Source: an uncultured Spirochaetota bacterium
GTDB lineage: Bacteria > Spirochaetota > Spirochaetia > SZUA-6 > DRHE01
DNA length: 64,000 bases
Direction: 5' to 3'
Assembly (NCBI GenBank): GCA_963736785.1
Contig: CAVTQG010000061.1
Location: 105,918 to 169,917 of the forward strand
Part shown: one piece after another, positions 1-64,000 of the stretch
Position numbering within the stretch: the stretch's first letter is position 1
Layout: the number at the start of each line of letters is the position of its first letter
The notes under the pieces: generated by a model
What the model was told of the DNA's origin: nothing
What the model saw: only the letters and a program-made list of their open reading frames with translations
Database searches by the model: none
Made by a program: the position numbers and the translations under genes

Positions 1-75
1 GGACTTCAAGGTCATGGAGAGCTGGCGCTTCTCGTCCCTGTGCTCCCCCACGCCGAAGCCGGTCATGCTCTTCAA
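1..75 (-). CDS. 5' end of YicC/YloC-family protein (truncated by window edge)
   Basis: TTG start overlapping the murC TGA; reads MKSMTGFGVGEHRDEKRQLSMTLKS, and SMTGFG is the typical YicC N-terminus. Confidence 0.6.
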   Translation of the reverse strand, partial: MKSMTGFGVGEHRDEKRQLSMTLKS

Positions 76-1529
76 AGTTTGCCTCCCAGCCTGGCCAGCA
101 ATGCGCGGCCTACCTTCCAGTTGTCTCCGGCGCCCATGGTCACGAACAGGTCGCCGGGCGCGAGCTTCCCGGCCAGCGCCTCCACCGCCTCCAGCGGCTC
201 CTCGTAATACTGCACCGCGGGGTGGCGCGAGGCGACCTCCCGATACAGCGTGCGCCCGTCCACCGGCAGGCGTCCGGCCTCCCCTGCTGACTCCCGGGCG
301 GAGGCGTACACCCGATGCAGGATCACCAGGTCCGCAGGGGCGAAGCATTCCGCGAACTGCGGGAGCAGGGCCCTGGTGCGGGAGTAGGTGTGCGGCATGA
401 AATCCACCACCAGGCGGCGGCCGGGGTAGAAGCTCTTGTACCCCTCCAGGGTGGCGCGGATCTCCGTGGGATGGTGGCCGTAATCGTCCAGGAACAGCAC
501 GCCGCCGGCCTCCCCCACCAGTTCGCTGCGGCGGCGCGTGCCGCGAAACCCGGCCAGCGCCGCGCGCGCAGCCTCCAGCTCGGAGGGGCCCAGCGCGCGG
601 CCTTCCGCCGCCAGCAGCTCCCCCGCCAGGGCCAGCGCCGCCGCGGCGTTCCAGGCCATGTGCTTTCCGGGCAGCGGCAGGGAGAACTCCCCCTCCAGGC
701 CGGCCAGCCGGAAGAGCGTCCGGCCTTGCCCGCTGTGCACCTGGCGCAAGCCGAATGGCCCCAGGGCCGTCTCCCCGTACGGGAGCAGGCGCAGGTCGGC
801 GCGCTGCGATCGGCAGCGCTCGGCCACGGCGCGCGCGCCAGCGTCGTCCGCGGCGTAGATAAGCGTGCCCCCCGGCGGCAGAAGCCGCACGTAGCTGCCG
901 AAGGCGTCGAGCACGTCCTCCAGGTCTCGGAAGTAATCCAGGTGGTCGGCTTCCACGCTGGTAATGACCACGCGGCGCGGACGAAAATTCAGGAAGTGAC
1001 GCCTGTACTCGCAGGTCTCGGCCACGAGGTAACGCTCGCCGCGCACCAGGGTCGAACGGCCGCCGAAGCCGGCGACCTCGGAGCCCACCAGCACCGTCAC
1101 CGGCAGCTCCAGGGCCTCCGCCAGGGTGCCGGCCAGCGCGGTGGTGGTGGTCTTGCCGTGGGTCCCCGCCACCCCGGAGGAATCGGCGGCCGCGGACAGT
1201 CGGCCCAGGGCTTCCGGATAGGAGAGTACCGGCAGGCCCCGCTTGAGCGCCTCCCGCAGCTCCACGTGCTCCTCGCGCGAGTACGCCGGGGAGTGCACCA
1301 CCAGCTGCACGCCCTCCTGCACATTGGCGGCGGAGAACGACTCGCGATAGGGCACGCCCAGCCGGGCGAGCAGCGCATCGGTGTAGAATTTTTCCGGTCC
1401 GTCCGAACCGCTCACGACGGCCCCCCGGCCTACCAGGATCTCCGCCAGCGCGGCCATGCCGGTGCCCTTGATGCCTACCAGGTGCACTCGGCATCCGGCC
1501 AACGTGTCCGGCCAGGGGTCTGCTACCAT
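72..1529 (-). CDS. murC: UDP-N-acetylmuramate--L-alanine ligase
   Basis: VHLVGIKGTGM, GTHGKTTTT, DDYGHHPTE, FMPHTYSRT and GAGD motifs. Confidence 0.95.
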   Translation of the reverse strand: MVADPWPDTLAGCRVHLVGIKGTGMAALAEILVGRGAVVSGSDGPEKFYTDALLARLGVPYRESFSAANVQEGVQLVVHSPAYSREEHVELREALKRGLPVLSYPEALGRLSAAADSSGVAGTHGKTTTTALAGTLAEALELPVTVLVGSEVAGFGGRSTLVRGERYLVAETCEYRRHFLNFRPRRVVITSVEADHLDYFRDLEDVLDAFGSYVRLLPPGGTLIYAADDAGARAVAERCRSQRADLRLLPYGETALGPFGLRQVHSGQGRTLFRLAGLEGEFSLPLPGKHMAWNAAAALALAGELLAAEGRALGPSELEAARAALAGFRGTRRRSELVGEAGGVLFLDDYGHHPTEIRATLEGYKSFYPGRRLVVDFMPHTYSRTRALLPQFAECFAPADLVILHRVYASARESAGEAGRLPVDGRTLYREVASRHPAVQYYEEPLEAVEALAGKLAPGDLFVTMGAGDNWKVGRALLARLGGKL

Positions 1530-1592
1530 TGAGCAACTATAGCCAATGGCCGGGCAATGTGGAAGCAGGCCAGCCTTTTCAGGCCGCCGCCG

Positions 1593-2057
1593 CTAGCGCG
1601 GGATCAGGATGGTGAAGCCGATGAAGCCCTGCCACTCGGGGAAGGCGGTAAGGGCGGGGATAAATCCCACGGTAGGCGCGACTTCGAGGAACAGCTCCAG
1701 CACGTTGTCGATCAGGAACACCTGCAGCCCCAGCGGGATGCGCGCCCCCAGGCTGAAGTCGGTCGGCTCGAAATAGAGGTTGATGTACGCCCCCACGCCG
1801 AGGAAGAAGTGCAGGAAATCGACGATCTGGTAGCGGTCAACGACCCGGTAGTCGGCGCTGAAGAAAAGGTATCCGGGAGCGGCGAAGTTATAGCCGATCT
1901 TGAAGTCCAAGGGCGCGGGGCGGATGATGAGCACGGCATTGGGGTTGCCGAACTCCAGCCCCAAACGCAGGCCGCCGGAACTCTTGGCCGAGGCGCCCGC
2001 GGCGCTCAACGCCAGCAGAACCATGAGAATCGTGAATATCTTCCAACCGTGTTTCAT
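1593..2057 (-). CDS. Small outer-membrane beta-barrel protein (DUF3996/BAPKO_0422-like)
   Basis: Signal peptide followed by alternating aromatic/Gly amphipathic strands (FFLGVGAY, LGARIPLGLQ, ELFLEVAP). Confidence 0.55.
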   Translation of the reverse strand: MKHGWKIFTILMVLLALSAAGASAKSSGGLRLGLEFGNPNAVLIIRPAPLDFKIGYNFAAPGYLFFSADYRVVDRYQIVDFLHFFLGVGAYINLYFEPTDFSLGARIPLGLQVFLIDNVLELFLEVAPTVGFIPALTAFPEWQGFIGFTILIPR

Positions 2058-2072
2058 GGTTCACCTCTCTTC

Positions 2073-2144
2073 CATCTCCTAGGGGAGTCGAACCCCTGCT
2101 GCCGGGATGAAAACCCGGTGTCCTAACCACTAGACGAAGGAGAC
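2073..2144 (-). tRNA. tRNA-Glu (TTC)
   Basis: Cloverleaf GTCTCCT...AGGAGAT, anticodon arm CCGGG-TT-TTC-AT-CCCGG, T-loop GTTCGAC; CCA not encoded. Confidence 0.95.
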
Positions 2145-2157
2145 ACGTTGCGAAACG

Positions 2158-2187
2158 AATATACGGCGACTGCGCCGCACCTGTCAA
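2158..2187 (-). promoter_or_regulatory. Sigma70-type promoter of tRNA-Glu
   Basis: TTGACA-18 bp-TATATT on the minus strand just upstream of the tRNA. Confidence 0.55.
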
Positions 2188-2191
2188 CCTG

Positions 2192-2215
2192 ATGAGCCGC
2201 GCAGGACTCGAACCT
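2192..2215 (-). repeat. att-like 24-bp direct repeat of the tRNA-Lys 3' end
   Basis: ATGAGCCGCGCAGGACTCGAACCT is identical to 4131-4154. Confidence 0.9.
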
Positions 2216-2238
2216 ATCGGGCGCCGCCGCCAGCTGCC

Positions 2239-2568
2239 CTATGCGGATCCGGAGGACTCAAGCGCGCTCAGCCTTATGACATCTACTGCCAGGTCCACAA
2301 TTCTCAAAGACCAGCTGCATGCTTCATCTTCGGTCATCTGTGCGACCGTTGCAGCCACCGACCCTTTGCCGCTTTCTTGATCTATCTTGGCTGTAAGGGC
2401 ATCATGAATCACCATCAGCTCCGCTGAAAGCTTCGCATCAAATAGATGGTCGGCGAGTTTGTGAATGCCAGATCGCCAAGCCTTGATTAGACGTTCTTTA
2501 ATAGTGCCCGTGCCGGCCAAACATCGCAAACCGATATAGAGCTTTTCCCATGCATATCCGTACTTCAA
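2239..2568 (-). CDS. Hypothetical protein (islet cargo)
   Basis: GGAGG RBS 8 nt before a TTG start; MKYGYAWEKLYIGLRCLAG..., 109 aa. Confidence 0.55.
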   Translation of the reverse strand: MKYGYAWEKLYIGLRCLAGTGTIKERLIKAWRSGIHKLADHLFDAKLSAELMVIHDALTAKIDQESGKGSVAATVAQMTEDEACSWSLRIVDLAVDVIRLSALESSGSA

Positions 2569-2648
2569 TATGAGAACCTCCTTCTGATCAAAAACCGCAT
2601 CATCCAGCAAGCCTGTTAGAGCACGCTCCGCAAGGGAGCCTGGACTGG

Positions 2649-2858
2649 TCAAATGCATCCGCCCGGTGCTGCGCCTCCCTGCTTCCCCAAGTAATCAACA
2701 TACCTCTTTATCGCGTCGTCATGGATGTAGCGCAGCTCAACAGCGATCTCCCCGAATCGGCGCTTGTCCCCGGCCTGCTGCAGGCGGAGTATTTCCTCTA
2801 CCTGATCGGGTTTCATGGCCCCGATCCTCACCAGAAAGTCGCCGATGCGGGCAGTCAT
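2649..2858 (-). CDS. Stand-alone MshEN-like (c-di-GMP-binding) small protein
   Basis: RIGDFLVRIGAMKPDQVEEILRLQ matches the 24-aa RLGxxLxxxG...LxxQ motif; second half-motif RFGEIAVEL. Confidence 0.7.
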   Translation of the reverse strand: MTARIGDFLVRIGAMKPDQVEEILRLQQAGDKRRFGEIAVELRYIHDDAIKRYVDYLGKQGGAAPGGCI

Positions 2859-3317
2859 TGCTTGAGGCCCTTTCTTACTATGTCCTGAATTACAGCAGAT
2901 AACACTACTGAAATATTTTGGTCCGCATAAAGGGCGTTTTTATATTTCTTATCAATGGCGCTAATGATATAAGAAATATGTGATCCAGAAATGAAGATCT
3001 TTCCCAAGAGCTGGCATGAGCAATGCATCCCTCACTGAAAGATCAGGATTGGATTCGGTGATTGCCAGACGCGGCCTGATAGATCAGTAAAAGGATACTG
3101 CTATTGCGGCATGTCTCCCCTTCATCGATACTGCTGGTTGGAATTCTGAGATCATGCTTACTTCTTGGCCGCTTGCCGCAGATTTAGGCAAGAATGACAA
3201 TTTGTGCAAAGGATAGCATATTTGGTAAATGGATACCAGTAGCGGACAATAACTTTTTTTAATATATCTTTATGCTATGTTAAGATCTGGGTCAGCCTAT
3301 CGATCATCGAGCAGATT

Positions 3318-3602
3318 CTAAGTCAACTCATCATGCTTCTTGGCGGCAGAGTCACCGTTTTTTCGGCGCGCCGCCGCCGCCTTTTTTGTGATTTCCTCCT
3401 CGATCGTTTCCAGCACTTCCTTGAATCTCTCCTGCACAGCCAAACCCTGACGAATGAGCATTCGAATTACTACCTGCAGCTCCTCGCCCTCACAGGGCCC
3501 GCTTTCGATAAAGGCTTCTATGCGCTTGCGCAGTGCCGCATTAACCCGAATGTTAATTTTTTCACTCTTGGTTTCGTCCGCGCCCTTTATTTTCCTACCC
3601 AT
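3318..3602 (-). CDS. Ribbon-helix-helix-type DNA-binding protein
   Basis: KSEKINIRVNAALRKRIE strand-helix pattern, VIRMLIRQGL second helix, basic tail. Confidence 0.6.
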   Translation of the reverse strand: MGRKIKGADETKSEKINIRVNAALRKRIEAFIESGPCEGEELQVVIRMLIRQGLAVQERFKEVLETIEEEITKKAAAARRKNGDSAAKKHDELT

Positions 3603-3609
3603 GCACCAA

Positions 3610-3632
3610 ATTATACTGCAAAATATTTTGCA
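3610..3632 (-). promoter_or_regulatory. -10 box plus palindromic operator upstream of the RHH gene
   Basis: TATAAT at 3615-3610, 7 nt from the ATG; perfect palindrome TGCAAAATATTTTGCA at 3617-3632. Confidence 0.5.
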
Positions 3633-3949
3633 TTTGTGAAGCTTTTTTCCCTATAGGGCTGCAGGCGGTACTGCCTAACGACGATCCTACAGCAGTTCAG
3701 GCCAACAGAATCAAAGAGCTGCGTGTCCGTCAGCTCGCATGCATCCAGCAGAAAAATTGCAGTTTCGACCGCCGGCGGCGCATCCGCTGTCTACTGAGCC
3801 CCCAGGCCCCCTGCCCCCCAAGCAAGCGTAGCGAGCCACAGGCGCCACCATGCATGCCGCGTGGTATCCGAGCATAGCTGGCCGCTCCTGGGTCCTCTAC
3901 GCGAGGCATATAGTATTTCTGCTATATAGCAAGTCCCAAAGCGATGGCT

Positions 3950-4095
3950 CTCAGGGGAAATGGCCGACAGGCGCAGTTTGTCGAATCTCGGCAGCAGGTG
4001 ATTCTCCAGCGCCCGGCACATGCGGAGACGTAGCGCTCGGAAATGGCGGGCTTGCCAGCGGCGGAGCGCTCCAGCCGGCCGCGGATGTACTCGCA
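3950..4095 (-). pseudogene. Tyrosine-integrase N-terminal (core-binding) remnant
   Basis: Two frames join as CEYIRGRLERSAAGKPAISERYVS / MCRALENHLLPRFDKLRLSAISP, adjacent to the att site; no catalytic domain. Confidence 0.5.
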
Positions 4096-4131
4096 TCGGC
4101 GACAGGTGAAGCTAATTGCTTACGATGCAAA

Positions 4132-4204
4132 TGAGCCGCGCAGGACTCGAACCTGCGACCCACAGCTTAAAAGGCTGTTGCTCTACCACCTGAGCTAGCG
4201 GCCC
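4132..4204 (-). tRNA. tRNA-Lys (TTT)
   Basis: GGGCCGC...GCGGCTC-A acceptor, anticodon arm ACAGC-CT-TTT-AA-GCTGT, GTTCGAG T-loop. Confidence 0.95.
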
Positions 4205-4224
4205 GCCGAAGCGGAAGCACGGGC

Positions 4225-4254
4225 ACTATAGCACCGGCCCTCCGCGAGTGTCAA
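4225..4254 (-). promoter_or_regulatory. Sigma70-type promoter of tRNA-Lys
   Basis: TTGACA-18 bp-TATAGT. Confidence 0.6.
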
Positions 4255-4311
4255 TTCGAGGCTTGTCGGCGGGTGGGAGGGTTGCGGGGCTTGTGGTGAA
4301 CGCGGGTGCGG

Positions 4312-4887
4312 CTACAGGCGCAGCGCGGCCTCCAGAGCCATCCCGGAGCTGGGCTGGTCGCCGAGGTGCCGCCCCATTTCCCGGGTGAAGAAGGCGGCAT
4401 TGAGGTCCAGCAGGGGCAACCGCAGGCCCCCGCCGAAAGTCAGGTACCCCTGGTTCAGCCCCGCGCGCAGGGCCAGGAAACGCAGCAGGCGGACCTCGGT
4501 GCCCAGATGCAGCGCCGTCCAAGGCGAACGCTCGCCCCGGATCACCGTGATCAGGTCGCTCAAGGCCAGATGCACCACCGGATCGAAGGTCCGGGGCGCG
4601 AAGTCGAAGCGGTAGGAGAGCCCCAGGCTGAGCTCCATTGGAATGACGGGGTCCTCCGCGATGGCCGTCCCGCCGCTGGGGAATCCGCCCGTTTTCCGAA
4701 GGGCGTCCAGCACATCGCCGAAGGTGCTCTGCCTGTAGGCGATGCTGGTCCCGAGGAAGTCCCGCACGGACAACCCGATCCGCAGCCCGCCCAGGGCCAG
4801 CAGCGCGCCCAGGTCGATGCCGAAACCGAAGCCGTAGAGGGCCGTGGCCGTTTCCAGCGCGGCCAGCGGGTTGCCTCCGTCAACCAA
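4312..4887 (-). CDS. Putative outer-membrane barrel, C-terminal portion (TraF-like barrel family)
   Basis: Amphipathic strands GIDLGALL, LRAGLNQGYLTFGGGL; no signal peptide; TTG start overlaps the mtaB stop. Confidence 0.45.
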   Translation of the reverse strand: MVDGGNPLAALETATALYGFGFGIDLGALLALGGLRIGLSVRDFLGTSIAYRQSTFGDVLDALRKTGGFPSGGTAIAEDPVIPMELSLGLSYRFDFAPRTFDPVVHLALSDLITVIRGERSPWTALHLGTEVRLLRFLALRAGLNQGYLTFGGGLRLPLLDLNAAFFTREMGRHLGDQPSSGMALEAALRL

Positions 4888-6256
4888 TCGCCGGGCCCAG
4901 GAATATCGCGCCGCAGGGATTGCCGTCTCCTTCGATCCTGGCCCGCACCAGCCGGCCCGGTGAAAACCCCGAAGGGCCGGGTCCCTCCGGGACGCCGCGC
5001 ACCGCGCAAGGCAGGTAGTTGCCGCTGAATCCCCGCCAGGCGGACCCTCCCGCCCGGCGCTCCTCCAGCACTACCTCCACCTCTCTGCCGACCATGCTGC
5101 CGCGGTAGGCCCGCGCCAGGCGGTCGCTCAGCTCGGTCAGGGCCCGCACCCGCTCGTCGCGCACCCGCTCCGGCACCCTGCCCCCCATCCGGACCGCCGC
5201 GGTGCCCGGCCTGGGCGAAAACGGGAACACGTGCAGCTTGGCGAAACCCAGGCTCTCGGCCAGCTCGAAGGTGGCCCGGAAATCCTCCTCCGTCTCGCCG
5301 GGAAATCCGGCGATCAGGTCCGCGGCCAGGAACGGTTCGGCGCGCGCGCCGCGCAGCAGCCCGACAGCCCGCCGGACCTGCTCCGCCCGGTAGCGCCGGC
5401 GCATGGCCGCGAGCAGGCGGTCGGAGCCGGACTGCACCGGCAGGTGGAAGTGCGGGCAGACCCGGGGATGGCGCAGCGCCTCCACCAGCGCGGGCTTTAT
5501 GGTTTCCGGCTCCAGGGAGGAAAGCCGCAGCCGGACCCCGGCGGTGGACTCCAGCAGCCGCTCCAGGAGCCGCCCCAGCCCTGCCTCGCCCTGCGGAGTT
5601 CCCGCCCCGTGCCGCCAGGCGCTGATGTTCACCCCGGTCAGGACAACCTCGCGGTAGCCCGCCTCCTCCAACAGCTTGACGCGCCGGATGGCCAGCTCCG
5701 GGTCCAGACTGAGCGACCCGCCCCGCGCCAGGGGAACGCGGCAATAAGCGCAGCGGTGGTCGCAGCCGTCCTGTATTTTCAAGAAGGCGCGGGAGTGGAA
5801 GTTGTAGCTCTGGACCTGGAATTCGAACGGATCGGGGCTACCGCGGGCGCGCCGACCGCGCAGGTCCCGGAGGATCGCTTCCGCCTGGCCCTTCGGGGTT
5901 ATCACGCTCAGCCCCTGCTCCTGCAGGCGCCGCGGGAGATCCAACAGAAGGCTCTTTTCCGCTTGGGAGACCACAATCACGTTGGGGCCCAGGCTCTCGA
6001 TGGCCCCGGCCTCCAGCTGGGCGTAGCAGCCGGTCACCAGCAGCAGCGCCGCGGGACGCCCGCGCGCCAGGCTGCGGATGTAGCGCCGGGCCTTCTGCTC
6101 GCTCTTGCCGGTCACCGTGCAGGTGTTGACCAGGTACACCTCGGCCTGCTCGGCGGCGTCCACCAGCGAAAAGCCCCGGCTCCGGAAGGCGGAAGCCAGG
6201 GCTTCGGTTTCGAACTGGTTCAGCTTGCAGCCGAAGGTGTGGAAAGCGGCTCTCAT
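4880..6256 (-). CDS. mtaB: tRNA t6A37 methylthiotransferase (radical SAM)
   Basis: FHTFGCKLNQFE, NTCTVT, KIQDGCDHRCAYC (CxxxCxxC), C-terminal TRAM-like region; ATGA overlap with the upstream gene. Confidence 0.9.
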   Translation of the reverse strand: MRAAFHTFGCKLNQFETEALASAFRSRGFSLVDAAEQAEVYLVNTCTVTGKSEQKARRYIRSLARGRPAALLLVTGCYAQLEAGAIESLGPNVIVVSQAEKSLLLDLPRRLQEQGLSVITPKGQAEAILRDLRGRRARGSPDPFEFQVQSYNFHSRAFLKIQDGCDHRCAYCRVPLARGGSLSLDPELAIRRVKLLEEAGYREVVLTGVNISAWRHGAGTPQGEAGLGRLLERLLESTAGVRLRLSSLEPETIKPALVEALRHPRVCPHFHLPVQSGSDRLLAAMRRRYRAEQVRRAVGLLRGARAEPFLAADLIAGFPGETEEDFRATFELAESLGFAKLHVFPFSPRPGTAAVRMGGRVPERVRDERVRALTELSDRLARAYRGSMVGREVEVVLEERRAGGSAWRGFSGNYLPCAVRGVPEGPGPSGFSPGRLVRARIEGDGNPCGAIFLGPAIG

Positions 6257-6903
6257 CCCCCGGGGGCCTGGCCCTCCACGCGCGCCTTGCCGCGCTGCGC
6301 GTCCACCAGGCTGGGATTGAGCGCCAGCGCCTTGTTGTAGGCCTCCAGGGAGAAGCGGGTGTCGCCCGCCTTTTCGCGGGCGTAGCCCAGGCGGGCCCAC
6401 CAGTCGGCGATGTTCGGGGAGTGGTACAGCGCGGTGGACAGGGCGATGTCGGCATTGGCGAACTTGCCCTGCTGGATGTAGATCTCCCCCATCAGGTAGT
6501 ACACGGCGTCGATGCGCCCGCCGGTCGGGGCGATGGCAGCGTACTCCTCCAGATATTTCATCGATTCCTGTCGCCGGCCCAGGTAATACTGGGCCTCGCC
6601 GGCGATCTCGATGATCCGTGGATCGTAGCGGGAAACGGCGAAGGCCTTCTGGCTGGCCTCCATGGCTTCCTGATAGCGCTTGAGCTTGAGCAGGCTCCAG
6701 CCCAGGATGGCGTGGGCGTCCAGGCGGGCGGGCATTTCCTCCAGCTCCCGGCGGCAGATGTCCACGGCCGCCTGGAAGTTTCCGGCGCGGTACAGCTCCA
6801 GGGCGTCCTGCTTTTCCTGCGCGCTCGCCGGCGTCGCGGCCAGCAGCGTGCCGGCCAGCAGAACGGCGGCCAGCAGCGCCGCCGGCGGGAGGGCTGTTCT
6901 CAT
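6253..6903 (-). CDS. Exported TPR-repeat protein
   Basis: Signal peptide plus repeated TPR helices (A..ILG..L, YYLMGEIY, WARLGYAR). Confidence 0.85.
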   Translation of the reverse strand: MRTALPPAALLAAVLLAGTLLAATPASAQEKQDALELYRAGNFQAAVDICRRELEEMPARLDAHAILGWSLLKLKRYQEAMEASQKAFAVSRYDPRIIEIAGEAQYYLGRRQESMKYLEEYAAIAPTGGRIDAVYYLMGEIYIQQGKFANADIALSTALYHSPNIADWWARLGYAREKAGDTRFSLEAYNKALALNPSLVDAQRGKARVEGQAPGG

Positions 6904-7295
6904 TTCTGCGCCTCGGCCTTGGGCGCCGGGGCCTTGTCGCGGCGCATGGTGCAGCGGCCGTTGTACTGGCAGCCGCTCTCCATGACCAGGTCAGGGGTGG
7001 CCAGGTCGCCGACCATGGAGGCGGTGGAGAAGAACTCCACGCGCGAGTGGGCGACCACGTCCCCCTCGATGTGTCCCTTGGAGGAAACAGTGCCGGCCTC
7101 GATCTTGGCCTTGACCACCGCCTTCTCGCCGATGTACAGGTCCGAGGAGGCCTTGATTTCGCCCTGGAACGTGCCCTTGATCATCAGCGGCTTCTGGAAG
7201 GTGAGCACTCCGGAAAAGTTGATGTCCTCCGCCAGAATCGTGTCGACGTCGGTCTCCTCGACCTGCTCGATCCTGACGTCCCGCATGTCTCTCAT
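6900..7295 (-). CDS. Bactofilin (polymer-forming cytoskeletal protein)
   Basis: DTILAEDINFSGVL...IKGTFQGEI...GDLATPDLVMESGCQYNGRCTM beta-helix pattern. Confidence 0.85.
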   Translation of the reverse strand: MRDMRDVRIEQVEETDVDTILAEDINFSGVLTFQKPLMIKGTFQGEIKASSDLYIGEKAVVKAKIEAGTVSSKGHIEGDVVAHSRVEFFSTASMVGDLATPDLVMESGCQYNGRCTMRRDKAPAPKAEAQK

Positions 7296-7317
7296 TCCGG
7301 GAATCGTAGCGTAGCCC

Positions 7318-8043
7318 CTAGGGCGTGTCAAGCTTCGCCTTGAGGGCCTCCAGCGCCAGATCCAGGGCCCGGCGCATGGCGGGGGTGTGCGGGTTGTACC
7401 GCTGCAGGTCCAGGAACAGCCTCCAGGTGTCGTTGCAGGTCTGCTCCACGATGCCCAGCAGGCGCCGGTAGCCCAGCGAGCCGATCGCCGATGGCTCCAG
7501 ATGCAGCTCGGCCAGCACGCGCCCCAGGTAATGGGTCAGCCCCTGGGTGAAAGCCGCCTGGCGGTCGTGCTCCTCCGGGGCCAGGCGATGCACCTCCAGG
7601 CCGAAGGAGGCGAAGAAAGCCTCCCACTCCCGGCAGCGCGGCTCCTCCAGGCGGACCGGCCAGAGGATCATGGGCAGGCCTTCCACCCCCCTTGCCCCCG
7701 AGTCCGGACCGAACATCGGGTGGGTGGCCAGGATGCCGACCCCGGGCGGCAGCAGCTCGCGCATCCAGCGCACGGGCAGCTCTTTGACCGAACAGGTGTC
7801 CAGCACCAGGGTACCGGGGTTCAACCGCGGGGAAATGCTGGCCAGCAGCTCCGGCATGGCGCCGATGTCCACACACAAGCACACGGCCGGCATAGCCAGC
7901 AGCTCCTCCTCGCCCACCCGCCGCACCCCGGCCGGGGCGGGGCGGTCCGGGTTGCGGGAATAGGCCTTGACCTCCGCCTTGCCGGACAGCAGACGGGCGA
8001 AGAACGAGCCGAACCTTCCCAGGCCGTAGACTCCGATCCGCAT
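7318..8043 (-). CDS. tyrA: Prephenate/arogenate dehydrogenase
   Basis: GLGRFG Rossmann motif, DTCSVK, THPMFGP, EEHDRQAAFTQGLTH. Confidence 0.85.
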   Translation of the reverse strand: MRIGVYGLGRFGSFFARLLSGKAEVKAYSRNPDRPAPAGVRRVGEEELLAMPAVCLCVDIGAMPELLASISPRLNPGTLVLDTCSVKELPVRWMRELLPPGVGILATHPMFGPDSGARGVEGLPMILWPVRLEEPRCREWEAFFASFGLEVHRLAPEEHDRQAAFTQGLTHYLGRVLAELHLEPSAIGSLGYRRLLGIVEQTCNDTWRLFLDLQRYNPHTPAMRRALDLALEALKAKLDTP

Positions 8044-8050
8044 GGGCAAC

Positions 8051-9250
8051 CTACAGCCGGAAGGCTTCCTTGATGGCGGCCACGGCCAGACCCTGGGCGG
8101 CGCGGTCGATGACGCAGGAGATCTTGGTTTCCGACGTGGTCACCGAGTGGATGCGCGCCCCGACGGCGGCCATGGCCTGGAAGAAGCGCGCTGCTACACC
8201 GGACTGCACTTCCATGCCGGGGCCCTCCACAACCAGCTTCACCGCCTCCGTGACCACTTCGCTGCGCAGGCCGCCCAGCAGGCGGCGGGCCCTGTCCAGG
8301 TCGGCGCGCGGCAGGGTGAAGGAGATCTCCACCCGGCCGTCCACGGGCGCGGTCTGGCTGATCATGTCCACGCTGATGTTCTCCCGGGCGATGCCCTGGA
8401 ACACGCCGGCGATCCGCGCCGTGTCGTAGGGCACCTCCAGCAGGGTCAGCAGCGCCTGCTCCTCGCTGACGTACAGCCGCGTGACGGCGCTGCCCGCCGT
8501 GATCATCTCCTTCATCCCGTACAGTCCGGGCGGCTTGCCCTGCAGGTAGCGGGCCGCCTGCAGGGCTCCGCTGGCGAAGATCTGCCGCGAGTAGGCTGTG
8601 TGCCGGAACTCCACGACCTCGTCCTTGCCGGCGAACAGCACCTCGTGCTCCCCGACGATCGTGCCCCCGCGCACCGCGTGGATGCCGATCTCCTTGACGT
8701 CCCGCAGCTCGCTGCGGGTGTGCCGGCCGTACACGTACTGGCGCGTGCCCAGGAACACCTCGTTCAGGGCGTCGGCCAGCAGCAGGGCCGTGCCCGACGG
8801 GGAATCCTTCTTCTGATTGTGGTGCTTCTCCACGATCTCGATGTCGAAACCCTGCCCCAGCACGGCGGCGGCCTGCTGGATCAGCTCGCGGACCAGGTTG
8901 ATGCCCAGCGACATGTTGGCGGACACGAAGATCGGAATCTCCCGCGCGTGACCCGCCAGCAGGCCCTTGTCCTCGGCGGACAGGCCGGTGGTGGCCACGA
9001 TCACCGGCAGCTTCCGGGCGGCCGCCGCCGCGAGCAGCCCAGGCAGCGCCTTGGGCGAGGAGAAGTCGATCACCACGTCCGCCGGCAGCGCACAAGCGGC
9101 GAGGTCCTGGAAAACCGGGAAAGCCGCTTTGGCCGGAGAGGCCGCGGTGTCCACCCCGGCCACGATCTGGACGTCCGGGCTGGCCGAGGCGACGGCAACC
9201 ACCGCCTGGCCCATCTTACCGAAACAGCCGTTCACGATGATACGCACCAT
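8051..9250 (-). CDS. dapB: 4-hydroxy-tetrahydrodipicolinate reductase fused to an aspartokinase-type tandem ACT domain
   Basis: GCFGKMG, DFS, ATTG, SANMSLG, EKHHNQKKDSPSGTA, RGGTIVGEH; the C-terminal ~145 aa has ENISVDMISQ, GMEVQSGVAARFF and TTSETKISCVI. Confidence 0.9.
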   Translation of the reverse strand: MVRIIVNGCFGKMGQAVVAVASASPDVQIVAGVDTAASPAKAAFPVFQDLAACALPADVVIDFSSPKALPGLLAAAAARKLPVIVATTGLSAEDKGLLAGHAREIPIFVSANMSLGINLVRELIQQAAAVLGQGFDIEIVEKHHNQKKDSPSGTALLLADALNEVFLGTRQYVYGRHTRSELRDVKEIGIHAVRGGTIVGEHEVLFAGKDEVVEFRHTAYSRQIFASGALQAARYLQGKPPGLYGMKEMITAGSAVTRLYVSEEQALLTLLEVPYDTARIAGVFQGIARENISVDMISQTAPVDGRVEISFTLPRADLDRARRLLGGLRSEVVTEAVKLVVEGPGMEVQSGVAARFFQAMAAVGARIHSVTTSETKISCVIDRAAQGLAVAAIKEAFRL

Positions 9251-9333
9251 GGGGCGATGGTAGCAGAAGGCTCGCGGCGCCGCAACCGCGATCGCCTCTT
9301 GATCCTCGCGCGGCCCATCACTACACTGTCCGC

Positions 9334-10209
9334 ATGTACGAAGGAGTTTTCACGGCCCTGGTGACCCCGTTCACGCAGGAGGGCAAAGTCGACGAACAGG
9401 CCTTGCGGCGCCTGATCGATTTTCAGATCGAGGAGGGCATCGACGGCCTGGTCCCGGTGGGGACCACGGGCGAAAGCCCGACCCTCGGGACGGAAGAGAC
9501 CGAGGCGGTGATCCGAATCACCGTCGAGCAGGCCCGCGGGAGAGTGCCGGTCATCGCCGGCGCCGGTTCCAACAGCACCGACAAGGCCATCCACCTGGCG
9601 GCGGCCGCCAAGAAGCTCGGGGCGGACGCCACCCTGCAGGTGGCGCCTTACTACAACAAGCCCACGGCGGAGGGCTTCCTGCGCCACTTCACTGCCATCG
9701 CCGACGCCGTGGACCTGCCCATGGTGATCTACAACATCCCGGGCCGCACGGGCAAAAACATCGATAACTCCACCATGCTCAAGCTCGCCGGCCACCGCCG
9801 CATTGTGGCGGTGAAGGAGGCCAGCGGGGACATCAGCCAGATGATGAATCTCATCGCCCAGAAGCCCGCCTCCTTCGCGGTTCTTTCCGGCGACGACAAT
9901 CTGGCCTTCCCCCTGATCGCGCTGGGCGGCAAAGGGGTGATTTCGGTGGCCTCCAACCTGGCCCCCGGGCGGATGAAGGAGTTCGTGAGCGCCGCGCTGA
10001 AAGGCCAATGGGACAAGGCGCGGGAGCTGCACTACCGGCTCCTGCCGCTGTTCAAGGCCATTTTCCTGGAGACCAATCCCATCCCCATCAAGGCGGCGCT
10101 GGCCATGAAGGGGATGATGCAGGAAGTCTATCGCCTGCCCATGTGCCGCATGGGCGAGGAGAACCGCAAGGCCCTGGCCGGAGCGCTGCGCGAGCTAAAG
10201 CTCCTCTGA
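9334..10209 (+). CDS. dapA: 4-hydroxy-tetrahydrodipicolinate synthase
   Basis: GTTGESPTL, PYYNKP, YNIPGRTG, KEASGD, ETNPIPIK. Confidence 0.97.
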   Translation: MYEGVFTALVTPFTQEGKVDEQALRRLIDFQIEEGIDGLVPVGTTGESPTLGTEETEAVIRITVEQARGRVPVIAGAGSNSTDKAIHLAAAAKKLGADATLQVAPYYNKPTAEGFLRHFTAIADAVDLPMVIYNIPGRTGKNIDNSTMLKLAGHRRIVAVKEASGDISQMMNLIAQKPASFAVLSGDDNLAFPLIALGGKGVISVASNLAPGRMKEFVSAALKGQWDKARELHYRLLPLFKAIFLETNPIPIKAALAMKGMMQEVYRLPMCRMGEENRKALAGALRELKLL

Positions 10210-11046
10210 GGCCAGGCGGCGGGCCAGCCCGGCCAGGCGCTCGGGCCCCAGCTGCTCGGCGCGGCAGCCCGGATCGATGCCTTCAGCCTCCAACGCCCAG
10301 GTGAGGCGCTCCGGCGGATAGCCGGAGGACCAGGCCTGCAGGTTGTTCCATAACGTCTTGCGCCGGCTGCGGAAAGCCGCCTGCACCAGCGCGCGGAACA
10401 GCGCCCTGTCCTGCGGGCTCTCCGCTTCGCCGCGCGGCTCCAGCTCGACCACCGCGGAGCTGACCTGCGGAGCGGGATAGAAGGACCCGGGACGGACGGC
10501 GAAGCACTCCCGCACGCGATAAGCGTGCTGACAGATGGCGGAGAACGCCGAGTAGTTCTTGCCGCCGGGCCCGGCGGTCAAGCGCGCCGCCAGCTCGCGC
10601 TGCACGGTGAACACCATCCGCATTGGCGAAAAGCCTGCCTCGGCGAAGGAGCCGATGACCGCCGAGGCGGCGCTGTACGGCAGGTTGCCGACCACCTTCT
10701 CAGGCACCCCGTGGCGCGCGCGGGCCTCGCCCCAGCGCTGGACGGCGTCCCCGGCCTCCAGCACGAGGCCCGCCCGGCCGGCGAAACTCTTCTGCAAAAA
10801 CCGCAGCAGCCCGTGGTCGATCTCGAAAGCCACCAGCAGGCGGCAGCGTCCCAGCAGCCCGGAGGTGAGACAGCCCAGCCCCGGCCCGATTTCCCAGACC
10901 GCCTCGTCGGGCTGAGCGTCGACCAGCTCCAGGATCTTGTCCCGGACGCCGCGGTTGACCAGGAAATTCTGTCCCCAGCGCTTCTTCAAGGTCAGGCCCA
11001 GCTCGTCGAGGGTCCTGCGGATCTCGGCTGGAGAATCGTAGTTCAC
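10195..11046 (-). CDS. rsmA: 16S rRNA m6,6A dimethyltransferase
   Basis: KKRWGQNFL, EIGPGLG, VVGNLPY, FYPAPQVSS; GTG start overlaps the comEC stop. Confidence 0.95.
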   Translation of the reverse strand: MNYDSPAEIRRTLDELGLTLKKRWGQNFLVNRGVRDKILELVDAQPDEAVWEIGPGLGCLTSGLLGRCRLLVAFEIDHGLLRFLQKSFAGRAGLVLEAGDAVQRWGEARARHGVPEKVVGNLPYSAASAVIGSFAEAGFSPMRMVFTVQRELAARLTAGPGGKNYSAFSAICQHAYRVRECFAVRPGSFYPAPQVSSAVVELEPRGEAESPQDRALFRALVQAAFRSRRKTLWNNLQAWSSGYPPERLTWALEAEGIDPGCRAEQLGPERLAGLARRLASEEL

Positions 11047-12506
11047 TCCGAGGCCCCGGCGGGCGCCGGCAGGCGCGGCTGCGCCCGCGGCCTCACGAAA
11101 AGCAGGGCCACGAAAGCCGCGGCGACGGGCATCCAATACACAGGGCGCCAAGCCGCCCTCAGCGGCGGGAAGCGACTGAAAAAGCCCAAGGTGGCCAGGA
11201 TCCCCCGGTGCAGGACCTCCAGCGGCACGGCCAGCAGCGGCGGCACGGGCAGCAGGGACAGCAGCAGGGCGGCCAGGCCGCCCCACAAAAAGACGGTGAC
11301 CAGCGGGATCAGCGGCAGCGCCGCCAGGGCTCCGGCCGGATACGCGGCCCCGAAGACCGCCAGGAGAACCGGGGTGGTGGCCGCCTGGGCACCCAGCGAC
11401 ATGGACACGGCCGACCCCAGGAAAGGCGGCAGCGGGGGGGTGAGCAGGCGGCGCAGCTGCGGCCCGAGCAGCAGGATCCCCAGCAACGAAAGAAAGGAGA
11501 GTTGGAAGGAAAGCTCGCCGGCCGCCGCCGGATCAGCCAGAAGGATCCCCGCCGCGGCCAGGGAAAGCAGGTTCAGGGTGCGCGTGTCCCGGTCCAGGAT
11601 GAACCCCAGCGCACCGGCGGACAGCATGATCACCGCGCGCGCGAGCGAAGGGCTGGCCCCGGCCAGAAACAGGTAAGGAAACAGCAACGCGGCGCCGATC
11701 GCGGCGCGCCAGCGGCGGTCGGGAAGCCAGGACAGCAGGAACGAGGCCACACCGAACAGGATGGCGGCGTGCATACCGGACAGAGCCAGCACGTGCAGGC
11801 TACCGCTTTCCTGGAACAGGGCCCGTTCTGCCTCGGGCACCCCCGCGCGGTCACCCAGCAGCAGCGCGGACAGCAGCCCGGCGGAAGAGGGGCCGGAAGC
11901 AGCCAAACGGCGCTCCAGCTCCCGGTGCAGCGCCGCCCGGCCCTCCAGCAGCCGGGAAGCGTAGCCCAGCACCTCCAGCTCGCCTGCCGACACCCGGCTG
12001 GCGAAGCGCACCCTCCCCGCCGCGTCCATCATCCTGCGCACCGGCCCCGCGGCCTTTACCCGCCGGCCCCAGTACAGGCGAGCCCCATCCCGCACGACCA
12101 GCTCCACCACCCCGGTGCCGGAGGCCTCCAGGCCCTGCGCCCAGACCCGCCTCAGCCGGACCCGATAGCGAACTGCCCCGCCGGGGGCCGGTGAGCTGTC
12201 CTCCACCAGGGTGCCCTCGAAACTGCGGATCCTTTCGGGAGGCAGACCGGCCAGCCGTTGCCCGGCTGCCATGGGGGCCAGGCTCATGGCCGCCAGCCCC
12301 AGTCCGGCTCCGAACGCAGCCAGGGAGGCCCCTGCCTGCCGCAGGCGGGGTGCGGCCAGCCCCAGGAAGGCCAACCCCGCCGCGGCCACAGTCGACCCGG
12401 CTACGGCCAGCGGCCAGGCCCGCAGCGAACACAGAGGCGCGAAATACAGCCCCGCCCAGAGGGCCAGGGCGAATGCCGTCAGGCAGGTGGCCCGGCAGCG
12501 CAGCAT
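11043..12506 (-). CDS. comEC: ComEC/Rec2-family competence membrane protein
   Basis: ALLLGD, HVLALSGMH, RAVIM, SFQLSF motifs. Confidence 0.9.
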   Translation of the reverse strand: MLRCRATCLTAFALALWAGLYFAPLCSLRAWPLAVAGSTVAAAGLAFLGLAAPRLRQAGASLAAFGAGLGLAAMSLAPMAAGQRLAGLPPERIRSFEGTLVEDSSPAPGGAVRYRVRLRRVWAQGLEASGTGVVELVVRDGARLYWGRRVKAAGPVRRMMDAAGRVRFASRVSAGELEVLGYASRLLEGRAALHRELERRLAASGPSSAGLLSALLLGDRAGVPEAERALFQESGSLHVLALSGMHAAILFGVASFLLSWLPDRRWRAAIGAALLFPYLFLAGASPSLARAVIMLSAGALGFILDRDTRTLNLLSLAAAGILLADPAAAGELSFQLSFLSLLGILLLGPQLRRLLTPPLPPFLGSAVSMSLGAQAATTPVLLAVFGAAYPAGALAALPLIPLVTVFLWGGLAALLLSLLPVPPLLAVPLEVLHRGILATLGFFSRFPPLRAAWRPVYWMPVAAAFVALLFVRPRAQPRLPAPAGASE

Positions 12507-12522
12507 GCGGGTCCGGGGAAAC

Positions 12523-13728
12523 TCACCACTTGAGGCCGGCGCGCACCTTGCGCGCCGCGGCCAGCACCTCCGGGGAATAGGACTTGAGGTATTCCACGTA
12601 CTGCAGGTCGTCGAAGGCCACCTTGTCGCCCAGCTTGCCCAGGTTCTCGATCACCGCCAGGACGATCGTGCTGTCGAACTCGCGCACCCTCTCGGTGTAG
12701 GCGTTGAGCAGGACCAGGTATTGGGTCAGCCGCACCGCCGCCTCATGGGTCCCCACGTCCCCCAGCAGGTTGATCGCTTCGATCAGGAAGCGGCGATCCG
12801 CCAGGCCCCGCTCGTACTCCAGCAGCAGGGCGTCGAAGTGCTCGATGGCGAGGGCACTGGCCTTGGACCAGCGGCGCCCGGTGAGGGCCCTGGCCGCCTG
12901 AAAGCGCAGCTCGCGGGCCAGCGGCTTGGACTGGTTGTCCGAGACGGCCGTGTGCAGGCCCACGTCCAGCGCGAACTCGGCGATCGCGCTCTTGTCGGCG
13001 TCGGACAGCCGGGGAAACTCCATGGCCATGCTCAAGGCCAGCTGCTTTTCCGGCAGCGGGCTGTCGCGCAGGATGCCGGTGAACTGCGCCCGGTAATCCC
13101 CCGGAATAGCCAGCAGGGACAGGCGGGCCTGCCTGTTGACCTCCTCGGTGTAGCCCAGGTTCATGGTGGCGAACAGCACGGGGAAGGAGACCGGGTCGCC
13201 CAGAGCGCCCAGCGCCCTGACGGCGGCCAGGATCACGGGCACCTCGGGCACCTTGCCCGTCTGGAACACGGAGTTCTGCGCCTCCAACCAGAGGGTCAGG
13301 CTGCGGGCGAGCTCCGCGTCGCCCTTGCCGATCACGGCCAGGGCGTCCAGCGCGCTCTGGCGCACCTCCTGGGAAGTGTCGGTCTGAAACAGCTTCCAGA
13401 CCGAGAAGCGGGCCTCGGCGAAGCCCGTGGCCCGGACCTGGGTCAGCGCGGCCAGGGCCAGAGTTCGGAAGCGCTGGTCGGCCTCCAGCAGGGAGAAGTT
13501 CTGCAGGACGTAGTCCACCGCCCGCAGGTACAGCGGCCCCAGCTCCTTCAGCCCCGTCTGGCCCCCGTCCAGCACGATCTGCACCTTGACGTCCAGGCTG
13601 GCGATGGCGAAGTTGCGCAGATAGCTTTTCAGCAGCTCCTGAGGGGACTGTGACCAGGACACTCCCGCTGCCAGCAGATAGAACAGGGCGAGGCAGAGAA
13701 CGATTTCCCGCGGCACATTGCGCTTCAT
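12523..13728 (-). CDS. Exported HEAT-repeat protein
   Basis: Signal peptide; repeated VR..A..ALG helical motifs. Confidence 0.75.
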   Translation of the reverse strand: MKRNVPREIVLCLALFYLLAAGVSWSQSPQELLKSYLRNFAIASLDVKVQIVLDGGQTGLKELGPLYLRAVDYVLQNFSLLEADQRFRTLALAALTQVRATGFAEARFSVWKLFQTDTSQEVRQSALDALAVIGKGDAELARSLTLWLEAQNSVFQTGKVPEVPVILAAVRALGALGDPVSFPVLFATMNLGYTEEVNRQARLSLLAIPGDYRAQFTGILRDSPLPEKQLALSMAMEFPRLSDADKSAIAEFALDVGLHTAVSDNQSKPLARELRFQAARALTGRRWSKASALAIEHFDALLLEYERGLADRRFLIEAINLLGDVGTHEAAVRLTQYLVLLNAYTERVREFDSTIVLAVIENLGKLGDKVAFDDLQYVEYLKSYSPEVLAAARKVRAGLKW

Positions 13729-13837
13729 GGAACAATTGCTCCTCAGAAGAAAGTGTTATTAGAATATCGGCCGTTCCGTGTCAAATCCACGCGCTCCGAT
13801 GGGCAACGGCCCCGCCATCACATATAATATAACCCGC

Positions 13838-15259
13838 ATGATACGCAAAACAAAGTTCGTCTGCACCCTGGGTCCGGCCTGCGAAAGCCCCCAGCAGCTT
13901 GACGCCTTGGTGGCGGCAGGCATGGACGTGGCGCGGGTGAACTTTTCCCACGGCACGCCCGAGTCCAACCGCCGCCTGATCCGCGAAGCGCGCCTGGCTG
14001 CCGGGCGTGCCGGGCGAAACCTGGCGCTCCTGCAGGACCTGGCCGGGCCCAAGATCCGCATCGGCGAGCTTCCCGGCGAGGGAATCCAGCTCGCCGCCGG
14101 GCAGATCGTGCGCCTAGAGGCGGGCGCTGAGTTCGATCCGCGCGGTCCTGTGGTGCCGCTGCCCCACCCCCGAGTGCTCGCCGAGGTGCCGGAGGGCGCG
14201 CGCCTTCGGCTGGACGACGGCAAGATCGAGCTCGCCGTCGAGCGGCGCACCGGGGAGGGCTTGGAATGCCGCGTCCTCACCGGGGGCTTGCTCCAGTCGC
14301 GAAAGGGGGTGAGCTTCCCCGGGCTGCGCCTGTCCGAGCGGGCGCCCACGGCCAAGGACCTGTCCGACCTGGCTCTGGGGCTGGAGGAGGAGGTGGACTT
14401 CGTGGCCCTGTCCTTCGTGCAGGACGGGGAGGACCTGCGGAGCCTGCGCCGTGCGGCGGGCAGCGCTGCCGTGCAGCTGGTCGCCAAGCTGGAGCGGGGC
14501 GTGGCTCTGGACAACCTGGCGGACATACTGGAAAACAGCGACGCGGTCATGGTGGCCCGGGGAGACCTGGGAGTGGAGACCGACCTGGCCATGGTCCCGG
14601 TCCACCAGAAACTGATCATCCGCGAGGCCAACCGGCGGGGCAAGCCCGTGATCACCGCCACCCAGATGCTGGAAAGCATGATGCGCCAGCCGCTGCCCAG
14701 CCGCGCCGAGGTCAGCGACGTGGCCAATGCCATTTACGACGGGTCCGACGCGGTCATGTTGTCCGGCGAGACCGCGGTGGGCGAGCGGCCCGTGGAAACC
14801 CTGACCATGATGCGCCGCATCGCGGACGCGGTGGAAGCCAACCTGGGGATGGATCGGGGCTGGATGCCCGCGGAAACGGAGGCGGACGGCCCCGCCGAGG
14901 CCGTAGCCCGGGCCGCCTGCGGGACCGCGGAGCGCCTCAAGGCTCGGCTCATCCTGGCGCAAACCCTTACCGGGCGCTCTGCCCGCCTCATCAGCCGCTA
15001 CCGCCCGCGCGCGCCGATCGTGGCGGTCACGCCGCGCGAGTCCACGCGCCGGTCCCTGGCGCTGTTGTGGGGCGTGCACGCCCTATGTCTGCCCTCCCTG
15101 CAGGAGGACTTCCAGGTGACTACCACCCTGGCCAAGCGGCTGCTGGCCGAGCAGGGTTTGGCCCGCGCCGGGGACCTTCTGGTGGTCCTGGCCGGGATGC
15201 CGGCGGGAGGGCACACCAATGTGCTGAAGCTGGAAGAGATCGGAACCGCTATTCCTTGA
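13838..15259 (+). CDS. pyk: Pyruvate kinase
   Basis: RKTKFVCTLGP, ARVNFSHG, DLAGPKIR, MVARGDLG, TATQMLESM, MLSGETA. Confidence 0.97.
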   Translation: MIRKTKFVCTLGPACESPQQLDALVAAGMDVARVNFSHGTPESNRRLIREARLAAGRAGRNLALLQDLAGPKIRIGELPGEGIQLAAGQIVRLEAGAEFDPRGPVVPLPHPRVLAEVPEGARLRLDDGKIELAVERRTGEGLECRVLTGGLLQSRKGVSFPGLRLSERAPTAKDLSDLALGLEEEVDFVALSFVQDGEDLRSLRRAAGSAAVQLVAKLERGVALDNLADILENSDAVMVARGDLGVETDLAMVPVHQKLIIREANRRGKPVITATQMLESMMRQPLPSRAEVSDVANAIYDGSDAVMLSGETAVGERPVETLTMMRRIADAVEANLGMDRGWMPAETEADGPAEAVARAACGTAERLKARLILAQTLTGRSARLISRYRPRAPIVAVTPRESTRRSLALLWGVHALCLPSLQEDFQVTTTLAKRLLAEQGLARAGDLLVVLAGMPAGGHTNVLKLEEIGTAIP

Positions 15260-16262
15260 GCTGGACCTGCTCGCCGAACAGGTTGTAGACGTAGGTCAGG
15301 ATGTGGTTGCGCGTCCGGGCGGACGAAGGGACGGCCTGGAGGTGCAGCAGGGAGACGTTCTTGGCGTTGTCGTAGTTCACGCCCTTCACCACCCCGCACA
15401 TCACCACCCGGTTGGAGGCCAGGTCGAACTGGAGCTTGACCGGAAGCCCGGCCTTGGTTTTTCCGCCCACCAGGAGGGCCGCTCCGTCCTCGGAGAGGTC
15501 CTTCAGACGGCAGCGCAGCCCCGGTGAGGTTTCCTCTATCTCATTGGCATCCTGGATGCTCTTCAGCGGATACACGTAGCCCGGCAGGTTCAGCTTGATC
15601 CGCACCGACTGACGTTTCTGGGTGCGCACTACCTCGTCGGTGTGAGCCACGTGGATGATGGGATATTTCTGATTGAGGAAATCATCCTGCACCCGGGTCT
15701 TCAGGAAGTAACCCGCATCCTCGGCGCGCCAGAAATGCATGCCGATCTGCTGGCCCTTCCAGGTGAAGCCGTCCGGGGTCTTCGGACCCTGGGGGTAGGA
15801 AAGGGCAAAGTACTTCTGCCGGTTCTCGATCACCATGGCCAGGAACGGCCCCAAACCCGGGAGGGTGATCCTGATGCGCTGGCGCGGCTGGATTTCGCGC
15901 GAGGATTTGAGCCCCAGGCGGTATTTGGGCAGGTCGAACTCCACTTTTTTGCGCAGCTCGAACAGCTTGCCCACCAGGCGGTTGGAGTCCTCGTCATCGG
16001 TCAGGTCCCTGGCCCGCAGCTTGACGATGATCTCCTTGAGCGACCGGTCCAGCTGCTTGATGGACCAGAACAGGGAGGTGGGATTCTCCAGCTTGGTCTC
16101 GATAGCGATCTTGCGCAGCAGGTGGATCTCGTGCAGGCCGAACCCCGATTCCTTGCCCTTGGCGTAGAACTGGACCCAGGGGAAACGCCCGCGGCTGACC
16201 ATGCGCAGCAGCAGGAACGCTACCGCGACTACGGCCGCCACAATGAGCAAGATCACCCACAT
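15249..16262 (-). CDS. Membrane-anchored PilZ-domain (flagellar-brake-like) protein
   Basis: N-terminal TM helix; RxxxR (RTQKRQSVR) and DxSxxG (DLSEDG) c-di-GMP motifs. Confidence 0.8.
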   Translation of the reverse strand: MWVILLIVAAVVAVAFLLLRMVSRGRFPWVQFYAKGKESGFGLHEIHLLRKIAIETKLENPTSLFWSIKQLDRSLKEIIVKLRARDLTDDEDSNRLVGKLFELRKKVEFDLPKYRLGLKSSREIQPRQRIRITLPGLGPFLAMVIENRQKYFALSYPQGPKTPDGFTWKGQQIGMHFWRAEDAGYFLKTRVQDDFLNQKYPIIHVAHTDEVVRTQKRQSVRIKLNLPGYVYPLKSIQDANEIEETSPGLRCRLKDLSEDGAALLVGGKTKAGLPVKLQFDLASNRVVMCGVVKGVNYDNAKNVSLLHLQAVPSSARTRNHILTYVYNLFGEQVQLKE

Positions 16263-16332
16263 AGTACAATTATCGATAGCAACTTGATATACTTGACGCC
16301 GGAAATCGGCGTTTGGCCGTTATTTCACAAGG

Positions 16333-17082
16333 ATGATAAAGTATCGCCAAAGCTGGCAGAACCTGCTGGAGCTCGCGCTGGTGTTCGCCGGCTTCTATCT
16401 GCCGGGCCTGCTTTGGCCGGACACAGCCCCCCATGGTGGACCCGCGGACTTGGCCCTGTACATGGCCCGCTTCCTGGCCGCCGCCTCCCCCCAGGTCCTG
16501 CTTCTGGGCTACCTGATCTGGCTGCGCGGGCCGGAGGAACCGGGGCGCAGCGTCTGGGCCGAATTCGGCATTTCCAGGCCGCGGGCGGCGGACCTGGGCT
16601 GGGCCATTGTCCTGCTGGCCGGGGCGTTCCTCCTGCTGGCCGCCGCCGGGCTGCTGCTCGGCTTCCTGCCGGAGGAGGCGCGCCGCCGGCTGGCCGGCGG
16701 ATTCCGCTGGCGCCTCGAGGACGCGCGCCTCCTGCCCCTGGCGGCCTGCTTCAGCCTGCTCACCGGGTACCGGGAAGAGCTCTTTTTCCGGGCGTACCTG
16801 CTTACCCGCCTCCGGCAGGCCGGGCTGCCCGCGGCTGCCGGGGTGGCGGCCAGCGGCCTGCTTTTCGCCTGCGGGCATGCCTACCAGGGGCTCATCGGAC
16901 TGGGCGTGGCCCTGGCCCTCGGCCTGTACTTCGCCGCGGCCTTCGCCCGGCTGCGCAACCTGCACCGCGTGGCCTGGGCGCACGGGCTGTACAACCTGGC
17001 GGTGCTGGCGGCGACGTTGCTGGGCGACACCCTCCCCTTGCCCGGCGCCTGGCTGCGCGGTACTTTCGGTGCAGGACCATGA
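16333..17082 (+). CDS. CPBP/CAAX-family intramembrane metalloprotease
   Basis: EELFFR, FACGHAYQG and HGLYN motifs, multiple TM helices. Confidence 0.85.
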   Translation: MIKYRQSWQNLLELALVFAGFYLPGLLWPDTAPHGGPADLALYMARFLAAASPQVLLLGYLIWLRGPEEPGRSVWAEFGISRPRAADLGWAIVLLAGAFLLLAAAGLLLGFLPEEARRRLAGGFRWRLEDARLLPLAACFSLLTGYREELFFRAYLLTRLRQAGLPAAAGVAASGLLFACGHAYQGLIGLGVALALGLYFAAAFARLRNLHRVAWAHGLYNLAVLAATLLGDTLPLPGAWLRGTFGAGP

Positions 17083-18044
17083 CCCAGAACCTCAACCTGT
17101 TGCTCGCCTTTCTGGCCGGGCTGCTTTCGTTTCTGTCCCCTTGCGTCCTGCCGCTCATCCCCTCCTACCTTTCGCTGATCGGCGGGGCCGCTTTCGAGGA
17201 GCATCGGCGGGACGGCCGATCGGGGCGCTGGCCGATCTTCCTGCGCACCCTGCTGTTCGTGGCGGGATTTTCCGCGGTGTTCATCGTCCTGGGGGTGCTG
17301 TTCAGCGGCGCGGGAGGCTTTCTCAGCGGCGCCTCGCGGGTGGTGAACCTGGTGGCTGGCAGCCTGGTGATCCTGCTGGGACTGAATTTCATCTTCAACT
17401 TCTGGAAATTCCTCAATTTCGAGAAGAAAGTGCACGTCACCTCGGCGCCGCGGGGCCTTCTGGGCTCCCTGGCCCTGGGCATGGCCTTCGGCGCCGGTTG
17501 GACCCCGTGCGTCGGCCCTATTCTGGCCTCCATCCTGTTTCTGGCCGGCTCCGGCGGGCAGGTGCTGCAGGGCACCGTGCTTCTGGGCGTCTACTCCCTG
17601 GGCCTCGGCCTGCCGTTCCTGCTGGCCGGGCTGTTCTTCTCCCAGTTCATGCGCCAGAAGGACCGCTTCAAGGCCCACTTCCGCGCGCTGCGCATCGCCA
17701 GCGGCGCCTTCCTGGTCTTCATCGGCCTGCTGATTCTGTCGGGCCGGCTGCAGCGCCTGAATATCGTGCTGTACCGCCTGGCGGCGGGGCTGGTCTCCTG
17801 GCAGGAGGCCAGCCCGGCGCAGGTGCGCCTCCTGTTCGCCGCGCTGCTCGCCCTGCCCGGACTGCTGTTCCTGGCCTTTTTCCTGGTCGAGCTGTTCCGT
17901 CCCAACGGACCGGCGCGGCGGCGCCGGCTGGTGCTCCGCCCGGGTTTCGCCCTGCTATTCCTGGCGCTCGCGGGGCTGACCCTCTCCGGAACGCTCAACC
18001 CGGCCGGTTTCCTGGCCTTCTGGCTGGCCTACCAGGGCATCTAG
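17079..18044 (+). CDS. ccdA: Cytochrome c biogenesis/thiol-disulfide membrane protein CcdA with two extra C-terminal TM helices
   Basis: SFLSPCVLPLIP and GWTPCVGP motifs. Confidence 0.9.
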   Translation: MTQNLNLLLAFLAGLLSFLSPCVLPLIPSYLSLIGGAAFEEHRRDGRSGRWPIFLRTLLFVAGFSAVFIVLGVLFSGAGGFLSGASRVVNLVAGSLVILLGLNFIFNFWKFLNFEKKVHVTSAPRGLLGSLALGMAFGAGWTPCVGPILASILFLAGSGGQVLQGTVLLGVYSLGLGLPFLLAGLFFSQFMRQKDRFKAHFRALRIASGAFLVFIGLLILSGRLQRLNIVLYRLAAGLVSWQEASPAQVRLLFAALLALPGLLFLAFFLVELFRPNGPARRRRLVLRPGFALLFLALAGLTLSGTLNPAGFLAFWLAYQGI

Positions 18045-18062
18045 GGCGCCAGAGCGCGCTAA

Positions 18063-18083
18063 GGGGCCGCAGTAGCGGCAGGT
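18063..18083. repeat. REP-like hairpin repeat, copy 1
   Basis: GGGGCCGCAGTAGCGGCAGGT; also at 35472, 35515 and inverted at 38741. Confidence 0.7.
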
Positions 18084-18157
18084 TAGTCCGGAAAAAAAGA
18101 CCCCGATCCCTTTACATGTCCCGGCATGAGTGCAATAATGGCGCTTCAACAACGCCT

Positions 18158-19358
18158 ATGGACATCTTCAGCAAGTGCTACGGCTTCAAGGACGCGGAAG
18201 AGGTTCGGGAAAGCGGCCTTTATCCCTACTTCATCCCCATCGAGGAGAACCGCGGCAGCCGGGTCGTGATGAACGGCCGCGAGGTCATCATGATCGGCTC
18301 CAACAACTACCTGGGGTTGTCCATGGACCCGCGCGTGCAGGAGGCGGCCAAGAAGGCGGTGGACCGCTTCGGCACCAGCTGCTCCGGCTCCCGCCTGATC
18401 AATGGCACCTTCGCCCTGCACGTGGAGCTGGAGAGCCGTCTGGCCCGCTTCGTGGGGCGCGAGTCAGCCCTGGCCTTCACGGCCGGCTATCTGGCCAACC
18501 TGGGCGCCATCTCCGCCGTCCTGGGGCGCAAGGAGCACGTGCTCAGCGACCGCTACAACCACGCCTCGATCGTGGACGGGATCATGCTGGCCATGGGCCT
18601 GACCGGCGGGCAGGTGAAGCTGCACCGCTACCACCACAACAACCCCGAGCACCTGGAAAAGACCCTGGCTGGCCTGCCCGCCGACGAGCCCAAGCTCATC
18701 GTGACCGACGGGGTATTCAGCATGGAAGGGGACATCGCCCGCCTGCCCGAGCTGAGAAAGGTGGCCGACCGCTACCAGGCGCGCATCTACCTGGACGAGG
18801 CCCACGCGCTGGGGGTGCTGGGCGCCACCGGCCGCGGCACCGAGGAGCATTACGGCGGGGGCAAGTGCGCCGACCTGCTGATGGGCACCTTTTCCAAGTC
18901 CTTCGGCGGGATCGGCGGTTTCGTGGCCGGCGACCACGCGGTTATCGACTACATCAAGCACTTGTCCCGGCCCCTGATCTTCACCGCCTCCATGCCGCCG
19001 GCCATGCTCGGCGCGGTCATGGCCACGCTGGAGATCATCGAGAAGGAGCCGGAGCATACGCGCCGCCTGCAGCAGATCGCCCGCTACATGATCAAGGAGT
19101 TCAAGGCCCTGGGCTTCAAGGTCGGGCGTGGCCGAAACGCCGATCATCCCCCTGCTCATCGGCAACAACGACAAGACCTTCATGTTCTGGAAGGCCCTGT
19201 TCGACAACGGGGTCTACGCCAATCCCATCGTCAGCCCGGCGGTCCCGCCGGACCGCTCGCTGCTGCGCACCTCCTACATGTCCATCCACACGGACTCGGA
19301 GCTGGACCAGGTCCTGAGCATCTGCAAGCGCGAAGGTCAGAAGCTGGGGATCATATGA
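18158..19358 (+). CDS. PLP alpha-oxoamine synthase, serine-palmitoyltransferase-like (one frameshift near 19125)
   Basis: GSNNYLGL, SRLINGT, NHASIVDG, DGVFSMEGD, DEAH, GTFSKS, SPAVP; C-terminus continues in ORF 19128-19358. Confidence 0.8.
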
Positions 19359-19780
19359 GCGAGGCCTTGGCAGACATCCAGCGCTGGCTGCCGCACCGCA
19401 CGCCCTTCCTGTTCGTGGACCGCATCGAGGAGGCCACCGACGAGCGGATCGTGGGCTACCGCCTGTTCACCGCGGCGGACTTCTTTTTCCAGGGGCATTT
19501 CCCCGGCTACCCGGTGGTGCCCGGCGTGATCCTGGTGGAAACCATGGCCCAGGTCGGCGGGGCCGGGGTCAAGAAGCTGGGCAAGGTCAAGGCCGACGGG
19601 ATGTTCTTCCTGGCCTCGGTGGACAAGGTCAAGTTCCGCCGCCAGGTCCGCCCGGAGGAGGAAGTCCGGGTGGTGATCCAGAACCTGCGCGTGAGCAACA
19701 AGATGGTGAAGCAATCCGGGCAGGTCTTCGTCGGCGAGGAAATCGCCGCCGAGGCGGAGTGGCTCTGCCTGGTCGGGTGA
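19355..19780 (+). CDS. fabZ: 3-hydroxyacyl-ACP dehydratase
   Basis: LPHRTPFLFVD, HFPGYPVVPGVILVETMAQ, KFRRQVRP; ATGA overlap with the SPT-like gene. Confidence 0.92.
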   Translation: MSEALADIQRWLPHRTPFLFVDRIEEATDERIVGYRLFTAADFFFQGHFPGYPVVPGVILVETMAQVGGAGVKKLGKVKADGMFFLASVDKVKFRRQVRPEEEVRVVIQNLRVSNKMVKQSGQVFVGEEIAAEAEWLCLVG

Positions 19781-19818
19781 AACCCGCTAAGCGCTGAAGC
19801 TTCGCGGCGTGAAACCCG

Positions 19819-22100
19819 CTAGCTTCGCGCGGAGTAGCTAGCCTCCAGGGCTGTCCAATTCCTCCAGCTCTCCCACCTCCTCCAGGTCCTCGACCGGCGC
19901 AGTCGCCGCGGCGGCCTCGGTTCCCGCAGGCCTGCGCCTCGCTCGGCCGCGGGGCTGGCGGCGGCGTCGCGGGCTCCGGCTCCACGGGCTCCAGCTCGCC
20001 GATCTCCTCCTCGGCTCCTGCAGCCTCCGCCGCGGCGAGCGCCTCCCGTTCGCCCCCGAGGGTCTCCAGCAGCTGCGGGCGCTGCGGCATGCCCTCCGGC
20101 TCCAGGCATTTCGGTCCGGCCCAGCGCGAGCTCCGTCCCCGGCCGCGGTCTGCAGCTCGGCCTCGCCCTGCTCCTCGCGGCGGGCACGCGTCGGTGATCC
20201 GCAGCGCCTCGTCGAACCAGGAGAAGGCGGTGCCCAGGCTGCCGGTCATCTGGCGCAGGTCGCGGGAAACCTCCAGGATGGTCTTGATGGTCCGGTCCAC
20301 GTCGGCCACGCTGTCCTTGACCGACGGAGTGGGCCCGGGTCACCTCCTCCAGCGCTCCGGCGTTTTGCTCGATCATGGCGCGGATGCGGTCGCTCTGCTT
20401 CATGATCTCGGCGTAGCCCTGCATCAGAGCCCTGCGAGGTGTCGACGTTCTTCACGATCGCCAGGTTGGACTCGCGGATCAGGGCGCTGACCTGGTCGGA
20501 AACCGTCCGGGTCACGTCGGCCAGCTTGCGGATCTGCTGGGCCACCACCGCGAAACCCCTCCCCGCCTCCCCGGCCTTGGAGGCCTCGATGGAGGCGTTC
20601 AGGGAGAGCATGTGGGTCTTGTCGGCGATGCCGATGATCTGGGCCACCGCCTGGGTGATGCTGCGCGACTTGACCTCCAGGTCCTGCAATTCCTGCAGGG
20701 CGCTGCCCAGCTCGCGGCTGAAGCCGCCGATCTGCGTGTCCACCTGGGTGGTCAGGTTGAGGATGTCGCGCTCCTTGGCCACCACCTCGCCCTCGGCCGT
20801 GGCGCTCTGCTCGATGGAGATCATGATCTGGGCGATGGTGAAGGCCTGCTTCTGGGCGGACTCCAGCAGACGGCTGGCCAGGATCATGGACTCCAGATTG
20901 CGGTTCTCCAGCCTTCCCTTGCCCTCGCGGATCTTGGCCAGCAGCTCCTGGTCGGCGCGCAGCTTGGATTCCAGCCGCCGGCTGGAATCCCGGTAGCTGC
21001 GGCTGATGCGGAAACGCTCCCACCCGCTGATCACCGCCACCAGTCCGGCCAGCAGGAACTCCAGTTCGTAGTTGGCCTGCAGGAGCCGCACCCGGCCCAG
21101 GGGACTGAGCAGGGGCGGCAGCAGGCTGCCAAAGGCCAGCAGGAACAGAACCAGCAGGGGGATGCCGATGCGCTTTCCGCGGCCGATGCCCGCCGCGGCG
21201 ATCGCCGCGGCGGCCAGAAAGCCCAGGCCCAGCACCGCGTACTGGGCGGCGCGCAGCGCCAGGAGGGCCGGGAACTCCTTCACGACCAGGCCGGCCGCGC
21301 CGGCGGCCACCAGGAACACGACGAAGGGGGCCAGCTTGGAGCTGCGGTGCTCCAGCAGGTACCCCCAGGCGGTCAGCAGCAGGAAGGAGGCCGACATCAG
21401 CTCGAACAGAGGGAAGACGCGCAGCGCGGTGACGAAGGGCAGCACCAGGGTCAGCAAAGCCGAGGACGTGCCGGCCAGCGCCGTGCACAGGCTGGCCAGC
21501 GCCAGGTACAGCAGGAAGATCCGCCGCTCCAGCGAAAAGATGTACAGGGTGTAAACGAACAGGAAGACCATCAGCAGCAGGAGCACGGAGCGCGCGCCCA
21601 GGTATCTGAGGTTCAGCTGGAACAGCCGCAGATTCAAGGTCTGCAGGCGGACCAGCTCCACGCCCTTTTCCAGCCAGGAATGCGAACGGTGGTAGAGGCG
21701 AAGGTGCAGGACCTGCCGGGGCAGGCTGCGGTCGGGCAGCAGGGTGTAGCCGCGGTACAGCGCCACGGGGGCCACGAAGCCCTTCCCCGCGCTGCCGGTG
21801 GCCCCGATCTGCGCCCCGTTCAGGAAAACCCGTTCGGAGAAACCCAGGGGGCCGAGGATCACGCGCCGCGGGCTCCACCAGGGACAGCTCGGTGCGCAGC
21901 CACAGGTAGCCTTCCTCGGCGGAGGCGTAGGCATCGAGGCTGCCCGGCAGGACGCAGGGCACCCAGGGGCCCGCCGGGGGGGTCGTGGCGGCGGACAGGG
22001 TGAAAGAGCTCTCCCAGTCCAGAGTCCCGCCAAGCGGAGCGGACAAGGCCAGGAGGGTCAGAACCCCCGCGGCCATGAGCGCCAGCCTGCGCATCGGCAT
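19819..22100 (-). CDS. Methyl-accepting chemotaxis protein with multi-TM sensor (about 3 frameshifts)
   Basis: Signal peptide, periplasmic domain, several TM helices, [30 protein letters not shown]. Confidence 0.85.
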
Positions 22101-22165
22101 GCCCCTACAGTAACAGGTATCCGGGCGATCGTACACCGCTGCCCGGGAAAAAAAGCGCCCCCATC

Positions 22166-22194
22166 TTGACAAGGGCGGCGGAATCCGGTAAAGC
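22166..22194 (+). promoter_or_regulatory. Sigma70-type promoter of the ilv-leu operon
   Basis: TTGACA-17 bp-TAAAGC; predicted +1 falls on the leader ATG at 22201. Confidence 0.6.
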
Positions 22195-22200
22195 AGGGAC

Positions 22201-22296
22201 ATGACCGGCAGTATCGCGACCGGCGCCATCCTTCCGTCCGCGGAGCTCGCCATCATCCTCATTCTTGGGAGTTACCCGCGAACCCGGGGGGGGTAA
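22201..22296 (+). CDS. Ile/Leu-rich attenuator leader peptide (31 aa)
   Basis: [31 protein letters not shown]; ATC ATC CTC ATT CTT run just upstream of the terminator. Confidence 0.75.
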
Positions 22297-22318
22297 GGCG
22301 AAAGCCGAAGCCTGAAGT

Positions 22319-22354
22319 GGCCGCTTCCCTTCCTGGGAAGCGGCCTTTTTTTTT
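22319..22354 (+). terminator. Intrinsic terminator of the ilvB attenuator
   Basis: GGCCGCTTCCC-TTCCT-GGGAAGCGGCC perfect 11-bp stem plus T9, 15 nt before ilvB. Confidence 0.9.
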
Positions 22355-22369
22355 GCGAGGAGAGCGAGA

Positions 22370-24107
22370 GTGGAGCAAAGCGTTCAGATCAACGGGGCCC
22401 AGCTGCTGGTCAAGGCCCTGCGGGAAGAGGGCGTGCGGCACCTCTTCGGCTTCCCCGGCGGGGTGGTCATTCCGATTTTCGACGCCCTGTACTCGGCCCC
22501 CGGACATCAAGGTCATCCTGACCCGCCACGAGCAGGGCGCCGTGCACGCCGCCGACGGCTACGCCCGCTCCACCGGCCGGACGGGGGTCTGCCTGGTCAC
22601 CAGCGGTCCCGGGGCCACCAACACCGTCACGGGGCTGGCCACCGCCAACTTCGACTCGGTGCCCATCGTCTGCTTCACCGGGCAGGTGGCCCGGCACATG
22701 ATCGGCAACGACGCCTTCCAGGAGGCGGACATCGTGGGCATCACCCGCCCGATCACCAAGCACAACTACCTGGTGCTGGACCGCCGGGACCTGGGCAGGG
22801 TCATCAAGGAGGCCTTCACCCTGGCCTCCACCGGGCGGCCCGGGCCCGTGCTGGTGGACCTGCCGGTGGACGTGGTCCGGGAGCTGGGCGAGTGCGGAAT
22901 ACCCGGCTTCCGCGAGCATCCGCGGCTACAACCCGATCTACCGGGGCCACAGCGGCCAGATCCGCAAGGCCGCCCAGGCCCTGAAGGAGGCCCAGCGCCC
23001 GCTGTTCTACGTGGGCGGGGGAATCCACATCTCCGATGCCGCGGAGGTGCTGCGCCGCATCGTGCGCAAAACCGGAGTACCGGTGGTGGACTCGCTGATG
23101 GGCATCGGCAGTCTTCCCGGCGACGACCCCCTGGACCTGGGCATGCTGGGCATGCACGGCACCTACACGGCCAATATGGCGGTCAGCCACTGCGACCTGC
23201 TGTTCGCCGTCGGCACGCGCTTCGACGACCGGGCCACGGGGGACCTTGACCAAGTTCGCCCCGGAGGCCGAGATCGTGCACATCGACATCGACCCGATCT
23301 CCATCTCGCGCAACGTGCCCGTGGCCATCCCCATCGTGGGCGACGCGCGCACCGTGCTGGAGCAGCTGGAGCCACTGCTGGAAGCCCCCGCCATCGGCCC
23401 CTGGCTGGAGCGCATCCGGCAGTGGCGGGGCGAGCACCCGCCGCTGATCCGCAGCGCCGGCCCGGGGCTGGCCCCGGACAAGATCATCGAGGCGATCTGC
23501 GAGCTGTACCCGGAGGCGATCATCAGCACGGAGGTCGGCCAGAACCAGATGTGGACGGCGCTGTTCTACAAGTTCCGCCACAGCCGCAGCCTGCTCACCT
23601 CCGGAGGCCTGGGGACCATGGGCTACGGCTTCCCGGCGGCGATCGGCGCCCAGCTGGGCAACCCGGGGCGCAAGGTGATCGACATCGCCGGCGACGGCTC
23701 CATCCAGATGAACATCCAGGAGCTGGCCACGGCGGTGCAGAACGGCCTGCCGGTGATCGTGGCCATCCTGAACAACGGCTACCTGGGCATGGTCCGCCAG
23801 TGGCAGGAGCTGTTCTACGAGCGCCGCTACTCCTCCAGCTGCCTGCGCACCGGGCTGGAGTGCCCGCCCGACTGCCCGGGCCCCAGCGAGGACTGCCCGG
23901 TGTACACGCCCGGATTTCGTGAAGCTGGCCGAGGCCTACGGGGCCGTGGGCCTGCGGGTCACCCGCGAGGAGGAGGTGCGTCCCGCCCTGCTGGAGGCCG
24001 GCAAGTCCACGAGCCGGCCGGTGCTCATCGACTTCATCGTGCAGCGGGAGTTCAACGTCTACCCGATGGTGGCCCCGGGCGCGGGGATCATGGAGATGAT
24101 GCTATGA
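22370..24107 (+). CDS. ilvB: Acetolactate synthase large subunit (four frameshifts)
   Basis: [59 protein letters not shown] spread across frames. Confidence 0.93.
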
Positions 24108-24587
24108 AGCGCGTGCTGACCCTGCTGGTGGAAAACCACCAGGGAGTGCTGTCCCGCATCGCCGGGCTTTTCTCCGGCCGCGGCTACAACCTGGAAACCA
24201 TCACCGCCGGGGTCACGGTGGACCCGCAGGTCACCCGCATCACCCTGGTCTGCCAGGGCGACGACAACGTCTTCGCCCAGATCAAGAAGCAGCTGCACAA
24301 GCTGATCGACGTGATCAAGCTGACCGACCTGTCGGAAATCCCGGCCCTGCACCGGGAGCTGGCCCTGATCCGGGTGCGGGCGCAAGGCCCCGACCGCGGG
24401 GAGATCTTCCAGGTGGCCGACGTTTTCCGGGCGCGGGTGCTGGACGTGGGCCTGGATTCCATGGTCATGGAGCTCACCGGCGCCTCGGAGAAGATCGACG
24501 ACTTCCTGGCCGTGCTCCTGCCCTACGGCGTGCTGGAAATCGCCAGGAGCGGCCTGATCTCGATGGAGAAGAGCAAGAAAGAAATGA
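24104..24587 (+). CDS. ilvN: Acetolactate synthase small regulatory subunit
   Basis: [33 protein letters not shown]; TGA at 24585 becomes in-frame if one extra A is removed. Confidence 0.9.
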
Positions 24588-24601
24588 AGGGAGAATCGCC
24601 C

Positions 24602-26113
24602 ATGGAGCGCATCATCATCTTCGACACCACGCTGCGCGACGGGGAGCAGTCCCCCGGCGCCTCGATGAGCATGGAGCAGAAGTACGAGGTGGCCGCCCAG
24701 TTGAGTCGCCTGGGGGTGGACGTCATCGAGGCCGGCTTCCCGATCTCCTCGCCTCAGCAGCTGGAGGCCTGCCGCCTGATCGCCCAGAAGGTCAAGGGCC
24801 CGACCATCGCCGCGCTGGCCCGCTGCGTGGAGAAGGACCTGGAGGCGGCGGCCGAGGCCCTCCGCCCGGCCGAGCGGCGCCGCATCCACACCTTCCTGGC
24901 CAGCTCGCCGATCCACATGCAGCACAAGCTCAAGAAGAAGCCCGACGAGGTGGTGGAGATGGCCGTGCGGGCGGTGCGCTTCGCCCGCGATCGGGCGGAC
25001 GAGGTGGAGTTCTCCCCGGAGGACGCCAGCCGCAGCGAGCTGCACTTCCTGTGCCGCCTGATCGAGGAGGTCATCCGGGCCGGGGCCACCACGATCAACA
25101 TCCCCGACACGGTGGGCTACGCCATGCCCTCGGAGTTCGGCCAGCTTCATCCGGCGCATCCGGGAAGGGGTGCCCAACATGGACAAGGCGGTGCTCTCGG
25201 TGCACTGCCACAACGACCTGGGGCTGGCCGTGGCCAACTCCCTGGCGGCGGTGCAGCAACGGGGCCCGCCAGGTGGAGGTCACGATCAACGGCATCGGGG
25301 AGCGGGCCGGCAACGCCGCGCTGGAGGAGCTGGTCATGGCGCTGAACGTGCGCCGCGACCTGCTGCCCTACACCACGGGCATCGACAGCCGGCAGCTGTA
25401 CAAGAGCTCGCGCCTCCTGGCCACGATCATCGGCTTCCCCATCCCGCGCAACAAGCCGATCGTGGGGGAGAACGCCTTCGCCCACGAGTCGGGCATCCAC
25501 CAGGACGGGGTGCTCAAGCACCGGGCCACCTACGAGATCATGACCCCCGCCGACGTGGGCCGCGACGCCAGCACCCTGGTGCTGGGCCGGCATTCCGGGC
25601 TGCACGGCTTCAGCCAGCGCCTGATCGAGCTGGGGCTGGACCTGGACGAGGAGGAGCGCAAGAGCGGCCTACGAGCGCTTCCTGGAGCTGGCCGACCGCA
25701 AGAAGGAGGTCTACGACGACGACCTGTACGTGCTGGTCATGGAGCAGATGGGCGAGCAGCTGGACTCCTTCGGCCTGGAGTACTTCAACATCCAGTCCGG
25801 CAACGTGAGCGTGCCCACGGCCACCGTGCGCCTGAAGTCAGGCGGCGAACGGCTGGAGGAGGCGGCCACGGGCGACGGGCCGGTGGACGCGGTGTTCAAC
25901 GCCATCGACCGGGCCACCGGCATCGCCGTGACCCTGCTGGAGTTCAACGTGCACGCGGTGACCCCCGGCCGCCAGGCCATGGGCGAGGTCTCGGTGGGGT
26001 GGAGATCAAAGGCCGGCGTTTCGTGGGGCGAGGGCGCCTCCACCGACATCCTGGAGGCCAGCGCGAGGGCCTACCTGAACGCCATCAACCGTTTCAAGGC
26101 GACGAACAAATGA
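24602..26113 (+). CDS. leuA: 2-isopropylmalate synthase (several frameshifts)
   Basis: [45 protein letters not shown] regulatory domain. Confidence 0.93.
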
Positions 26114-27697
26114 ACCGGCTGATCATCTACGACACGACCCTGCGCGACGGCATGCAGGGCACCGGCATCAGCTACACCCTGGAGGACAAGCTGGCCATCG
26201 CCCGCCAGCTGGACGCCTTCGGCATCGACTACATCGAGGGGGGCTTCCCGCTTTCCAACAAGAAAGAGGCGGAGTTCTTCCGCCAGATCCGCTCGGAGCC
26301 CCTGGCCAAAGCCCGGCTGGCGGCCTTCGGCTCCACCCGCCGGCCGCACCAGGAAGCCGCCTCCGACCCGCACATCCGGGCCCTGTTGGAGGCCCAGACC
26401 CCGACCGTGACCGTGGTCGGCAAGACCTGGACCGAGCACGTGCACCACGTCCTGCGCACCACCCCGGAGGAAAATCTGCGCATGATCAGCGACTCCGTCC
26501 AGGTGCTGAAAGGCGAAGGGCGCGAGGTGTTCTTCGACCTGGAGCATTTCTTCGACGGCTACAAGCAGGACCCGGGATACGCCCTGGCCGTGCTGCACGC
26601 GGCCAGCGATGCGGGCGCGGACTGTCTGGTGCTCTGCGACACCAACGGCGGCACCCTGCCCGCCGAGGTGAGCCGCATCATCGGCGAGCTGCCCCGCGCA
26701 CAGCTCGCCTGCTTCGGCGTGCACTGCCACAACGACACGGAGAACGCCGTGGCCAACTCCCTGGCCGCGGTGGAAGCGGGGGCGACTGCACGTGCAGGGG
26801 ACCATCAACGGCTGGGGCGAGCGCTGCGGCAACGCCAATTTATGCGCCGTGATCCCCAACCTGGCGCTCAAAATGGGGCGCGAGCTGGCCTGCTCGCCCA
26901 ACCTCCGGCACCTGACCTCCCTGGCCCGATTCGTGGCCGAAAAGGCCAACATCATCCCGGACAAGCGCCAGCCGTACGTGGGTGAGGCGGCCTTCAGCCA
27001 CAAGGCCGGGCAGCACGCCGACGTGGTGGCCAAGGCCCCCCGGCTGATGGAGCACATCCCCGGGGAGCTGGTGGGCAACGAGCGCCGCCTGATCCTCTCG
27101 GAGCTGGCCGGCAAGTCCACCGTGGTCAAGCGCCTGGACAAGTACGGCAGCTTCGACAAGAACTCGGAGGTGGTGCAGCAGCTCACCGGCCGGTTGAAGG
27201 AGCTGGAGGAGGCCGGCTACGAGTACGAGGCCGCGGAGGCCTCCTTCGACCTGATCGTCCGCCGGGCGCTCCAGCGCTACCGCCCGCTGTTCGAGCTGCG
27301 CAACTACCACCTGGAGAGCTTCAAGTCCACCGACTCGCCGGCCAGGACCGTCGGGCGGATTTTCCTGACCACCGACGGCAGCAAGGAGCTGATGGGCGCC
27401 GCCGTGGGGGTGGGCCCCGTGGAGACCCTGGACTACTGCCTGCGCGATGCCCTGGCCTCTCGCCACCCCTTCCTGGCGAAGATCAAACTGGTGGATTTCG
27501 CGGTGCGCGTGCTCAACCCGGAACGGGCCACGGCCGCCCGGGTGCGGGTATTCGTCACCTCCTCCGACGGGGAGAAGACCTGGTCCACGGTGGGGGTCTC
27601 CGAGAACATCGTGGAGGCCTCCTGGCAGGCCCTGGTGGACTCCATGGAATACTATTACGACAACTTCGTGCTGGAGAGCGGCGAGCCGGGCCAGTAG
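26110..27697 (+). CDS. cimA: Citramalate synthase (frameshift near 26790)
   Basis: [65 protein letters not shown]. Confidence 0.88.
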
Positions 27698-28653
27698 CTC
27701 AGGGCGCGAATGGTGCCCGCGGTCGGCAGGCCTGCCCTGCGGGCGGCCGCCCGCAGCCGCGCGGCGATCCGCACGGCGCTGTCCGCCCGCGGGCAGATCA
27801 GGAAGAAGGCTCCTCCGCCCCCGGCGCCGCTGAGTTTGCCGCCCAGCGCGCCGCAGGACAACCCCTCCCCCAGCAGGCCGTCCAGCTCGGCCGTGCTGAG
27901 CCCCTGGCCGGAAAGCAGCAGCTGCGCCGCATTGGCCAGCTCCCCGAGCCCCGCCAGCCGGCCCTCCCGTTCGCCGGAACCATCCAGCAGGTCCGCGGCT
28001 CGACGGGCAATGCGACCCAGTTCGTCCAGCGCCTCGGCGGCGCGGCGGTCCCCGGCGGCTACCTTCAGGCGCAGCCCCGCCACCAGCGTGCCCGTGTCCC
28101 CGTGCCTGGGCACGGCCCCGACCACCAGGTCCAGCGGCAGGCCGGAAAGACGGCGGGCCGCGGGCAGCCCCGGGGGCGCGGGCTGGAAAAGGTACAAGCC
28201 GTCCAGCAGGGCCAACCCGGTGTCGATGCCGGATGGGGTTCCGTGGAATAGCCGCTCGGCCTCGTGGGCCCAGGCCCAGAGCGCCTCGGTTCCGGCGGAC
28301 CCCGCGCCCAGAGCCGAGGCCGCGGCCGCGCACAGCGCCGCGGAGGAACCGAAACCCAAGCCCGGCGGAATGCCCGAGGTGAAGCGCGCCTTTCCGCCTC
28401 CCGGCCCGGGCCCGCGGGCCAACTCGTGCAGCCGGGAGAGCATCCGCGCCAGGAGCCTGCCCTTCTCGCCCCGAGCCCCGGCCCCGCGTCCGGGCAGGCG
28501 CCACTCAGGGCCCTCTTCGAGGATCAGTTCGGCAACGGTGGTTTCGGACAGGGAAAGCCCTACGGCCGGGTGGCCGTGCACGGCCGCGTGCTCCCCGAAG
28601 AGCAGCAGCTTGGCGTGCCCCACCCCTCGCAGGCGCGTCCGCCGGCGGCTCAC
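27655..28653 (-). CDS. mvaK1: Mevalonate kinase
   Basis: AKLLLFGEHA, PPGLGFGSSAA, HGTPSGID, GGKLSGAGGGG. Confidence 0.9.
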   Translation of the reverse strand: MSRRRTRLRGVGHAKLLLFGEHAAVHGHPAVGLSLSETTVAELILEEGPEWRLPGRGAGARGEKGRLLARMLSRLHELARGPGPGGGKARFTSGIPPGLGFGSSAALCAAAASALGAGSAGTEALWAWAHEAERLFHGTPSGIDTGLALLDGLYLFQPAPPGLPAARRLSGLPLDLVVGAVPRHGDTGTLVAGLRLKVAAGDRRAAEALDELGRIARRAADLLDGSGEREGRLAGLGELANAAQLLLSGQGLSTAELDGLLGEGLSCGALGGKLSGAGGGGAFFLICPRADSAVRIAARLRAAARRAGLPTAGTIRALSYWPGSPLSSTKLS

Positions 28654-29600
28654 GCCGGCCCTTCCTGCGACAGCCCTTCGCGCGCCAGGCATGCCTGCCG
28701 CAGGCCGCGGGGCGGCGCTTCCAGGGGCAGCTCGGGAAACGCCAGGGCCAGCTCGTTGCCGGCGCCCAGGGCCTTGCAGTCATCGAGCCTCACCTCGTCC
28801 CACCCGGCAGGGTCGGGCGTCGGCAGGGAAGCCGGCACGCCGATGGCTTCCCCCAGCCGCAAGCCCAGCTCCCGGCAGCGGCGCAGGAGGCGCAATGCTT
28901 CGAATCGGGAAGCAGCCCGCGCGAATCCTTGCACAAGTCGATTGGACTCCTCCAGAAAGCGCCGCGCTTCCTCGGGCCGCCGGCGCCGCCACTCGCGGTA
29001 CTTGCTGATGGCCTCAGGCGTGGAAAAGCTGCGCTCGCCGTGAAACAGGTAGAGGGGCTCCAGCCAGGGCAGGTGAAGCGGCCGCCAGGCGGGGCGCGCG
29101 CCGCCGACGAACAGCCCCACGCCGCCGTGAAAGGAAGCCAGCACGTCGTAGCCGCTGCCCCGGCCGCCCTGCGCGCGCCGGTGGGCGGCCAGCGCGGCCT
29201 CCAGCACTGCGGCCGGCGCCGGGGGGGAGCCCGTGGCCAGGGCCAGCAGGGCCCAACACAGCGCGATCGCCGCCGCGGCGCTGGAGCCGTAGCCGCCCTT
29301 GCGCCCGGCGAAAAAAAAGTCTGAAGAGTCCACCTCAACGGTCCCGGCCGGCGAGCCCTCCGGGCAGCACACCTCTACCGCCGCCTCCAGCAGCGCCGTC
29401 CGGGGGTCGCCGCGGGCGCTTCCGGGGCTCCAGTGCAGCTCGGCCTCCATCCTCGCCACCACGGCCAGGCCGGCGCCGGTCCGCCGCTCCAATCGAACCC
29501 GTACCCTCGGATCCGCGGCCACGGCCAGTCCCAGGCCGCCTTCCTCCAGCACGGCGTACTCCCCCAGCAGCAGGAGATTGGCCGGCACGCTGGCGCGCAC
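28650..29600 (-). CDS. mvaK2: Phosphomevalonate kinase (GHMP family)
   Basis: PANLLLLGEYAVL, KGGYGSSAAA, GSGYDV, KALGAG. Confidence 0.85.
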   Translation of the reverse strand: MRASVPANLLLLGEYAVLEEGGLGLAVAADPRVRVRLERRTGAGLAVVARMEAELHWSPGSARGDPRTALLEAAVEVCCPEGSPAGTVEVDSSDFFFAGRKGGYGSSAAAAIALCWALLALATGSPPAPAAVLEAALAAHRRAQGGRGSGYDVLASFHGGVGLFVGGARPAWRPLHLPWLEPLYLFHGERSFSTPEAISKYREWRRRRPEEARRFLEESNRLVQGFARAASRFEALRLLRRCRELGLRLGEAIGVPASLPTPDPAGWDEVRLDDCKALGAGNELALAFPELPLEAPPRGLRQACLAREGLSQEGPA

Positions 29601-29603
29601 GCT

Positions 29604-30596
29604 CTATTCCTCCTCGACCCGCACCTCGGGAGCGGGCCCGGGCCGGCACTCGATGATCTGGCCGCAAGCGGGCTCCGCGCCGTAAGCGGGCTCCGCCGCG
29701 CCCACCGCCTCCCGAAGTCTTTCGGCGATCCGCGCCGCCTCAGCGGCTAAGCACAGGACCTTGACCTGGGGACCCGCGTCGATGGTTTCCCAGGCGCCCA
29801 GCCCCTGGCGCCGCAGCTCCGCGCACTCCCGCACGAGCGCCACGGTGGCCGGCAGCCAATACAGCACGGGCGGATCGGAAGCCAGCAGGGCGGCGTGCAT
29901 GCGCGAGTAGCTCAGGCGGGCCAGCTCCCCCAGCTTCTCCAGATCGCGCTTCCGGAGGGCTTCCATCGCCTCCGGCAACAGCCTGCCGGAGGAGGCGAGC
30001 CAGGCGCGGTAAAAAGGCGACCCCCCGCGGGTGGCTTCCATGGCCTGTCGGGAGCTGATGGCCTTGGCCTGCGTGTTGGCCACGGCCACCAGCACGCGCA
30101 GCTCAGGCCAGTGCTGCTCGGGCAACAGCTGGCGCGCTGCCCGCGCTCGGGCGGGCAGCAGCGTGAAGCCGCCGAACAGGGAACGGGCTGCCGAAGCCGA
30201 CCCGACGCGCGCCACTGCGGAAAGCTCGCCAGCGGGCAGGTCGCGCCCGGCCAGGCGCGCGCAGGCCGCCGCCAGCGCGGCGAAACCCGAGGAGGAGGAG
30301 GCCAGGCCGGCGGCGGTGGGAAAGCTGTTCGTGCTGTCCGCGCGGAAGCGCTGGGCGGTGCGCAGGCGATGCCGCAAGACATCGAAAAAAGGGGCGTAAC
30401 GCTCCGCGGGCTGCTCCATCCCGTCCACCGTCACGCGGTCGGCCGGCGCCGGTCTCACGCGGGTTTCCGTATGCACGCCCGCCAGGGTCACGGCCAGGCT
30501 GGCAGTGGCCGGCAGGTTGCGCCGGCTGTCGCTCTTGCCCCAGTACTTGATCAGGGCCAGGCTGGGGTGCGCTCGGCAGAACACCACCCGGCTCAT
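29604..30596 (-). CDS. mvaD: Diphosphomevalonate decarboxylase
   Basis: ALIKYWGK, NSFPTAAGLASSSSG, GSASAARS, TIDAGPQVK. Confidence 0.93.
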   Translation of the reverse strand: MSRVVFCRAHPSLALIKYWGKSDSRRNLPATASLAVTLAGVHTETRVRPAPADRVTVDGMEQPAERYAPFFDVLRHRLRTAQRFRADSTNSFPTAAGLASSSSGFAALAAACARLAGRDLPAGELSAVARVGSASAARSLFGGFTLLPARARAARQLLPEQHWPELRVLVAVANTQAKAISSRQAMEATRGGSPFYRAWLASSGRLLPEAMEALRKRDLEKLGELARLSYSRMHAALLASDPPVLYWLPATVALVRECAELRRQGLGAWETIDAGPQVKVLCLAAEAARIAERLREAVGAAEPAYGAEPACGQIIECRPGPAPEVRVEEE

Positions 30597-31903
30597 GAGC
30601 GCCGTCCCCGCAGCTCGGCTAGTGCGCGGTCCGCCGCATCCCGGCTGTACTGCGCGGCGGCCGCCAGCCGTTCGGCGACCTGGCGCACTTCCGCCCCGCG
30701 GGCCCCCGCCTGGTAGGCCAGGCGGGCGGCGTGCAGCTTCATGTGCCCGCGCTGGATGCCGCCAGTGACCAGCGCCAGCAGGGCGGCGAAGTTTTGGGCC
30801 AGGCCGAGGGCCGCGGCAATCCGGGCCAGGCCCTGGCCGTCGGGGTGCCCGAGAATGGCCAGCGCCAGGCGGCTGGCCGGGTGGAAGCCCACGGCGCCGC
30901 CCACCACGGCGAAGGCCAGAGGCAGCTCCAGGCTGCCCTCCAGGGTTTGCCCGTCGGAAGAGTAACGGCTCAAGCCCCGGTACTGGCCGTCCCGGGCCGC
31001 CCAGGCGTGGGCCGCGGCCTCAATGGCCCGTGTGTCGTTCATCGTGGCCAGGGCCAGGGAGCTTATTCCGTTCATGATGCCCTTGTTGTGCGTCACGGCC
31101 CGGCTGGGGTCCTCCCTGGCCAACTCGGCGGCCAGAACGATCCGGCGCGCCGTCTCGACCGAGGCCTCGCCGGCCCCCTGCCCCGCCGCGGCCCCGCCGG
31201 CCCCAGAGCCGCCGGCCCCGGAGCCGGCGACACGCAGCAGCTCCAGAGGCAGGGCGAAACGCGCCCCGGCGCGGCGCTCGCGGGCGGCGTTGCTCAGGAT
31301 GCCCAGCAGGGCCTTCCCGCCGGTGAGCTCCTCCAACCGGGGCCTCAGGTGCTCGGCGGCCGTGTTCAAAATGTTGGCTCCCATGGCGTCCCGCACGTCG
31401 ATCAGCAGGTCGACCCGCACCAGGCCGGTTTCCGGCAGGCGGGCCACCTCCAACCCGCAGAAGCCGCCGCCGCGGGCCCGCAGGGAGGCCTGCAGGACGT
31501 CCAGTCGTTCCCGCAATTCCGCCTCCCGCGGCGCCACCCGCAGCTCCCCGCCGGGCGGCACCTTTTCCAGGAACACCTGGGCACGCATCACCGGTTCGGA
31601 GGCCCAGGTGGTGAAACCGCCGCCGCGGCGGATCAGGCGGGCGGCAAGGGAGGCGGCGGCGATCACGGACGGCTCCTCCACGGCCATGGGCACGGCCAGC
31701 TCCCGGCCGTCCACCAGAAAACCGGCCGCCAGCCCCAAAGGCATGGGCAGGCTGCCGACCGCTGCCTCCACCATGATATCGGCCAGCGCGGTGAGCTCGG
31801 GGCCGCAGCTCACCGCCGCCCAGTCCTCCGCGACCGCCTGCTCCTCCAGCAACCGCCGCCTCTCCTCCAGGCCCAGACGGCTGAAACGCTCCGGAAGCTG
31901 CAC
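30593..31903 (-). CDS. mvaA: HMG-CoA reductase, class II
   Basis: PMAVEEPSV, DAMGAN, THNKGIMNG, NDTRA, GIQRGHMKLH. Confidence 0.93.
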   Translation of the reverse strand: MQLPERFSRLGLEERRRLLEEQAVAEDWAAVSCGPELTALADIMVEAAVGSLPMPLGLAAGFLVDGRELAVPMAVEEPSVIAAASLAARLIRRGGGFTTWASEPVMRAQVFLEKVPPGGELRVAPREAELRERLDVLQASLRARGGGFCGLEVARLPETGLVRVDLLIDVRDAMGANILNTAAEHLRPRLEELTGGKALLGILSNAARERRAGARFALPLELLRVAGSGAGGSGAGGAAAGQGAGEASVETARRIVLAAELAREDPSRAVTHNKGIMNGISSLALATMNDTRAIEAAAHAWAARDGQYRGLSRYSSDGQTLEGSLELPLAFAVVGGAVGFHPASRLALAILGHPDGQGLARIAAALGLAQNFAALLALVTGGIQRGHMKLHAARLAYQAGARGAEVRQVAERLAAAAQYSRDAADRALAELRGRRS

Positions 31904-31923
31904 CGCGCCCAAGGCGGCCTCCT

Positions 31924-33024
31924 TTACCGGGTCCTCTCGGAGGTGTAGCGCAGCAGCTCGAAAAGGACGCGCTGCTCCTCCGCGCGGGCGTGCGGCAGGC
32001 CCTCGATCAGCCGCCGGGCCTCGGCGGCGTGGCGGGCGGCAAGCTCCTGCACCTCCGCCAGCACCCCGAGCCCCTCGCTCTGCCGCCGGACGAACTCCAG
32101 TTCCGCCTCGCCGATATCGGGATTGCCGAGGATGTGCCGCAGCTGGTCCGCCGCGGCCGCGGGGGCGCGGGCCAGAAGCCGCCCGATCAGCAGCGTCTTC
32201 TTTCCCTCGCGCAGGTCCGAGCCGACGGGCTTGCCCAGCTCCCGCTCGTCACCGAAAAGATCCAACAGGTCATCGCGGAGCTGGAACAGGATTCCCAGAC
32301 ACTCCCCCAGCCTTTCCAGCGCCGCAAGCTCCGCCGGCCCGCAGCCGGCCAGCAGGGCGCCGGCCATGAGCGGCATGGAGAAGGTATAGCGGGCCGTCTT
32401 GTAGGTGTACAGGCGCAGGACTTCCTCGTCGGCTATTGTGCCAGCCTCCAGGCCCGGACCGGCGCCGCCGAAAGCGGGCTGCGCCCCCCAGGCCACGTCC
32501 TGCATCTGGGCCACGGCCACCCGGGACAGCTCGCGGGCGCACAGGCGCAGCAGGCCGGCACGAGCCTGTTCCGGAACCGGCGGACCGGACAGAACCTCGA
32601 AGCCCAGGAAGAAAGCCGCGTCGCCCGCGCAGATGCCGAGGGACTGTCCCAGGTGTCCGGGGTCCCGCGCCCCCCGCCGTTCGGCCTCGCCGGTGTACTG
32701 GCGGTGGATGGTCGGCTGGCCGCGCCGCGTGGCATCCCGGTCCATGATGTCGTCGTGCACGAGCAGCCCGGACTGAAACAGCTCCATGGCCGCGCCCACC
32801 GCCAGCGCGGCCTGCTCGGCGGGCCGGGCTCCGCGGTCCAGCAGCCCCGAGCCCAGGCAGACCAGCGCGCCGCGGAGCATCTTGCCCTGCCCGGCGAAAC
32901 GGACCAGCCGCTCGGCCAGCTCCCGCCCCAGCGGATTGACCTTTTCCAGGTCTTCGGCCCGGGACCGCAGCAGCTCCTCCAGCCAGCGGCTGATCTGCCG
33001 CCTGCACTTTTCGATATATACCAT
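31924..33024 (-). CDS. Polyprenyl (GGPP-type) diphosphate synthase
   Basis: GKMLR, HDDIMDRDATRRG (FARM), YKTARY, FQLRDDLLD (SARM), GSDLREGK. Confidence 0.9.
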   Translation of the reverse strand: MVYIEKCRRQISRWLEELLRSRAEDLEKVNPLGRELAERLVRFAGQGKMLRGALVCLGSGLLDRGARPAEQAALAVGAAMELFQSGLLVHDDIMDRDATRRGQPTIHRQYTGEAERRGARDPGHLGQSLGICAGDAAFFLGFEVLSGPPVPEQARAGLLRLCARELSRVAVAQMQDVAWGAQPAFGGAGPGLEAGTIADEEVLRLYTYKTARYTFSMPLMAGALLAGCGPAELAALERLGECLGILFQLRDDLLDLFGDERELGKPVGSDLREGKKTLLIGRLLARAPAAAADQLRHILGNPDIGEAELEFVRRQSEGLGVLAEVQELAARHAAEARRLIEGLPHARAEEQRVLFELLRYTSERTR

Positions 33025-33108
33025 GCTCTCCGCCGCTCGCCCGTAGTATATCAGGAAATGTTTTTCTGCTTAATGGACTCTTTGATCGTTTCGGGTTAGA
33101 CTCGTAGC

Positions 33109-34378
33109 ATGGACGATAGCAGCAACAGACGCGTGGGAATCAGCGACATCCGCGTCTATCTACCGTACCCGGTGATCGATCTTCAGGATATCATCCGCAA
33201 GCGCGTGGCCGAGCACCCGCGGCTGGCCCGCCACATGGCGCGCGCCCTGGCCACCACGGGACAGAAATCCATCCGTTTCCCGGAACCCTGGGAGGACACC
33301 GCGACCATGGCCGCCCAGGCCGCCTACGAGCTGGTGCGGTGCAACCCGAACCTGGAAATGGCCGCGATCCGGCACCTGGCGGTGGGCACCGAGACCACGG
33401 TGGACCACGCCAAGCCGGTTTCGGCGTACGTGCAGGGCATGCTGCAAAGGGCCGGGGTCAAACTCCCGGACTGCCTCTCCAGTTTCCAGGTCCAGCACGC
33501 CTGCGCGGGGGCGACCATGGCCCTGCTCAGCGTGGCCAGCATGCTGCAGACCTCCAACCTTCCGGGGGAGTCGGGCATCGTGATGGCCAGCGACATCGCC
33601 CGCTACGACACCGAGAGCACCGCCGAAATCACCCAGGGCGCGGGGGCGGTGGCCATGCTCGTGGAGAACTCCCCGAAGCTGATCGATCTGGACCTGTCCA
33701 CCGTGGGCTACTACTCGAAGGACGTGGACGACTTCTTCCGGCCGCTGGGCTCGAAAACCGCCAAGGTCCAGGGCCGCTACTCCATGGACTGCTACCTGGA
33801 GAGCCTGGAGGGCGCGTTCCTGGACCATTGCCGCCGCGCCGGGCTAGAGCCCCCAGCAGGCGCTGAACGACAGCGAGCTGGTCATGCTGCACACGCCGTT
33901 CCGGAACATGCCCGAAAGCGCCATGCAGCACCTGCTGGAGAGGCACCTGGGATTCACCAACGGGCACACCGAAGGCTACCTCCGCGACCGGGGCTTCTAC
34001 CAGGGGGTGGACCCCCTCTCCTACATCGGCAACACCTATGCCGGCTCGCTGTACCTGGCCCTGGCCTTCCTGCTGTACCATCGTTTCCGGGAGCTGGGCG
34101 AGAAGATCGTGGGCAAGCGCGTGCTGCTGGCCTCCTACGGCTCCGGCAACACCATGATCATCCAGGCCGGCCGGGTGATGCCCCAGGCTCCGGAGGTGCT
34201 CTCCGCCTGGGACCTGGACCGGACCCTGGCGGCCCACCGCCCGGCCTCCATCGAGGACTACGACCTGCTGGACCGAAGGCCCGTACGAGGCCGCGGAGCA
34301 CGAACGCCTCAACCAGGGGCGGCAGGTTCCGGCAGACTCCTTCTATCTGGCCAGCATCCGGGAGGATGGATACCGTGA
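33109..34378 (+). CDS. mvaS: HMG-CoA synthase of the mevalonate pathway (frameshifts near 33850 and 34280)
   Basis: EDTATMA, GTET, QHACAG, SDIARY, TQGAGAVA, HTPF, GNTYAGSL, SYGSG. Confidence 0.9.
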
Positions 34379-35457
34379 GTACCGACACGCCGCCGAGCTC
34401 CACCATTGGCTTCCGCAAGGAGAAGCATCTAGCGATCTGCACCGATCCCGCCCGGTTCACAGTTGAGGGGGCCTCCAGCGGCTTTTCCAGCCTGCGCTTC
34501 CTGCACCGCGCGCTGCCCGAGCTGGCCGCCGACCAGATAGACCCTTCCTGCCGCTTCCTGGAGCACGACCTGCGCCTGCCCCTGTTCATCTCCTGCATGA
34601 CCGGCGGCTCCGAACAGAGTCTGACGGTCAACCGGGAGCTGGCCAAGGCCGCCCAGGCCGCGGGCTTGCCGGTGGGCCTGGGCTCGTTCCGGGTGCTGTT
34701 CCAGCACCCGGAGCTGGCCGGGCAATTCCGACTCAAGAGCCTGGCTCCGGACGTCCCGGTTCTGGCCAATCTCGGCGCCGTGCAGGTGCGCGACCGCCCC
34801 CACGCCGAGATCTTCGAATGGCTGCGGCGCCTGGAGGTGCAGGCCCTGGTCGTGCACCTGAACCCGGGGCAGGAGCTGTTCCAGCCGGAAGGGGACCGTG
34901 ACTTCCGCGGCCTGAAGCAGGCCATAGCCCGGCTCTGCGAGCGCTCGCCGGTGCCGGTGATCGTCAAGGAAACCGGGTTCGGCATTCTGCCTTCCATCGT
35001 CCGGGAGCTGCTCGGCGCCGGTGCCGCCTACGTGGACCTGGCGGGCGCCGGGGGGACCAACTGGATCCGGGTGGAAGCCTACCGGCTCACCGGCGAGCAG
35101 CGGGCCGCCGCCGAGGAGTTCGCCGACTGGGGGCTGCCGACCGCCGTGCTCCTGGGGGCGCTGCGGGGCACCGACCGCGTGCTGGCCTCCGGGGGACTGC
35201 GCAGCGGCCTGGACGCGGCCAAGGCCGTGGCCCTGGGCGCTCGCCTGGCTGGGATGGCCCTGCCCTTCATCCGGGAGGTTTGCGCGGGAGGCGCCGAGGC
35301 GGTGGTCGGTCTGGTCCGCCGCCTGGAGCTGTCCTTCCGCACCGCCATGCTTCTCACCGGTTCCCGCACTCTGGAGGACCTGCGCCGCGGCGTGCTCTGG
35401 CCCGAGCCGGCCTTCACCACCGCCGTGGAGGCGCTGCGGGCCGCCGACAGCGCATGA
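34375..35457 (+). CDS. fni: Type 2 isopentenyl-diphosphate isomerase
   Basis: RKEKHL, ISCMTGG, HLNPGQE, VKETGFG, GAGGTNW, ASGGLR. Confidence 0.93.
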   Translation: MSTDTPPSSTIGFRKEKHLAICTDPARFTVEGASSGFSSLRFLHRALPELAADQIDPSCRFLEHDLRLPLFISCMTGGSEQSLTVNRELAKAAQAAGLPVGLGSFRVLFQHPELAGQFRLKSLAPDVPVLANLGAVQVRDRPHAEIFEWLRRLEVQALVVHLNPGQELFQPEGDRDFRGLKQAIARLCERSPVPVIVKETGFGILPSIVRELLGAGAAYVDLAGAGGTNWIRVEAYRLTGEQRAAAEEFADWGLPTAVLLGALRGTDRVLASGGLRSGLDAAKAVALGARLAGMALPFIREVCAGGAEAVVGLVRRLELSFRTAMLLTGSRTLEDLRRGVLWPEPAFTTAVEALRAADSA

Positions 35458-35471
35458 AGCGCGGCACGTGC

Positions 35472-35534
35472 GGGGCCGCAGCAGCGGCAGGTCAGGACGC
35501 AATCGCGTGCTGAAGGGCCGCAGTAGCGGCAGGT
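35472..35534. repeat. Two tandem copies of the REP-like hairpin repeat
   Basis: GGGGCCGCAGCAGCGGCAGGT at 35472-35492 and GGGCCGCAGTAGCGGCAGGT at 35515-35534, between convergent genes. Confidence 0.7.
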
Positions 35535-35743
35535 CAGACGGGCGAACGCCGCAGCCGGTCGATGAGCAGGAAGGCCAGGGCCGCGCGCTCGTTGCGGTCA
35601 AGCCCCGCTTCCAGCTCGGCGAGCTTGCCGGCCAGCAAGGGTCCGCTGCGCGGGTCTTCCCGGGCCAGCTCCAGCGCCTTGCGCATTTGCATCTCGTTGA
35701 TGCAGTAGATCGATTCCCCGCCCGTGAGCGCTGGGAGGCTCAA
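35534..35743 (-). CDS. Small hypothetical protein coupled to the IscA-like gene
   Basis: TTGA start/stop overlap; helical 69-aa ORF. Confidence 0.5.
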
Positions 35744-36126
35744 CCGGAGGCCTCCTCCTGCACGGCGAAGCTGGACCCGCAGCCGCAGGCGGAAACGGCG
35801 TTGGGATTCAGAAACCGGAAGCCGGCCTTCACCAGGTCGGCGCTATAGTCGATCGAAAGCCCCTTCAGGTACCGGAAGCTCGTCCCGTCGCTCACCACCC
35901 GCAGCTCCTCGTCCTGGTACAAGAGGCGGTCGAACGGGGTCTGCACGGAGTCGATCCCCATTTCGTAGGTCAGTCCCGTGCAGCCGCCGGGCACCACCAC
36001 CAGCCGCAGAAAGCCCGCGGAGCGCAGCTCGGCCCCTCCCAAGCGCAGCAGCTCCTCGCGGGCGGCCGCGCTCACCTGAATCAAATTGCCCAACGGAATG
36101 TCCAAGCCCTCTCCTTGCATATCCAT
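35740..36126 (-). CDS. A-type Fe-S carrier (IscA/HesB family)
   Basis: GGCTGLTY and [14 protein letters not shown]. Confidence 0.9.
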
Positions 36127-36159
36127 ATATTACTGATTTTATTATATTCAAGAATAGCC

Positions 36160-37183
36160 ATGCACGCCATAAACGAAGAGCAGGTCCTGAAGGCCCTCGG
36201 CACGGTCATGGAGCCGGAGCTGCACCAGGACATCGTTTCCCTAAATTTCGTCCGGAATATCCACATCGACGGCAACGCGGTAAGCTTCACGATCATGCTG
36301 ACCACTCCGGCCTGCCCGCTGAAGCATATACTGCAACAGGACAGCGAGAACGCCCTGCGCCGCGAGCTGCCGGGCATCGGAGCGATCCACGTGGGCTTCG
36401 ACTCCCAGGTGCTGGCCGACAAGCGCATCCAGGAAAAGCTCGACGTGCCGATCAAGACGATCCTGGCCGTGGGCAGCGGGAAAGGCGGGGTGGGAAAAAC
36501 CACCGTGGCCGTCAACCTGGCCGTAGGGCTGGCGCGCGACGGGGCCTCGGTGGGCCTTCTGGACGCCGACATCTACGGCCCCAATGTCCCGCTCATGACC
36601 GGGGTGCGCGAGCTGCCTCCCGCGCGCGGGGACAAGCTGGCCCCGGCCCTGGCGCATGGAGTGTGGGTGATGAGCATGGGCTTCCTCATCCCCCAGGACG
36701 AGGCTCTGGTCTGGCGGGGGCCGATGATCCACGGCGCCCTGCGGCAGCTTTTCTCGGATGTGGCCTGGCCGGAACTGGACTACCTGGTCGTGGACCTGCC
36801 GCCGGGCACGGGCGACGCCCAGCTCAGCCTGGCCCAGCTGGTTCCCCTGACCGGCGGCATCGTGGTGACCACGCCCCAGGCGGTCTCCGTGGCCGATGCC
36901 CGGCGCGGGGTGCGCGCCTTCCAGCGCCTGGAGGTGCCGGTCCTGGGCATCGTGGAGAACATGTCCGGACCGACTTTCGGCAGCGGCGGCGGGGAGGAGG
37001 CGGCCCGCGACCTGGGTCTTCCCCTGCTGGCCCGCCTGCCCATGGACCCGCAGATCGTGCGCGGCGGCGACAACGGCCTCCCCCCCGCGGCCGGGGAGGG
37101 GGGAGCTTTCCGAGGCCTTCCGCCGGCTGGCCCGGGTGGTGGCCGGGCGCTTGAGCGTGTCCCAGTTCCGGCGCAGCGCATGA
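36160..37183 (+). CDS. apbC: Mrp/NBP35 (ApbC) Fe-S carrier ATPase (frameshift near 37100)
   Basis: DPELHQDIV-like N-terminus, [34 protein letters not shown]; C-terminus [12 protein letters not shown]...* is in another frame. Confidence 0.9.
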
Positions 37184-38067
37184 GCGGTCCGCCCGAGCGC
37201 AAGCCGGAGTGGCTGCGCATACGCCTCAACACCAGCCCGAGCTACGTCTTCCTCAAGCGCCTGGTGCGCGAAGAAGGCCTGCACACGGTCTGCGAGGAGG
37301 CGCGCTGCCCGAACCTGCAGGAATGCTGGGGCACGCACCGCACCGCCAGCTTCATGATCCTGGGAGATACCTGCACGCGCCGCTGCCGTTTCTGCGCCGT
37401 CAAGACGGGTCTGCCCCGCGCCGTGGATCGGCAGGAGCCCGAGCGGTTGGCCCTGGCGGTGCGGCGCATGGGCCTGCAGCACGTGCACGTAACCATGGTG
37501 AACCGGGATGACCTGCCCGATGGCGGGGCCTCCCTCATGGCGGCCACGGTGCGGGCCATCCGCCGGGACAACCCGGGCTGCTCGATAGAGGTGCTCTGTT
37601 CGGACTTCATGGGCGACCCGCAGGCCATCCGGCAGGTCGTGGACAGCCGCCCGGACATCCTGAGCCACAACCTGGAAACGGTGCGCCGGCTCACCCCGCT
37701 GGTGCGTTCGCATTCCGACTACGACCGCTCCCTGGCCTTCCTGCGCCTGGTGCGCGACAGCGACCCGGGCACGGTGACCAAGTCCAGCCTCATGCTGGGC
37801 CTGGGCGAAGGCCACGACGAGGTGGTGCAGGCCATGCGCGACTTGCGCCAGGCGGGCACGGACATGCTGAACCTGGGCCAGTACCTGCAGCCCAGCCGCA
37901 CCCACCTGCCGGTGGTCCGCTACTGGCCGCCGGAGGAGTTCGCCCGCCTGCGCAGCCTGGCCCTCCGCCTGGGCTTCCAGCACTGCGAGGCGGGGCCGCT
38001 GGTGCGCTCCTCCTACCACGCCGGACAGCAGCTCCAGGAGTTCCGGCAGCGCGCCGCGGAGGCCTGA
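37180..38067 (+). CDS. lipA: Lipoyl synthase
   Basis: [44 protein letters not shown]. Confidence 0.95.
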
Positions 38068-38742
38068 GTGCCGGCTCTCCCCTCAGGGCCGGTGCGCCAC
38101 CGCGTTCTATCGGTGCGCCCGCTGAGCCCGTTGGCCTATATCCTGCGCCTGGAACGCGGGCGCCTGGAGTTCCAACCCGGACAGTACGTGCGGTTGGGCA
38201 TCCCCGGATTGCCGGCGCAGCGGGAGTACTCCATATTTTCCGCTCCGGGCGAGGGCTGCCTGGAGGTGCTGGTCCGGGAAATGCGCGAGGGGCTGCTTTC
38301 GCCGCGACTGCGGCACTGCCAACCCGGCGACGCCCTCGAGCTGGAGGGGCCTTTCGGAGAGTTCCTCCTGCCTGGAGGCGGCCAGGGAGGGGACCCGGGC
38401 GGCTCCTTTCTTTTCGTGGCCACTGGCACCGGAATCGCCCCATTCCACTGCTTCGCCAGGAGCTATCCCCGGCTGGACTACCAGCTCCTGCACGGCGTGG
38501 CACGGGCCGGCGAGCTTTACGGGGCCGAAGACTTCGATCCGCGCCGGGTGACGCCCTGCCTCAGCCGGGAGCGGGGCACGGGTTTTTCGGGGCGGGTCAC
38601 TGATTTCCTGCGGCAGCACTCGGCGGAGCCGAAGCGGCTCTGCTACCTGTGCGGCGGCTGCGGCATGATCTACGAGGCTTTCGCCATCCTGCGCCAGCAG
38701 GGCATTCCGGCGGAACGGATCTTCGCCGAAACCTACTACTGA
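38068..38742 (+). CDS. Ferredoxin/flavodoxin-NADP reductase-like FAD/NAD-binding protein
   Basis: REYS, GLLSPRL, GPFG, ATGTGIAPF, YLCG, terminal ETYY. Confidence 0.85.
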   Translation: MPALPSGPVRHRVLSVRPLSPLAYILRLERGRLEFQPGQYVRLGIPGLPAQREYSIFSAPGEGCLEVLVREMREGLLSPRLRHCQPGDALELEGPFGEFLLPGGGQGGDPGGSFLFVATGTGIAPFHCFARSYPRLDYQLLHGVARAGELYGAEDFDPRRVTPCLSRERGTGFSGRVTDFLRQHSAEPKRLCYLCGGCGMIYEAFAILRQQGIPAERIFAETYY

Positions 38743-38760
38743 CCTGCTGCTACTGCAGCC
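38741..38760. repeat. Inverted REP-like hairpin copy with compensatory stem changes
   Basis: Reverse complement GGCTGCAGTAGCAGCAGGTC; the stem is GCTGC/GCAGC instead of GCCGC/GCGGC. Confidence 0.6.
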
Positions 38761-38830
38761 GCTCAGCACGCTATTGCGTATTGAGTCATGGTTTCCGAAG
38801 CGGCGAGTTTCGGGTATCCTGCCCGCACCC

Positions 38831-40198
38831 ATGCAAGAGAGACTAGACAATCGCCCTGCCCCACTGCTGCGGCGCTTACTGGGCATCGCGCTGCCCATGG
38901 TCGTTTCCCAGGCTTCCGACACCATCATGATGTTCACCGACCGGCTGTTTCTTTCCCGCCTGGGGGAGGCATATATCTCGGCGGCCATGAGCGGGGGCCT
39001 GACCGCCTTCATGGTCAGCTCCTTTTTCGTAGGCACGGTGGGCTACACCAACGCCTTGGTGGCCCAGCTCTACGGCGCGGGACGCAAAGACAACTGCGCG
39101 CTGGCCACTGTACAGGGCCTGATCCTGGCTTTGGTCTGCTATCCGTTGATCCTGGCGGTTTCACCTCTGGCCCGCTACCTGTTCATCCTTGCCGGACAGA
39201 GCCCTCTTCAAGTAGGCCTGGGCTACGAATACTTCCGATACCTCATTTACGGCTCCCTGTTCATGGTGCTGCGCTATGCGCTTTCCGGCTTCTTCCTGGG
39301 CATCGGCCGCACCCGCGTGGTCATGCTGGCCAATCTGGCCGGAATGCTCGCCAACCTTCCCGCCAACTATGTGCTGATCTACGGCAAGCTCGGTTTCCCC
39401 GCCCTGGGCTTGAAAGGTGCTGCCATCGGCACGGTCCTGGGCAGCGCCCTCTCCTTCCTGGTTCTGCTGGCCTCCTATCTGAACGGGCCAAATCGCCGCG
39501 AGTTCGCGACGCATCGGTCCTTCCGCTTCCGCGCCGTTCCGATGAGCACCCTGGTGCGCTTCGGAACGCCCGCCGGTGTGGAGATGCTGCTTAACGTGGC
39601 GGCCTTCAACCTGTTCGTGCAGTTCCTGTACTCTTACGGCACGAGGGTGGCCGCGGCCGTGACCATCGCCTTCAACTGGGACATCGTGGCCTTCATCCCC
39701 ATGCTGGGAATGAGCTTCGCCACCACTTCGCTGGTCGGCCAGTACGTCGGCGCCCGCGACTTTGCCCTGGCCCGGCGAGCCGCCTACCTTTCCCTGCGGG
39801 TAGCCTGGGTGTACTCCGGTACCATGGTGGTCGTTTTCCTGGCCGCCACCGGTGCCCTGGTCCGGACCTTCGCCTCGGGATTACCGGGGGACGCCGTGGA
39901 GATCACCCGCCTGGCCGGGGTGCTGATCCGCCTGGCTTCGATCTATACCCTGGCTGATTCCGCCCAGCTGGTCTTCGCCGGGGCCCTGCGCGGGGCCGGG
40001 GACACCCGCTGGGTGATGCGGGTTTCCGTGGGCCTGCATTGGGTTTTCTCGGCCGCGGCCATCGCGATGATCCGCTTCCTGCGCATTTCCCCCGTGGCGG
40101 CCTGGACGGCCTTCATCATTTTCATCGTCCTGCTTGGGATTTCCATGTTCCTGCGGTTCCGCGGAGGCCGCTGGATGGACATCCGCATGGTGGTGTGA
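38831..40198 (+). CDS. MATE-family efflux transporter
   Basis: 12-TM pattern, ALPMVVSQ, DRLFLSRLG, LRGAGDT. Confidence 0.9.
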   Translation: MQERLDNRPAPLLRRLLGIALPMVVSQASDTIMMFTDRLFLSRLGEAYISAAMSGGLTAFMVSSFFVGTVGYTNALVAQLYGAGRKDNCALATVQGLILALVCYPLILAVSPLARYLFILAGQSPLQVGLGYEYFRYLIYGSLFMVLRYALSGFFLGIGRTRVVMLANLAGMLANLPANYVLIYGKLGFPALGLKGAAIGTVLGSALSFLVLLASYLNGPNRREFATHRSFRFRAVPMSTLVRFGTPAGVEMLLNVAAFNLFVQFLYSYGTRVAAAVTIAFNWDIVAFIPMLGMSFATTSLVGQYVGARDFALARRAAYLSLRVAWVYSGTMVVVFLAATGALVRTFASGLPGDAVEITRLAGVLIRLASIYTLADSAQLVFAGALRGAGDTRWVMRVSVGLHWVFSAAAIAMIRFLRISPVAAWTAFIIFIVLLGISMFLRFRGGRWMDIRMVV

Positions 40199-40213
40199 GC
40201 CAGGTGCATTGCG

Positions 40214-41164
40214 CTATTCCACCCGGATCAGAAGCTTGCCGGTAGCGTGCCCGCTCATGAGCTCCTGGAAGGCCGCGGGCGCTTCGCTCAGCGCGTAGGA
40301 GCCGCCCACCACTACGCGCAGGGATTGCCGCTCGAGCAGCCCGGCCAGCATCTCGCCGCGCCGTCCGGCGGGCAGGATCAGGAAGGTCCACTGCCGGCGC
40401 CCGGCGGAAAGCTGGCTGGCCAGGGCTCTGACGAAGGGCCACACCCGCCCGCCGGTGTCCAGGAAGAGGTACTCCCCGCGAGGGGCCAGGTATTCGCGCG
40501 CTCTGGCGAAAGGAATGCGGGAGGCGCAGTCCAGGATCAGGTCGAAGCGTTCCTGCGCGGCCAGCGGGTCCTCCCGGGCGTAGTCCACGACGCGGGCCGC
40601 GCCCAGCTCGCGGCACAAAGCGGCCTTCCGCTGCCCGCACACTGCCGTCACTTCCGCCCCCGCCCGGGCGGCCAGCTGCAGCGCGAAATGCCCCACCCCG
40701 CCTCCCGCTCCCGTGAGCAGAACCCGTTTGCCGCGCAGATCCCGGCGGCGGTGATGCAGGCTCAGAAAAGCCGTGCCGCAGGCCACCGGAACCCCCGCCG
40801 CCTCCGCGAATCCCAAATTCCTGGGCACGCGGCTGAGCGCCCGGGCGGGAACGCTCACGTACTCGGCGAGGCTCCCCTGCAGAAGCGGGTTCACCATGCC
40901 CATCACCCGGTCCCCCGGCCGAAACCCGCGCGCCAGAGCGCCGGCCTGCTGGACGGTGCCGGAAAAATCGATGCCGATGCCCCTGGGGAAGCGCTGTCCG
41001 GTGGCAAACCGCCACTGCCCACCCATGAGCTTCCAGTCCGCGGGGTTGACCGAAGCGGCGTGCACGCGCACCAGACAATCCCAGGGGGCGGGGCGCGGTG
41101 GGGGCACATCCCGCAGGCGCAGCACCTCCGGGCCTCCGTATCGTTCGTAGAGCAGTGCCTTCAC
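40214..41164 (-). CDS. NAD(P)-dependent medium-chain oxidoreductase (quinone-reductase type)
   Basis: YGGPEVL, ASVNPADW, GAGGGVG, GHATGKL. Confidence 0.88.
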   Translation of the reverse strand: MKALLYERYGGPEVLRLRDVPPPRPAPWDCLVRVHAASVNPADWKLMGGQWRFATGQRFPRGIGIDFSGTVQQAGALARGFRPGDRVMGMVNPLLQGSLAEYVSVPARALSRVPRNLGFAEAAGVPVACGTAFLSLHHRRRDLRGKRVLLTGAGGGVGHFALQLAARAGAEVTAVCGQRKAALCRELGAARVVDYAREDPLAAQERFDLILDCASRIPFARAREYLAPRGEYLFLDTGGRVWPFVRALASQLSAGRRQWTFLILPAGRRGEMLAGLLERQSLRVVVGGSYALSEAPAAFQELMSGHATGKLLIRVE

Positions 41165-41189
41165 TTTCGAAATATATTACTTTTCCGAT

Positions 41190-41606
41190 ATGAATACCAT
41201 GGAGTTCTTCGGACAGGTCAACTGGGTCGCAGTCGTGTTGGGCGCCGTATTCAGCATGTTGCTGGGGTTCCTGTGGTACGGCCCCCTGTTCGGCAAGCTC
41301 TGGCTGCGCAGCATCGGGAAAAAGCAGGAAGAGCTGAGCAGCAACGCGGGAATGTACGTGTTCGCCTTCCTTGGCGCTCTGGTCTCGGCCTACGTGCTGG
41401 CGGTGCTGGTCGGTGCGCTTGGGATCACCGCCTGGTGGCGTGGCGCGGTGCTGGGGGCTATAGTTTCGGTCGGCATCGGCTCCATGGCGGCGCTGGTGAA
41501 CGGCATCTTCCACCGCATTCCCGGAGTCGCCTGGCTGCTGTTCGCCGTGTACCAGCTCGTGCTGAACGCGGCCGAGGGGCTGGTATTCGCCGTATGGAGG
41601 ATGTAA
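41190..41606 (+). CDS. DUF1761-like membrane protein
   Basis: NWVAVVLG...LGFLWYGPLFGKLW, four TM helices. Confidence 0.75.
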   Translation: MNTMEFFGQVNWVAVVLGAVFSMLLGFLWYGPLFGKLWLRSIGKKQEELSSNAGMYVFAFLGALVSAYVLAVLVGALGITAWWRGAVLGAIVSVGIGSMAALVNGIFHRIPGVAWLLFAVYQLVLNAAEGLVFAVWRM

Positions 41607-41629
41607 GGCTCCTTCCGGTCCGCGCCAGC

Positions 41630-41990
41630 GCCCGGCTTCATCGTGCTGCTGGGCGTGGTCAGCTTGTTCGCGGACCTGACCTACGAGGGAGGGCGCAGCC
41701 TGGTGGGCCAGTACCTGGGCCTGCTCGGCGCCTAGCCCGGGAACTCGCCGGCCCCGGCCTTGACTATGCGCTCCATGAACACCAGGGCGATGGCCATCTA
41801 TGCCACGACGCAGACCGGTCGCGGCTTCGGCTACGGCCTGCACGAAGCCATGGATCAGATCGGCGCAGTGCTGGGGCCCGTGCTCCTCTCGCTGGTCCTG
41901 TATAATACCAGGGCCCGGCCCGCGGACTTCGAGTTGCCGGACAAACGCCCGCGCCTGGCGGCTCGAGGCTGCAGCCGCGCCTAAAGGATT
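41630..41990 (+). pseudogene. Degraded MFS transporter
   Basis: FIVLLGVVSLFADLTYEGGRSLVGQYLGLLGA then TAG; after an internal deletion, GRGFGYGLHEAMDQIGAVLGP. Confidence 0.7.
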
Positions 41991-42146
41991 TACCTGGCCG
42001 CCGCTGCCCTGATGGCGGCCGGTATCACCGTTTGCCCTTCTCTCAGCTGGGCCATCTCGATGAGTGCCTGGTCAAAGTTGGGAAAGACCGCTTGCGCGGC
42101 TGCCCGTCGTCCTGTGCGCCGTCGGGGGCCTGAAGAGGCGGCCTAT

Positions 42147-43280
42147 CTAGCTGAGATCCCGCGTGTAGACCCGATAGGTGCGGTAGTGCTCGGCGCCCCA
42201 GTTTTCGAGCAGGTTTCGTACCGGGTAGTTGTCTTCGATGATCCAGGAGAACTCCGCCCCGCGGTAGCCGGCTTCGAGGCCGCGCCGGTAGGTCTCGTAG
42301 ACTATCAATGCGTCGATGCCCTGGTTGTGGTAGTCACGGGTCACGCCCAGGATGGCCAGACGCAGGACATCCACCTTCTTCCGCCCCAGGAGCAGGCGGA
42401 AGATGCCAAAGGGCAGCAGCCGGCCGTTCATCTTGATGAGGATCTGGTTCACGTCGGGGAGCGGGATGCTGACGCCGATCAGCCTGCCCTCGGCCTCGGC
42501 GAGCAGCACGACCCGCGGATCGGCCACCAGGCGCAGATCGTTCGCCATGAAGTCGAACTCCTCGCGAGTCCACGGGACGAACCCCCAGTTCCTCTCCCAG
42601 GCCTGGTTGTAGACGTCTCGGATCCGTTCGACCTCCGCCTTGAAGTTCTTCTTCATGTCGATGGTGCGCAGGCTGACCTTCCGCTTCTTCTGCACGATCT
42701 CTGCCACCCGCCGGATCTTATCCGACATGGGGAGGCTTGAGGCGAGCATGCGGTAGCAGTAGAGGTCCTTCTCCTTCCGGAAGCCGCAGCCCTCGTAGAG
42801 AACCGGGTAGTATGGAAGATTGTAGCCCATCTGGATCATGGGAGGAATGTCGAAGGAGTCGATGAGCACACCCAGAATGTGGTCGGGCGATGGGTTCATG
42901 GGCCCCATGATCCGCGCCATGCCCCTGGCCTTGGCCCAGGCGGCGGCGGCGTCGAAAAGAGCGCGCGCCACCTCGAGGTCGTCGATCGCCTCGAAGAAGC
43001 CAAGGTAGGCGACCTTCTCCTTCTGGAACTGCACGTAGTTGTGGTCGAGAATCGCCGAAATCCGTCCGACGATCCGTGAATCGCGGTAGGCCAGGAAGTG
43101 CTGGCACTCCACGTGGGCCCAGAAGGGGTTCTTCTTCGGATCGATGGTGTCCTTCTCGCCGACGATGAGAGGCGGTACCCAGTTCTTGCTGGGATTGCGC
43201 CCGCGGTAGATCTTCCAGGGGAACATTATGAAACGTTTGATCTCAGCAGCCGTCCGGACAGGCTCCACGCTTACTGACAT
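42147..43280 (-). CDS. Double-GNAT acyltransferase, bacterial ceramide-synthase (bCerS)-like
   Basis: FIMFPWKIY...WVPPL...KNPF...FLAYRDSRIVGRISAI...GFFE...GPMNPS...YNLPYYP...EFSWIIEDN...YRTYRVY. Confidence 0.7.
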   Translation of the reverse strand: MSVSVEPVRTAAEIKRFIMFPWKIYRGRNPSKNWVPPLIVGEKDTIDPKKNPFWAHVECQHFLAYRDSRIVGRISAILDHNYVQFQKEKVAYLGFFEAIDDLEVARALFDAAAAWAKARGMARIMGPMNPSPDHILGVLIDSFDIPPMIQMGYNLPYYPVLYEGCGFRKEKDLYCYRMLASSLPMSDKIRRVAEIVQKKRKVSLRTIDMKKNFKAEVERIRDVYNQAWERNWGFVPWTREEFDFMANDLRLVADPRVVLLAEAEGRLIGVSIPLPDVNQILIKMNGRLLPFGIFRLLLGRKKVDVLRLAILGVTRDYHNQGIDALIVYETYRRGLEAGYRGAEFSWIIEDNYPVRNLLENWGAEHYRTYRVYTRDLS

Positions 43281-43489
43281 CACCCACCCCCACTCGACCT
43301 GGATTCCCCGGCCTGCGCCCGGAGTTTGCTTGCCCGGCGCAGGGGGTTGTGCTATGCAGAGGCCCGGTTATAGGTATAGCAAAGAGCTGCGGCGGACGCA
43401 ATACAGGCGGGCGTATCTACAGCCCATACCGGGGTGGATGGACGAAGCTGTCCAGGAGAATTACACTCACTGGCTTGAGAGGGATATCA

Positions 43490-44920
43490 GTGAATCGTGA
43501 AACGCACGGTGTGCAAACGCTATTGGGCGACCCGAAAAAAGCGATCATCAAGCTCTCGATACCCATGTTTGTCGCCATGTCGATACAGACAATATACAAT
43601 CTAGTCGACGCGATCTGGGTCGCGGGCAAGGGCGAGTCCGCTCTTTCCGCGGTTGGATTCTTTTTCCCCTTCACGATGCTGCTCACGTCGATCGCGACCG
43701 GCCTGGGGATCGGCGGAGGGGCGGTTATTTCACAAGCGATCGGCGCCAGGGACGCTAGAAAAGCGGATTCGGCAGCTTCGCATACGCTCATCATCATGCT
43801 TTTTCTTTCGGTGCTGATTACGATCCCGCTCTTTCTCTTCGCCGAGCCCCTCTTCCGCCTCATGGGTGCAACGAGCTCGATCCAGGAGACGCTCGCCTAT
43901 GCACGGATCATGTTCGCCGGGATCGCGCTCATTTTCTTCACCCAGGTTGGGATGTCCCTTTTGCGAAGCGAAGGGGATGCGAATAGGGTCATGATTGGAA
44001 TGATCATTGGATGCGTGCTCAATATCGGGCTCGATCCAATTTTCATCTACAGGTTCGATATTCCGATCCCGGAGGTGCCGGCAGGCCTCATCGGCGTCGG
44101 CCGCGGGATCACCTCCATTTCGATCGGTCTCGGCCTCGGGGTCGCGGGCGCGGCGTATGCAACGATCATATCGATTGCGGTCTCTTCTCTTCTTCTATTT
44201 TACTGGCTCTTCGTCCAGAGGAAAACGTATCTCGCAATCCATTTCAGGGGATTTCGATTCGATTCAGCAATCACAAAGAAAATCATCGCGATCGGTGTGC
44301 CGACGATGCTCATGCAGATGTCCATGTCCCTGATGATGTTCGGCGTCACCTCGATCATTACTCGGGTAAGCGGGGACGCGGGCGTAGCGGTCTTTTCCAC
44401 CGGGTGGAGAGTCGTCCAGGTCGCTACGCTTCCGATTCTCGGGATCGGAACTGCCGTGATCGCAGTCGTCGGGGCGGCGTACGGCGCCCGTGCGTTTGAT
44501 AAGTTATCCGTGTCGAAGAACTACGCGCTCAAGATCGGGGTGGGGCTTGAGCTTGTCTTGGGCGCGGCGACGTTTATTTTCGCGCCGTACATAACAAGAG
44601 TATTCACGTGGTCGGCAAAAACCGCGCACCTCGTCGACGACATCACCACCATGCTCAGGTATCTCTGTTTCGGTTACCCTGCCACGGCGATCGGGATGCT
44701 CACCTCGTCGTTTTTCCAGGGCGTCGGGAAGGGATTGTATTCGCTTATCGTCACGATCATCAGGACCCTCATTATCGTGATCCCTTTGGCCGCGATCTTG
44801 GCCATTACATTCGGAATGGGCATGAACGGAGTGTATCTCGGATTCGTGATCGCGGGATGGGCCGCTTCCCTCTTCAGCCTTGTGTGGGCCCAGGCTTTCC
44901 TCAGGAAGCTCGGGCGGTAG
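43490..44920 (+). CDS. MATE-family efflux transporter with atypical codon usage
   Basis: GVQTLLGDPKKAIIKLSIPM, YNLVDAIWV, LRSEGD, NIGLDPIFIY. Confidence 0.9.
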   Translation: MNRETHGVQTLLGDPKKAIIKLSIPMFVAMSIQTIYNLVDAIWVAGKGESALSAVGFFFPFTMLLTSIATGLGIGGGAVISQAIGARDARKADSAASHTLIIMLFLSVLITIPLFLFAEPLFRLMGATSSIQETLAYARIMFAGIALIFFTQVGMSLLRSEGDANRVMIGMIIGCVLNIGLDPIFIYRFDIPIPEVPAGLIGVGRGITSISIGLGLGVAGAAYATIISIAVSSLLLFYWLFVQRKTYLAIHFRGFRFDSAITKKIIAIGVPTMLMQMSMSLMMFGVTSIITRVSGDAGVAVFSTGWRVVQVATLPILGIGTAVIAVVGAAYGARAFDKLSVSKNYALKIGVGLELVLGAATFIFAPYITRVFTWSAKTAHLVDDITTMLRYLCFGYPATAIGMLTSSFFQGVGKGLYSLIVTIIRTLIIVIPLAAILAITFGMGMNGVYLGFVIAGWAASLFSLVWAQAFLRKLGR

Positions 44921-44948
44921 AATAACGCAACCTGCCCGAGCCGCCGCC

Positions 44949-45665
44949 TCAGCCCTGGAACCTCCACCACTCGAGCCTGGCGGGCCCGCCCTCCAGGCAC
45001 AGGGCTCCGACATAGCCCGGCGCCGGGCTGAAGTCGCGCAGCCACCAATCCTCCCCTTTGATCAGGGGCACCTGGAATCCGGTCGCCGAGTAGGCGGCCA
45101 CCGGGACCTCGAGACGGGAGAAGGAAGCCAGAAGGTCCAGTGCCAGCGCCTTGGCCGCGGCCTCGCGGCGGTTCCAGATCAGGAAGAAGGCCCGAGTGCG
45201 GTGCTCGCCGCTGTGCGACTCGACGAAGCCGCGCTCCTCGGCGGTGAAGATGTATGAGAGCACGGCCTGCATGGCCGGCAGCTCTCGAAACCTCTCGATG
45301 TCCACGCCGACCCGCTTCTGTTTGCTGACCGCGACCAGGGCCAGGTCTCCGGCATGGGAGAGGTTGAACTGCAATCCGTCCAGGTAGGGTTTTCCTGAGG
45401 GCCCGGTGGCCAGCCGCAGAGCCTGCGGGCGCTCCTGAAGGTAGGCGGCCAGGATCCTCCTCAGGGCGGCTCGAGCTGCGACCGAGCGCAGGCGGTCTGC
45501 GGGCCGGTGAAAACGCCGAGCCTCTAGTCTCTCTTCAGGGGAAAGGAGGCGCTCCAGGCCCGAAAGGCCCCTGGGCCCCGTCGAAAGAGCGACCAGCCAC
45601 AGGTGCAGGCAGCCCGGCCGCAGGCCAGGCCGCCTTGGCGGGTCCTCCCAGGGCGCGCCGTCCAT
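44949..45665 (-). CDS. Sfp-type 4'-phosphopantetheinyl transferase
   Basis: GPSGKP, FNLSHAGD, VGVDIE, WNRREAAAKA (WxxKEA variant). Confidence 0.9.
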   Translation of the reverse strand: MDGAPWEDPPRRPGLRPGCLHLWLVALSTGPRGLSGLERLLSPEERLEARRFHRPADRLRSVAARAALRRILAAYLQERPQALRLATGPSGKPYLDGLQFNLSHAGDLALVAVSKQKRVGVDIERFRELPAMQAVLSYIFTAEERGFVESHSGEHRTRAFFLIWNRREAAAKALALDLLASFSRLEVPVAAYSATGFQVPLIKGEDWWLRDFSPAPGYVGALCLEGGPARLEWWRFQG

Positions 45666-45745
45666 AACTGTCCATGGTAGGCAACCTCCCGCGTCTTGAC
45701 AAGCCGCCCGCGCTTCGGTTGAATAGCAAGAACTTGAAACAAAAC

Positions 45746-46995
45746 TTGAGAAATCCGCATGAAGTCCGGGTGGTGATCACGGGCATGGGAGCCATCACCC
45801 CCATTGGAAATACCGTTGCCGAGTACTGGGACAATCTCATCAAGGGCAAGTCGGGGGTGCGGCGCATCAGCAGCTTCTCCACGGAGGACTACTCCGTGCA
45901 GATTGCGGGCGAAATCGATCTTCCGGACGTGGGCCCATACTTCAAGGAACGCAAGATGGCCCGTAGGCTGGATCGCTATGTGGTTCTCTCCCAGATAGCG
46001 GGCACGCAGGCCATTCTGGATTCGGGGCTGGAGGTGGATAAGGCTCCGCACCGCTATGGCGCACTCATCGCCACCGGGGACGGCGGCATAGGGGCGCACT
46101 TCATCAACGCCAAACGCATCGTCCAGGACGGGATGCAGGCCACCTCCCCGTTCTTCGTCATGTGCATCCCCAACACCGCTTCCGGCTACCTGGCCATGGA
46201 GTGGAACCTGCAGGGACCCGGTTTCTCCGTGAACTCGGCCTGCGCTTCCGCAAATCATGCCTTCGCGGTGGCCAGCGTGATGATCAAGGCGGGCCTGGCC
46301 GACGCGATCTTCACGGGCGGGTCCGAGGCCCCGGTCTACCCCAACGCCCTGGCGGCCTTTGGCAACATCATGGCTCTGTCGGAGCGCAACGACTCGCCGC
46401 AGACCGCTTCCCGGCCCTTCGACAGGGAGAGAGACGGCTTCGTGCTCAGCGAAGGGGCCGGTGTGCTCTGCCTGGAGGAGTTGGAGCATGCCAGGCGTCG
46501 GGGAGCCAGGATCTACGCCGAGCTGACCGGCTACGGCCTGGCGACCGACGCCCATGACCTGGTGGCCCCCCACCCCGAGGCCAGGGGATCAGCGCAAGCC
46601 ATACAGAACGCCCTGGACGCCGCCGGCCTGAACTCGGAGCAGATCGATCTGATCAACTGCCACGCTACCTCCACCCCGCTGGGGGATCTGAGCGAGAGCA
46701 GAGCCATCGAGCGGGTCTTCAAGGAGTTGAGCGCCAAGACGCCGGCGCACAGCACCAAGTCGATGACGGGGCACCCGATGGGCGCAGCCAGCGCCATAGA
46801 GGCCATCGCGGTCATCCTGGCCATCCAGAGAGGGGTCATCCACCCGACCATCAACCAGTTCGAGCAGGACCCGAAGATCGGCCTCAACGTCGTGCGCAAC
46901 CGGCCCATGGAGGCAAAGGTCGACCATGTCCTGTCCAACGGCTTTGGCTTCGGGGGGCACAACGCTTCGGTGATAATCTCTCGGTTCCGGGCTGA
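45746..46995 (+). CDS. fabF: 3-oxoacyl-ACP synthase II (probable terminal frameshift; ORF track runs on to 47146)
   Basis: VVITGMG, SACASA catalytic Cys, HATST, KSMTGH, SNGFGFGGHN. Confidence 0.92.
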
Positions 46996-47523
46996 TCAGT
47001 CCGGGAAGCAGACCTCCCCAATAGCTACGCAAGCCACCTGGCCGCCGGCCACCACCTGGCCGATCATGGTGGCGAAAAACCCGTCATACTCCAGCTTTCT
47101 GGCTAAGAGAGTGAGCTCCTGGCCGGGCAGGACGGGGGCCAGGTAATGAGCCCCCAGGATGCGCGTGGCCATCACGCGCAGGGGGCGAGGTTCGGCCGGG
47201 GCCTCCAGGCTGCGGCTCTCCAGGAAGTAGTGCAGGCACAGGCCGAGCTGCCCGATCATCTCCACCTCCAGGCAGCCAGGGTACACGGGAGATCCGGGGA
47301 AGTGCCCGGCAAACACCGGATCGTCGGCCGGGATGGTGCGCGAGCCGGCGATGAGGCCCTCCTCGAAGGCGATGCCGGTCAGGCGGTCCAGGAGCAGGAA
47401 CGGCTCCCGGTGCGGCAGGATGCGCTTGATCCGCTCCCGGTCCCAGTCGAGGGGCTCGAGCCGGTCCGCGGGGGAGGCCAGGAGTCTCTTGCGGTGCTGG
47501 CGCAGAAGGGCGTCGGGATCCAC
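46996..47523 (-). CDS. FabZ/FabA-like hot-dog dehydratase
   Basis: LPHREPFLLLD, HFPGSPVYPGCLEVEMIGQ; GTG start at 47523. Confidence 0.85.
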   Translation of the reverse strand: MDPDALLRQHRKRLLASPADRLEPLDWDRERIKRILPHREPFLLLDRLTGIAFEEGLIAGSRTIPADDPVFAGHFPGSPVYPGCLEVEMIGQLGLCLHYFLESRSLEAPAEPRPLRVMATRILGAHYLAPVLPGQELTLLARKLEYDGFFATMIGQVVAGGQVACVAIGEVCFPD

Positions 47524-47534
47524 GGCAACGGGCT

Positions 47535-48785
47535 CTACCGGCCCTTGACGATGACGTCCTCGATGATGTTGAGGGCCGTGTCCATCTGCTCCCGGGTGAA
47601 CTGTGAGGACACGGAGATGCGGAAACGCCGGGATTCGGCCGGCACGGCCGGGAAGTCCACCGGCTGCAGGAACAGCCCCCGCCGCTGGATCTCCGCCGCG
47701 AAGTTCATCAGCTTTTCTCCCGAGGAGCCGATGATGATCGGGATGACCTGGGACTCGCTGTTGCCCAGGTCCAGCTTCAGATCCCTCAGGCCCTTGGCCA
47801 GGTACTTCACGTTCGCCCACAGCGCGTCCCTCAAGCTGGAGTCCCGGGTGGCCACCTCCAGGGCCTTCATCAGGCCGGCCACCACCGGAGGTGAGGGCGC
47901 GCAGGAGAAGTTCCACGGCGAGGAATAGCCCTTGAGGTAGTTGATGATGCCGGCGTTGGAGCACACGAACCCTCCCACGCCGCCGAAGGACTTGCTCAAG
48001 GTCCCGAAGCTCATGCCGATCTCGTGCTCCAGCCCGAAGTGCTCAGCCACGCCCCGCCCGTTGGGCCCGAACATGAGCGTGGAGTGGGCTTCGTCGATGT
48101 AGGTGGCCGCCTTGTGCTGCTTGCAGACCTCCAGGATCTCGGGGAGCCTGACCAGGTCCCCGTCCATGGAGTACACGCCCTCGAAGGCCACCAGCACCCG
48201 CTTGCCCTTGCTCTTCTCCAGCATCGAGTCCAGGGAGGCCGGGTCGTTGTGCTGGAAGAACAGCATCTTGGCCCCGGACAGGGTGCCGCCGTCGATCAGG
48301 CTTTTGTGGCACTTCTCGTCCAGGATGAGGACATCGCCCTTGCGCAGCAGGCCCTGGATGGCGCCGAGGTTCCCGCCCAGCCCGCTGGAGTACAGCAGGC
48401 AGTCCTCTTTCTGCTTGAAGGCGGCCAGCTGCCGGGCAAACTGCACGTGCAGGTCAAAGGTCCCGGAGAGCAGCGGAGCCCCGGAGGCGCCCAAGCCGTA
48501 GCGATCCAGAGCCTCCTTGGCCGCCTGGATGACCTCCGGATGGGAGGACAGCCCCAGGTAGTTGTAGGAGGTCATGTTGATGGTGCGCCGCCGCACGCCG
48601 TCCAGGCTCATGACCTCCGTGTCCGGCCGGGGGGCGGCCAGAAACTGCTGCCCGAAGAAGCGCATGGCGGACTGGATCTCCCGGTGGCCGATCCACTCAA
48701 GATAGTCGCTGGGGGGCGTGAGGACATCGGGGTTGTCGTTGAAGAAAAAGTCCGCCAGGCTGAACCGGAGCGCGTTCTCAGGCAT
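47535..48785 (-). CDS. PLP alpha-oxoamine synthase (acyl-ACP:amino acid C-acyltransferase)
   Basis: SYNYLGLS, PLLSGT, CHKSLIDG, EGVYSMDGD, DEAHS, GTLSKSFG, FPAVP. Confidence 0.88.
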   Translation of the reverse strand: MPENALRFSLADFFFNDNPDVLTPPSDYLEWIGHREIQSAMRFFGQQFLAAPRPDTEVMSLDGVRRRTINMTSYNYLGLSSHPEVIQAAKEALDRYGLGASGAPLLSGTFDLHVQFARQLAAFKQKEDCLLYSSGLGGNLGAIQGLLRKGDVLILDEKCHKSLIDGGTLSGAKMLFFQHNDPASLDSMLEKSKGKRVLVAFEGVYSMDGDLVRLPEILEVCKQHKAATYIDEAHSTLMFGPNGRGVAEHFGLEHEIGMSFGTLSKSFGGVGGFVCSNAGIINYLKGYSSPWNFSCAPSPPVVAGLMKALEVATRDSSLRDALWANVKYLAKGLRDLKLDLGNSESQVIPIIIGSSGEKLMNFAAEIQRRGLFLQPVDFPAVPAESRRFRISVSSQFTREQMDTALNIIEDVIVKGR

Positions 48786-49032
48786 CGACTTTGTTCGCGT
48801 ATTCCAGGAACTTGGTGGCCAGCTGGTCGATGTTGTTGATGTCCGCCAGCTCCGAGCGGGGCACCTTTATCTTGAGATCGCGCATGGAGGTGGACACCAC
48901 TTCGATCATATCCAGGCTGTTGGCCCCGTAGTCCTTCATGGATTTCTGGGGATCGATGCTGGCCGCGTCGATGTCGTCGATGTTCGACGCGATGTTCTTC
49001 TTGATCACCTCAACCACCTGCTCTTTGGTCAT
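48778..49032 (-). CDS. Acyl carrier protein (AcpK/donor-like)
   Basis: DYGANSLDMIEV phosphopantetheine site, 84 aa, acidic. Confidence 0.9.
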   Translation of the reverse strand: MTKEQVVEVIKKNIASNIDDIDAASIDPQKSMKDYGANSLDMIEVVSTSMRDLKIKVPRSELADINNIDQLATKFLEYANKVDA

Positions 49033-49035
49033 CTC

Positions 49036-49833
49036 CTACTCCTTCTCCATCAAGTATCTCATCATCGAATTATCCTGGAAAGGAAGCCCGTAGTCAACGC
49101 TGATGATCTGTCCGTTGACGGCGTCCAGCCACCCGCTGCACAGGGCCAGCACGGCCTTGCCGCAGTCCTGCGGGGTCAGGATCATCCGTGCCGCCCCCTG
49201 CTTTTCCATGTAGGAGAAGAACTCCTTTCCGAAGATAGCCCGGAAGGACTCGGTGTCGACGCTGCCGAAGCGCAGCACGTTCACCCTGCATCCCTCGGCG
49301 AAAAGGTGCACGGACAGGTATCGCGAGAAGAACTCCAGCAGCGCCTTGGAGGCGGCCACGAAGTCGTAGCCCCTGTAGAAGTGATCCGGGCCGTCGCTGG
49401 AGATGCCCAACACATATCGGGGGTAGCGGCCGAAGCGGGCCTTGATCCTGCGCGTGTAGTCGATGAGCGGCCAGGTGCTGTACTCGAGGGTCTTGAACAG
49501 GGAGCGCTTCTTGTAGTCCTCCAGGCTTTGAGTGCGCAGGGCGAAGCTCACGTTGCTGACGAAGATGTCGATGCCCTGGATGCTGCCGCCCAGCTCCGCC
49601 ATCAGGCGCTCGGTGTCCTGCTCCACGGCCGCATCGGCCTGGTGGAAGCCCGGCGGCGGCGCCCCCAGGGCCTCGAACCTCCCTGCCAGCTCGGCCAGGT
49701 CGACGCTGCCCCACTTGTAGGTCAGGAACACCCGAGCTCCGGCCTCGGCCAGCGCCAGGGCCGAGGCCAGGCCGATGCCCTTGGTGCCGCCCGTGATGAG
49801 AGCCGTCTTCCCACGCAGGTCCACGCCTACCAT
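49036..49833 (-). CDS. FabL/FabI-like enoyl-ACP reductase (SDR)
   Basis: TGGTKGIG; Y-x6-K active site YDFVAASK(ALLE). Confidence 0.75.
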   Translation of the reverse strand: MVGVDLRGKTALITGGTKGIGLASALALAEAGARVFLTYKWGSVDLAELAGRFEALGAPPPGFHQADAAVEQDTERLMAELGGSIQGIDIFVSNVSFALRTQSLEDYKKRSLFKTLEYSTWPLIDYTRRIKARFGRYPRYVLGISSDGPDHFYRGYDFVAASKALLEFFSRYLSVHLFAEGCRVNVLRFGSVDTESFRAIFGKEFFSYMEKQGAARMILTPQDCGKAVLALCSGWLDAVNGQIISVDYGLPFQDNSMMRYLMEKE

Positions 49834-49851
49834 GCCTTGCTCCTGCCTCCC

Positions 49852-50601
49852 TCAATCCGGGTACTGCTCTTCGATGGTCCGCCTCGTCTCCGGAAAAGAG
49901 AAGCTGATGCGATGCATCAGGTCTTCCTGCAGGCGGGCCTGGATCAGCAGCTTCTTCTTTCCGGCGCTCAAGGCGTTTTTGAGAAGAAACACCGACCGCC
50001 CGTCCTTCTCCGCCACCTGAGCGGCGATGTCCCGTGCCTTCGCCAGGACCTCACTCCTGGGCAGGATATAGTTGATGTGGGTTCCTTTGTTCTGCAGCTC
50101 GCTGCCCCGGAAGCGCTTGCCGGTGAGCATCATCTCGTTGGCCACGAACGGGCCTACCAGCTCCTGCAGCAGGGTGGTGCAGCCCATGCCCGGGGTGAAC
50201 CCCAGGCTCATGAAGACCGCACCGTAGCGGCTCTCGCGGGCGGCGATGACGATGTCGCAGCACAGGCCGACGGCCAGGCCCCCTCCGATGGCGTGGCCCT
50301 CCATGGCGGCGATCACGGGAAAGGGGGCTTCCAGAAGCCGCTCGCAGAGCACCAGGTCTGCCACCGCTGCCTTGCCGTCGCAGAGGTCCAGCAGGGCCTG
50401 CTTCTCCGCCCCGCCGCAGAACACGTCCTCCAGACCGTGCAGGACGAGCACCTTGGGCTTCAGCGTGTGCTCCAGCTCGTCCAGGGCCTGGAGAAAGTCC
50501 GCGATGAAGCCCGGGGAGAAGACGTTGCGCCCCTCGCGGTCGTCCATCTTCAGCCAGCCGACCCCGTCGGGGTCCCGGCTCGGCCTCATGCGCCCGCTCA
50601 C
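49852..50601 (-). CDS. Enoyl-CoA hydratase fold, ECH2 decarboxylase (PksI-like)
   Basis: FCGGAEK, GHAIGGGL, FMSLGFTPGMG, RFRGSEL, EDLMH; GTG overlaps the upstream stop. Confidence 0.85.
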   Translation of the reverse strand: MSGRMRPSRDPDGVGWLKMDDREGRNVFSPGFIADFLQALDELEHTLKPKVLVLHGLEDVFCGGAEKQALLDLCDGKAAVADLVLCERLLEAPFPVIAAMEGHAIGGGLAVGLCCDIVIAARESRYGAVFMSLGFTPGMGCTTLLQELVGPFVANEMMLTGKRFRGSELQNKGTHINYILPRSEVLAKARDIAAQVAEKDGRSVFLLKNALSAGKKKLLIQARLQEDLMHRISFSFPETRRTIEEQYPD

Positions 50602-51443
50602 GGTGTATCCTCCTTCTCCGGCTCGCGCCATCGCGCCATGGGTCCCTCGGGCTTGAAGCGCGAAAACCAGGGCGGCAGGTCCCCGTCCCGGAAGGCCCTC
50701 ACCCCCTGCAGGGCCGCCGGGTCGCGCAGCAGGCGCAGCAGACGGCGGCGGGCCAGGGCTGCAGCCTGCCCCGGGGTCTTGCCGATCAGCTCGGCGGTGA
50801 AGTCCTTGGCCTGCGAAAGCGCCTGAGGGGAGGAACGAAAAATGCGGCCGAAAATCTCGCGCAGCCGCTGCTCGGCCAGTTGCGCCGAGGGCAGAAGCTC
50901 ATCCACCAGGTTCAGGCGCAAGGCCTCGGACGCCGGGATGCGCATCGAGCTCAACACCAGGTAGCGCGCCTTCTGAGGCGGCACCCGCAGGGCCAGCAGA
51001 TAGGGAAGCACGTTGGCCGGGATCAGTCCGAAGAGCACCTCGCCCAGCTCGAAGCTGGCCGCCTCGGTGGCCACCACGATGTCACAGGCGCACACCAGCC
51101 CCAATCCGCCCGCCTTCACCTCGCCCTGCACCAGGCAGGCCACGGGCAGCGGCGCGCGGAACATGGCGGCCAGCAGATCGGCGTAGCGCCCCACGGCCCT
51201 CTTCGCTTCGGCCTGGCTGCCGCGGCCGGCATGGGCTGCCAGGCGGCCCAGATCCATGCCCAGGCAGAAGGCCGCCCCGCCGGAGCGCAGCAGGACGGCC
51301 CGGGCTTGCGGGTCCCGCACGGAGCGCTCGAAGGCAGAGGCCAGCTCCTCCACGCTTTGAGGGTCCAGCAGGTTGCCGTGTTCCGCATCCTTGAGGGTGA
51401 TGAGCGCCACCCCGGCGTCCATTTGCTGTTCGACCAGTGACAC
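50598..51443 (-). CDS. Enoyl-CoA hydratase fold, ECH1 dehydratase (PksH-like)
   Basis: FCLGMDL, GEVKAGGLGLVCACD, GEVLFGLIPANVLPYL. Confidence 0.85.
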   Translation of the reverse strand: MSLVEQQMDAGVALITLKDAEHGNLLDPQSVEELASAFERSVRDPQARAVLLRSGGAAFCLGMDLGRLAAHAGRGSQAEAKRAVGRYADLLAAMFRAPLPVACLVQGEVKAGGLGLVCACDIVVATEAASFELGEVLFGLIPANVLPYLLALRVPPQKARYLVLSSMRIPASEALRLNLVDELLPSAQLAEQRLREIFGRIFRSSPQALSQAKDFTAELIGKTPGQAAALARRRLLRLLRDPAALQGVRAFRDGDLPPWFSRFKPEGPMARWREPEKEDTP

Positions 51444-51449
51444 CTTGAG

Positions 51450-52679
51450 TCAGCTCCATTCGTAAGTGCGGTAGAAATCCTTCACTTCCCGCAGCACCAG
51501 GCGCCTGCGGCCTCGATAGTGCCGCTCGTACCAGCCTCCGGGCATGGAGAAGTCAGGAGTGAAGTCCGGTTTCTCGATGGAGGCTTCCCGCATCTTTTCG
51601 ATGGTCTCGTATTCTTCCACGCTCACTTCGCGGCGGGCGTCCAGGGCTTTGTCGATTTCCATCCGGCCGACCTCTTCGCGGGCCCCCGCGCACAGCCGGC
51701 CGCTGTAGAACTCTCCTATGGCTCCGGAGCCGTAGGCGAAAAAGCTGACGCGGTCGCCGGCTTTGAGGTCGGGCACGCCCATGACCATGCCGCAGATGCC
51801 CAGGAAATTGCTGGCCCCATAGGTGGAGCCGACCCTGCGGGCGTACAGCAGGGACGGCAGGACCTTGCGCCTGAAGCTCTCCTGGACCTCGGCCTTGCTG
51901 CGCGGCCGGGCCAGATTGCACACCGTGCGGTGGGCCTGGAAGGCCATGCCGGGGAAGGGGGTGTGGTAGCAGCTCTGGGCGAAATAGGCGTCGAAGTCCA
52001 GGGACTGGCCGTTTCTGCTCAGGTAGTCCTGATACGAGCCCTCCAGGGCGTCCAGGTAGCTGTACAGGCTGACCTCGTTGTTGCCGACCTCGTGGCGGGC
52101 GCTGGGCCGGAAAGTATCGTAGACGTCCGAGGTCCAGTCGCCTTTCGCCTGCAGATCGTACTCGATCACGCGGGGGGTGTCGCTCACCAGCGCCGCGGAC
52201 GCCACCCCGCCCAGGACGAACTCTTCCTTCGCGCCCAGGTGCAGGCGGGAGTAGTCTGTCGAGATCACCAGGGCCTTCCTGCCGTGGTTCAGGCCGGCGG
52301 CGATCCAGTTCAGGGCCGAGTCCAAGGCGGCCACTCCGCTGTAGCAGGCGTGCTTGGTCTCGAAGTTGCGCACGTTGGAAGGCAGCCCCAGAGCGCCATG
52401 GATGTTCGTGCTGATCGGCTTGCCGAAGTCCACCGAGCTCTCGGTGCCGACCACCAGCAGGCCGATGGCCTGCCGATCCTCATCCTCCAGCAGGGGCCCG
52501 GCCGCGTTGGCCGCCATGGTTACGGTGTCCTCATAGAGGGGGTTCAGGGAGCGGGTGTCGATGAGGAAGTCGGCGACCACCTTCTGCGGATCCAGTCCCC
52601 GGGCCGCGGCCAGTTTCTTCTGGTCCAGGTACAGAGAGCAGCCGTACAGGTTGATCTTCTCTATGCCAACGCTCTTCAT
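51450..52679 (-). CDS. HMG-ACP synthase (PksG-like beta-branching enzyme)
   Basis: VGIEKIN, EDTVT, TESSVDFGK, FETKHACYSG, SLYSYLD, YHTPFPGM, FAYGSG. Confidence 0.88.
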   Translation of the reverse strand: MKSVGIEKINLYGCSLYLDQKKLAAARGLDPQKVVADFLIDTRSLNPLYEDTVTMAANAAGPLLEDEDRQAIGLLVVGTESSVDFGKPISTNIHGALGLPSNVRNFETKHACYSGVAALDSALNWIAAGLNHGRKALVISTDYSRLHLGAKEEFVLGGVASAALVSDTPRVIEYDLQAKGDWTSDVYDTFRPSARHEVGNNEVSLYSYLDALEGSYQDYLSRNGQSLDFDAYFAQSCYHTPFPGMAFQAHRTVCNLARPRSKAEVQESFRRKVLPSLLYARRVGSTYGASNFLGICGMVMGVPDLKAGDRVSFFAYGSGAIGEFYSGRLCAGAREEVGRMEIDKALDARREVSVEEYETIEKMREASIEKPDFTPDFSMPGGWYERHYRGRRRLVLREVKDFYRTYEWS

Positions 52680-52688
52680 GATTCACCT

Positions 52689-53441
52689 CTATGGCGCGTA
52701 GCTCAGCCCGCCGGCGACGCGGATCACCTCTCCGTTGATGAAACCGGCTTCCTCGGTCGACAGATAGCGCACCAGGCTGGCGATTTCCTCCGCGGTGCCG
52801 ACGCGCTTCAGCGGGCAGTATTCCATCCAGATCTGCTGCAGCTTGCTGGCCATGTGGTTTTCGGTCATGTCCGTTTCCACGTAGCCCACAGTGACCACAT
52901 TGGAGGTGATGCCCCTGGGGCCGTATTCGCGGGCCAGGGTCTTGGTGAGACCGATCAGCCCCGCCTTGGCCGCGGCGTAGTTGGCCTGTCCGCTGGAGCC
53001 CTCCTGGGCCAGCGAGGAAATGTTGATGATCCGGCCCCAGCGCTTGCCCATCATGTGCGCCAGGAAGCTGCGGATGACGAAGAAGGGGCCGGAAAGGTCG
53101 GCGGCGATCACCTCCAGCCAGTCCTCGTCACTCATCATGGCGGCCACGTTGTTGCGCACGATGCCGGCGTTGTTGACCACCACCCCGACGGTGCCAAACT
53201 CCTCGATGACCTGCTCGGCCACCTGCTCTACCTGGGCCGAGTCCTTCACGTCCATACGGTAGGCGCGCACCGCAACGGCCGAACCCAGCTCCCGTGCCAT
53301 GGCCTGGGTCTCGCGCATAGCGGCCTCGTTGCCCACGTAGGTGAAGGCGGTCGGAATCCCTTCCTTGACCAGGCGCAGAACGATGGCCCGGCCGATGCCA
53401 CGTGAGCCACCGGTAACGAATGCGGCCGCTGCTTCTGCCAT
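52689..53441 (-). CDS. 3-oxoacyl-ACP reductase (FabG-like SDR)
   Basis: TGGSRGIG, VNNAG, ISS, NYAAAKAG. Confidence 0.9.
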   Translation of the reverse strand: MAEAAAAFVTGGSRGIGRAIVLRLVKEGIPTAFTYVGNEAAMRETQAMARELGSAVAVRAYRMDVKDSAQVEQVAEQVIEEFGTVGVVVNNAGIVRNNVAAMMSDEDWLEVIAADLSGPFFVIRSFLAHMMGKRWGRIINISSLAQEGSSGQANYAAAKAGLIGLTKTLAREYGPRGITSNVVTVGYVETDMTENHMASKLQQIWMEYCPLKRVGTAEEIASLVRYLSTEEAGFINGEVIRVAGGLSYAP

Positions 53442-53444
53442 CGC

Positions 53445-54728
53445 CTACCCCTCGTAGCGCCGGATCAGGCTGCAGGCGTTGATGCCGCCGAAGCCGAAGG
53501 AGTTCTTCAGCATGCACCGGATCTGGTGTTCCACCGGGCCGGCCGCGCAGACCTCCAGGTCTATCTCCGGGTCCAGGCGATCGATGTTGATGGTCGGGTG
53601 AAGCCGGCCGTGCTTCATCTGCAGCAGGGCACCGATGGTCTCCACGATGGGCGCGGCCCAGCAGGTGTGTCCGAGCATGGACTTGGCGGCGTTGAGCTTC
53701 AGGCGGGGGGCGTGGTCCCCGAAGGCCCGCTTGATGGCCCTGATCTCCTCCAGGTCCCCGGCCGGAGTGCCGGTGGCATGGCAGCTCACGTAGTCCACCT
53801 CCGTCGGGTCCGTGCCCGTGGAGCGCAGCAGCTCATGGATGAGGCGGCCCTGGGTTTCCGCAGCCGGAGCCGGCAGGTGGCTGGCGTTGGCGTTGGCCCG
53901 CACACCCAGTACCTCGCCGTAGATGGGAGCGCCGCGGCGCAGGGCCTGCTGCAGCTCTTCCAGCAGGAGCGTCCCGGCTCCGTGGGAATACACGAAGCCG
54001 GCGCGGCCGACGTCGAAGGGCCGCGAGGCCTTCTCGGGATGGTCCTGGTATTCCGGCTTGACTACCACGGCGTTGATCACCACCGAGGCCTGGATGTCGA
54101 GGGGAGATATATCGAACAGGCCACCGGCCACGACCGCGGTATCGCTTTCGCCGGTCACAATATCGCGGAAGCCTTCCCGGAGGGCCAGGTTGCCGCTGGC
54201 GCAGGCCCCGCCCACCGTGAGGGTCGGGCCCTGCAGGCCCAGGACTTCGGTGATAAGGGCGGGGACATTGGGGTCGATGGCCTCCACGGCTCCCAAGGGG
54301 TCCATGGACTCCGTATCGACCAGGAACCTCCTGGTGTTCTCGTAGATGTAGTTGGAGTTCAGGTTGTGGCCGCCCACAATCACGCTGGCGCGCAGAGGGT
54401 CGACACCTTTTGCGAACAGGCCGGCGTCCAGCCAGGCCGCCAGGCTGCACAGCACCGCAGCCTTGGCCGAGAAGGAGGTGGTGCGGAACAGCTTCTTCAC
54501 TTTCTTGAGCCCCTCGGCCCCAAGCTGGTCGCGGAAGCGCTCCATGGCGGCCTGGAAATCGTAGTCACCCAGGTCGCCTCCGATCTTGCACTCGATGTCC
54601 TTCATGTCCAGGGAGCGCCAGCGCCGGATCCCTGACCGGCCTTGGATCAGGGCCTGGTAGTAGCCTTCCAGGGTGTCGCCCAGGGGGTTGAGGGTTCCCA
54701 TGCCGGTGATGACCACGCGGCGTTTCAT
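53445..54728 (-). CDS. Free-standing ketosynthase (PksF/FabF-like) retaining the catalytic Cys
   Basis: VVITGMG, TVGGACASG, CHATGT, KSMLGH, KNSFGFGG. Confidence 0.9.
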   Translation of the reverse strand: MKRRVVITGMGTLNPLGDTLEGYYQALIQGRSGIRRWRSLDMKDIECKIGGDLGDYDFQAAMERFRDQLGAEGLKKVKKLFRTTSFSAKAAVLCSLAAWLDAGLFAKGVDPLRASVIVGGHNLNSNYIYENTRRFLVDTESMDPLGAVEAIDPNVPALITEVLGLQGPTLTVGGACASGNLALREGFRDIVTGESDTAVVAGGLFDISPLDIQASVVINAVVVKPEYQDHPEKASRPFDVGRAGFVYSHGAGTLLLEELQQALRRGAPIYGEVLGVRANANASHLPAPAAETQGRLIHELLRSTGTDPTEVDYVSCHATGTPAGDLEEIRAIKRAFGDHAPRLKLNAAKSMLGHTCWAAPIVETIGALLQMKHGRLHPTINIDRLDPEIDLEVCAAGPVEHQIRCMLKNSFGFGGINACSLIRRYEG

Positions 54729-55000
54729 TTTGAGAACCATAGCCTTTTTCCCGGCGCTGCTCAAGGGTCCGGCGAGCTCGCCCGGGCCGCTCAATCCACC
54801 CGCAGCCGGTACTCACCTTGCCCACCCCCAGGGCTTTGTTCGCCGTGGTGGCCAGTTCGCGCAGCGTTTCAGACGGACTTGGGAATGGTGCGGTGCGCAA
54901 CGTTTGCAGAGAGCCACCAGAGTAGGACGCTCAGACGGTCTGGGCATCCTCAAGGGACGGGTATCATGGGCTTTGCCCTCGCACCGATGGGTTGCTTATC

Positions 55001-55399
55001 CTACCCGGAGGACCACCGGGCGCTTATGCCGGAATGGCGCAACTGGATGAACCGGGCGTTGTAATAACGCGCCGATTGCGTGGAGACAACCCTGAGCATG
55101 ACCCGCCTTAGCTCGCCGGCCCGTCTGCTCAGCTCCCTTCGTTCCTCCGGCCGCAAGCCCACGAATCGGAAGACCGCTGGGCTGTCCTGGTCCTCGAGCA
55201 TGACCTGGTGCTTGTTCACCACGATTCTTCCCCGGATCTCCACCACCTGCCCTTTCTGGTACAAAGGCACATGCCGTTCGGGCCTTTTGGGCCTTTCGGG
55301 GCTGCGAACCGCGAAGAAAAAGCTTTCGCAGCCGGCAAGACCGAGGGTCAGCGCTATGCCAGCAATGAGCAGGATGCTGCGTTTTGCGTTCTTGTGCAT
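55001..55399 (-). CDS. Putative lipoprotein
   Basis: MHKNAKRSILLIAGIALTLGLAG-C lipobox. Confidence 0.65.
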   Translation of the reverse strand: MHKNAKRSILLIAGIALTLGLAGCESFFFAVRSPERPKRPERHVPLYQKGQVVEIRGRIVVNKHQVMLEDQDSPAVFRFVGLRPEERRELSRRAGELRRVMLRVVSTQSARYYNARFIQLRHSGISARWSSG

Positions 55400-55682
55400 G
55401 TCGTATCTCCTGTATTTCCTATGCCCGCTGTTCGCCGAAACTCTGCGCTCCCCTATTCTCGGGAGTCGGAATGTTAGCAGCCGCCGTTTTCGCCAGAATA
55501 ACGAAACTACCGGCAGGACCAAGCGCCACCGGCGCCAGAACCCAATCCGCTGACAGCGAGCATCTTATCATGGGAGGAAGAACCGGGGTTTGCGAAAGCA
55601 ACAGGTACGGATTCTTGGTTTCCTTCATTCAGCCTGCTCGATCCTTTCATATGAATTGCCTGAGGCCCGGAGCGCCGTAATC

Positions 55683-55724
55683 ATAATAGTAAAACGCCCG
55701 CGGCTGTATGTTCGGTGGCACACT
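55683..55724 (-). promoter_or_regulatory. Putative Crp-type activated promoter (degenerate copy)
   Basis: TGTTCGGTGGCACACT (12/16 match to the other sites) with TATTAT -10 at nearly the same spacing. Confidence 0.4.
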
Positions 55725-55850
55725 GCCTTCGAACAGCGCTGAGCGGCGGCTGCGGGAGGCTCGTTGGGGGATCGACCTGGCGGGCAATAGCAAAGACATA
55801 TAGCTCGCAGGCGACGTTCTCGTTCCACGCTGCGAGCTAGAAGTCTCTAG

Positions 55851-56000
55851 TTAGAAACGCAGTCTCGGAATAATAGCCCACAAGCCCACAATAATCAAAT
55901 AAATACCCACAGTGTAGCGCAGAAACCTGGGATATATGAGCACGAGGATTCCAAAAATAAGAGTTATAATACCCCATATCAGACCAATTGGTTGCCACAT
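55851..56000 (-). CDS. DUF3096-like small membrane protein (49 aa)
   Basis: MWQPIGLIWGIITLIFGILVLIYPRFLRYTVGIYLIIVGLWAII; GGAG RBS upstream. Confidence 0.7.
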   Translation of the reverse strand: MWQPIGLIWGIITLIFGILVLIYPRFLRYTVGIYLIIVGLWAIIPRLRF

Positions 56001-56118
56001 AATATCTTCCACTCCCTTCTTATATAGATATTCTCCCGTAGACCCCGACCGATGACGAATCCTTCTAACCCGGAGAATTGCTTCCTGCCTGCGAGCCCTC
56101 CTATCGGATCGAGTTCTA

Positions 56119-56277
56119 CTATCTGCGCCTGCCGTAGCGCATGACCAGCCAGACAACCACGAGGATCAGCCCGACTACGAGCGCGACGTAGACAAAGCCG
56201 CCCAGCGTGGTCGAGGTGACAAGTCCCAGAAGCCACAATACCAAGAGGATGATGCCGATGATCAGAAGTATTTGCAT
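56119..56277 (-). CDS. lmo0937/DUF5670-like small membrane protein (52 aa, absent from the ORF track)
   Basis: MQILLIIGIILLVLWLLGLVTSTTLGGFVYVALVVGLILVVVWLVMRYGRRR*; AAGGAG RBS. Confidence 0.75.
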   Translation of the reverse strand: MQILLIIGIILLVLWLLGLVTSTTLGGFVYVALVVGLILVVVWLVMRYGRRR

Positions 56278-56433
56278 GCTAAAACTCCTTCCCCCTTCCG
56301 TCGAAAGCCATTCCGCGACCTTTTTATAGTGCTACATCCAGAACAGAACCGAGGTACCCAACGGCACCTCATGTCCCTCCTTTCCTCCTCTCCTGTCTGG
56401 ACTCGCCCGATAAGATCCGGAGGGCCGTACTCA

Positions 56434-56492
56434 GTATCCACAGCTTGTATTATGCGAGAAATCCCGAACGCGGTCTGTGCGGTAGCGCACGT
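56434..56492 (-). promoter_or_regulatory. Class-II-type promoter with palindromic operator, copy A
   Basis: TGTGCG-GTAG-CGCACG centred about 41.5 nt upstream of the predicted +1; CATAAT -10; gapless homology to 58401-58459. Confidence 0.7.
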
Positions 56493-56717
56493 ACTGATTC
56501 GGGCGCCAGGGGAAGAGAGCATGGGGAAGGTGATCCGCATTCGCAGGGGGGTCGCATAGTCATCAAGCCCAAAGGCTGTGTAACCGTGTGTTGGTCGAGT
56601 GTGACTGAGCTGGTTTGCAGAGCCGCCGTTGAGCCGACCTGCCGGAAGCTTGACAGATTCATGGCCCCCGATTATGCTCAAGCTGCTATCCTTACCGGAC
56701 GCTTTTGGAGGTTGCCC

Positions 56718-57455
56718 ATGTGCAGCATGCCCAGCCAACCAAAACCGCCTGATTTTCTTCAGAACCACTTGCTCAGGGTCCTGCCAGATCCTGAACGCGA
56801 GCGCCTGATGCGCCACATGGCACTGGTCCCGATGCCGCTCGGTAAGGCCCTGTACGAGTCCGGGGACCGGTTGAGTCACGTCTATTTCCCCACCACCGCC
56901 ATCGTGTCCCTGCTGTTCGTGATGGAGAATGGCGCGTCCGCCGAAATTGCCGTGGTCGGCAACGAGGGTATTGTAGGCATCGCCCTATTCATGGGTGGCG
57001 AAACCACGCCGAATCGGGCCGTGGTGCAGAGCGCGGGCAGCGCCTATCGGCTGGACGGACAGTTGCTCAAGCAGGAGTTCGAGCGCTCTAGGGCGGTGCA
57101 GCATCTGTTGCTGCGCTACACCCTGGCCCTGCTGAGCCAGATGGCGCAGACCGCCGTCTGCAATCGGCACCATACGGTAGACCAGCAACTCTGTCGTTGG
57201 CTGCTGCTCAGTCTGGACCGGTTGCCCGCCAACGAGTTGAGCATGACCCAGGAACTGATCGCCAACATGCTGGGAGTACGGCGCGAGGGGGTTACCGAGG
57301 CCGCCGGAAAATTGCAGGCTGCCGGATTGATTCGGTACAGCCGCGGCCGCATCACCGTACTGGATCGACCGGGCCTGGAAGCGCGGGTTTGCGAGTGCTA
57401 CGAGGTTGTCAGGAATGAGTTCCTCCGCCTGCTGCCCGATGTGATCGCGATGTGA
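56718..57455 (+). CDS. Crp/Fnr-family transcriptional regulator
   Basis: NHLL, VYFPTT, EIAVVGNEG, MTQELIANMLGVRREGVTEAAG HTH, CECY; GGAGG RBS. Confidence 0.93.
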   Translation: MCSMPSQPKPPDFLQNHLLRVLPDPERERLMRHMALVPMPLGKALYESGDRLSHVYFPTTAIVSLLFVMENGASAEIAVVGNEGIVGIALFMGGETTPNRAVVQSAGSAYRLDGQLLKQEFERSRAVQHLLLRYTLALLSQMAQTAVCNRHHTVDQQLCRWLLLSLDRLPANELSMTQELIANMLGVRREGVTEAAGKLQAAGLIRYSRGRITVLDRPGLEARVCECYEVVRNEFLRLLPDVIAM

Positions 57456-57574
57456 CTGAGGGCATGCGCATCGTATTCTGTCACGATGCCTCCCCTATCC
57501 GCGTATGGGGCTTCGGCGCCGAGGGGAAAGCCCATCCTCAACGCCGTTTATGAGTCCATCGAACTTTTTGCGAC

Positions 57575-58360
57575 CTAGCGCGTTTTCCAGTAGAACTCCG
57601 GCTCCAGCATGTAGCTTCGGCCGGGGGCGAAGTCGAAGTCCGCGGAAAAGGAGAACCCGTTAGAGGTGATACGCAGATTATGCCTGCCCGCTGGTAGACT
57701 GAAGCTGAGAGTGCTGTAGGACTGCCCGTCCACGAACAACCGGATCTGGTCTCTGTTGTCCCGGTCTCTGTTGTCCCGGTCCCTGTTGTCCCGGTCGTCC
57801 AGGAAGCCCGGGGGGATGACGACCCGCACCGACACGGAGTTGGCTTGCAGCCGGGCGTTCACCGCCGTATTGCCCGCCACGCTCACCGCGGTCAGATAGT
57901 CCTGGTAGCCGGGGGCAGACACGCGCACCAAGTAGTTGCCCCTGTCCACCTTCATGGAGGCAGGGGCCGTGCCCATCGGGGTGTTATTCACGAACACCTG
58001 GGCGCCGGCCACGTTGGCGGTGACCCTCAGGTTGTAGCGCCCGCGCGGCGGCCGCTGCTGCGAAATCCCGCCTTCCGGATCCAGGTTCACACGTAGGTTC
58101 AGCGGGTTGGAAGTCATGTTGATGATCGTTCCGAAGGACTGGAAGTTATCCATAGCAACCTGGACCCGGTAGTTTCCGGGCCGCAGCAGGGCGGAGAAGA
58201 TTGGCTTAGTGTAGCCTGCCAACTTGCCGTTCAGGTAGACTCTGGCGCCGGTGACGTTGCAGAGGATGGAAAAGGCCCCCCGCGCCTGGGCGAACGCCGG
58301 CGCGACGCTCGCGGCCAGGAACGCCGCCAGGAGAAGTTACAGAACCATTCTTTTCTTCAT
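57575..58360 (-). pseudogene. PEGA-domain exported protein with in-frame TAA at codon 8
   Basis: MKKRMVL*LLLAAFLAASVAPAFAQ signal peptide; PEGA repeats NVTGARVYLNG and NVAGAQVFVN, VSAPGYQDY. Confidence 0.7.
57748..57792. repeat. 15-bp tandem repeat x3 (encodes RDNRD repeats)
   Basis: GGTCYCTGTTGTCCC three times, in frame. Confidence 0.85.
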
Positions 58361-58400
58361 AGCCTTCTTTCATCAACCGGAATCGTGAGTGCCGCACTTA

Positions 58401-58459
58401 GCATCCACAGCTCGAATTTTACGAAAAAATTCCAACGCGCTCTGTGCGGTAGCGCACGT
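58401..58459 (-). promoter_or_regulatory. Class-II-type promoter with palindromic operator, copy B
   Basis: Identical TCTGTGCGGTAGCGCACGT with a TAAAAT -10 at the same spacing as copy A. Confidence 0.7.
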
Positions 58460-58665
58460 TGCGTTGTCCTAGCATGTATTAAAATAAAATAGAAACGACT
58501 GTTAGATGACACCTTGGAGGCGAAAGCGAACAAAACCAGGGAAGATGCCAAGACTGCGTGTGAAGACTCCCGGGGGCATCTCGCAATGGTAACTTGCAAT
58601 GTATTACCGGCCATTCACTCGAGGTCAGCAATATGCCTCAAAAAATTTTTCAAGGGGGGACGAAC

Positions 58666-64000: not shown

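Follow-up and report, generated by a model that had tools for sequence, protein, structure and literature searches.

The gene at positions 42147..43280 (minus strand) of the window, by which we mean the entire 64,000-nucleotide stretch of uncultured Spirochaetota DNA analyzed here, encodes a predicted tandem-GNAT N-acyltransferase of 377 aa that belongs to the YghO/bacterial ceramide synthase (bCerS) family on the evidence of homology, trees, and an AlphaFold2 model. We consider it probable (about 0.7) that this protein N-acylates a long-chain base derived from an oxoamine synthase, most likely the product of AOS1, the α-oxoamine synthase of a neighboring β-branching operon. Within the spirochaetes it falls in the operon-associated of two paralogous clades, here termed clade B. 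A reading of the sequence alone had proposed that the protein N-acylates a (branched) long-chain base to yield ceramides, and both sequence affinities and genome context lend support to that proposal. Bacterial sphingolipid synthesis through Spt, bCerS, and CerR has been worked out recently, mainly in Proteobacteria and Bacteroidota.

A tandem-GNAT protein of the YghO/bCerS family

The open reading frame extends from 42147 to 43283 if started at a GTG codon, or to 43280 if started at ATG, on the minus strand, and the 377-aa product begins MSVSVEPV. Its GC content by codon position (0.60/0.37/0.87, in a window of 66% GC) is typical of coding sequence here, indicating that this is a real gene. 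The translation contains every one of the motifs from which a 377-aa double-GNAT protein had been recognized in the sequence, namely, FPWKIY, WVPPL, NPFW, FLAY, VGRISAI, GFFE, GPMNP, YNLPYY, and EFSWIIEDN, and these correspond to invariant or nearly invariant columns in an alignment of 27 family sequences. Sequence searches of Pfam, NCBIfam, and PDB with the protein retrieved generic GNAT matches only, reached no NCBIfam equivalog, and left the function undecided; Pfam Acetyltransf_1 was matched over two stretches with 31 bits, and the curated libraries added a faint FemAB_like match and a weak match to an aminoglycoside acetyltransferase. An exact-sequence look-up of the protein gave no match. 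The AlphaFold2 model, built on the 27-member alignment (mean pLDDT, 87.5; pTM, 0.87), has as its best PDB matches in a Foldseek search the tandem-GNAT proteins 2WPW, 7Q3A, 5KF1, and MshD (E values of 1e-13 to 1e-10; TM scores of ~0.6), which bears out the two-domain fold and shows the description of a double GNAT to be right. No structure of a bCerS-family protein was found in the PDB by either sequence or structure searches. A sequence scan of the protein detected neither a signal-peptide-like N terminus nor a hydrophobic segment strong enough to span a membrane, which agrees with the peripheral, cytoplasmic location reported for the Caulobacter bCerS (PMC11087976).

A homologue search among 5.8 billion proteins returned more than 5,000 matches, the top ones coming from Spirochaetota and KSB1 MAGs. 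One of the top homologues carried the source name "Protein YghO." Aligned over its full length (374 columns), YghO of Escherichia coli K-12 is 33% identical to the window protein (E value, 4e-69), which in turn is the best match to YghO in its own genome. In the literature, the N-acyltransferase needed for dihydroceramide is listed as "aca: CC_1154, yghO ECD_02850, Swit_3908..." (PMC9386255), and CC_1154 has been named CerS (PMC11324152). The 33% identity to YghO, together with this equation of yghO with CC_1154, leads us to assign the window protein to the bCerS family, a predicted membership whose link to the validated CC_1154 is indirect, passing through PMC9386255 and the E. coli protein. 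In non-K-12 E. coli, yghO divergently adjoins genes for a fatty acyl-AMP ligase, an NAD-epimerase, an ACP, a gene named spt by PGAP, and second copies of lptG and lptF, an arrangement that parallels the sphingolipid region of Caulobacter; K-12 itself is devoid of the spt cluster.

The family is greatly expanded in this bacterial order, with up to 10 matches per genome, and membership alone thus does not fix the substrate; only the orthologous group can carry a functional argument. Of 61 relatives, 56 have at least one member, and the five devoid of any are also devoid of the Spt-like gene (AOS2; see below). The paralogues from the window's own genome (C49, C60, and C22) form very long branches and were excluded from later trees.

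Gene neighborhoods across bacterial phyla

The neighborhood of the gene was studied in a sample of 80 loci, one genome per species, with GNAT homologues of 39 to 57% identity. The phyla represented include Spirochaetota, Calditrichota, Ignavibacteriota, Bacteroidota, Acidobacteriota, Myxococcota, Planctomycetota, Gemmatimonadota, and Zixibacteria, and the loci were scored by tblastn with the cluster proteins of the window, the E. coli Spt, CerR, and ligase, and a spirochaete epimerase. An Spt-like oxoamine synthase is encoded in the flank of the GNAT gene at 48 of the 80 loci, 32 of which also possess a CerR-like extended-SDR epimerase. At 4 loci the GNAT gene is located inside an HMGS/oxoamine operon, at a single locus an epimerase alone is nearby, and at 27 neither an Spt-like gene nor an epimerase is found close to it. 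The Spt-like gene is no more than 500 bp from the GNAT gene in 46 of the 80 loci and is both upstream and codirectional in 43. As judged from sequence similarity, this recurrent arrangement of GNAT, Spt-like, and epimerase genes across phyla is the published Spt-bCerS-CerR gene pattern (PMC11334938). In a GNAT tree over these loci, the window protein is placed in a spirochaete clade (SH-aLRT support, 98) that is nested among Spt-adjacent sequences of many phyla, rather than with GNATs from genomes lacking Spt, the grouping that the sequence-only reading had named as speaking against a ceramide synthase.

The branching/oxoamine operon and the displaced GNAT gene

The operon in question lies on the minus strand of the window and comprises, in order of transcription, genes for a KS (53445-54737), a FabG-like KR (52689-53441), an HMGS-like protein (51450-52679), two ECH proteins (50598-51443 and 49852-50631), a FabL-like SDR (49036-49833), a dedicated ACP of 84 aa (48778-49032), AOS1 (47535-48785), and, as the last gene, a FabA/ApeI-like dehydratase (46996-47523). 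Its portion from the KS to the SDR (49036..54737) is predicted to be the β-branching/private FAS part. Convergent with the operon is a gene for a FabF-like ketosynthase (45674-47146, plus strand) that is kept in relatives, and beyond it lies a gene for an Sfp/HetI-type 4'-phosphopantetheinyl transferase (PPTase; 44949-45665, minus strand), which flanks the cluster in relatives as well. A gene for a MATE/MOP-family transporter (43349-44920, plus strand) is divergent from the GNAT gene; it has a lower GC content (0.56), is not conserved beside the GNAT gene in either the same-genus assembly G001 or the strain L145, and is probably an inserted gene that may stand outside the pathway. Measured from the GNAT start, the PPTase is 1.7 kb away, the FabF-like KS 2.4 kb, the FabA-like dehydratase 3.7 kb, and the oxoamine synthase 4.25 kb, so that the initial estimate of less than 4 kb to the branching/oxoamine cluster was about right.

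The link between the GNAT gene and this cluster is stronger than the sequence-only reading could see, as orthologues head the operon in ten independent loci, including that of L145. In relatives whose GNATs are 50 to 59% identical to the window protein (L004, L005/L006, L007-L010, L147, L196, and L227), GNAT is the first gene of a KS-KR-HMGS-ECH-ECH-SDR-ACP-oxoamine synthase-FabA operon, and a malonyl transferase gene usually comes next after it. The genomes behind L008 to L010 are all MAGs so far. The most telling comparison is with L145, a contig ~95% identical to the window in DNA and with a GNAT that is 96% identical in amino acids, in which the GNAT gene directly precedes the same operon, with 47 bp between its stop and the start of the KS gene. 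At the DNA level, positions 3836-5099 of L145 match positions 43401-42138 of the window and positions 5109-8061 match positions 54768-51816, indicating that in the window the GNAT gene has been relocated, along with the 121 bp upstream of it, to the opposite side of the cluster. This upstream leader (43281..43401, minus strand) is a candidate promoter or 5' untranslated region that is conserved in L145, where it precedes the whole operon; it has no Rfam match and no sigma-70 consensus, and promoter, terminator, and Rfam scans around the GNAT gene yielded nothing above chance. An assembly error as the source of the displacement is ruled out by the independent assembly G001, in which the GNAT gene is on the same side as in the window, 9.5 kb from the cluster. 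The retention of the gene within 2 to 10 kb of the cluster through such rearrangement argues for a functional coupling.

Sampling from the AOS1 side gave a complementary picture. A GNAT gene is found within 10 kb at ~5 of the 27 metagenome loci with enough flank, and five GTDB relatives with the operon have no GNAT gene in the flanking region examined. Most operons are thus without a nearby GNAT gene, which implies that the operon can do without a local one. Two of the positive loci (L222 and L226), from other lineages, have genes for an ACP and an AOS1-type enzyme that are divergent to those for a family GNAT and an epimerase, with no branching genes at all, and such minimal clusters independently tie AOS1-type enzymes to the GNAT family.

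Two GNAT paralogues in spirochaetes

Trees split the spirochaete GNATs into two clades, A and B, of which clade B is recovered with 98 to 100% support and includes 16 sequences. For 11 of the 16, the gene is part of the HMGS/AOS1 operon, which it heads in ten cases; in the eleventh, L221, it follows AOS1. The window copy is one of the other five, of which two lie beside a CerR-like epimerase in close relatives (L003, 72%; L146, 77%), in both of which the epimerase gene is divergent to the GNAT gene, and two beside a classical SDR. Clade A has copies from operon-less genomes and also from the same-genus genomes G001, G002, and G003. G001 has the operon and members of both clades, G002 has no operon and clade A only, and the window genome, a MAG that is 70% complete, yielded the clade B copy alone. 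Scored per genome, the association of clade B with the operon is partial: the operon is present in 4 of 6 clade B genomes, clade B occurs in two genomes with no detected AOS1 (G025 and G047), and the 10 operon-positive genomes lacking clade B have only other bCerS-clade copies or, in the case of G010, none that is close. We read clade B as probably a pathway-dedicated ceramide synthase paralogue and clade A as probably the housekeeping version serving AOS2.

Two oxoamine synthases and a candidate CerR

The presence of two oxoamine synthases in the window, as originally reported, holds: AOS1 is encoded at 47535-48785 (minus strand) and AOS2 at 18158-19358 (plus strand), the latter with a frameshift that had gone unnoticed. 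AOS2 is a canonical Spt-like enzyme by tree and NCBIfam evidence. It falls within the clade of GNAT-adjacent Spt-like enzymes, which includes E. coli Spt, and its best NCBIfam model is that of serine palmitoyltransferase (NF047600; 488 bits, below the cutoff of 640), as is likewise the case for the GNAT-adjacent enzymes of other phyla. The start of a FabZ/FabA-like dehydratase gene (19355..19780, plus strand) overlaps its stop, and the pair is kept in relatives. AOS2 orthologues occur as single, vertically inherited copies in 47 of 61 relatives. The frameshift, a single nucleotide near 19122-19125 in this assembly, is likely to be an assembly indel rather than the mark of a pseudogene, given that orthologues in relatives are intact and that several other genes are frameshifted both in this MAG and in G001.

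AOS1 and the other operon enzymes form a separate long-branch clade (support, 100) that neighbors the Spt-like clade in the tree and is distant from BioF and Kbl; no NCBIfam equivalog cutoff is reached by AOS1, and no model is favored. Its distribution is patchy (14 of 61 relatives), and its sequence is very conserved (66 to 95% identity). AOS1 is placed by the tree outside the Spt-like clade, and the amino acid that it uses need not be serine, so that the final lipid may be a ceramide only in a loose sense.

The best CerR-like SDR of the genome is encoded on another contig, C60 (~91560-92713), and is 30 to 39% identical to the Spt- and GNAT-adjacent epimerases. Both the Spt-like AOS2 and this candidate CerR are frameshifted in the assembly of a 70%-complete MAG. 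The gene for the latter adjoins those for a divergent GNAT-family paralogue and an MMPL transporter.

Proposed function and alternative explanations

We propose that the window protein is a cytoplasmic, probably membrane-peripheral, tandem-GNAT N-acyltransferase of the YghO/bCerS family, which would take a fatty acyl chain from either acyl-CoA or acyl-ACP and attach it to the amino nitrogen of a long-chain base of the 2-amino-3-oxo (or 3-hydroxy) type. This base would be made by an α-oxoamine synthase, and the product would be a ceramide-like two-chain lipid. Family membership, fold, gene-neighborhood pattern, paralogue structure, and the rearrangement come directly out of the analysis; we infer the substrate, the acyl donor, the product, and whether acylation or reduction comes first. 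Since clade B normally heads an operon of private FAS genes, an HMGS/ECH/ECH cassette, an ACP, and AOS1, the methyl-branched base that AOS1 releases is probably what the enzyme prefers to acylate. The wider proposal, to which we give even odds, is that this spirochaete group makes novel methyl-branched ceramide-like membrane lipids: the private FAS and the HMGS cassette would generate a branched acyl-ACP, AOS1 would condense it with an amino acid, and the clade B GNAT would add the second chain, in parallel to an Spt pathway with the second paralogue.

The protein could instead be a general ceramide synthase working for AOS2, with its nearness to the branching cluster being functionally meaningless. 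AOS2 is a single-copy, vertically inherited gene in 47 of 61 relatives and the GNAT family is represented in 56 of 61, the five GNAT-less genomes all lack AOS2 too, and most HMGS/AOS1 operons have no local GNAT gene. Moreover, as this 70%-complete MAG yielded no other bCerS-clade copy, the window protein could equally serve AOS2. We nevertheless regard this as rather unlikely because 11 of 16 clade B members, including that of the ~95% DNA-identical strain, are encoded inside the HMGS/AOS1 operon, whereas a housekeeping role is fitted by the separate clade A copy of the same-genus genomes, and such a copy may simply be missing from a MAG that is only 70% complete. A different amine as the acceptor, for instance, an amino acid (giving an N-acyl amino acid lipid) or an ACP-bound intermediate instead of a long-chain base, is distinctly improbable: the orthologous group is physically linked to oxoamine synthases in three gene layouts, and the window protein is the genome's best match to E. 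coli YghO. What speaks for such an acceptor is the number of YghO-family paralogues per genome in this order, which cannot all be ceramide synthases, along with the 27 of 80 loci that have no nearby oxoamine synthase and the generic GNAT matches obtained from Pfam and NCBIfam.

GNAT loading domains occur in HMGS-branching settings, as in the curacin pathway, and a GNAT gene heading an operon with just such a cassette, in which no obvious FabH-type starter enzyme is encoded, might specify a CurA-like chain-initiation enzyme that decarboxylates malonyl-CoA and loads acetyl onto the operon ACP for the private FAS. This has a very small chance of being correct, as the window protein is a free-standing tandem GNAT of the YghO family rather than a single GNAT loading domain of the CurA type, and the same orthologous group adjoins plain Spt genes, with no FAS or PKS genes, in 46 genomes. 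The conservation of a lipid gene neighborhood across phyla, together with the literature that places the E. coli and Caulobacter orthologues in ceramide formation, makes it scarcely credible that the protein is a generic small-molecule or protein acetyltransferase with no role in lipids, although its only curated match is to the general Acetyltransf_1 model, plus the weak one to an aminoglycoside acetyltransferase, and its nearest solved folds are sugar or thiol acetyltransferases.

Implications for spirochaete lipids

Among the papers searched, none dealt with spirochaete sphingolipid synthesis or with an oxoamine synthase joined to an HMGS/branching cassette; the main text of a Black Sea survey makes no mention of spirochaetes. 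The Spt-bCerS-CerR pathway itself is known, and what is new is the bCerS-family member, the sharing of its operon with a non-Spt oxoamine synthase and a cassette for branching, and the divergence into two paralogues. If the proposed function is correct, one more phylum would join the sphingolipid producers, and the ceramide synthase would have split into housekeeping and pathway-dedicated copies. The GNAT would supply the last step, so far missing, by which the "branched base" operon becomes a full route to a membrane lipid with two chains, and it would offer a new test case for substrate choice by bacterial ceramide synthases. Such lipids would further be candidate biomarkers in the sediments and peat from which these contigs come. 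As the gene product is small and soluble, the idea is directly testable by expression.

Comparison with known systems

The closest parallel is with the bCerS proteins themselves (CCNA_01212/CC_1154 of Caulobacter crescentus and YghO of E. coli), which are of the same family and, like the window protein, are soluble tandem GNATs of ~375 to 390 aa without membrane segments. The genomic association is also shared, in that orthologues in many phyla adjoin genes for Spt and an extended SDR resembling CerR, the combination known from the Spt-bCerS-CerR pathway. However, in proteobacterial systems the bCerS gene is always in an operon separate from the de novo genes (PMC11324152), whereas the spirochaete clade B copies head an operon that contains the oxoamine synthase. 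Their partner, AOS1, lies outside the Spt clade, and the operon adds an HMGS/ECH/ECH cassette and FAS enzymes of its own but has no acyl-ACP synthetase (AasR) partner. The solved tandem GNATs (2WPW from the clavulanate pathway, MAB_4324 of Mycobacterium abscessus [7Q3A], and the mycothiol synthase MshD) share the overall two-domain fold with the window protein but are only 11 to 13% identical to it in sequence and use short acetyl donors and unrelated acceptors.

The other half of the operon has its counterpart in the HMGS (HCS) cassettes of trans-AT polyketide pathways, such as those of bacillaene (PksF/AcpK/PksG/PksH/PksI) and curacin, with which it shares a KS, an ACP, an HMG-CoA-synthase-like protein, and two enzymes of the enoyl-CoA-hydratase family. 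Unlike these, the spirochaete operon has no PKS megaenzyme, its KS retains the catalytic cysteine, and the cassette occurs together with an oxoamine synthase and a ceramide synthase-type GNAT, a union more indicative of a membrane lipid than of an antibiotic.

Position of the GNAT gene relative to the HMGS/AOS1 operon

The placement of the tandem-GNAT gene differs between the window and L145, a contig from a strain with ~95% DNA identity to it. In the latter, the GNAT gene lies immediately 5' of the KS gene (L145:3836-5140), whereas in the window, the GNAT gene (42147-43280, minus strand) and its 121-bp leader (43281-43401) are found 11 kb away, on the opposite flank of the cluster. The region upstream of the window operon (54737-54790) is also unlike that of L145 and adjoins a Crp/Fnr gene. 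The difference in GNAT position is a strain-level rearrangement.

Comparison of homologous loci revealed further arrangements of these genes. In L005 (8821-11134) and also L006, a tandem pair of GNAT copies belonging to clade B, the operon-associated spirochaete paralogue group, heads the HMGS/AOS1 operon. In two minimal clusters (L222:8280-11224 and L226:7074-11181), from which the branching genes are absent, an oxoamine synthase of the AOS1 type and the associated ACP adjoin a GNAT of the family (35-36% identity) in divergent orientation; the cluster of L226 includes an epimerase. A third type of context is seen in MAGs of Aminicenantes and "Eubacteriales" (loci L025, L032, L034, L040, L045, L060, L072, L078, and L080), where the gene after the GNAT homologue is ECH-like and a FabA-like gene lies 8-9 kb downstream; no oxoamine synthase was detected at these nine loci.

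Paralogues, a possible second lipid locus, and frameshifts

Among 61 relatives from this spirochaete order, the YghO family has undergone marked expansion: single genomes yield as many as 10 matches, which share 30-37% identity with the window protein. Another contig of the same MAG, C60, carries a gene group (C60:85831-92713; locus L093) that may be a second lipid locus: it comprises an MMPL/RND-type transporter, a YghO-family paralogue that is divergent and frameshifted, a 285-aa gene, and a CerR-like extended SDR, the best such candidate in the genome.

AOS2, the canonical Spt-like oxoamine synthase (18158-19358, plus strand), contains a 1-nt frameshift within a GGGC run in the region 19100-19150, the frame being picked up again at 19125; its orthologues are unbroken in 47 relatives (~404 aa). 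Comparable frameshifts occur in the GNAT paralogues and CerR-like SDR of C60, in an oxoamine synthase of C48, a further contig of the MAG, and in both the GNAT and AOS1 of the same-genus genome G001. Indel errors in the MAGs probably account for them.

Two other window genes appear to be fusions. One (33109-35457), in a mevalonate gene cluster (27.6-35.5 kb), couples an HMG-CoA synthase N-domain to an IDI-2-like FMN-dependent dehydrogenase; in the other (36115-38067), an Mrp/NUBPL iron-sulfur P-loop ATPase is combined with a lipoyl-synthase-like radical SAM domain.

The neighboring transporter

Adjacent to the GNAT gene in the window is a MATE/MOP-family transporter gene (43349-44920) with a GC content of 0.56, versus 0.61-0.71 in its neighbors. 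As it is missing next to the GNAT in both G001 and L145, it is probably a recent insertion. The sphingolipid region of Escherichia coli also has a MOP-type gene, yghQ.

Follow-up and report, generated by a model that had tools for sequence, protein, structure and literature searches.

The locus described here raises the question of what a beta-branching cassette makes when its genes lie beside that of an alpha-oxoamine synthase (AOS). It is carried by a soil or sediment spirochaete (assembly of 3.97 Mb, 70% complete) and was analysed within a stretch of 64 000 nucleotides, referred to as the window. Nine genes, identified with Pfam and NCBIfam, span positions 46996–54728 on the minus strand in the order ketosynthase KS1, FabG-type reductase (KR), HMG synthase, ECH1, ECH2, enoyl reductase (ER), ACP, AOS and FabZ-like dehydratase (DH). 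The gaps from KS1 to DH are 3, 9, 6, −34, 18, 3, −8 and −4 nt; since neighbouring genes are 3 to 18 nt apart or overlap, the set is regarded as an operon with translational coupling. Both the gene order and the packing, with gaps of −34 to 18 nt, agree with a sequence-only reading of the same DNA, which had proposed a free-standing beta-branching cassette coupled to an AOS. Catalytic residues are conserved in all of the operon enzymes. No paper describing such an operon was found in a literature search. The best explanation is a dissociated (type II) system that is complete in itself, builds acyl chains on its own ACP and ends in an SPT-like enzyme.

The HMG synthase (51450..52679, minus strand; Pfam HMG_CoA_synt N and C domains) has CurD (255 bits) and PksG (231 bits) as its nearest solved structures, ahead of Myxococcus HMGS (216 bits) and Staphylococcus aureus mvaS (205 bits). 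In a phylogenetic tree it clusters with PKS-embedded HMG synthases, and a branch with 100/99 support splits this cassette type from the mevalonate-type enzymes. Its Glu, Cys and His are all present and are retained in 98, 100 and 100% of 65 orthologues, respectively. By its sequence, the protein is assigned to the beta-branching clade and not to mevalonate HMGS. ECH1 (50598..51443, minus strand; ECH_1, 2.6e-41) is best matched by NCBIfam PRK07112 (139 bits, under the cutoff of 250), which we take to be built on PksH. It carries Asp and Glu (conserved in 95 and 98%) where Asp68 and Glu137 of PksH are expected, the match being made by motif position and not from a printed pairwise alignment with PksH; the catalytic roles of these two residues in PksH have been described (PMC7501309). 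ECH1 is thus a candidate crotonase-fold dehydratase for the conversion of HMG-ACP to 3-methylglutaconyl-ACP. ECH2 (49852..50631, minus strand) passes NCBIfam PRK07110 (260 bits, cutoff 215), presumably a model of PksI. PksI is also its nearest solved structure, with His240 of ECH2 aligned with the catalytic His230; both oxyanion Gly residues are found and the His is retained in 98% of orthologues (n = 56). This identifies a crotonase-fold decarboxylase, which would convert 3-methylglutaconyl-ACP to 3-methylcrotonyl-ACP. The FabL/FabI-like, SDR-type ER (49036..49833, minus strand; adh_short_C2, 2.5e-34) shows the Tyr-x6-Lys motif of enoyl-ACP reductases (YDFVAASK), with Tyr and Lys retained in 100% of orthologues (n = 54); among NCBIfam models it matches FabL best (94 bits, under the cutoff of 328).

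KS1 (53445..54728, minus strand; Pfam ketoacyl-synt N and C domains) lies in a reading frame that is open up to a TTG at 54794 (53445–54794); translation probably begins at the ATG at 54728 (MKRRVVITGMG). Its Cys-His-His triad is intact (TVGGACASG, CHATGT and KSMLGH) and all three residues are retained in about 55 orthologues. The best NCBIfam model, PRK07103 (325 bits, under the cutoff of 445), is taken to be built on PksF. A role as a PksF-type decarboxylase was nevertheless rejected because the catalytic Cys is kept; in contrast, the PKS-embedded cassette of a related genome (G029) has Ser in its KS (GGASASG in the PKS-embedded homologue at locus L070, Ser replacing the catalytic Cys). The enzyme identities proposed earlier stand, as seen for the HMG synthase (CurD/PksG) and for ECH2 (PksI model), except that the ketosynthase is not of the PksF decarboxylase type. 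A FabF paralogue, KS2 (45674..47146), and an Sfp/HetI-type phosphopantetheinyl transferase (PPTase; 44949..45665, minus strand; ACPS and AASDHPPT_N) are both present beside the operon, as had been noted before, although KS2 is on the plus strand and convergent to it, which corrects the strand given to FabF in the sequence-only reading. KS2 scores 469 bits against PRK07314 (cutoff 387) and 484 bits against TIGR03150 (cutoff 493.75). The final 50 codons of its ORF are unconserved read-through: one G fewer at about 46990 than in the closest relatives (L003 and L008) has cost the gene its TGA stop. In cassette-bearing relatives a KS2-type ketosynthase (about 160–174 bits) adjoins KS1 and is found besides a housekeeping FabF (about 181–200 bits). 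The PPTase (120 bits against the HetI model, below cutoff) accompanies the cluster in 13 loci of the Spirochaetota group.

The remaining genes provide a carrier and a reductive cycle. The dedicated ACP (48778..49032, minus strand; PP-binding, 8e-09) contains the motif GANSLD, whose Ser is retained in 100% of orthologues (n = 34); the last 8 nt of its gene, stop codon included, also belong to the start of the AOS gene. It is best matched by PRK07117 (59 bits, under the cutoff of 79), a model that we assume to represent AcpK, and its sequence has no Trp six residues past the Ser. This sole ACP of the operon resembles donor (AcpK-type) ACPs, so that donor and acceptor roles are hard to assign; this counts against the explanation put forward here, as does the fact that no acyltransferase (AT) was found in the 70%-complete assembly; a FabD-like AT is added inside the operon in other versions of the cluster. 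The KR (52689..53441, minus strand; adh_short_C2, 1.8e-57) scores 252 bits against TIGR01830 (cutoff 297.75) and keeps its Ser, Tyr and Lys among 57 orthologues. The DH (46996..47538, minus strand; FabA domain, 4e-17) had been taken to be a 322-aa ORF overlapping the AOS gene; this is replaced by a protein of about 180 aa whose N-terminus is extended by about 35 aa. It scores 72–78 bits against FabZ models, below cutoff, and its His and Glu are retained in 98% of orthologues (n = 50). A cluster-type DH orthologue occurs in addition to housekeeping FabZ in four genomes (G046, G047, G048 and G041).

The AOS (47535..48785, minus strand; Aminotran_1_2, 1.8e-49) is a PLP enzyme with the motifs SYNYLG, DEAHS and GTLSKSFG, and its Lys and His are retained in 100% of orthologues (n = 41). 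Its nearest solved structure is the bacterial SPT of Sphingobacterium multivorum (260 bits), followed by Thermus BioF/Kbl (223 bits), CFAT (184 bits) and CqsA (109 bits), which agrees with its earlier identification as an alpha-oxoamine synthase. It falls under every NCBIfam equivalog cutoff (SPT, 313 bits versus 640), a point against an SPT-like function. Three further AOS paralogues are present in the assembly, one of which (on contig C31) is Kbl-like by sequence motifs; the operon enzyme is about 35% identical to the more canonical SPT-like gene of the genome and likewise to the Kbl-like paralogue. Substrate specificity in this family is not determined by a few residues (PMC13692747). That an SPT can be fed by PKS machinery has a precedent in PfSgaAB (PMC12134224).

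The complete nine-gene set lies within 10 kb in 40 of the 67 related loci, which were recovered with the HMG synthase as sole query, and is present in Spirochaetota, FCPU426, Aminicenantes and Nannocystaceae/Myxococcota. Such co-occurrence goes far beyond what chance would give. A lack of conserved linkage between AOS and cassette had been named by the sequence-only reading as evidence against itself; the linkage is conserved in at least four phyla and is kept in a complete genome of 2.4 Mb (G048) in which the pathway is spread over several sites. There, the first site holds the HMG synthase and ECH1 only; ECH2, ER, ACP and AOS remain together, and the cluster-type KS, DH and AOS are retained despite the dispersal.

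The proposed pathway would begin with activation of the ACP by the Sfp-type PPTase and loading of malonyl by a FabD-type AT of the kind seen in other versions of the operon, as their domain identities suggest. KS1 may decarboxylate malonyl-ACP to acetyl-ACP and then condense to acetoacetyl-ACP, from which the CurD/PksG-type HMG synthase, with acetate, would form HMG-ACP. Dehydration by ECH1 and decarboxylation by ECH2 would give 3-methylcrotonyl-ACP, and the FabL/FabI-type ER would reduce this to isovaleryl-ACP; the same branching chemistry on acetoacetyl-ACP initiates curacin biosynthesis. KS2 and/or KS1, together with the KR, DH and ER of the cluster, may then extend the primer into a long, iso-branched acyl-ACP. 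Such elongation on the operon's own ACP is assumed because the private KR and DH are conserved and would not be needed for an isovaleryl primer alone. Finally, the AOS would take the acyl-ACP and an amino acid, of which L-serine is the most probable, and form from them a 3-keto iso-branched sphingoid base that a GNAT and a reductase may convert into a ceramide-like lipid. The GNAT-family protein of this genome (378 aa; 42147..43283, minus strand) has a single Pfam Acetyltransf_1 region (3.5e-07), where a double GNAT had been proposed, and is a candidate N-acyltransferase from a large, unnamed family. Homologues (36–52% identity) lie inside the operon in L018–L020 and L061 and, in Nannocystaceae, next to it; the clusters of that family also have an NAD-epimerase. 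In the closest relatives, L003 and L008, the downstream flank has no homologue of the GNAT, which speaks against its involvement, and in this genome it is weakly tied to the pathway.

If the cassette were a conventional beta-branching set acting in trans for a modular trans-AT PKS elsewhere in the genome, this would fit the best models of the cassette proteins (those that we take to be PksF, PksH, PksI and AcpK), the 70% completeness of the assembly and the large PKS with an embedded cassette in the related genome G029. That cassette, however, has an HMG synthase of another lineage (40% identity) and a Ser-type KS, unlike the family studied here. No PKS or NRPS was seen inside the window, as reported earlier, and tblastn of the assembly found no KS besides KS1 and KS2; G048, which is complete, contains exactly three KS genes (424–451 aa), and four cassette-bearing relatives (G007, 97% complete, G006, G040 and G021) have 3–4 small KS genes, none in long ORFs. 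The trans-AT PKS that the sequence-only reading had held up against its own proposal was thus found neither in the assembly nor in G048 or near-complete relatives. This explanation is extremely improbable. The cassette might instead supply isovaleryl primers for bulk iso-fatty acids independently of leucine, as an ACP-bound counterpart to the Aib route of Myxococcus, with the AOS acting separately (e.g. as a BioF/Kbl-like enzyme). BioF, Kbl and SPT models score the AOS alike, all below cutoff. The AOS is not adjacent in six informative Myxococcota loci and in L021, which counts against a coupled product; loci that have the cassette but no adjacent AOS include L021, L031, L033, L039, L048 and L065. 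Some relatives in the Nannocystaceae have iso-C15:0 and iso-C17:0 among their major fatty acids (PMC9960870), which suits primer supply and is also circumstantial support for an iso-branched base. Primer supply is nonetheless very improbable: the AOS is adjacent in at least 40 loci across phyla, with its gene overlapping that of the ACP, and stays beside ECH2, ER and ACP in G048 although HMG synthase and ECH1 sit apart; no biotin genes were found near the operon, and other AOS paralogues, one of them Kbl-like, are available.

A hand-over of the branched acyl chain to the AOS would also be retained if the product were small, with isovaleryl-ACP or another short branched acyl-ACP condensed to an alpha-aminoketone that acts as a diffusible signal like those of CqsA/LqsA or dimerises to a pyrazine. 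The AOS gene directly follows those of the ER and ACP, certain AOS enzymes, for example CqsA, produce signals, and a MATE transporter 2 kb away could be the exporter. Yet MATE is not linked in any related locus, CqsA is a distant match (109 bits versus 260 for SPT), the Nannocystaceae clusters are accompanied by a GNAT and an epimerase, and no role would remain for the second KS or for the private KR and DH, although all are conserved and catalytically intact; a small product is very unlikely. More weight is given to the same machinery and hand-off with a methyl branch that is not chain-terminal, which is still unlikely. Either the HMG synthase would work in the final cycle, on a long beta-ketoacyl-ACP, and so yield a 3-methyl acyl-ACP and a base with its methyl close to the head group, or it would take turns with KR and DH over several cycles and so produce a polymethyl, isoprenoid-like chain. 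PKS-type HMG synthases usually use long beta-ketoacyl-ACPs; KR plus DH and HMG synthase/ECH1/ECH2, rivals for one intermediate, are both conserved; the ECH2-ER-ACP-AOS microsynteny in G048 is expected if the AOS takes the ER product directly; and Nannocystis has two tandem ER paralogues. On the other hand, the nearest solved HMG synthase, CurD, uses acetoacetyl-ACP, and an initiation-type KS1 with a FabF-type KS2 in Spirochaetota suits priming followed by elongation. We know of no programming of a late-cycle switch or of alternation in dissociated systems, which also counts against a non-terminal branch.

Taken as a whole, the interpretation offered by the sequence-only reading is supported. 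It is probable that a branched acyl-ACP is passed to the AOS; the specific version, an iso-terminal chain grown from an isovaleryl-ACP primer, is put forward tentatively, with slightly less than an even chance. We infer the branched acyl-ACP itself, as well as the branch position, chain length and amino acid of the product, which sequence cannot give; the amino acid is probably serine. The operon joins a private fatty-acid synthase and beta-branching enzymes otherwise met in polyketide antibiotic biosynthesis to a condensing enzyme of the sphingolipid type. With these the spirochaete would probably need nothing but acetate to build a sphingoid-like lipid base with a methyl branch.

The nine-gene set on the minus strand at 46996–54794, which the sequence-only reading had taken for a beta-branching cassette joined to an alpha-oxoamine synthase, was borne out by Pfam and NCBIfam searches. 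It encodes a ketosynthase (KS1), a FabG-type KR, an HMG synthase of the cassette type (HMGS), ECH1, ECH2, an SDR-type enoyl reductase (ER), an ACP, a serine palmitoyltransferase (SPT)-like PLP alpha-oxoamine synthase (AOS) and a FabZ-like dehydratase (DH), whose size was corrected to ~180 aa. Adjacent genes are separated by −34 to +18 nt, with overlaps of 8 nt between the ACP stop and the AOS start and of 4 nt between the AOS stop and the dehydratase start. Both the FabF and the PPTase that had been placed immediately downstream were found, the latter as an Sfp/HetI-type enzyme identified by domain search (44949–45665, minus strand), but the FabF paralogue (KS2, 45674–47146) lies on the plus strand and is convergent with the operon. 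The cassette HMGS is 94% identical to that of 'Spirochaetes bacterium RBG_16_67_19' (Spirochaetota).

The assembly comprises 3.97 Mb in 63 contigs and is estimated to be ~70% complete; the window corresponds to positions 105918–169917 of contig CAVTQG010000061.1. The G+C content of the window is ~68%, with dips to 0.52 at 2–4 kb (2001–4000) and to 0.55–0.60 at 54–62 kb (54000–62000) and values of ~0.68 elsewhere. Two AOS paralogues and the stop of KS2 are affected by single-base indels, and single frame details are therefore treated with caution. The window also carries a mevalonate block consisting of an HMG-CoA reductase (30593–31912, minus strand), a polyprenyl synthase (31924–33024, minus strand) and a 782-aa protein in which a mevalonate-type HMG-CoA synthase is fused to an FMN-dependent dehydrogenase (FMN_dh) domain (33109–35457, plus strand), the latter domain probably being a type 2 IPP isomerase. 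A single 650-aa ORF at 36115–38067 (plus strand) joins an Mrp/NUBPL-type Fe–S carrier ATPase (ParA and FeS_assembly_P) to a radical-SAM, lipoyl-synthase-like domain.

Among solved structures the cassette HMGS scored 255 bits with CurD and 231 bits with PksG, and lower with the mevalonate enzymes of Myxococcus (216 bits) and S. aureus (205 bits). In a maximum-likelihood tree a branch with 100/99 support parted it from mevalonate-type HMGS, including the 33109–35457 fusion of the same window, and it clustered with two PKS-embedded HMGS. The Glu-Cys-His triad is retained in 98–100% of 65 orthologues, and the enzyme is assigned as a predicted ACP-dependent HMGS of the PKS clade. ECH2 exceeded the cutoff of NCBIfam PRK07110 (260 bits versus 215), a model which we take to be built on PksI. 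The best models for ECH1 and for the ACP were PRK07112 (139 bits, under the cutoff of 250) and PRK07117 (59 bits, under the cutoff of 79), presumably built on PksH and AcpK, respectively. His240 of ECH2 aligned with the catalytic His230 of PksI, both oxyanion Gly residues are also present and the catalytic His is retained in 98% of orthologues; in ECH1 the Asp (95%) and the Glu (98%) stand at the positions, placed by motif, that are expected for the PksH catalytic pair. The roles of the catalytic residues of PksI and PksH were taken from PMC7501309. In the ER, Tyr and Lys are spaced as in FabI/FabL enoyl reductases (Tyr-x6-Lys). The cluster has a single ACP, which is without the branching Trp flag and shares 36% identity with the donor ACP in a PKS cassette of a same-order relative (G029). 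Each of the catalytic residues examined is retained in 95–100% of orthologues (34–65 per protein), so that the parts of a type II FAS, namely discrete KS, KR, DH, ER and ACP together with a PPTase, are present with intact catalytic residues.

The best NCBIfam model for KS1 is one which we assume to be built on PksF. The free-standing KS of PKS cassettes has Ser where the catalytic Cys would be, and its activity is limited to decarboxylating malonyl-ACP. This Cys-to-Ser exchange was not found in KS1 or in ~55 orthologues from all phyla, which keep GGACAS(G/A) and both His motifs; the KS embedded in the PKS of G029 (locus L070) reads GGASASG. Because the Cys and both His motifs are kept, KS1 is expected to be a condensing and not merely a decarboxylating enzyme. 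In clusters of the Spirochaetota group a KS2-type, FabF-derived ketosynthase always lies near KS1 and a housekeeping FabF is found elsewhere, whereas Nannocystaceae clusters have KS1 only. KS2 as the housekeeping FabF was ruled out, since cassette-bearing relatives own a separate, higher-scoring FabF in addition to the KS2-type gene near KS1. In the window KS2 runs 50 codons (46985–47146) beyond the end of its orthologues ('...SRFRG*'). The G-run at ~46990 is one G short compared with the two closest relatives (L003 and L008), in which the stops of KS2 and of the convergent FabZ-like gene fall in a shared palindrome, CTGATCAG; the missing G reflects a genuine frameshift or else an indel in the assembly. 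A relic of a type I PKS was considered for the 50-aa C-terminal tail, which has a weak KAsynt_C_assoc match, and was ruled out because the missing G removes the conserved TGA stop.

To establish how general the arrangement is, one genome per species was scanned with HMGS alone, yielding 67 loci. The linkage of the AOS to the HMG cassette proposed in the sequence-only reading recurs in several phyla: all nine genes lie within 10 kb in 40 of the 67 loci, from Spirochaetota, candidate division FCPU426, an Aminicenantes MAG, and Nannocystaceae and other Myxococcota. The Nannocystaceae and other Myxococcota versions show 44–50% identity and a rearranged gene order, and include those of cultured Nannocystis, Enhygromyxa and Plesiocystis. 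Occurrence is patchy, with the cluster found in 11 of 41 close relatives. A FabD-like malonyl transferase is present inside the operon in L061, L012, L019, L020 and ~30 Myxococcota loci, and Nannocystaceae carry a second, tandem ER as well as an NAD-epimerase-family reductase beside the cluster, next to the AOS. A few loci (L021, L031, L033, L039, L048 and L065) are without an adjacent AOS. In two of these, both from Myxococcota, an outer-membrane efflux protein of the OEP family occupies the usual AOS position (L031, 4387–5847; L048, 4407–5867), with GNAT and epimerase genes still upstream.

On the complete 2.4 Mb chromosome of a member of the Spirochaetia (G048) the pathway is scattered. HMGS and ECH1 share one site (L025), and ECH2-ER-ACP-AOS stand together at 2.226 Mb (see also L071). 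Three other sites carry a FabF-like KS (2.210 Mb), a cluster-type FabZ (1.46 Mb) and a low-scoring KS that we interpret as KS1-like (1.10 Mb). Since all parts are kept although dispersed, the gene set appears to be one functional unit for which a single operon is not needed. The same HMGS and ECH1 pair also occurs in unrelated context in L024 and L026–L028, Candidatus Haliotispira prima included, with ECH2 in addition in L024.

A cassette of this kind might instead serve a trans-AT PKS encoded elsewhere. The whole-genome check suggested in the sequence-only reading was therefore run on the ~70%-complete assembly and returned no such PKS: KS1 and KS2 are the only KS genes and no AT domain was found; AT genes do occur in variants of the cluster elsewhere (L061 and L050). 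The near-complete carriers G007, G006, G040 and G021 have three to four KS genes, all in ORFs of unremarkable length, and the complete chromosome of G048 has exactly three, of 424–451 aa. Acceptor ACPs in a modular PKS were thus not found in the own assembly, with its lack of any other KS or AT domain, or in G048 with its three small KS genes. G029 served as an internal control: its HMGS is 40% identical and lies on a contig carrying giant PKS ORFs, where L070 (contig C154, 72300–87622) is part of a very large modular PKS with 49 KS domains and ORFs of up to 8370 aa and embeds a classical cassette (ACP, Ser-type KS and HMGS). On the KS and AT counts of the own assembly and of relatives, a trans-AT PKS host was ruled out.

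The AOS belongs to Pfam Aminotran_1_2 and scored 260 bits with the Sphingobacterium multivorum SPT among solved structures, followed by a Thermus BioF/Kbl enzyme (223 bits), cysteate acyltransferase (184 bits) and CqsA (109 bits). It carries GTLSKS and DEAHS motifs, the Lys and His of which are retained in 100% of 41 orthologues, and falls under all curated NCBIfam cutoffs, those of the SPT families included (NF047600, 313 versus 640; NF047599, 284 versus 500; NF047603, 241 versus 670). A second AOS in the window (18158–19780, plus strand; ~18.2–19.3 kb) reaches 320 bits with S. multivorum SPT (PDB entry 3A2B) over 317 residues and is, by its predicted protein, more canonically SPT-like than the cluster AOS. 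Its frame is broken near 19.1 kb and then continues stop-free into a fabZ gene, both lying inside one 1057-aa ORF (16607–19780). A further AOS paralogue on contig C48 is split across two frames, and the broken frames of these two genes suggest assembly indel errors. The cluster AOS is only ~35% identical to the SPT-like gene at 18.2–19.3 kb and likewise to a Kbl-like paralogue, and is therefore regarded as a divergent paralogue. First-shell residues do not allow the specificity of an AOS to be predicted (PMC13692747), and an attempt to read the amino-acid substrate from the active site was accordingly dropped; the partner is probably serine.

A 378-aa GNAT-family protein encoded at 42147–43283 (minus strand) is a candidate N-acyltransferase. 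It belongs to a very large family and the database search named it only as 'N-acetyltransferase'; neither a more specific name nor an identity as a ceramide synthase was found in NCBIfam or the PDB. Its gene is not adjacent to the cluster in the closest relatives (L003 and L008), while homologues lie inside the operon in L018–L020 and L061 and beside the cluster in Nannocystaceae. Another contig of the same genome (C60, 85831–92713) holds an MMPL/RND-like transporter, a frameshifted GNAT paralogue and an NAD-epimerase-family gene within 7 kb. These genes may form a further lipid-related locus; their context was unconvincing for a second GNAT plus epimerase ceramide locus.

The enzyme families, their catalytic competence, the conserved linkage and the absence of a PKS are established at the level of sequence; from these we infer the substrates, the order of steps, the chain length, the branch position and the amino acid. 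Most likely, KS1 would convert malonyl-ACP to acetyl-ACP and acetoacetyl-ACP, so that the system primes itself on its own ACP. HMGS, ECH1, ECH2 and ER would then take acetoacetyl-ACP through HMG-ACP, 3-methylglutaconyl-ACP and 3-methylcrotonyl-ACP to isovaleryl-ACP, which would be elongated as a primer by the private KS, KR, DH and ER. The resulting iso-branched acyl-ACP would be passed to the ACP-coupled, SPT-like AOS and condensed with an amino acid, probably serine; the 3-keto branched base so formed may be converted by GNAT and a reductase to a ceramide-like lipid.

We consider it likely that a branched acyl-ACP of some form is delivered to the AOS. Where the methyl group sits is a separate matter, and the iso-terminal version, although preferred, is put at somewhat under an even chance. 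It is favoured because the nearest HMGS, CurD, uses acetoacetyl-ACP and because the Spirochaetota clusters pair an initiation-type with an elongation-type KS. Circumstantially, it is also favoured because iso-C15:0 and iso-C17:0 are among the major fatty acids of Nannocystaceae relatives (PMC9960870). The main rival, to which we assign a lower probability, employs the same machinery to place the methyl group either close to the head group or at several points of the chain; it is consistent with the retention of ECH2-ER-ACP-AOS as a block in G048 and with the ER duplication in Nannocystis. In an extreme form, which we hold to be very improbable, the HMGS branch and the KR/DH branch would alternate by cycle on the private ACP, giving a mevalonate-independent, isoprenoid-like polymethyl chain (3,7,11-trimethyl) from acetate that is joined to an amino acid as a 'pseudo-isoprenoid' sphingoid base. 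If true, such a base would be a new membrane-lipid class common to spirochaetes and Nannocystaceae.

Beta-branching HMG-synthase cassettes are regarded as a tailoring device of modular PKSs, and the chains of bacterial sphingoid bases are thought to be drawn from the general fatty-acid pool or, in one recent case, from an iterative PKS. By best-scoring models and structures, the cluster shares its five protein families with PksF/AcpK/PksG/PksH/PksI of bacillaene and CurB–CurF of curacin, and its predicted chemistry on the preferred, iso-terminal reading is that of curacin initiation. It differs from PKS cassettes in having no modular PKS, no tandem acceptor ACPs, Cys instead of Ser in the cassette KS, one ACP without the Trp flag, and a single operon in which type II KR, DH and ER are joined to the set together with an SPT-like AOS. 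In the Aib route of Myxococcus (MvaS, LiuC, AibA/B and AibC) HMG is converted through 3-methylglutaconyl and 3-methylcrotonyl to isovaleryl thioesters, and the overall logic, an isovaleryl unit from acetate, is the same. That route is CoA-bound, with a glutaconate-CoA-transferase-like decarboxylase, an MDR reductase and an HMGS shared with the mevalonate pathway, whereas the cluster is predicted to work on ACP thioesters, with ECH2 as decarboxylase, an SDR as reductase and a cassette-type HMGS separate from the mevalonate HMGS that the window also encodes. Because its ECH2 and SDR would act on ACP, the cluster may resemble the Aib route in function without belonging to it.

An SPT-like AOS beside a dedicated ACP is also found in the Caulobacter pathway of Spt, bCerS and CerR (AcpR/AasR/Spt). 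In this type of ceramide pathway LCB synthesis depends on acyl-ACP (PMC9386255; PMC11324152). The GNAT and NAD-epimerase-family reductase beside the AOS in Nannocystaceae might, by their families, correspond to bCerS and CerR. Unlike in Caulobacter, the acyl-ACP would be made de novo by a private FAS and branching cassette and not loaded by an acyl-ACP synthetase; moreover, the cluster AOS is a divergent paralogue. In Pseudomonas fluorescens MYb115, the PfSgaAB system, which pairs an iterative type I PKS with an AOS having SPT activity, produces sphingolipids (PMC12134224) and likewise combines dedicated chain-building machinery with an adjacent SPT-like AOS that releases a 3-keto base; SgaA, however, is a single iterative type I megasynthase without a beta-branching cassette, in contrast to a dissociated type II system with HMGS, ECH1 and ECH2. 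A search of the full-text literature returned no description of an HCS/beta-branching cassette combined with an SPT, a sphingolipid or an AOS, or in Nannocystaceae. The parts are thus known, namely HCS cassettes, type II FAS enzymes, SPT-like AOS, ACP-dependent Spt and an iterative PKS feeding an SPT; the combination of a stand-alone cassette, a predicted condensing KS, a dissociated FAS and an AOS terminus is not known from the literature searched.

As culturable Nannocystis, Enhygromyxa and Plesiocystis strains bear the orthologous cluster, the pathway question is directly testable. The operon would be a third route to sphingoid chains, in which a private dissociated FAS has absorbed a branching cassette and hands its product directly to an SPT-like enzyme. 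If correct, this would offer a simple type II model for the competition of HMGS and KR over beta-ketoacyl-ACP and define a new cluster class for natural-product mining tools. It would also explain iso- and methyl-branched amino lipids without branched-chain amino-acid primers and widen the predicted producers of sphingolipid-type molecules to Spirochaetota, FCPU426, Aminicenantes and Nannocystaceae.

Follow-up and report, generated by a model that had tools for sequence, protein, structure and literature searches.

The cAMP receptor protein (CRP) of E. coli recognizes a box of the type TGTGA-N6-TCACA through the helix R-E-T-V-G-R, and its class II promoters, such as galP1, have the CRP/FNR-type site centred at -41.5, the class II activation position. 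FNR possesses an N-terminal cysteine cluster which, together with a central cysteine, ligates [4Fe-4S], an E-x-x-S-R helix and a TTGAT-N4-ATCAA box; the NtcA box is GTA-N8-TAC.

The recognition-helix contacts of CRP residues R180, E181 and R185 have been described, as has the box HGTYHC-N4-GRWACA of Clr from Sinorhizobium meliloti (PMC10187061). Other systems to be considered are the low-oxygen lxa island of Burkholderia cenocepacia with the motif TGA-N6-TCA (PMC3721108) and RedB of Rhodobacter capsulatus, which has an AT-rich non-palindromic motif and a regulon comprising global energy metabolism (PMC9603854). A literature search found no paper on the box or the Crp subfamily described below, the lxa and RedB motifs being different.

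The window analysed here is a 64,000-nucleotide stretch from the genome of an uncultured Spirochaetota bacterium (3.97 Mb, 67% GC), the host being described as a soil or sediment spirochaete. It contains a palindrome in two nearly repeated promoters which is likely to be the operator of the Crp/Fnr protein encoded between the copies, with this protein acting as a class II activator of a self-contained local regulon. Computation shows that box and regulator occur together, that the box keeps a set distance from the -10 hexamer and that certain gene families recur next to it; binding, activation and the signal are what we infer.

Duplicated promoter cassettes and their boxes

The initial annotation had aligned 56434-56492 with 58401-58459 without gaps over 59 bp and noted an identical stretch common to both copies. 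A repeat search of the window reproduced this alignment and extended it to a 78-nt ungapped repeat (56415-56492 and 58382-58459) with 79% identity, in which the box TCTGTGCGGTAGCGCACGT is the identical stretch, matching at 19 of 19 nt. The cassettes without the box still match at 43 of 59 positions (73%, binomial p = 1.1e-12), and the similarity ends sharply where the box ends on its outer side. Both copies are directed to the minus strand and consist of the box, a spacer, a -10 hexamer and a leader (about 35 nt in copy 1), the hexamers being CATAAT at 56449-56454 and TAAAAT at 58416-58421, as had been annotated. No further cassette copies beyond these two were found in the whole genome with blastn and nhmmer.

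The strong predicted operators are box 1 (GGTCTGTGCGGTAGCGCACGTACT, 56472..56495, minus strand), whose ACAGAC-type half faces the minus strand, and box 2 (GCTCTGTGCGGTAGCGCACGTTGC, 58439..58462, minus strand). With the matrix derived from the regulator family (see below) they score 26.4 and 23.3 bits and rank first and second genome-wide, the best other genomic site having 15.8 bits and the shuffled-genome maximum being 18.3, and the scan of the genome with this matrix gave no additional regulon sites above the shuffled background. The core GTGCG-N4-CGCAC alone is not rare, with 17 exact matches genome-wide and, at no more than one mismatch, seven in the window versus 5.6 expected. The only two strong boxes of the 3.97-Mb genome flank the only Crp/Fnr gene found there. 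A third, weaker copy with TATTAT, annotated initially at 55709-55724, does exist as box 3 (55705..55728, minus strand, core GTTCGGTGGCACAC at 55710-55723) with the hexamer at 55683-55688, 28 nt from its centre, but its score of 14.0 bits falls within the genomic background.

The Crp/Fnr-subfamily regulator

The gene between the two cassettes (56718..57455, plus strand) codes for a 245-aa regulator with the domain composition of the CRP/FNR superfamily, namely an N-terminal beta-barrel of the cNMP-binding type (PF00027, cNMP_binding, 1.1e-8, 35.4 bits versus a cut-off of 27.5) followed by a winged helix-turn-helix of the Crp type at the C-terminus (PF13545, HTH_Crp_2, 2.4e-16). Its AF2 model (pLDDT 89.5) gave Foldseek TM values of 0.73-0.79 to GlxR, Mtb CRP and FNR (sequence identities of 15-20%) and of 0.6-0.7 to E. 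coli CRP, with which it shares the fold at about 18% identity. The gene has its own near-consensus sigma-70-type promoter TTGACA-17-TATGCT (56650..56678, plus strand, 10 of 12 matches), homologous to TTGTCA-17-TATATT in the closest relative, the congener G001, and no class II -10 hexamer in the window points at it. At least 8,000 homologues are present in databases, with proteins 80-85% identical across phyla, and cultured bacteria carrying an orthologue include Paraburkholderia caledonica NBRC 102488, Variovorax paradoxus and Methylomonas methanica NCIMB 11130.

The recognition helix is RREGVTE, exactly as read in the initial annotation, with the equivalents of CRP R180 and E181 kept and that of R185 replaced by Glu, which fits a box with TGTG retained and the following bases altered. 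The half-site spacing TGTG-N8-CACA and the 29-nt distance between the site centre and the -10 hexamer are as in E. coli CRP, whereas half-site positions 5-6 are CG here and A-N there, the C-terminus carries an additional helix containing an invariant CxCY, and the regulon consists of local stress genes rather than of catabolic ones. CRP proper was ruled out by the helix R-E-G-V-T-E and by the C-G in the box, FNR by the box and by the invariant cysteines, which are C148, C225 and C227 with no N-terminal cluster, and NtcA by a score of 27.3 bits for NCBIfam TIGR03697 against a cut-off of 244.95. Invariant in the subfamily are C148, H152 and C225-x-C227-Y228, while the lone N-terminal cysteine, C2, is conserved in 2% of copies. 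As for the cAMP-phosphate residues of CRP (E72, R82, S83), a reading of the equivalent GNEG...NRAV segments shows that Glu and Arg are kept and Ser83 is replaced by Ala. Located at the hinge and in the C-terminal helix, the invariant Cys3-His set points, speculatively, to a metal or redox switch and not to cAMP.

The distinction from the CRP and FNR sites claimed in the initial annotation holds, and the box differs from the lxa and Clr boxes too. The FNR/Anr systems and the lxa island likewise combine a Crp/Fnr regulator within a stress-gene island with a box before each target, in the same 14-bp palindrome layout, but the box here is GTGCG-N4-CGCAC, not TTGAT-N4-ATCAA, and small membrane proteins take the place of the USPs and anaerobic metabolism found there. 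Clr is a parallel case of a CRP-family protein in which an altered recognition helix has led the half-site to diverge beyond GT; unlike the present protein, Clr has the helix RPKVNR, a TGTTAC-type box, dependence on cAMP/cGMP and an unrelated regulon. RedB, too, represents a CRP/FNR subgroup that is widely distributed, had not been studied before and was named recently; the motif and regulon reported for it differ from those described here, and it may or may not fall in the same subgroup as our regulator.

The box across the Crp subfamily

The initial annotation named absence of the motif from other genomes carrying this Crp subfamily as grounds for rejecting its reading, and the motif turned out to be strongly enriched there: 80 loci from as many other genomes (634 kb) contain 251 family matrix sites versus four in shuffled DNA. 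The matrix consensus TcTGTGCG-cTAg-CGCACAgA, built on 247 sites, has the palindromic layout of CRP/FNR-type operators (two 5-bp half-sites 4 to 6 bp apart), and the variation among family sites is described by the 20-bp palindrome TcTGT[G/A/T]CG-cTAg-CG[C/T/A]ACAgA. An unseeded palindrome count restricted to upstream regions (a whole-locus 4-mer count was discarded, being dominated by coding-sequence bias) placed GTGCG-N4-CGCAC first, with occurrences in 10 of 115 crp upstream regions versus 0.1 expected. Among 31 related spirochaete genomes, the exact box 15-mer is present in three of the five crp-positive and in none of the 26 crp-negative ones.

The regulator and the box recur as a pair in many bacterial phyla. 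Genes recurrently found 3′ of the boxes are crp itself and those for CsbD, BON, DUF3309, DUF1328, DUF3096, DUF5670, YeaQ-type and glycine-zipper proteins, and this set is general-stress-like. That the helix type dictates the box variant was considered and rejected, as loci with RREGVTE only already use GTGCG, GTACG and GTTCG with no clean split; RRSGVTE loci, with Ser for the E181-equivalent Glu, may disfavour GTGCG, the sample being small.

Promoter geometry

Both window boxes have their centre 29 nt from the start of the -10 hexamer, which corresponds to -41.5 for a hexamer placed at -12 to -7. This class II position had been annotated from the window and proved to be a family-wide spacing property: of the 360 oriented flanks, 65 carry TAnnnT at a distance of exactly 29 nt from the centre of the box and 16 more at 30 nt, with about 2.5 for each of the other offsets. 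Both the window and the family flanks thus have the spacing of class II promoters, the -35 position reading CAGACn. The proximal half-site is asymmetric in the family (ACAGAC), and the window boxes fit this in the minus orientation, with the CATAAT of box 1 departing from TAnnnT. A -10 hexamer is present on both sides in 12 of 178 family sites and at class II distance on neither side in 62 of them, and among the 50 boxes situated ahead of crp orthologues 40 show no class II -10 directed at crp. Given these 62 sites and the majority of the crp-upstream boxes, the family must also use other modes, for instance class I activation or repression.

Candidate target genes

The well-supported candidate target of box 1 is an operon of two small membrane proteins, in this order the 52-aa DUF5670/lmo0937-family protein (56119..56277, minus strand, PF18919, 7.6e-7) and the 49-aa DUF3096 protein (55851..56000, minus strand, PF11295, 4.3e-9). 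DUF5670 homologues adjoin a crp of the same subfamily in L003, L013, L018, L035, L039, L069, G001 and G019, being preceded by the same box in the latter two, and DUF3096 homologues occur near crp in L032, L036, L059, L072, G001 and G019. A 17-bp inverted repeat just 3′ of the DUF3096 stop codon (55794..55846, minus strand) is probably the operon terminator. The leader of the operon is unusually long (165 nt) and contains a terminator-like hairpin (56350..56371, minus strand); in G001 the entire 171-nt leader is missing. No evidence for structured RNA was obtained for the two long leaders by folding against shuffles (z = -0.76 for the DUF5670 leader and +1.03 for the other), and an Rfam scan of 55000-59500 gave nothing above noise.

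Downstream of the second cassette lies a gene for a PEGA-domain secreted protein (57575..58360, minus strand, Pfam PEGA 1.3e-25 with the TAA read through), whose signal peptide is interrupted in frame by a TAA at codon 8 (58337-58339) and which may be dead owing to it; a paralogue on contig C38 has Phe at this codon. There is no PEGA gene at this locus in G001, and the membership of the gene in the regulon is predicted to be a lineage-specific trait arising from promoter duplication.

A further gene on the opposite side of box 2 (58666..59118, plus strand), missing from the target list of the initial annotation, codes for a 150-aa protein that has a signal peptide and, at its C-terminus, a membrane helix and is the conserved box-linked gene in relatives. 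Its homologue in G001 (89% identical) immediately follows a 25.7-bit box that has CACAAT 29 nt away, and that in G029 (80% identical) comes third among the co-oriented ORFs following a 27.4-bit box. In the window, TAAAAT (58480..58485, plus strand), likewise at 29 nt from the box 2 centre, is a candidate second, divergent class II -10 directed towards this gene. The secreted or envelope protein is probably a further target, which box 2 may serve on the opposite strand. The segment 58507..58552 (plus strand) is a remnant of a coiled-coil gene (112 aa) located ahead of the 150-aa gene in G029 (blastn, 85% over 46 nt to L091:6487-6532), the intact ORF being L091:6371-6709.

The last candidate, a weak one, is a 133-aa lipoprotein with the lipobox LAGC and no Pfam match (55001..55402, minus strand), which is possibly a target via box 3, a suggestion drawn mainly from the congener G003, where a 77% identical orthologue has a 15.2-bit box upstream. 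Of the targets initially proposed, the small membrane proteins thus stand, whereas the PEGA protein and the lipoprotein do so in part, the former being stop-interrupted and lineage-specific and the latter having a weak box. For two other ORFs, orf36 (56265-56372) and orf69 (55422-55628), none of the related loci contains a homologue, and they are unlikely to be genes.

Boxes before homologues of the DUF5670-DUF3096, 150-aa and lipoprotein genes are kept among the relatives G001, G019, G029 and G003. The module sits in a low-GC stretch beside a toxin-antitoxin island and has a patchy distribution among relatives, features which together suggest that it was probably acquired horizontally.

Proposed mechanism and alternatives

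We propose that a regulator dimer would bind the box centred at about -41.5, with the promoter-proximal flank ACAGAC also serving as a partial -35 element (GAC), and would recruit RNA polymerase as class II CRP/FNR activators do. Box 1 would drive the DUF5670-DUF3096 operon, and a duplicate of its promoter cassette would drive the now stop-interrupted PEGA gene; box 2 may in addition act on the oppositely oriented gene of the 150-aa envelope protein, and weak box 3 on that of the lipoprotein, with crp presumably transcribed from its own sigma-70 promoter. Family-wide, the pair would control general-stress-type small envelope proteins. Activation by the intervening Crp/Fnr protein from the GTGCG-N4-CGCAC site, as the initial annotation interpreted the locus, is supported by co-occurrence and spacing.

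An unlikely alternative is that the regulator, once on the box, would work chiefly by repression or in a dual role, occluding the -35 position until a signal releases it. The box does overlap this position, box 1 of G001 is located at about -48.5 relative to the crp sigma-70 promoter, a non-activating position, and the crp-upstream boxes without a class II -10 towards crp, counted above, point the same way. However, the target promoters have no TT of TTGACA but only the GAC provided by the box flank, and the exact 29-nt phasing is a signature of class II activation for which repression has no need.

Recognition of the palindrome by a DNA-binding protein other than the adjacent Crp is very improbable: the pairing does rest on sequence comparison, but the box and this crp subfamily strictly go together across phyla, none of the 26 crp-negative relatives has the box, its 5-N4-5 / TGTG-N8-CACA geometry is of the CRP-family dimer type, and no other regulator gene is common to the crp-subfamily loci. 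Even less credence can be given to the two copies being a mere scar of duplication or recombination, direct repeats around crp-PEGA with no regulatory role here. The 78-nt cassettes are indeed paralogous, the PEGA gene is interrupted and the locus is rearranged compared to G001 and G029; yet the box is the best-conserved part of the cassettes, fits the consensus from the 80 other genomes, lies at the family-typical distance from the -10 hexamer and also precedes DUF5670 in two relatives. Class II activation by the encoded Crp/Fnr protein is the reading we prefer.

Significance

The small membrane and "general stress" proteins CsbD, BON/OsmY, YeaQ/YmgE, DUF1328, DUF3309, DUF3096 and lmo0937/DUF5670 are ubiquitous and poorly understood, and little is known of how they are controlled other than by the RpoS, SigB and EcfG systems. 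A dedicated portable regulator with a well-defined operator would give a direct experimental handle on them. The pair also appears to be a natural respecification within the CRP family, with R185 changed to Glu and TGTGA to TGTGCG, and the window can be seen as a miniature of regulon growth, in which a whole promoter cassette (box, -10 hexamer and leader) was copied before a new gene. As a tentative and rather doubtful extension, the subfamily might act as a master switch, mobile by horizontal transfer, for a response of the general-stress type that does not depend on RpoS or EcfG, controlling CsbD, BON, YeaQ, DUF1328, DUF3309, DUF3096 and DUF5670 proteins across Proteobacteria, Spirochaetota and other phyla, and might sense its signal not via a cyclic nucleotide but via an invariant Cys3-His (C148/H152/C225/C227) metal or redox site joining the hinge to the extra C-terminal helix.

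Promoter cassettes around the crp gene

The crp gene at 56718–57455 (+), the only Crp/Fnr gene found by tblastn in the assembly (which is about 70% complete), encodes a protein with HTH_Crp_2 and cNMP_binding domains and has a near-consensus promoter of its own (TTGACA-17-TATGCT, 56650–56678, +). It lies between two palindromic boxes with the core GTGCG-N4-CGCAC, box 1 at 56472–56495 and box 2 at 58439–58462. The initial annotation described duplicated class II promoters with a new Crp-type operator here, and the sequence reads as stated there; the 59-nt match it reported is real and lengthens in a repeat search to an ungapped direct repeat of 78 nt with 79% identity (56415–56492 and 58382–58459). 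The two copies share 19 identical nucleotides, TCTGTGCGGTAGCGCACGT, and match at 43 of the 59 remaining positions (p = 1.1e-12). Since the repeat has this span and the two copies abruptly cease to resemble each other at the box's outer border, the repeated unit is the whole promoter cassette, oriented along the minus strand: the box comes first, then a spacer of 22 nt, a −10 element (CATAAT at 56449–56454 in copy 1 and TAAAAT at 58416–58421 in copy 2, both on the minus strand) and a leader of about 35 nt.

The cassette occurs only twice in the 3.97-Mb genome with its 67% GC. The bare core is not rare in GC-rich DNA, with 17 exact matches genome-wide and, allowing one mismatch, seven in the window against 5.6 expected, so significance must rest on the extended motif and on comparison across genomes.

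Distribution of the box among genomes

Homologues of the Crp protein number at least 8,000 in the database, and the best are 80–92% identical; named matches come from Spirochaetota, Anaerolineales and Gammaproteobacteria. A set of 80 loci was compared, taken from species genomes including Spirochaetota, Beta- and Gammaproteobacteria, among them cultured Paraburkholderia, Variovorax, Methylomonas, Thiorhodococcus and Pandoraea. The exact core is present in 25 of the 80 crp loci, mostly with the same flanks, and a matrix iterated from the core matches gave the consensus TcTGT[G/A/T]CG-cTAg-CG[C/T/A]ACAgA. This matrix finds 251 sites over 634 kb of loci and four in shuffled DNA; the two window boxes score 26.4 and 23.3 bits and are the sole sites in their own genome above the shuffled maximum of 18.3. 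When all 5-mer palindromes with a spacing of 0–10 were counted without a seed in 115 crp upstream regions, GTGCG-N4-CGCAC ranked first (10 regions versus 0.1 expected), followed by its own shifted registers. The regulator is patchy among relatives (5 of 31 related genomes), and the exact 15-mer TGTGCGSTASCGCAC was found in three of these five and in none of the 26 without the regulator. The refuting condition set initially, absence of the motif from other genomes with this Crp subfamily, is therefore not what these genomes show.

TAnnnT was searched for on both sides of 180 strong family sites (360 flanks). In 65 flanks the element begins at precisely 29 nt from the centre of the box and in a further 16 at 30 nt, against a mean of about 2.5 flanks for the other offsets. 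With the −10 element at −12 to −7, the 29-nt offset centres the box on −41.5, as at class II promoters, which bears out the spacing in the initial annotation. With each site turned so that its −10 lies downstream, the half nearer the promoter reads ACAGAC, whose GAC falls at positions 3–5 of the would-be −35 hexamer, and the distal half is looser. Both window boxes carry the ACAGA(C/G) half on the minus-strand side, supporting the minus direction assigned initially. A −10 at class II distance flanks about 65% of family sites on one or both sides, and 12 of 178 have two; box 2 is such a two-sided site, with a second −10, TAAAAT, 29 nt away at 58480–58485 (+).

The regulator protein

The AF2 model of the Crp protein is confident (pLDDT 89.5) and resembles GlxR, M. 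tuberculosis CRP and FNR (TM 0.73–0.79) at merely 15–20% identity; the best PDB sequence match (E = 5e-8) covers the HTH only. Aligned to RETVNK of GlxR, and hence to R180-E-T-V-G-R185 of CRP, the recognition helix is R-E-G-V-T-E, with the equivalents of Arg180 and Glu181 kept and Arg185 replaced by Glu. In CRP, Arg180 and Glu181 recognise the base pairs at G2 and G4 of TGTGA (PMC10187061), and the helix change would fit the box, where TGTG is kept and the next bases become CG, through a putative contact. RREGVTE is the commonest helix (60 of 118 copies), and Proteobacteria islands often have extra paralogues with RRVGVTK or RRSGVTE. C148, H152, C225, C227 and Y228 are invariant in copies down to 36% identity and map to the hinge that follows the dimer helix and to the beginning of an additional C-terminal helix (226–238); the protein lacks the FNR-type N-terminal Cys cluster. 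The invariant Cys and His residues might together make up a metal or redox site, an attractive possibility.

Genes of the module and its history

On the minus strand between the lipoprotein and crp are genes coding for a 52-aa membrane protein of the DUF5670/lmo0937 family (56119–56277) and a 49-aa DUF3096 membrane protein (55851–56000) with a long hairpin 3′ of its stop codon, both assigned by family match. Elsewhere in the genome, at C5:1750–2950, four small membrane proteins form a paralogous cluster; copies of DUF5670 and DUF3096 are among them (the DUF3096 copy 84% identical to that of the window), and the cluster is located behind a TTGACA-17-TATACT promoter and has no Crp box. The 133-aa lipoprotein (55001–55402, −) and a 150-aa protein with a signal peptide and a C-terminal membrane helix (58666–59118, +) have no family match. 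The PEGA-domain protein (57575–58360, −; domain match) has an in-frame TAA at codon 8, in a signal peptide that is perfect in all other respects (MKKRMVL*LLLAAFLAASVAPAFAQA; 58337–58339, minus strand); a paralogue on contig C38 has Phe at this codon. The TAA may mean that the gene is a pseudogene, or it may be a variant within the population or arise from an assembly error. Inside this gene, at 57748–57796, three tandem 15-nt units encode a DNRDR repeat (DDRDNRDRDNRDRDNRD).

The congener G001, the closest relative, has the order DUF3096, DUF5670, box, crp, box, 150-aa gene and lacks the PEGA gene. Its crp orthologue (L090, G001:C97, 4819–5555; 94–96% identical) runs over different reading frames, which means a frameshift or a misassembly, and both boxes are intact despite this. 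Its first box keeps CATAAC with the DUF5670 ATG only 7 nt further on, which makes the 171-nt leader of the window lineage-specific; its second is inverted relative to the window, 29 nt from CACAAT and immediately before the 150-aa gene. In the related genome G029, a 27.4-bit box is followed by three same-strand ORFs, which may be one operon, coding for a 63-aa membrane protein, a 112-aa coiled-coil protein and the 150-aa homologue. Of the coiled-coil gene, intact there (L091:6371–6709), the window has kept 46 nt (85% identity) at 58507–58552, a remnant that marks a deletion or replacement in its lineage. The relative G019 has box, a tiny hydrophobic ORF, DUF5670, DUF3096 and crp on one strand throughout; the ORF (L092, G019:C55, 6491–6553, minus) encodes 20 purely hydrophobic residues (MGLLAILGVVLIVLIVVILI) behind a good ribosome-binding site. 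Upstream of the lipoprotein orthologue in the congener G003 there is a box of 15.2 bits whose proximal half is a perfect CGCACAGAC; it aligns with the weak box 3 of the window (55705–55728). From these gene orders, the core spirochaete module comprises crp, DUF5670–DUF3096 and the 150-aa protein, with the lipoprotein peripheral; in the window genome the genes that preceded the 150-aa gene have given way to a copy of the box 1 cassette along with a PEGA gene.

The module is located in a low-GC stretch (about 55.2–61.5 kb, 50–60% versus 65–70% elsewhere) contiguous with tRNA-tail-delimited toxin-antitoxin cassettes, and the whole stretch looks horizontally acquired. In DNA sequence crp is about 82% identical to copies from Chromatiales as well as from spirochaetes; taken with the patchy distribution, this likeness argues for horizontal transfer. 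Against L058, L003 and other loci, from Gammaproteobacteria (Thiorhodococcus) and spirochaetes, its nucleotide identity is 75–83% with no conservation of the flanking DNA, which suggests either inter-phylum transfer or unusually strong constraint.

A predicted regulon

Full-text searches of the literature brought up no description of the box or the Crp subfamily. The lxa motif of B. cenocepacia reads TGA-N6-TCA (PMC3721108), and the Clr site is HGTYHC-N4-GRWACA (PMC10187061). RedB of R. capsulatus has a motif that is AT-rich and non-palindromic, and its regulon is global and metabolic (PMC9603854).

Family-wide, the ORFs that come first after the sites group into families that recur, named by Pfam as follows: crp itself, CsbD, BON, DUF3309, DUF1328, DUF3096, DUF5670, the transglycosylase-associated (YeaQ/YmgE) family, glycine-zipper lipoproteins, OmpA-like proteins, DUF4398, DUF2333, fasciclin, phospholipase D-type proteins, fatty-acid desaturases, PAS histidine kinases and GGDEF cyclases. 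Most of these families are typical of regulons for the general or envelope stress response, for example those of RpoS in E. coli and EcfG in Alphaproteobacteria.

Overall, the initial observation was confirmed and its interpretation is supported, with corrections. The predicted mechanism is a well-known one, class II activation by a CRP/FNR-family dimer, and the novelty is a predicted new DNA specificity together with a putative new regulon.
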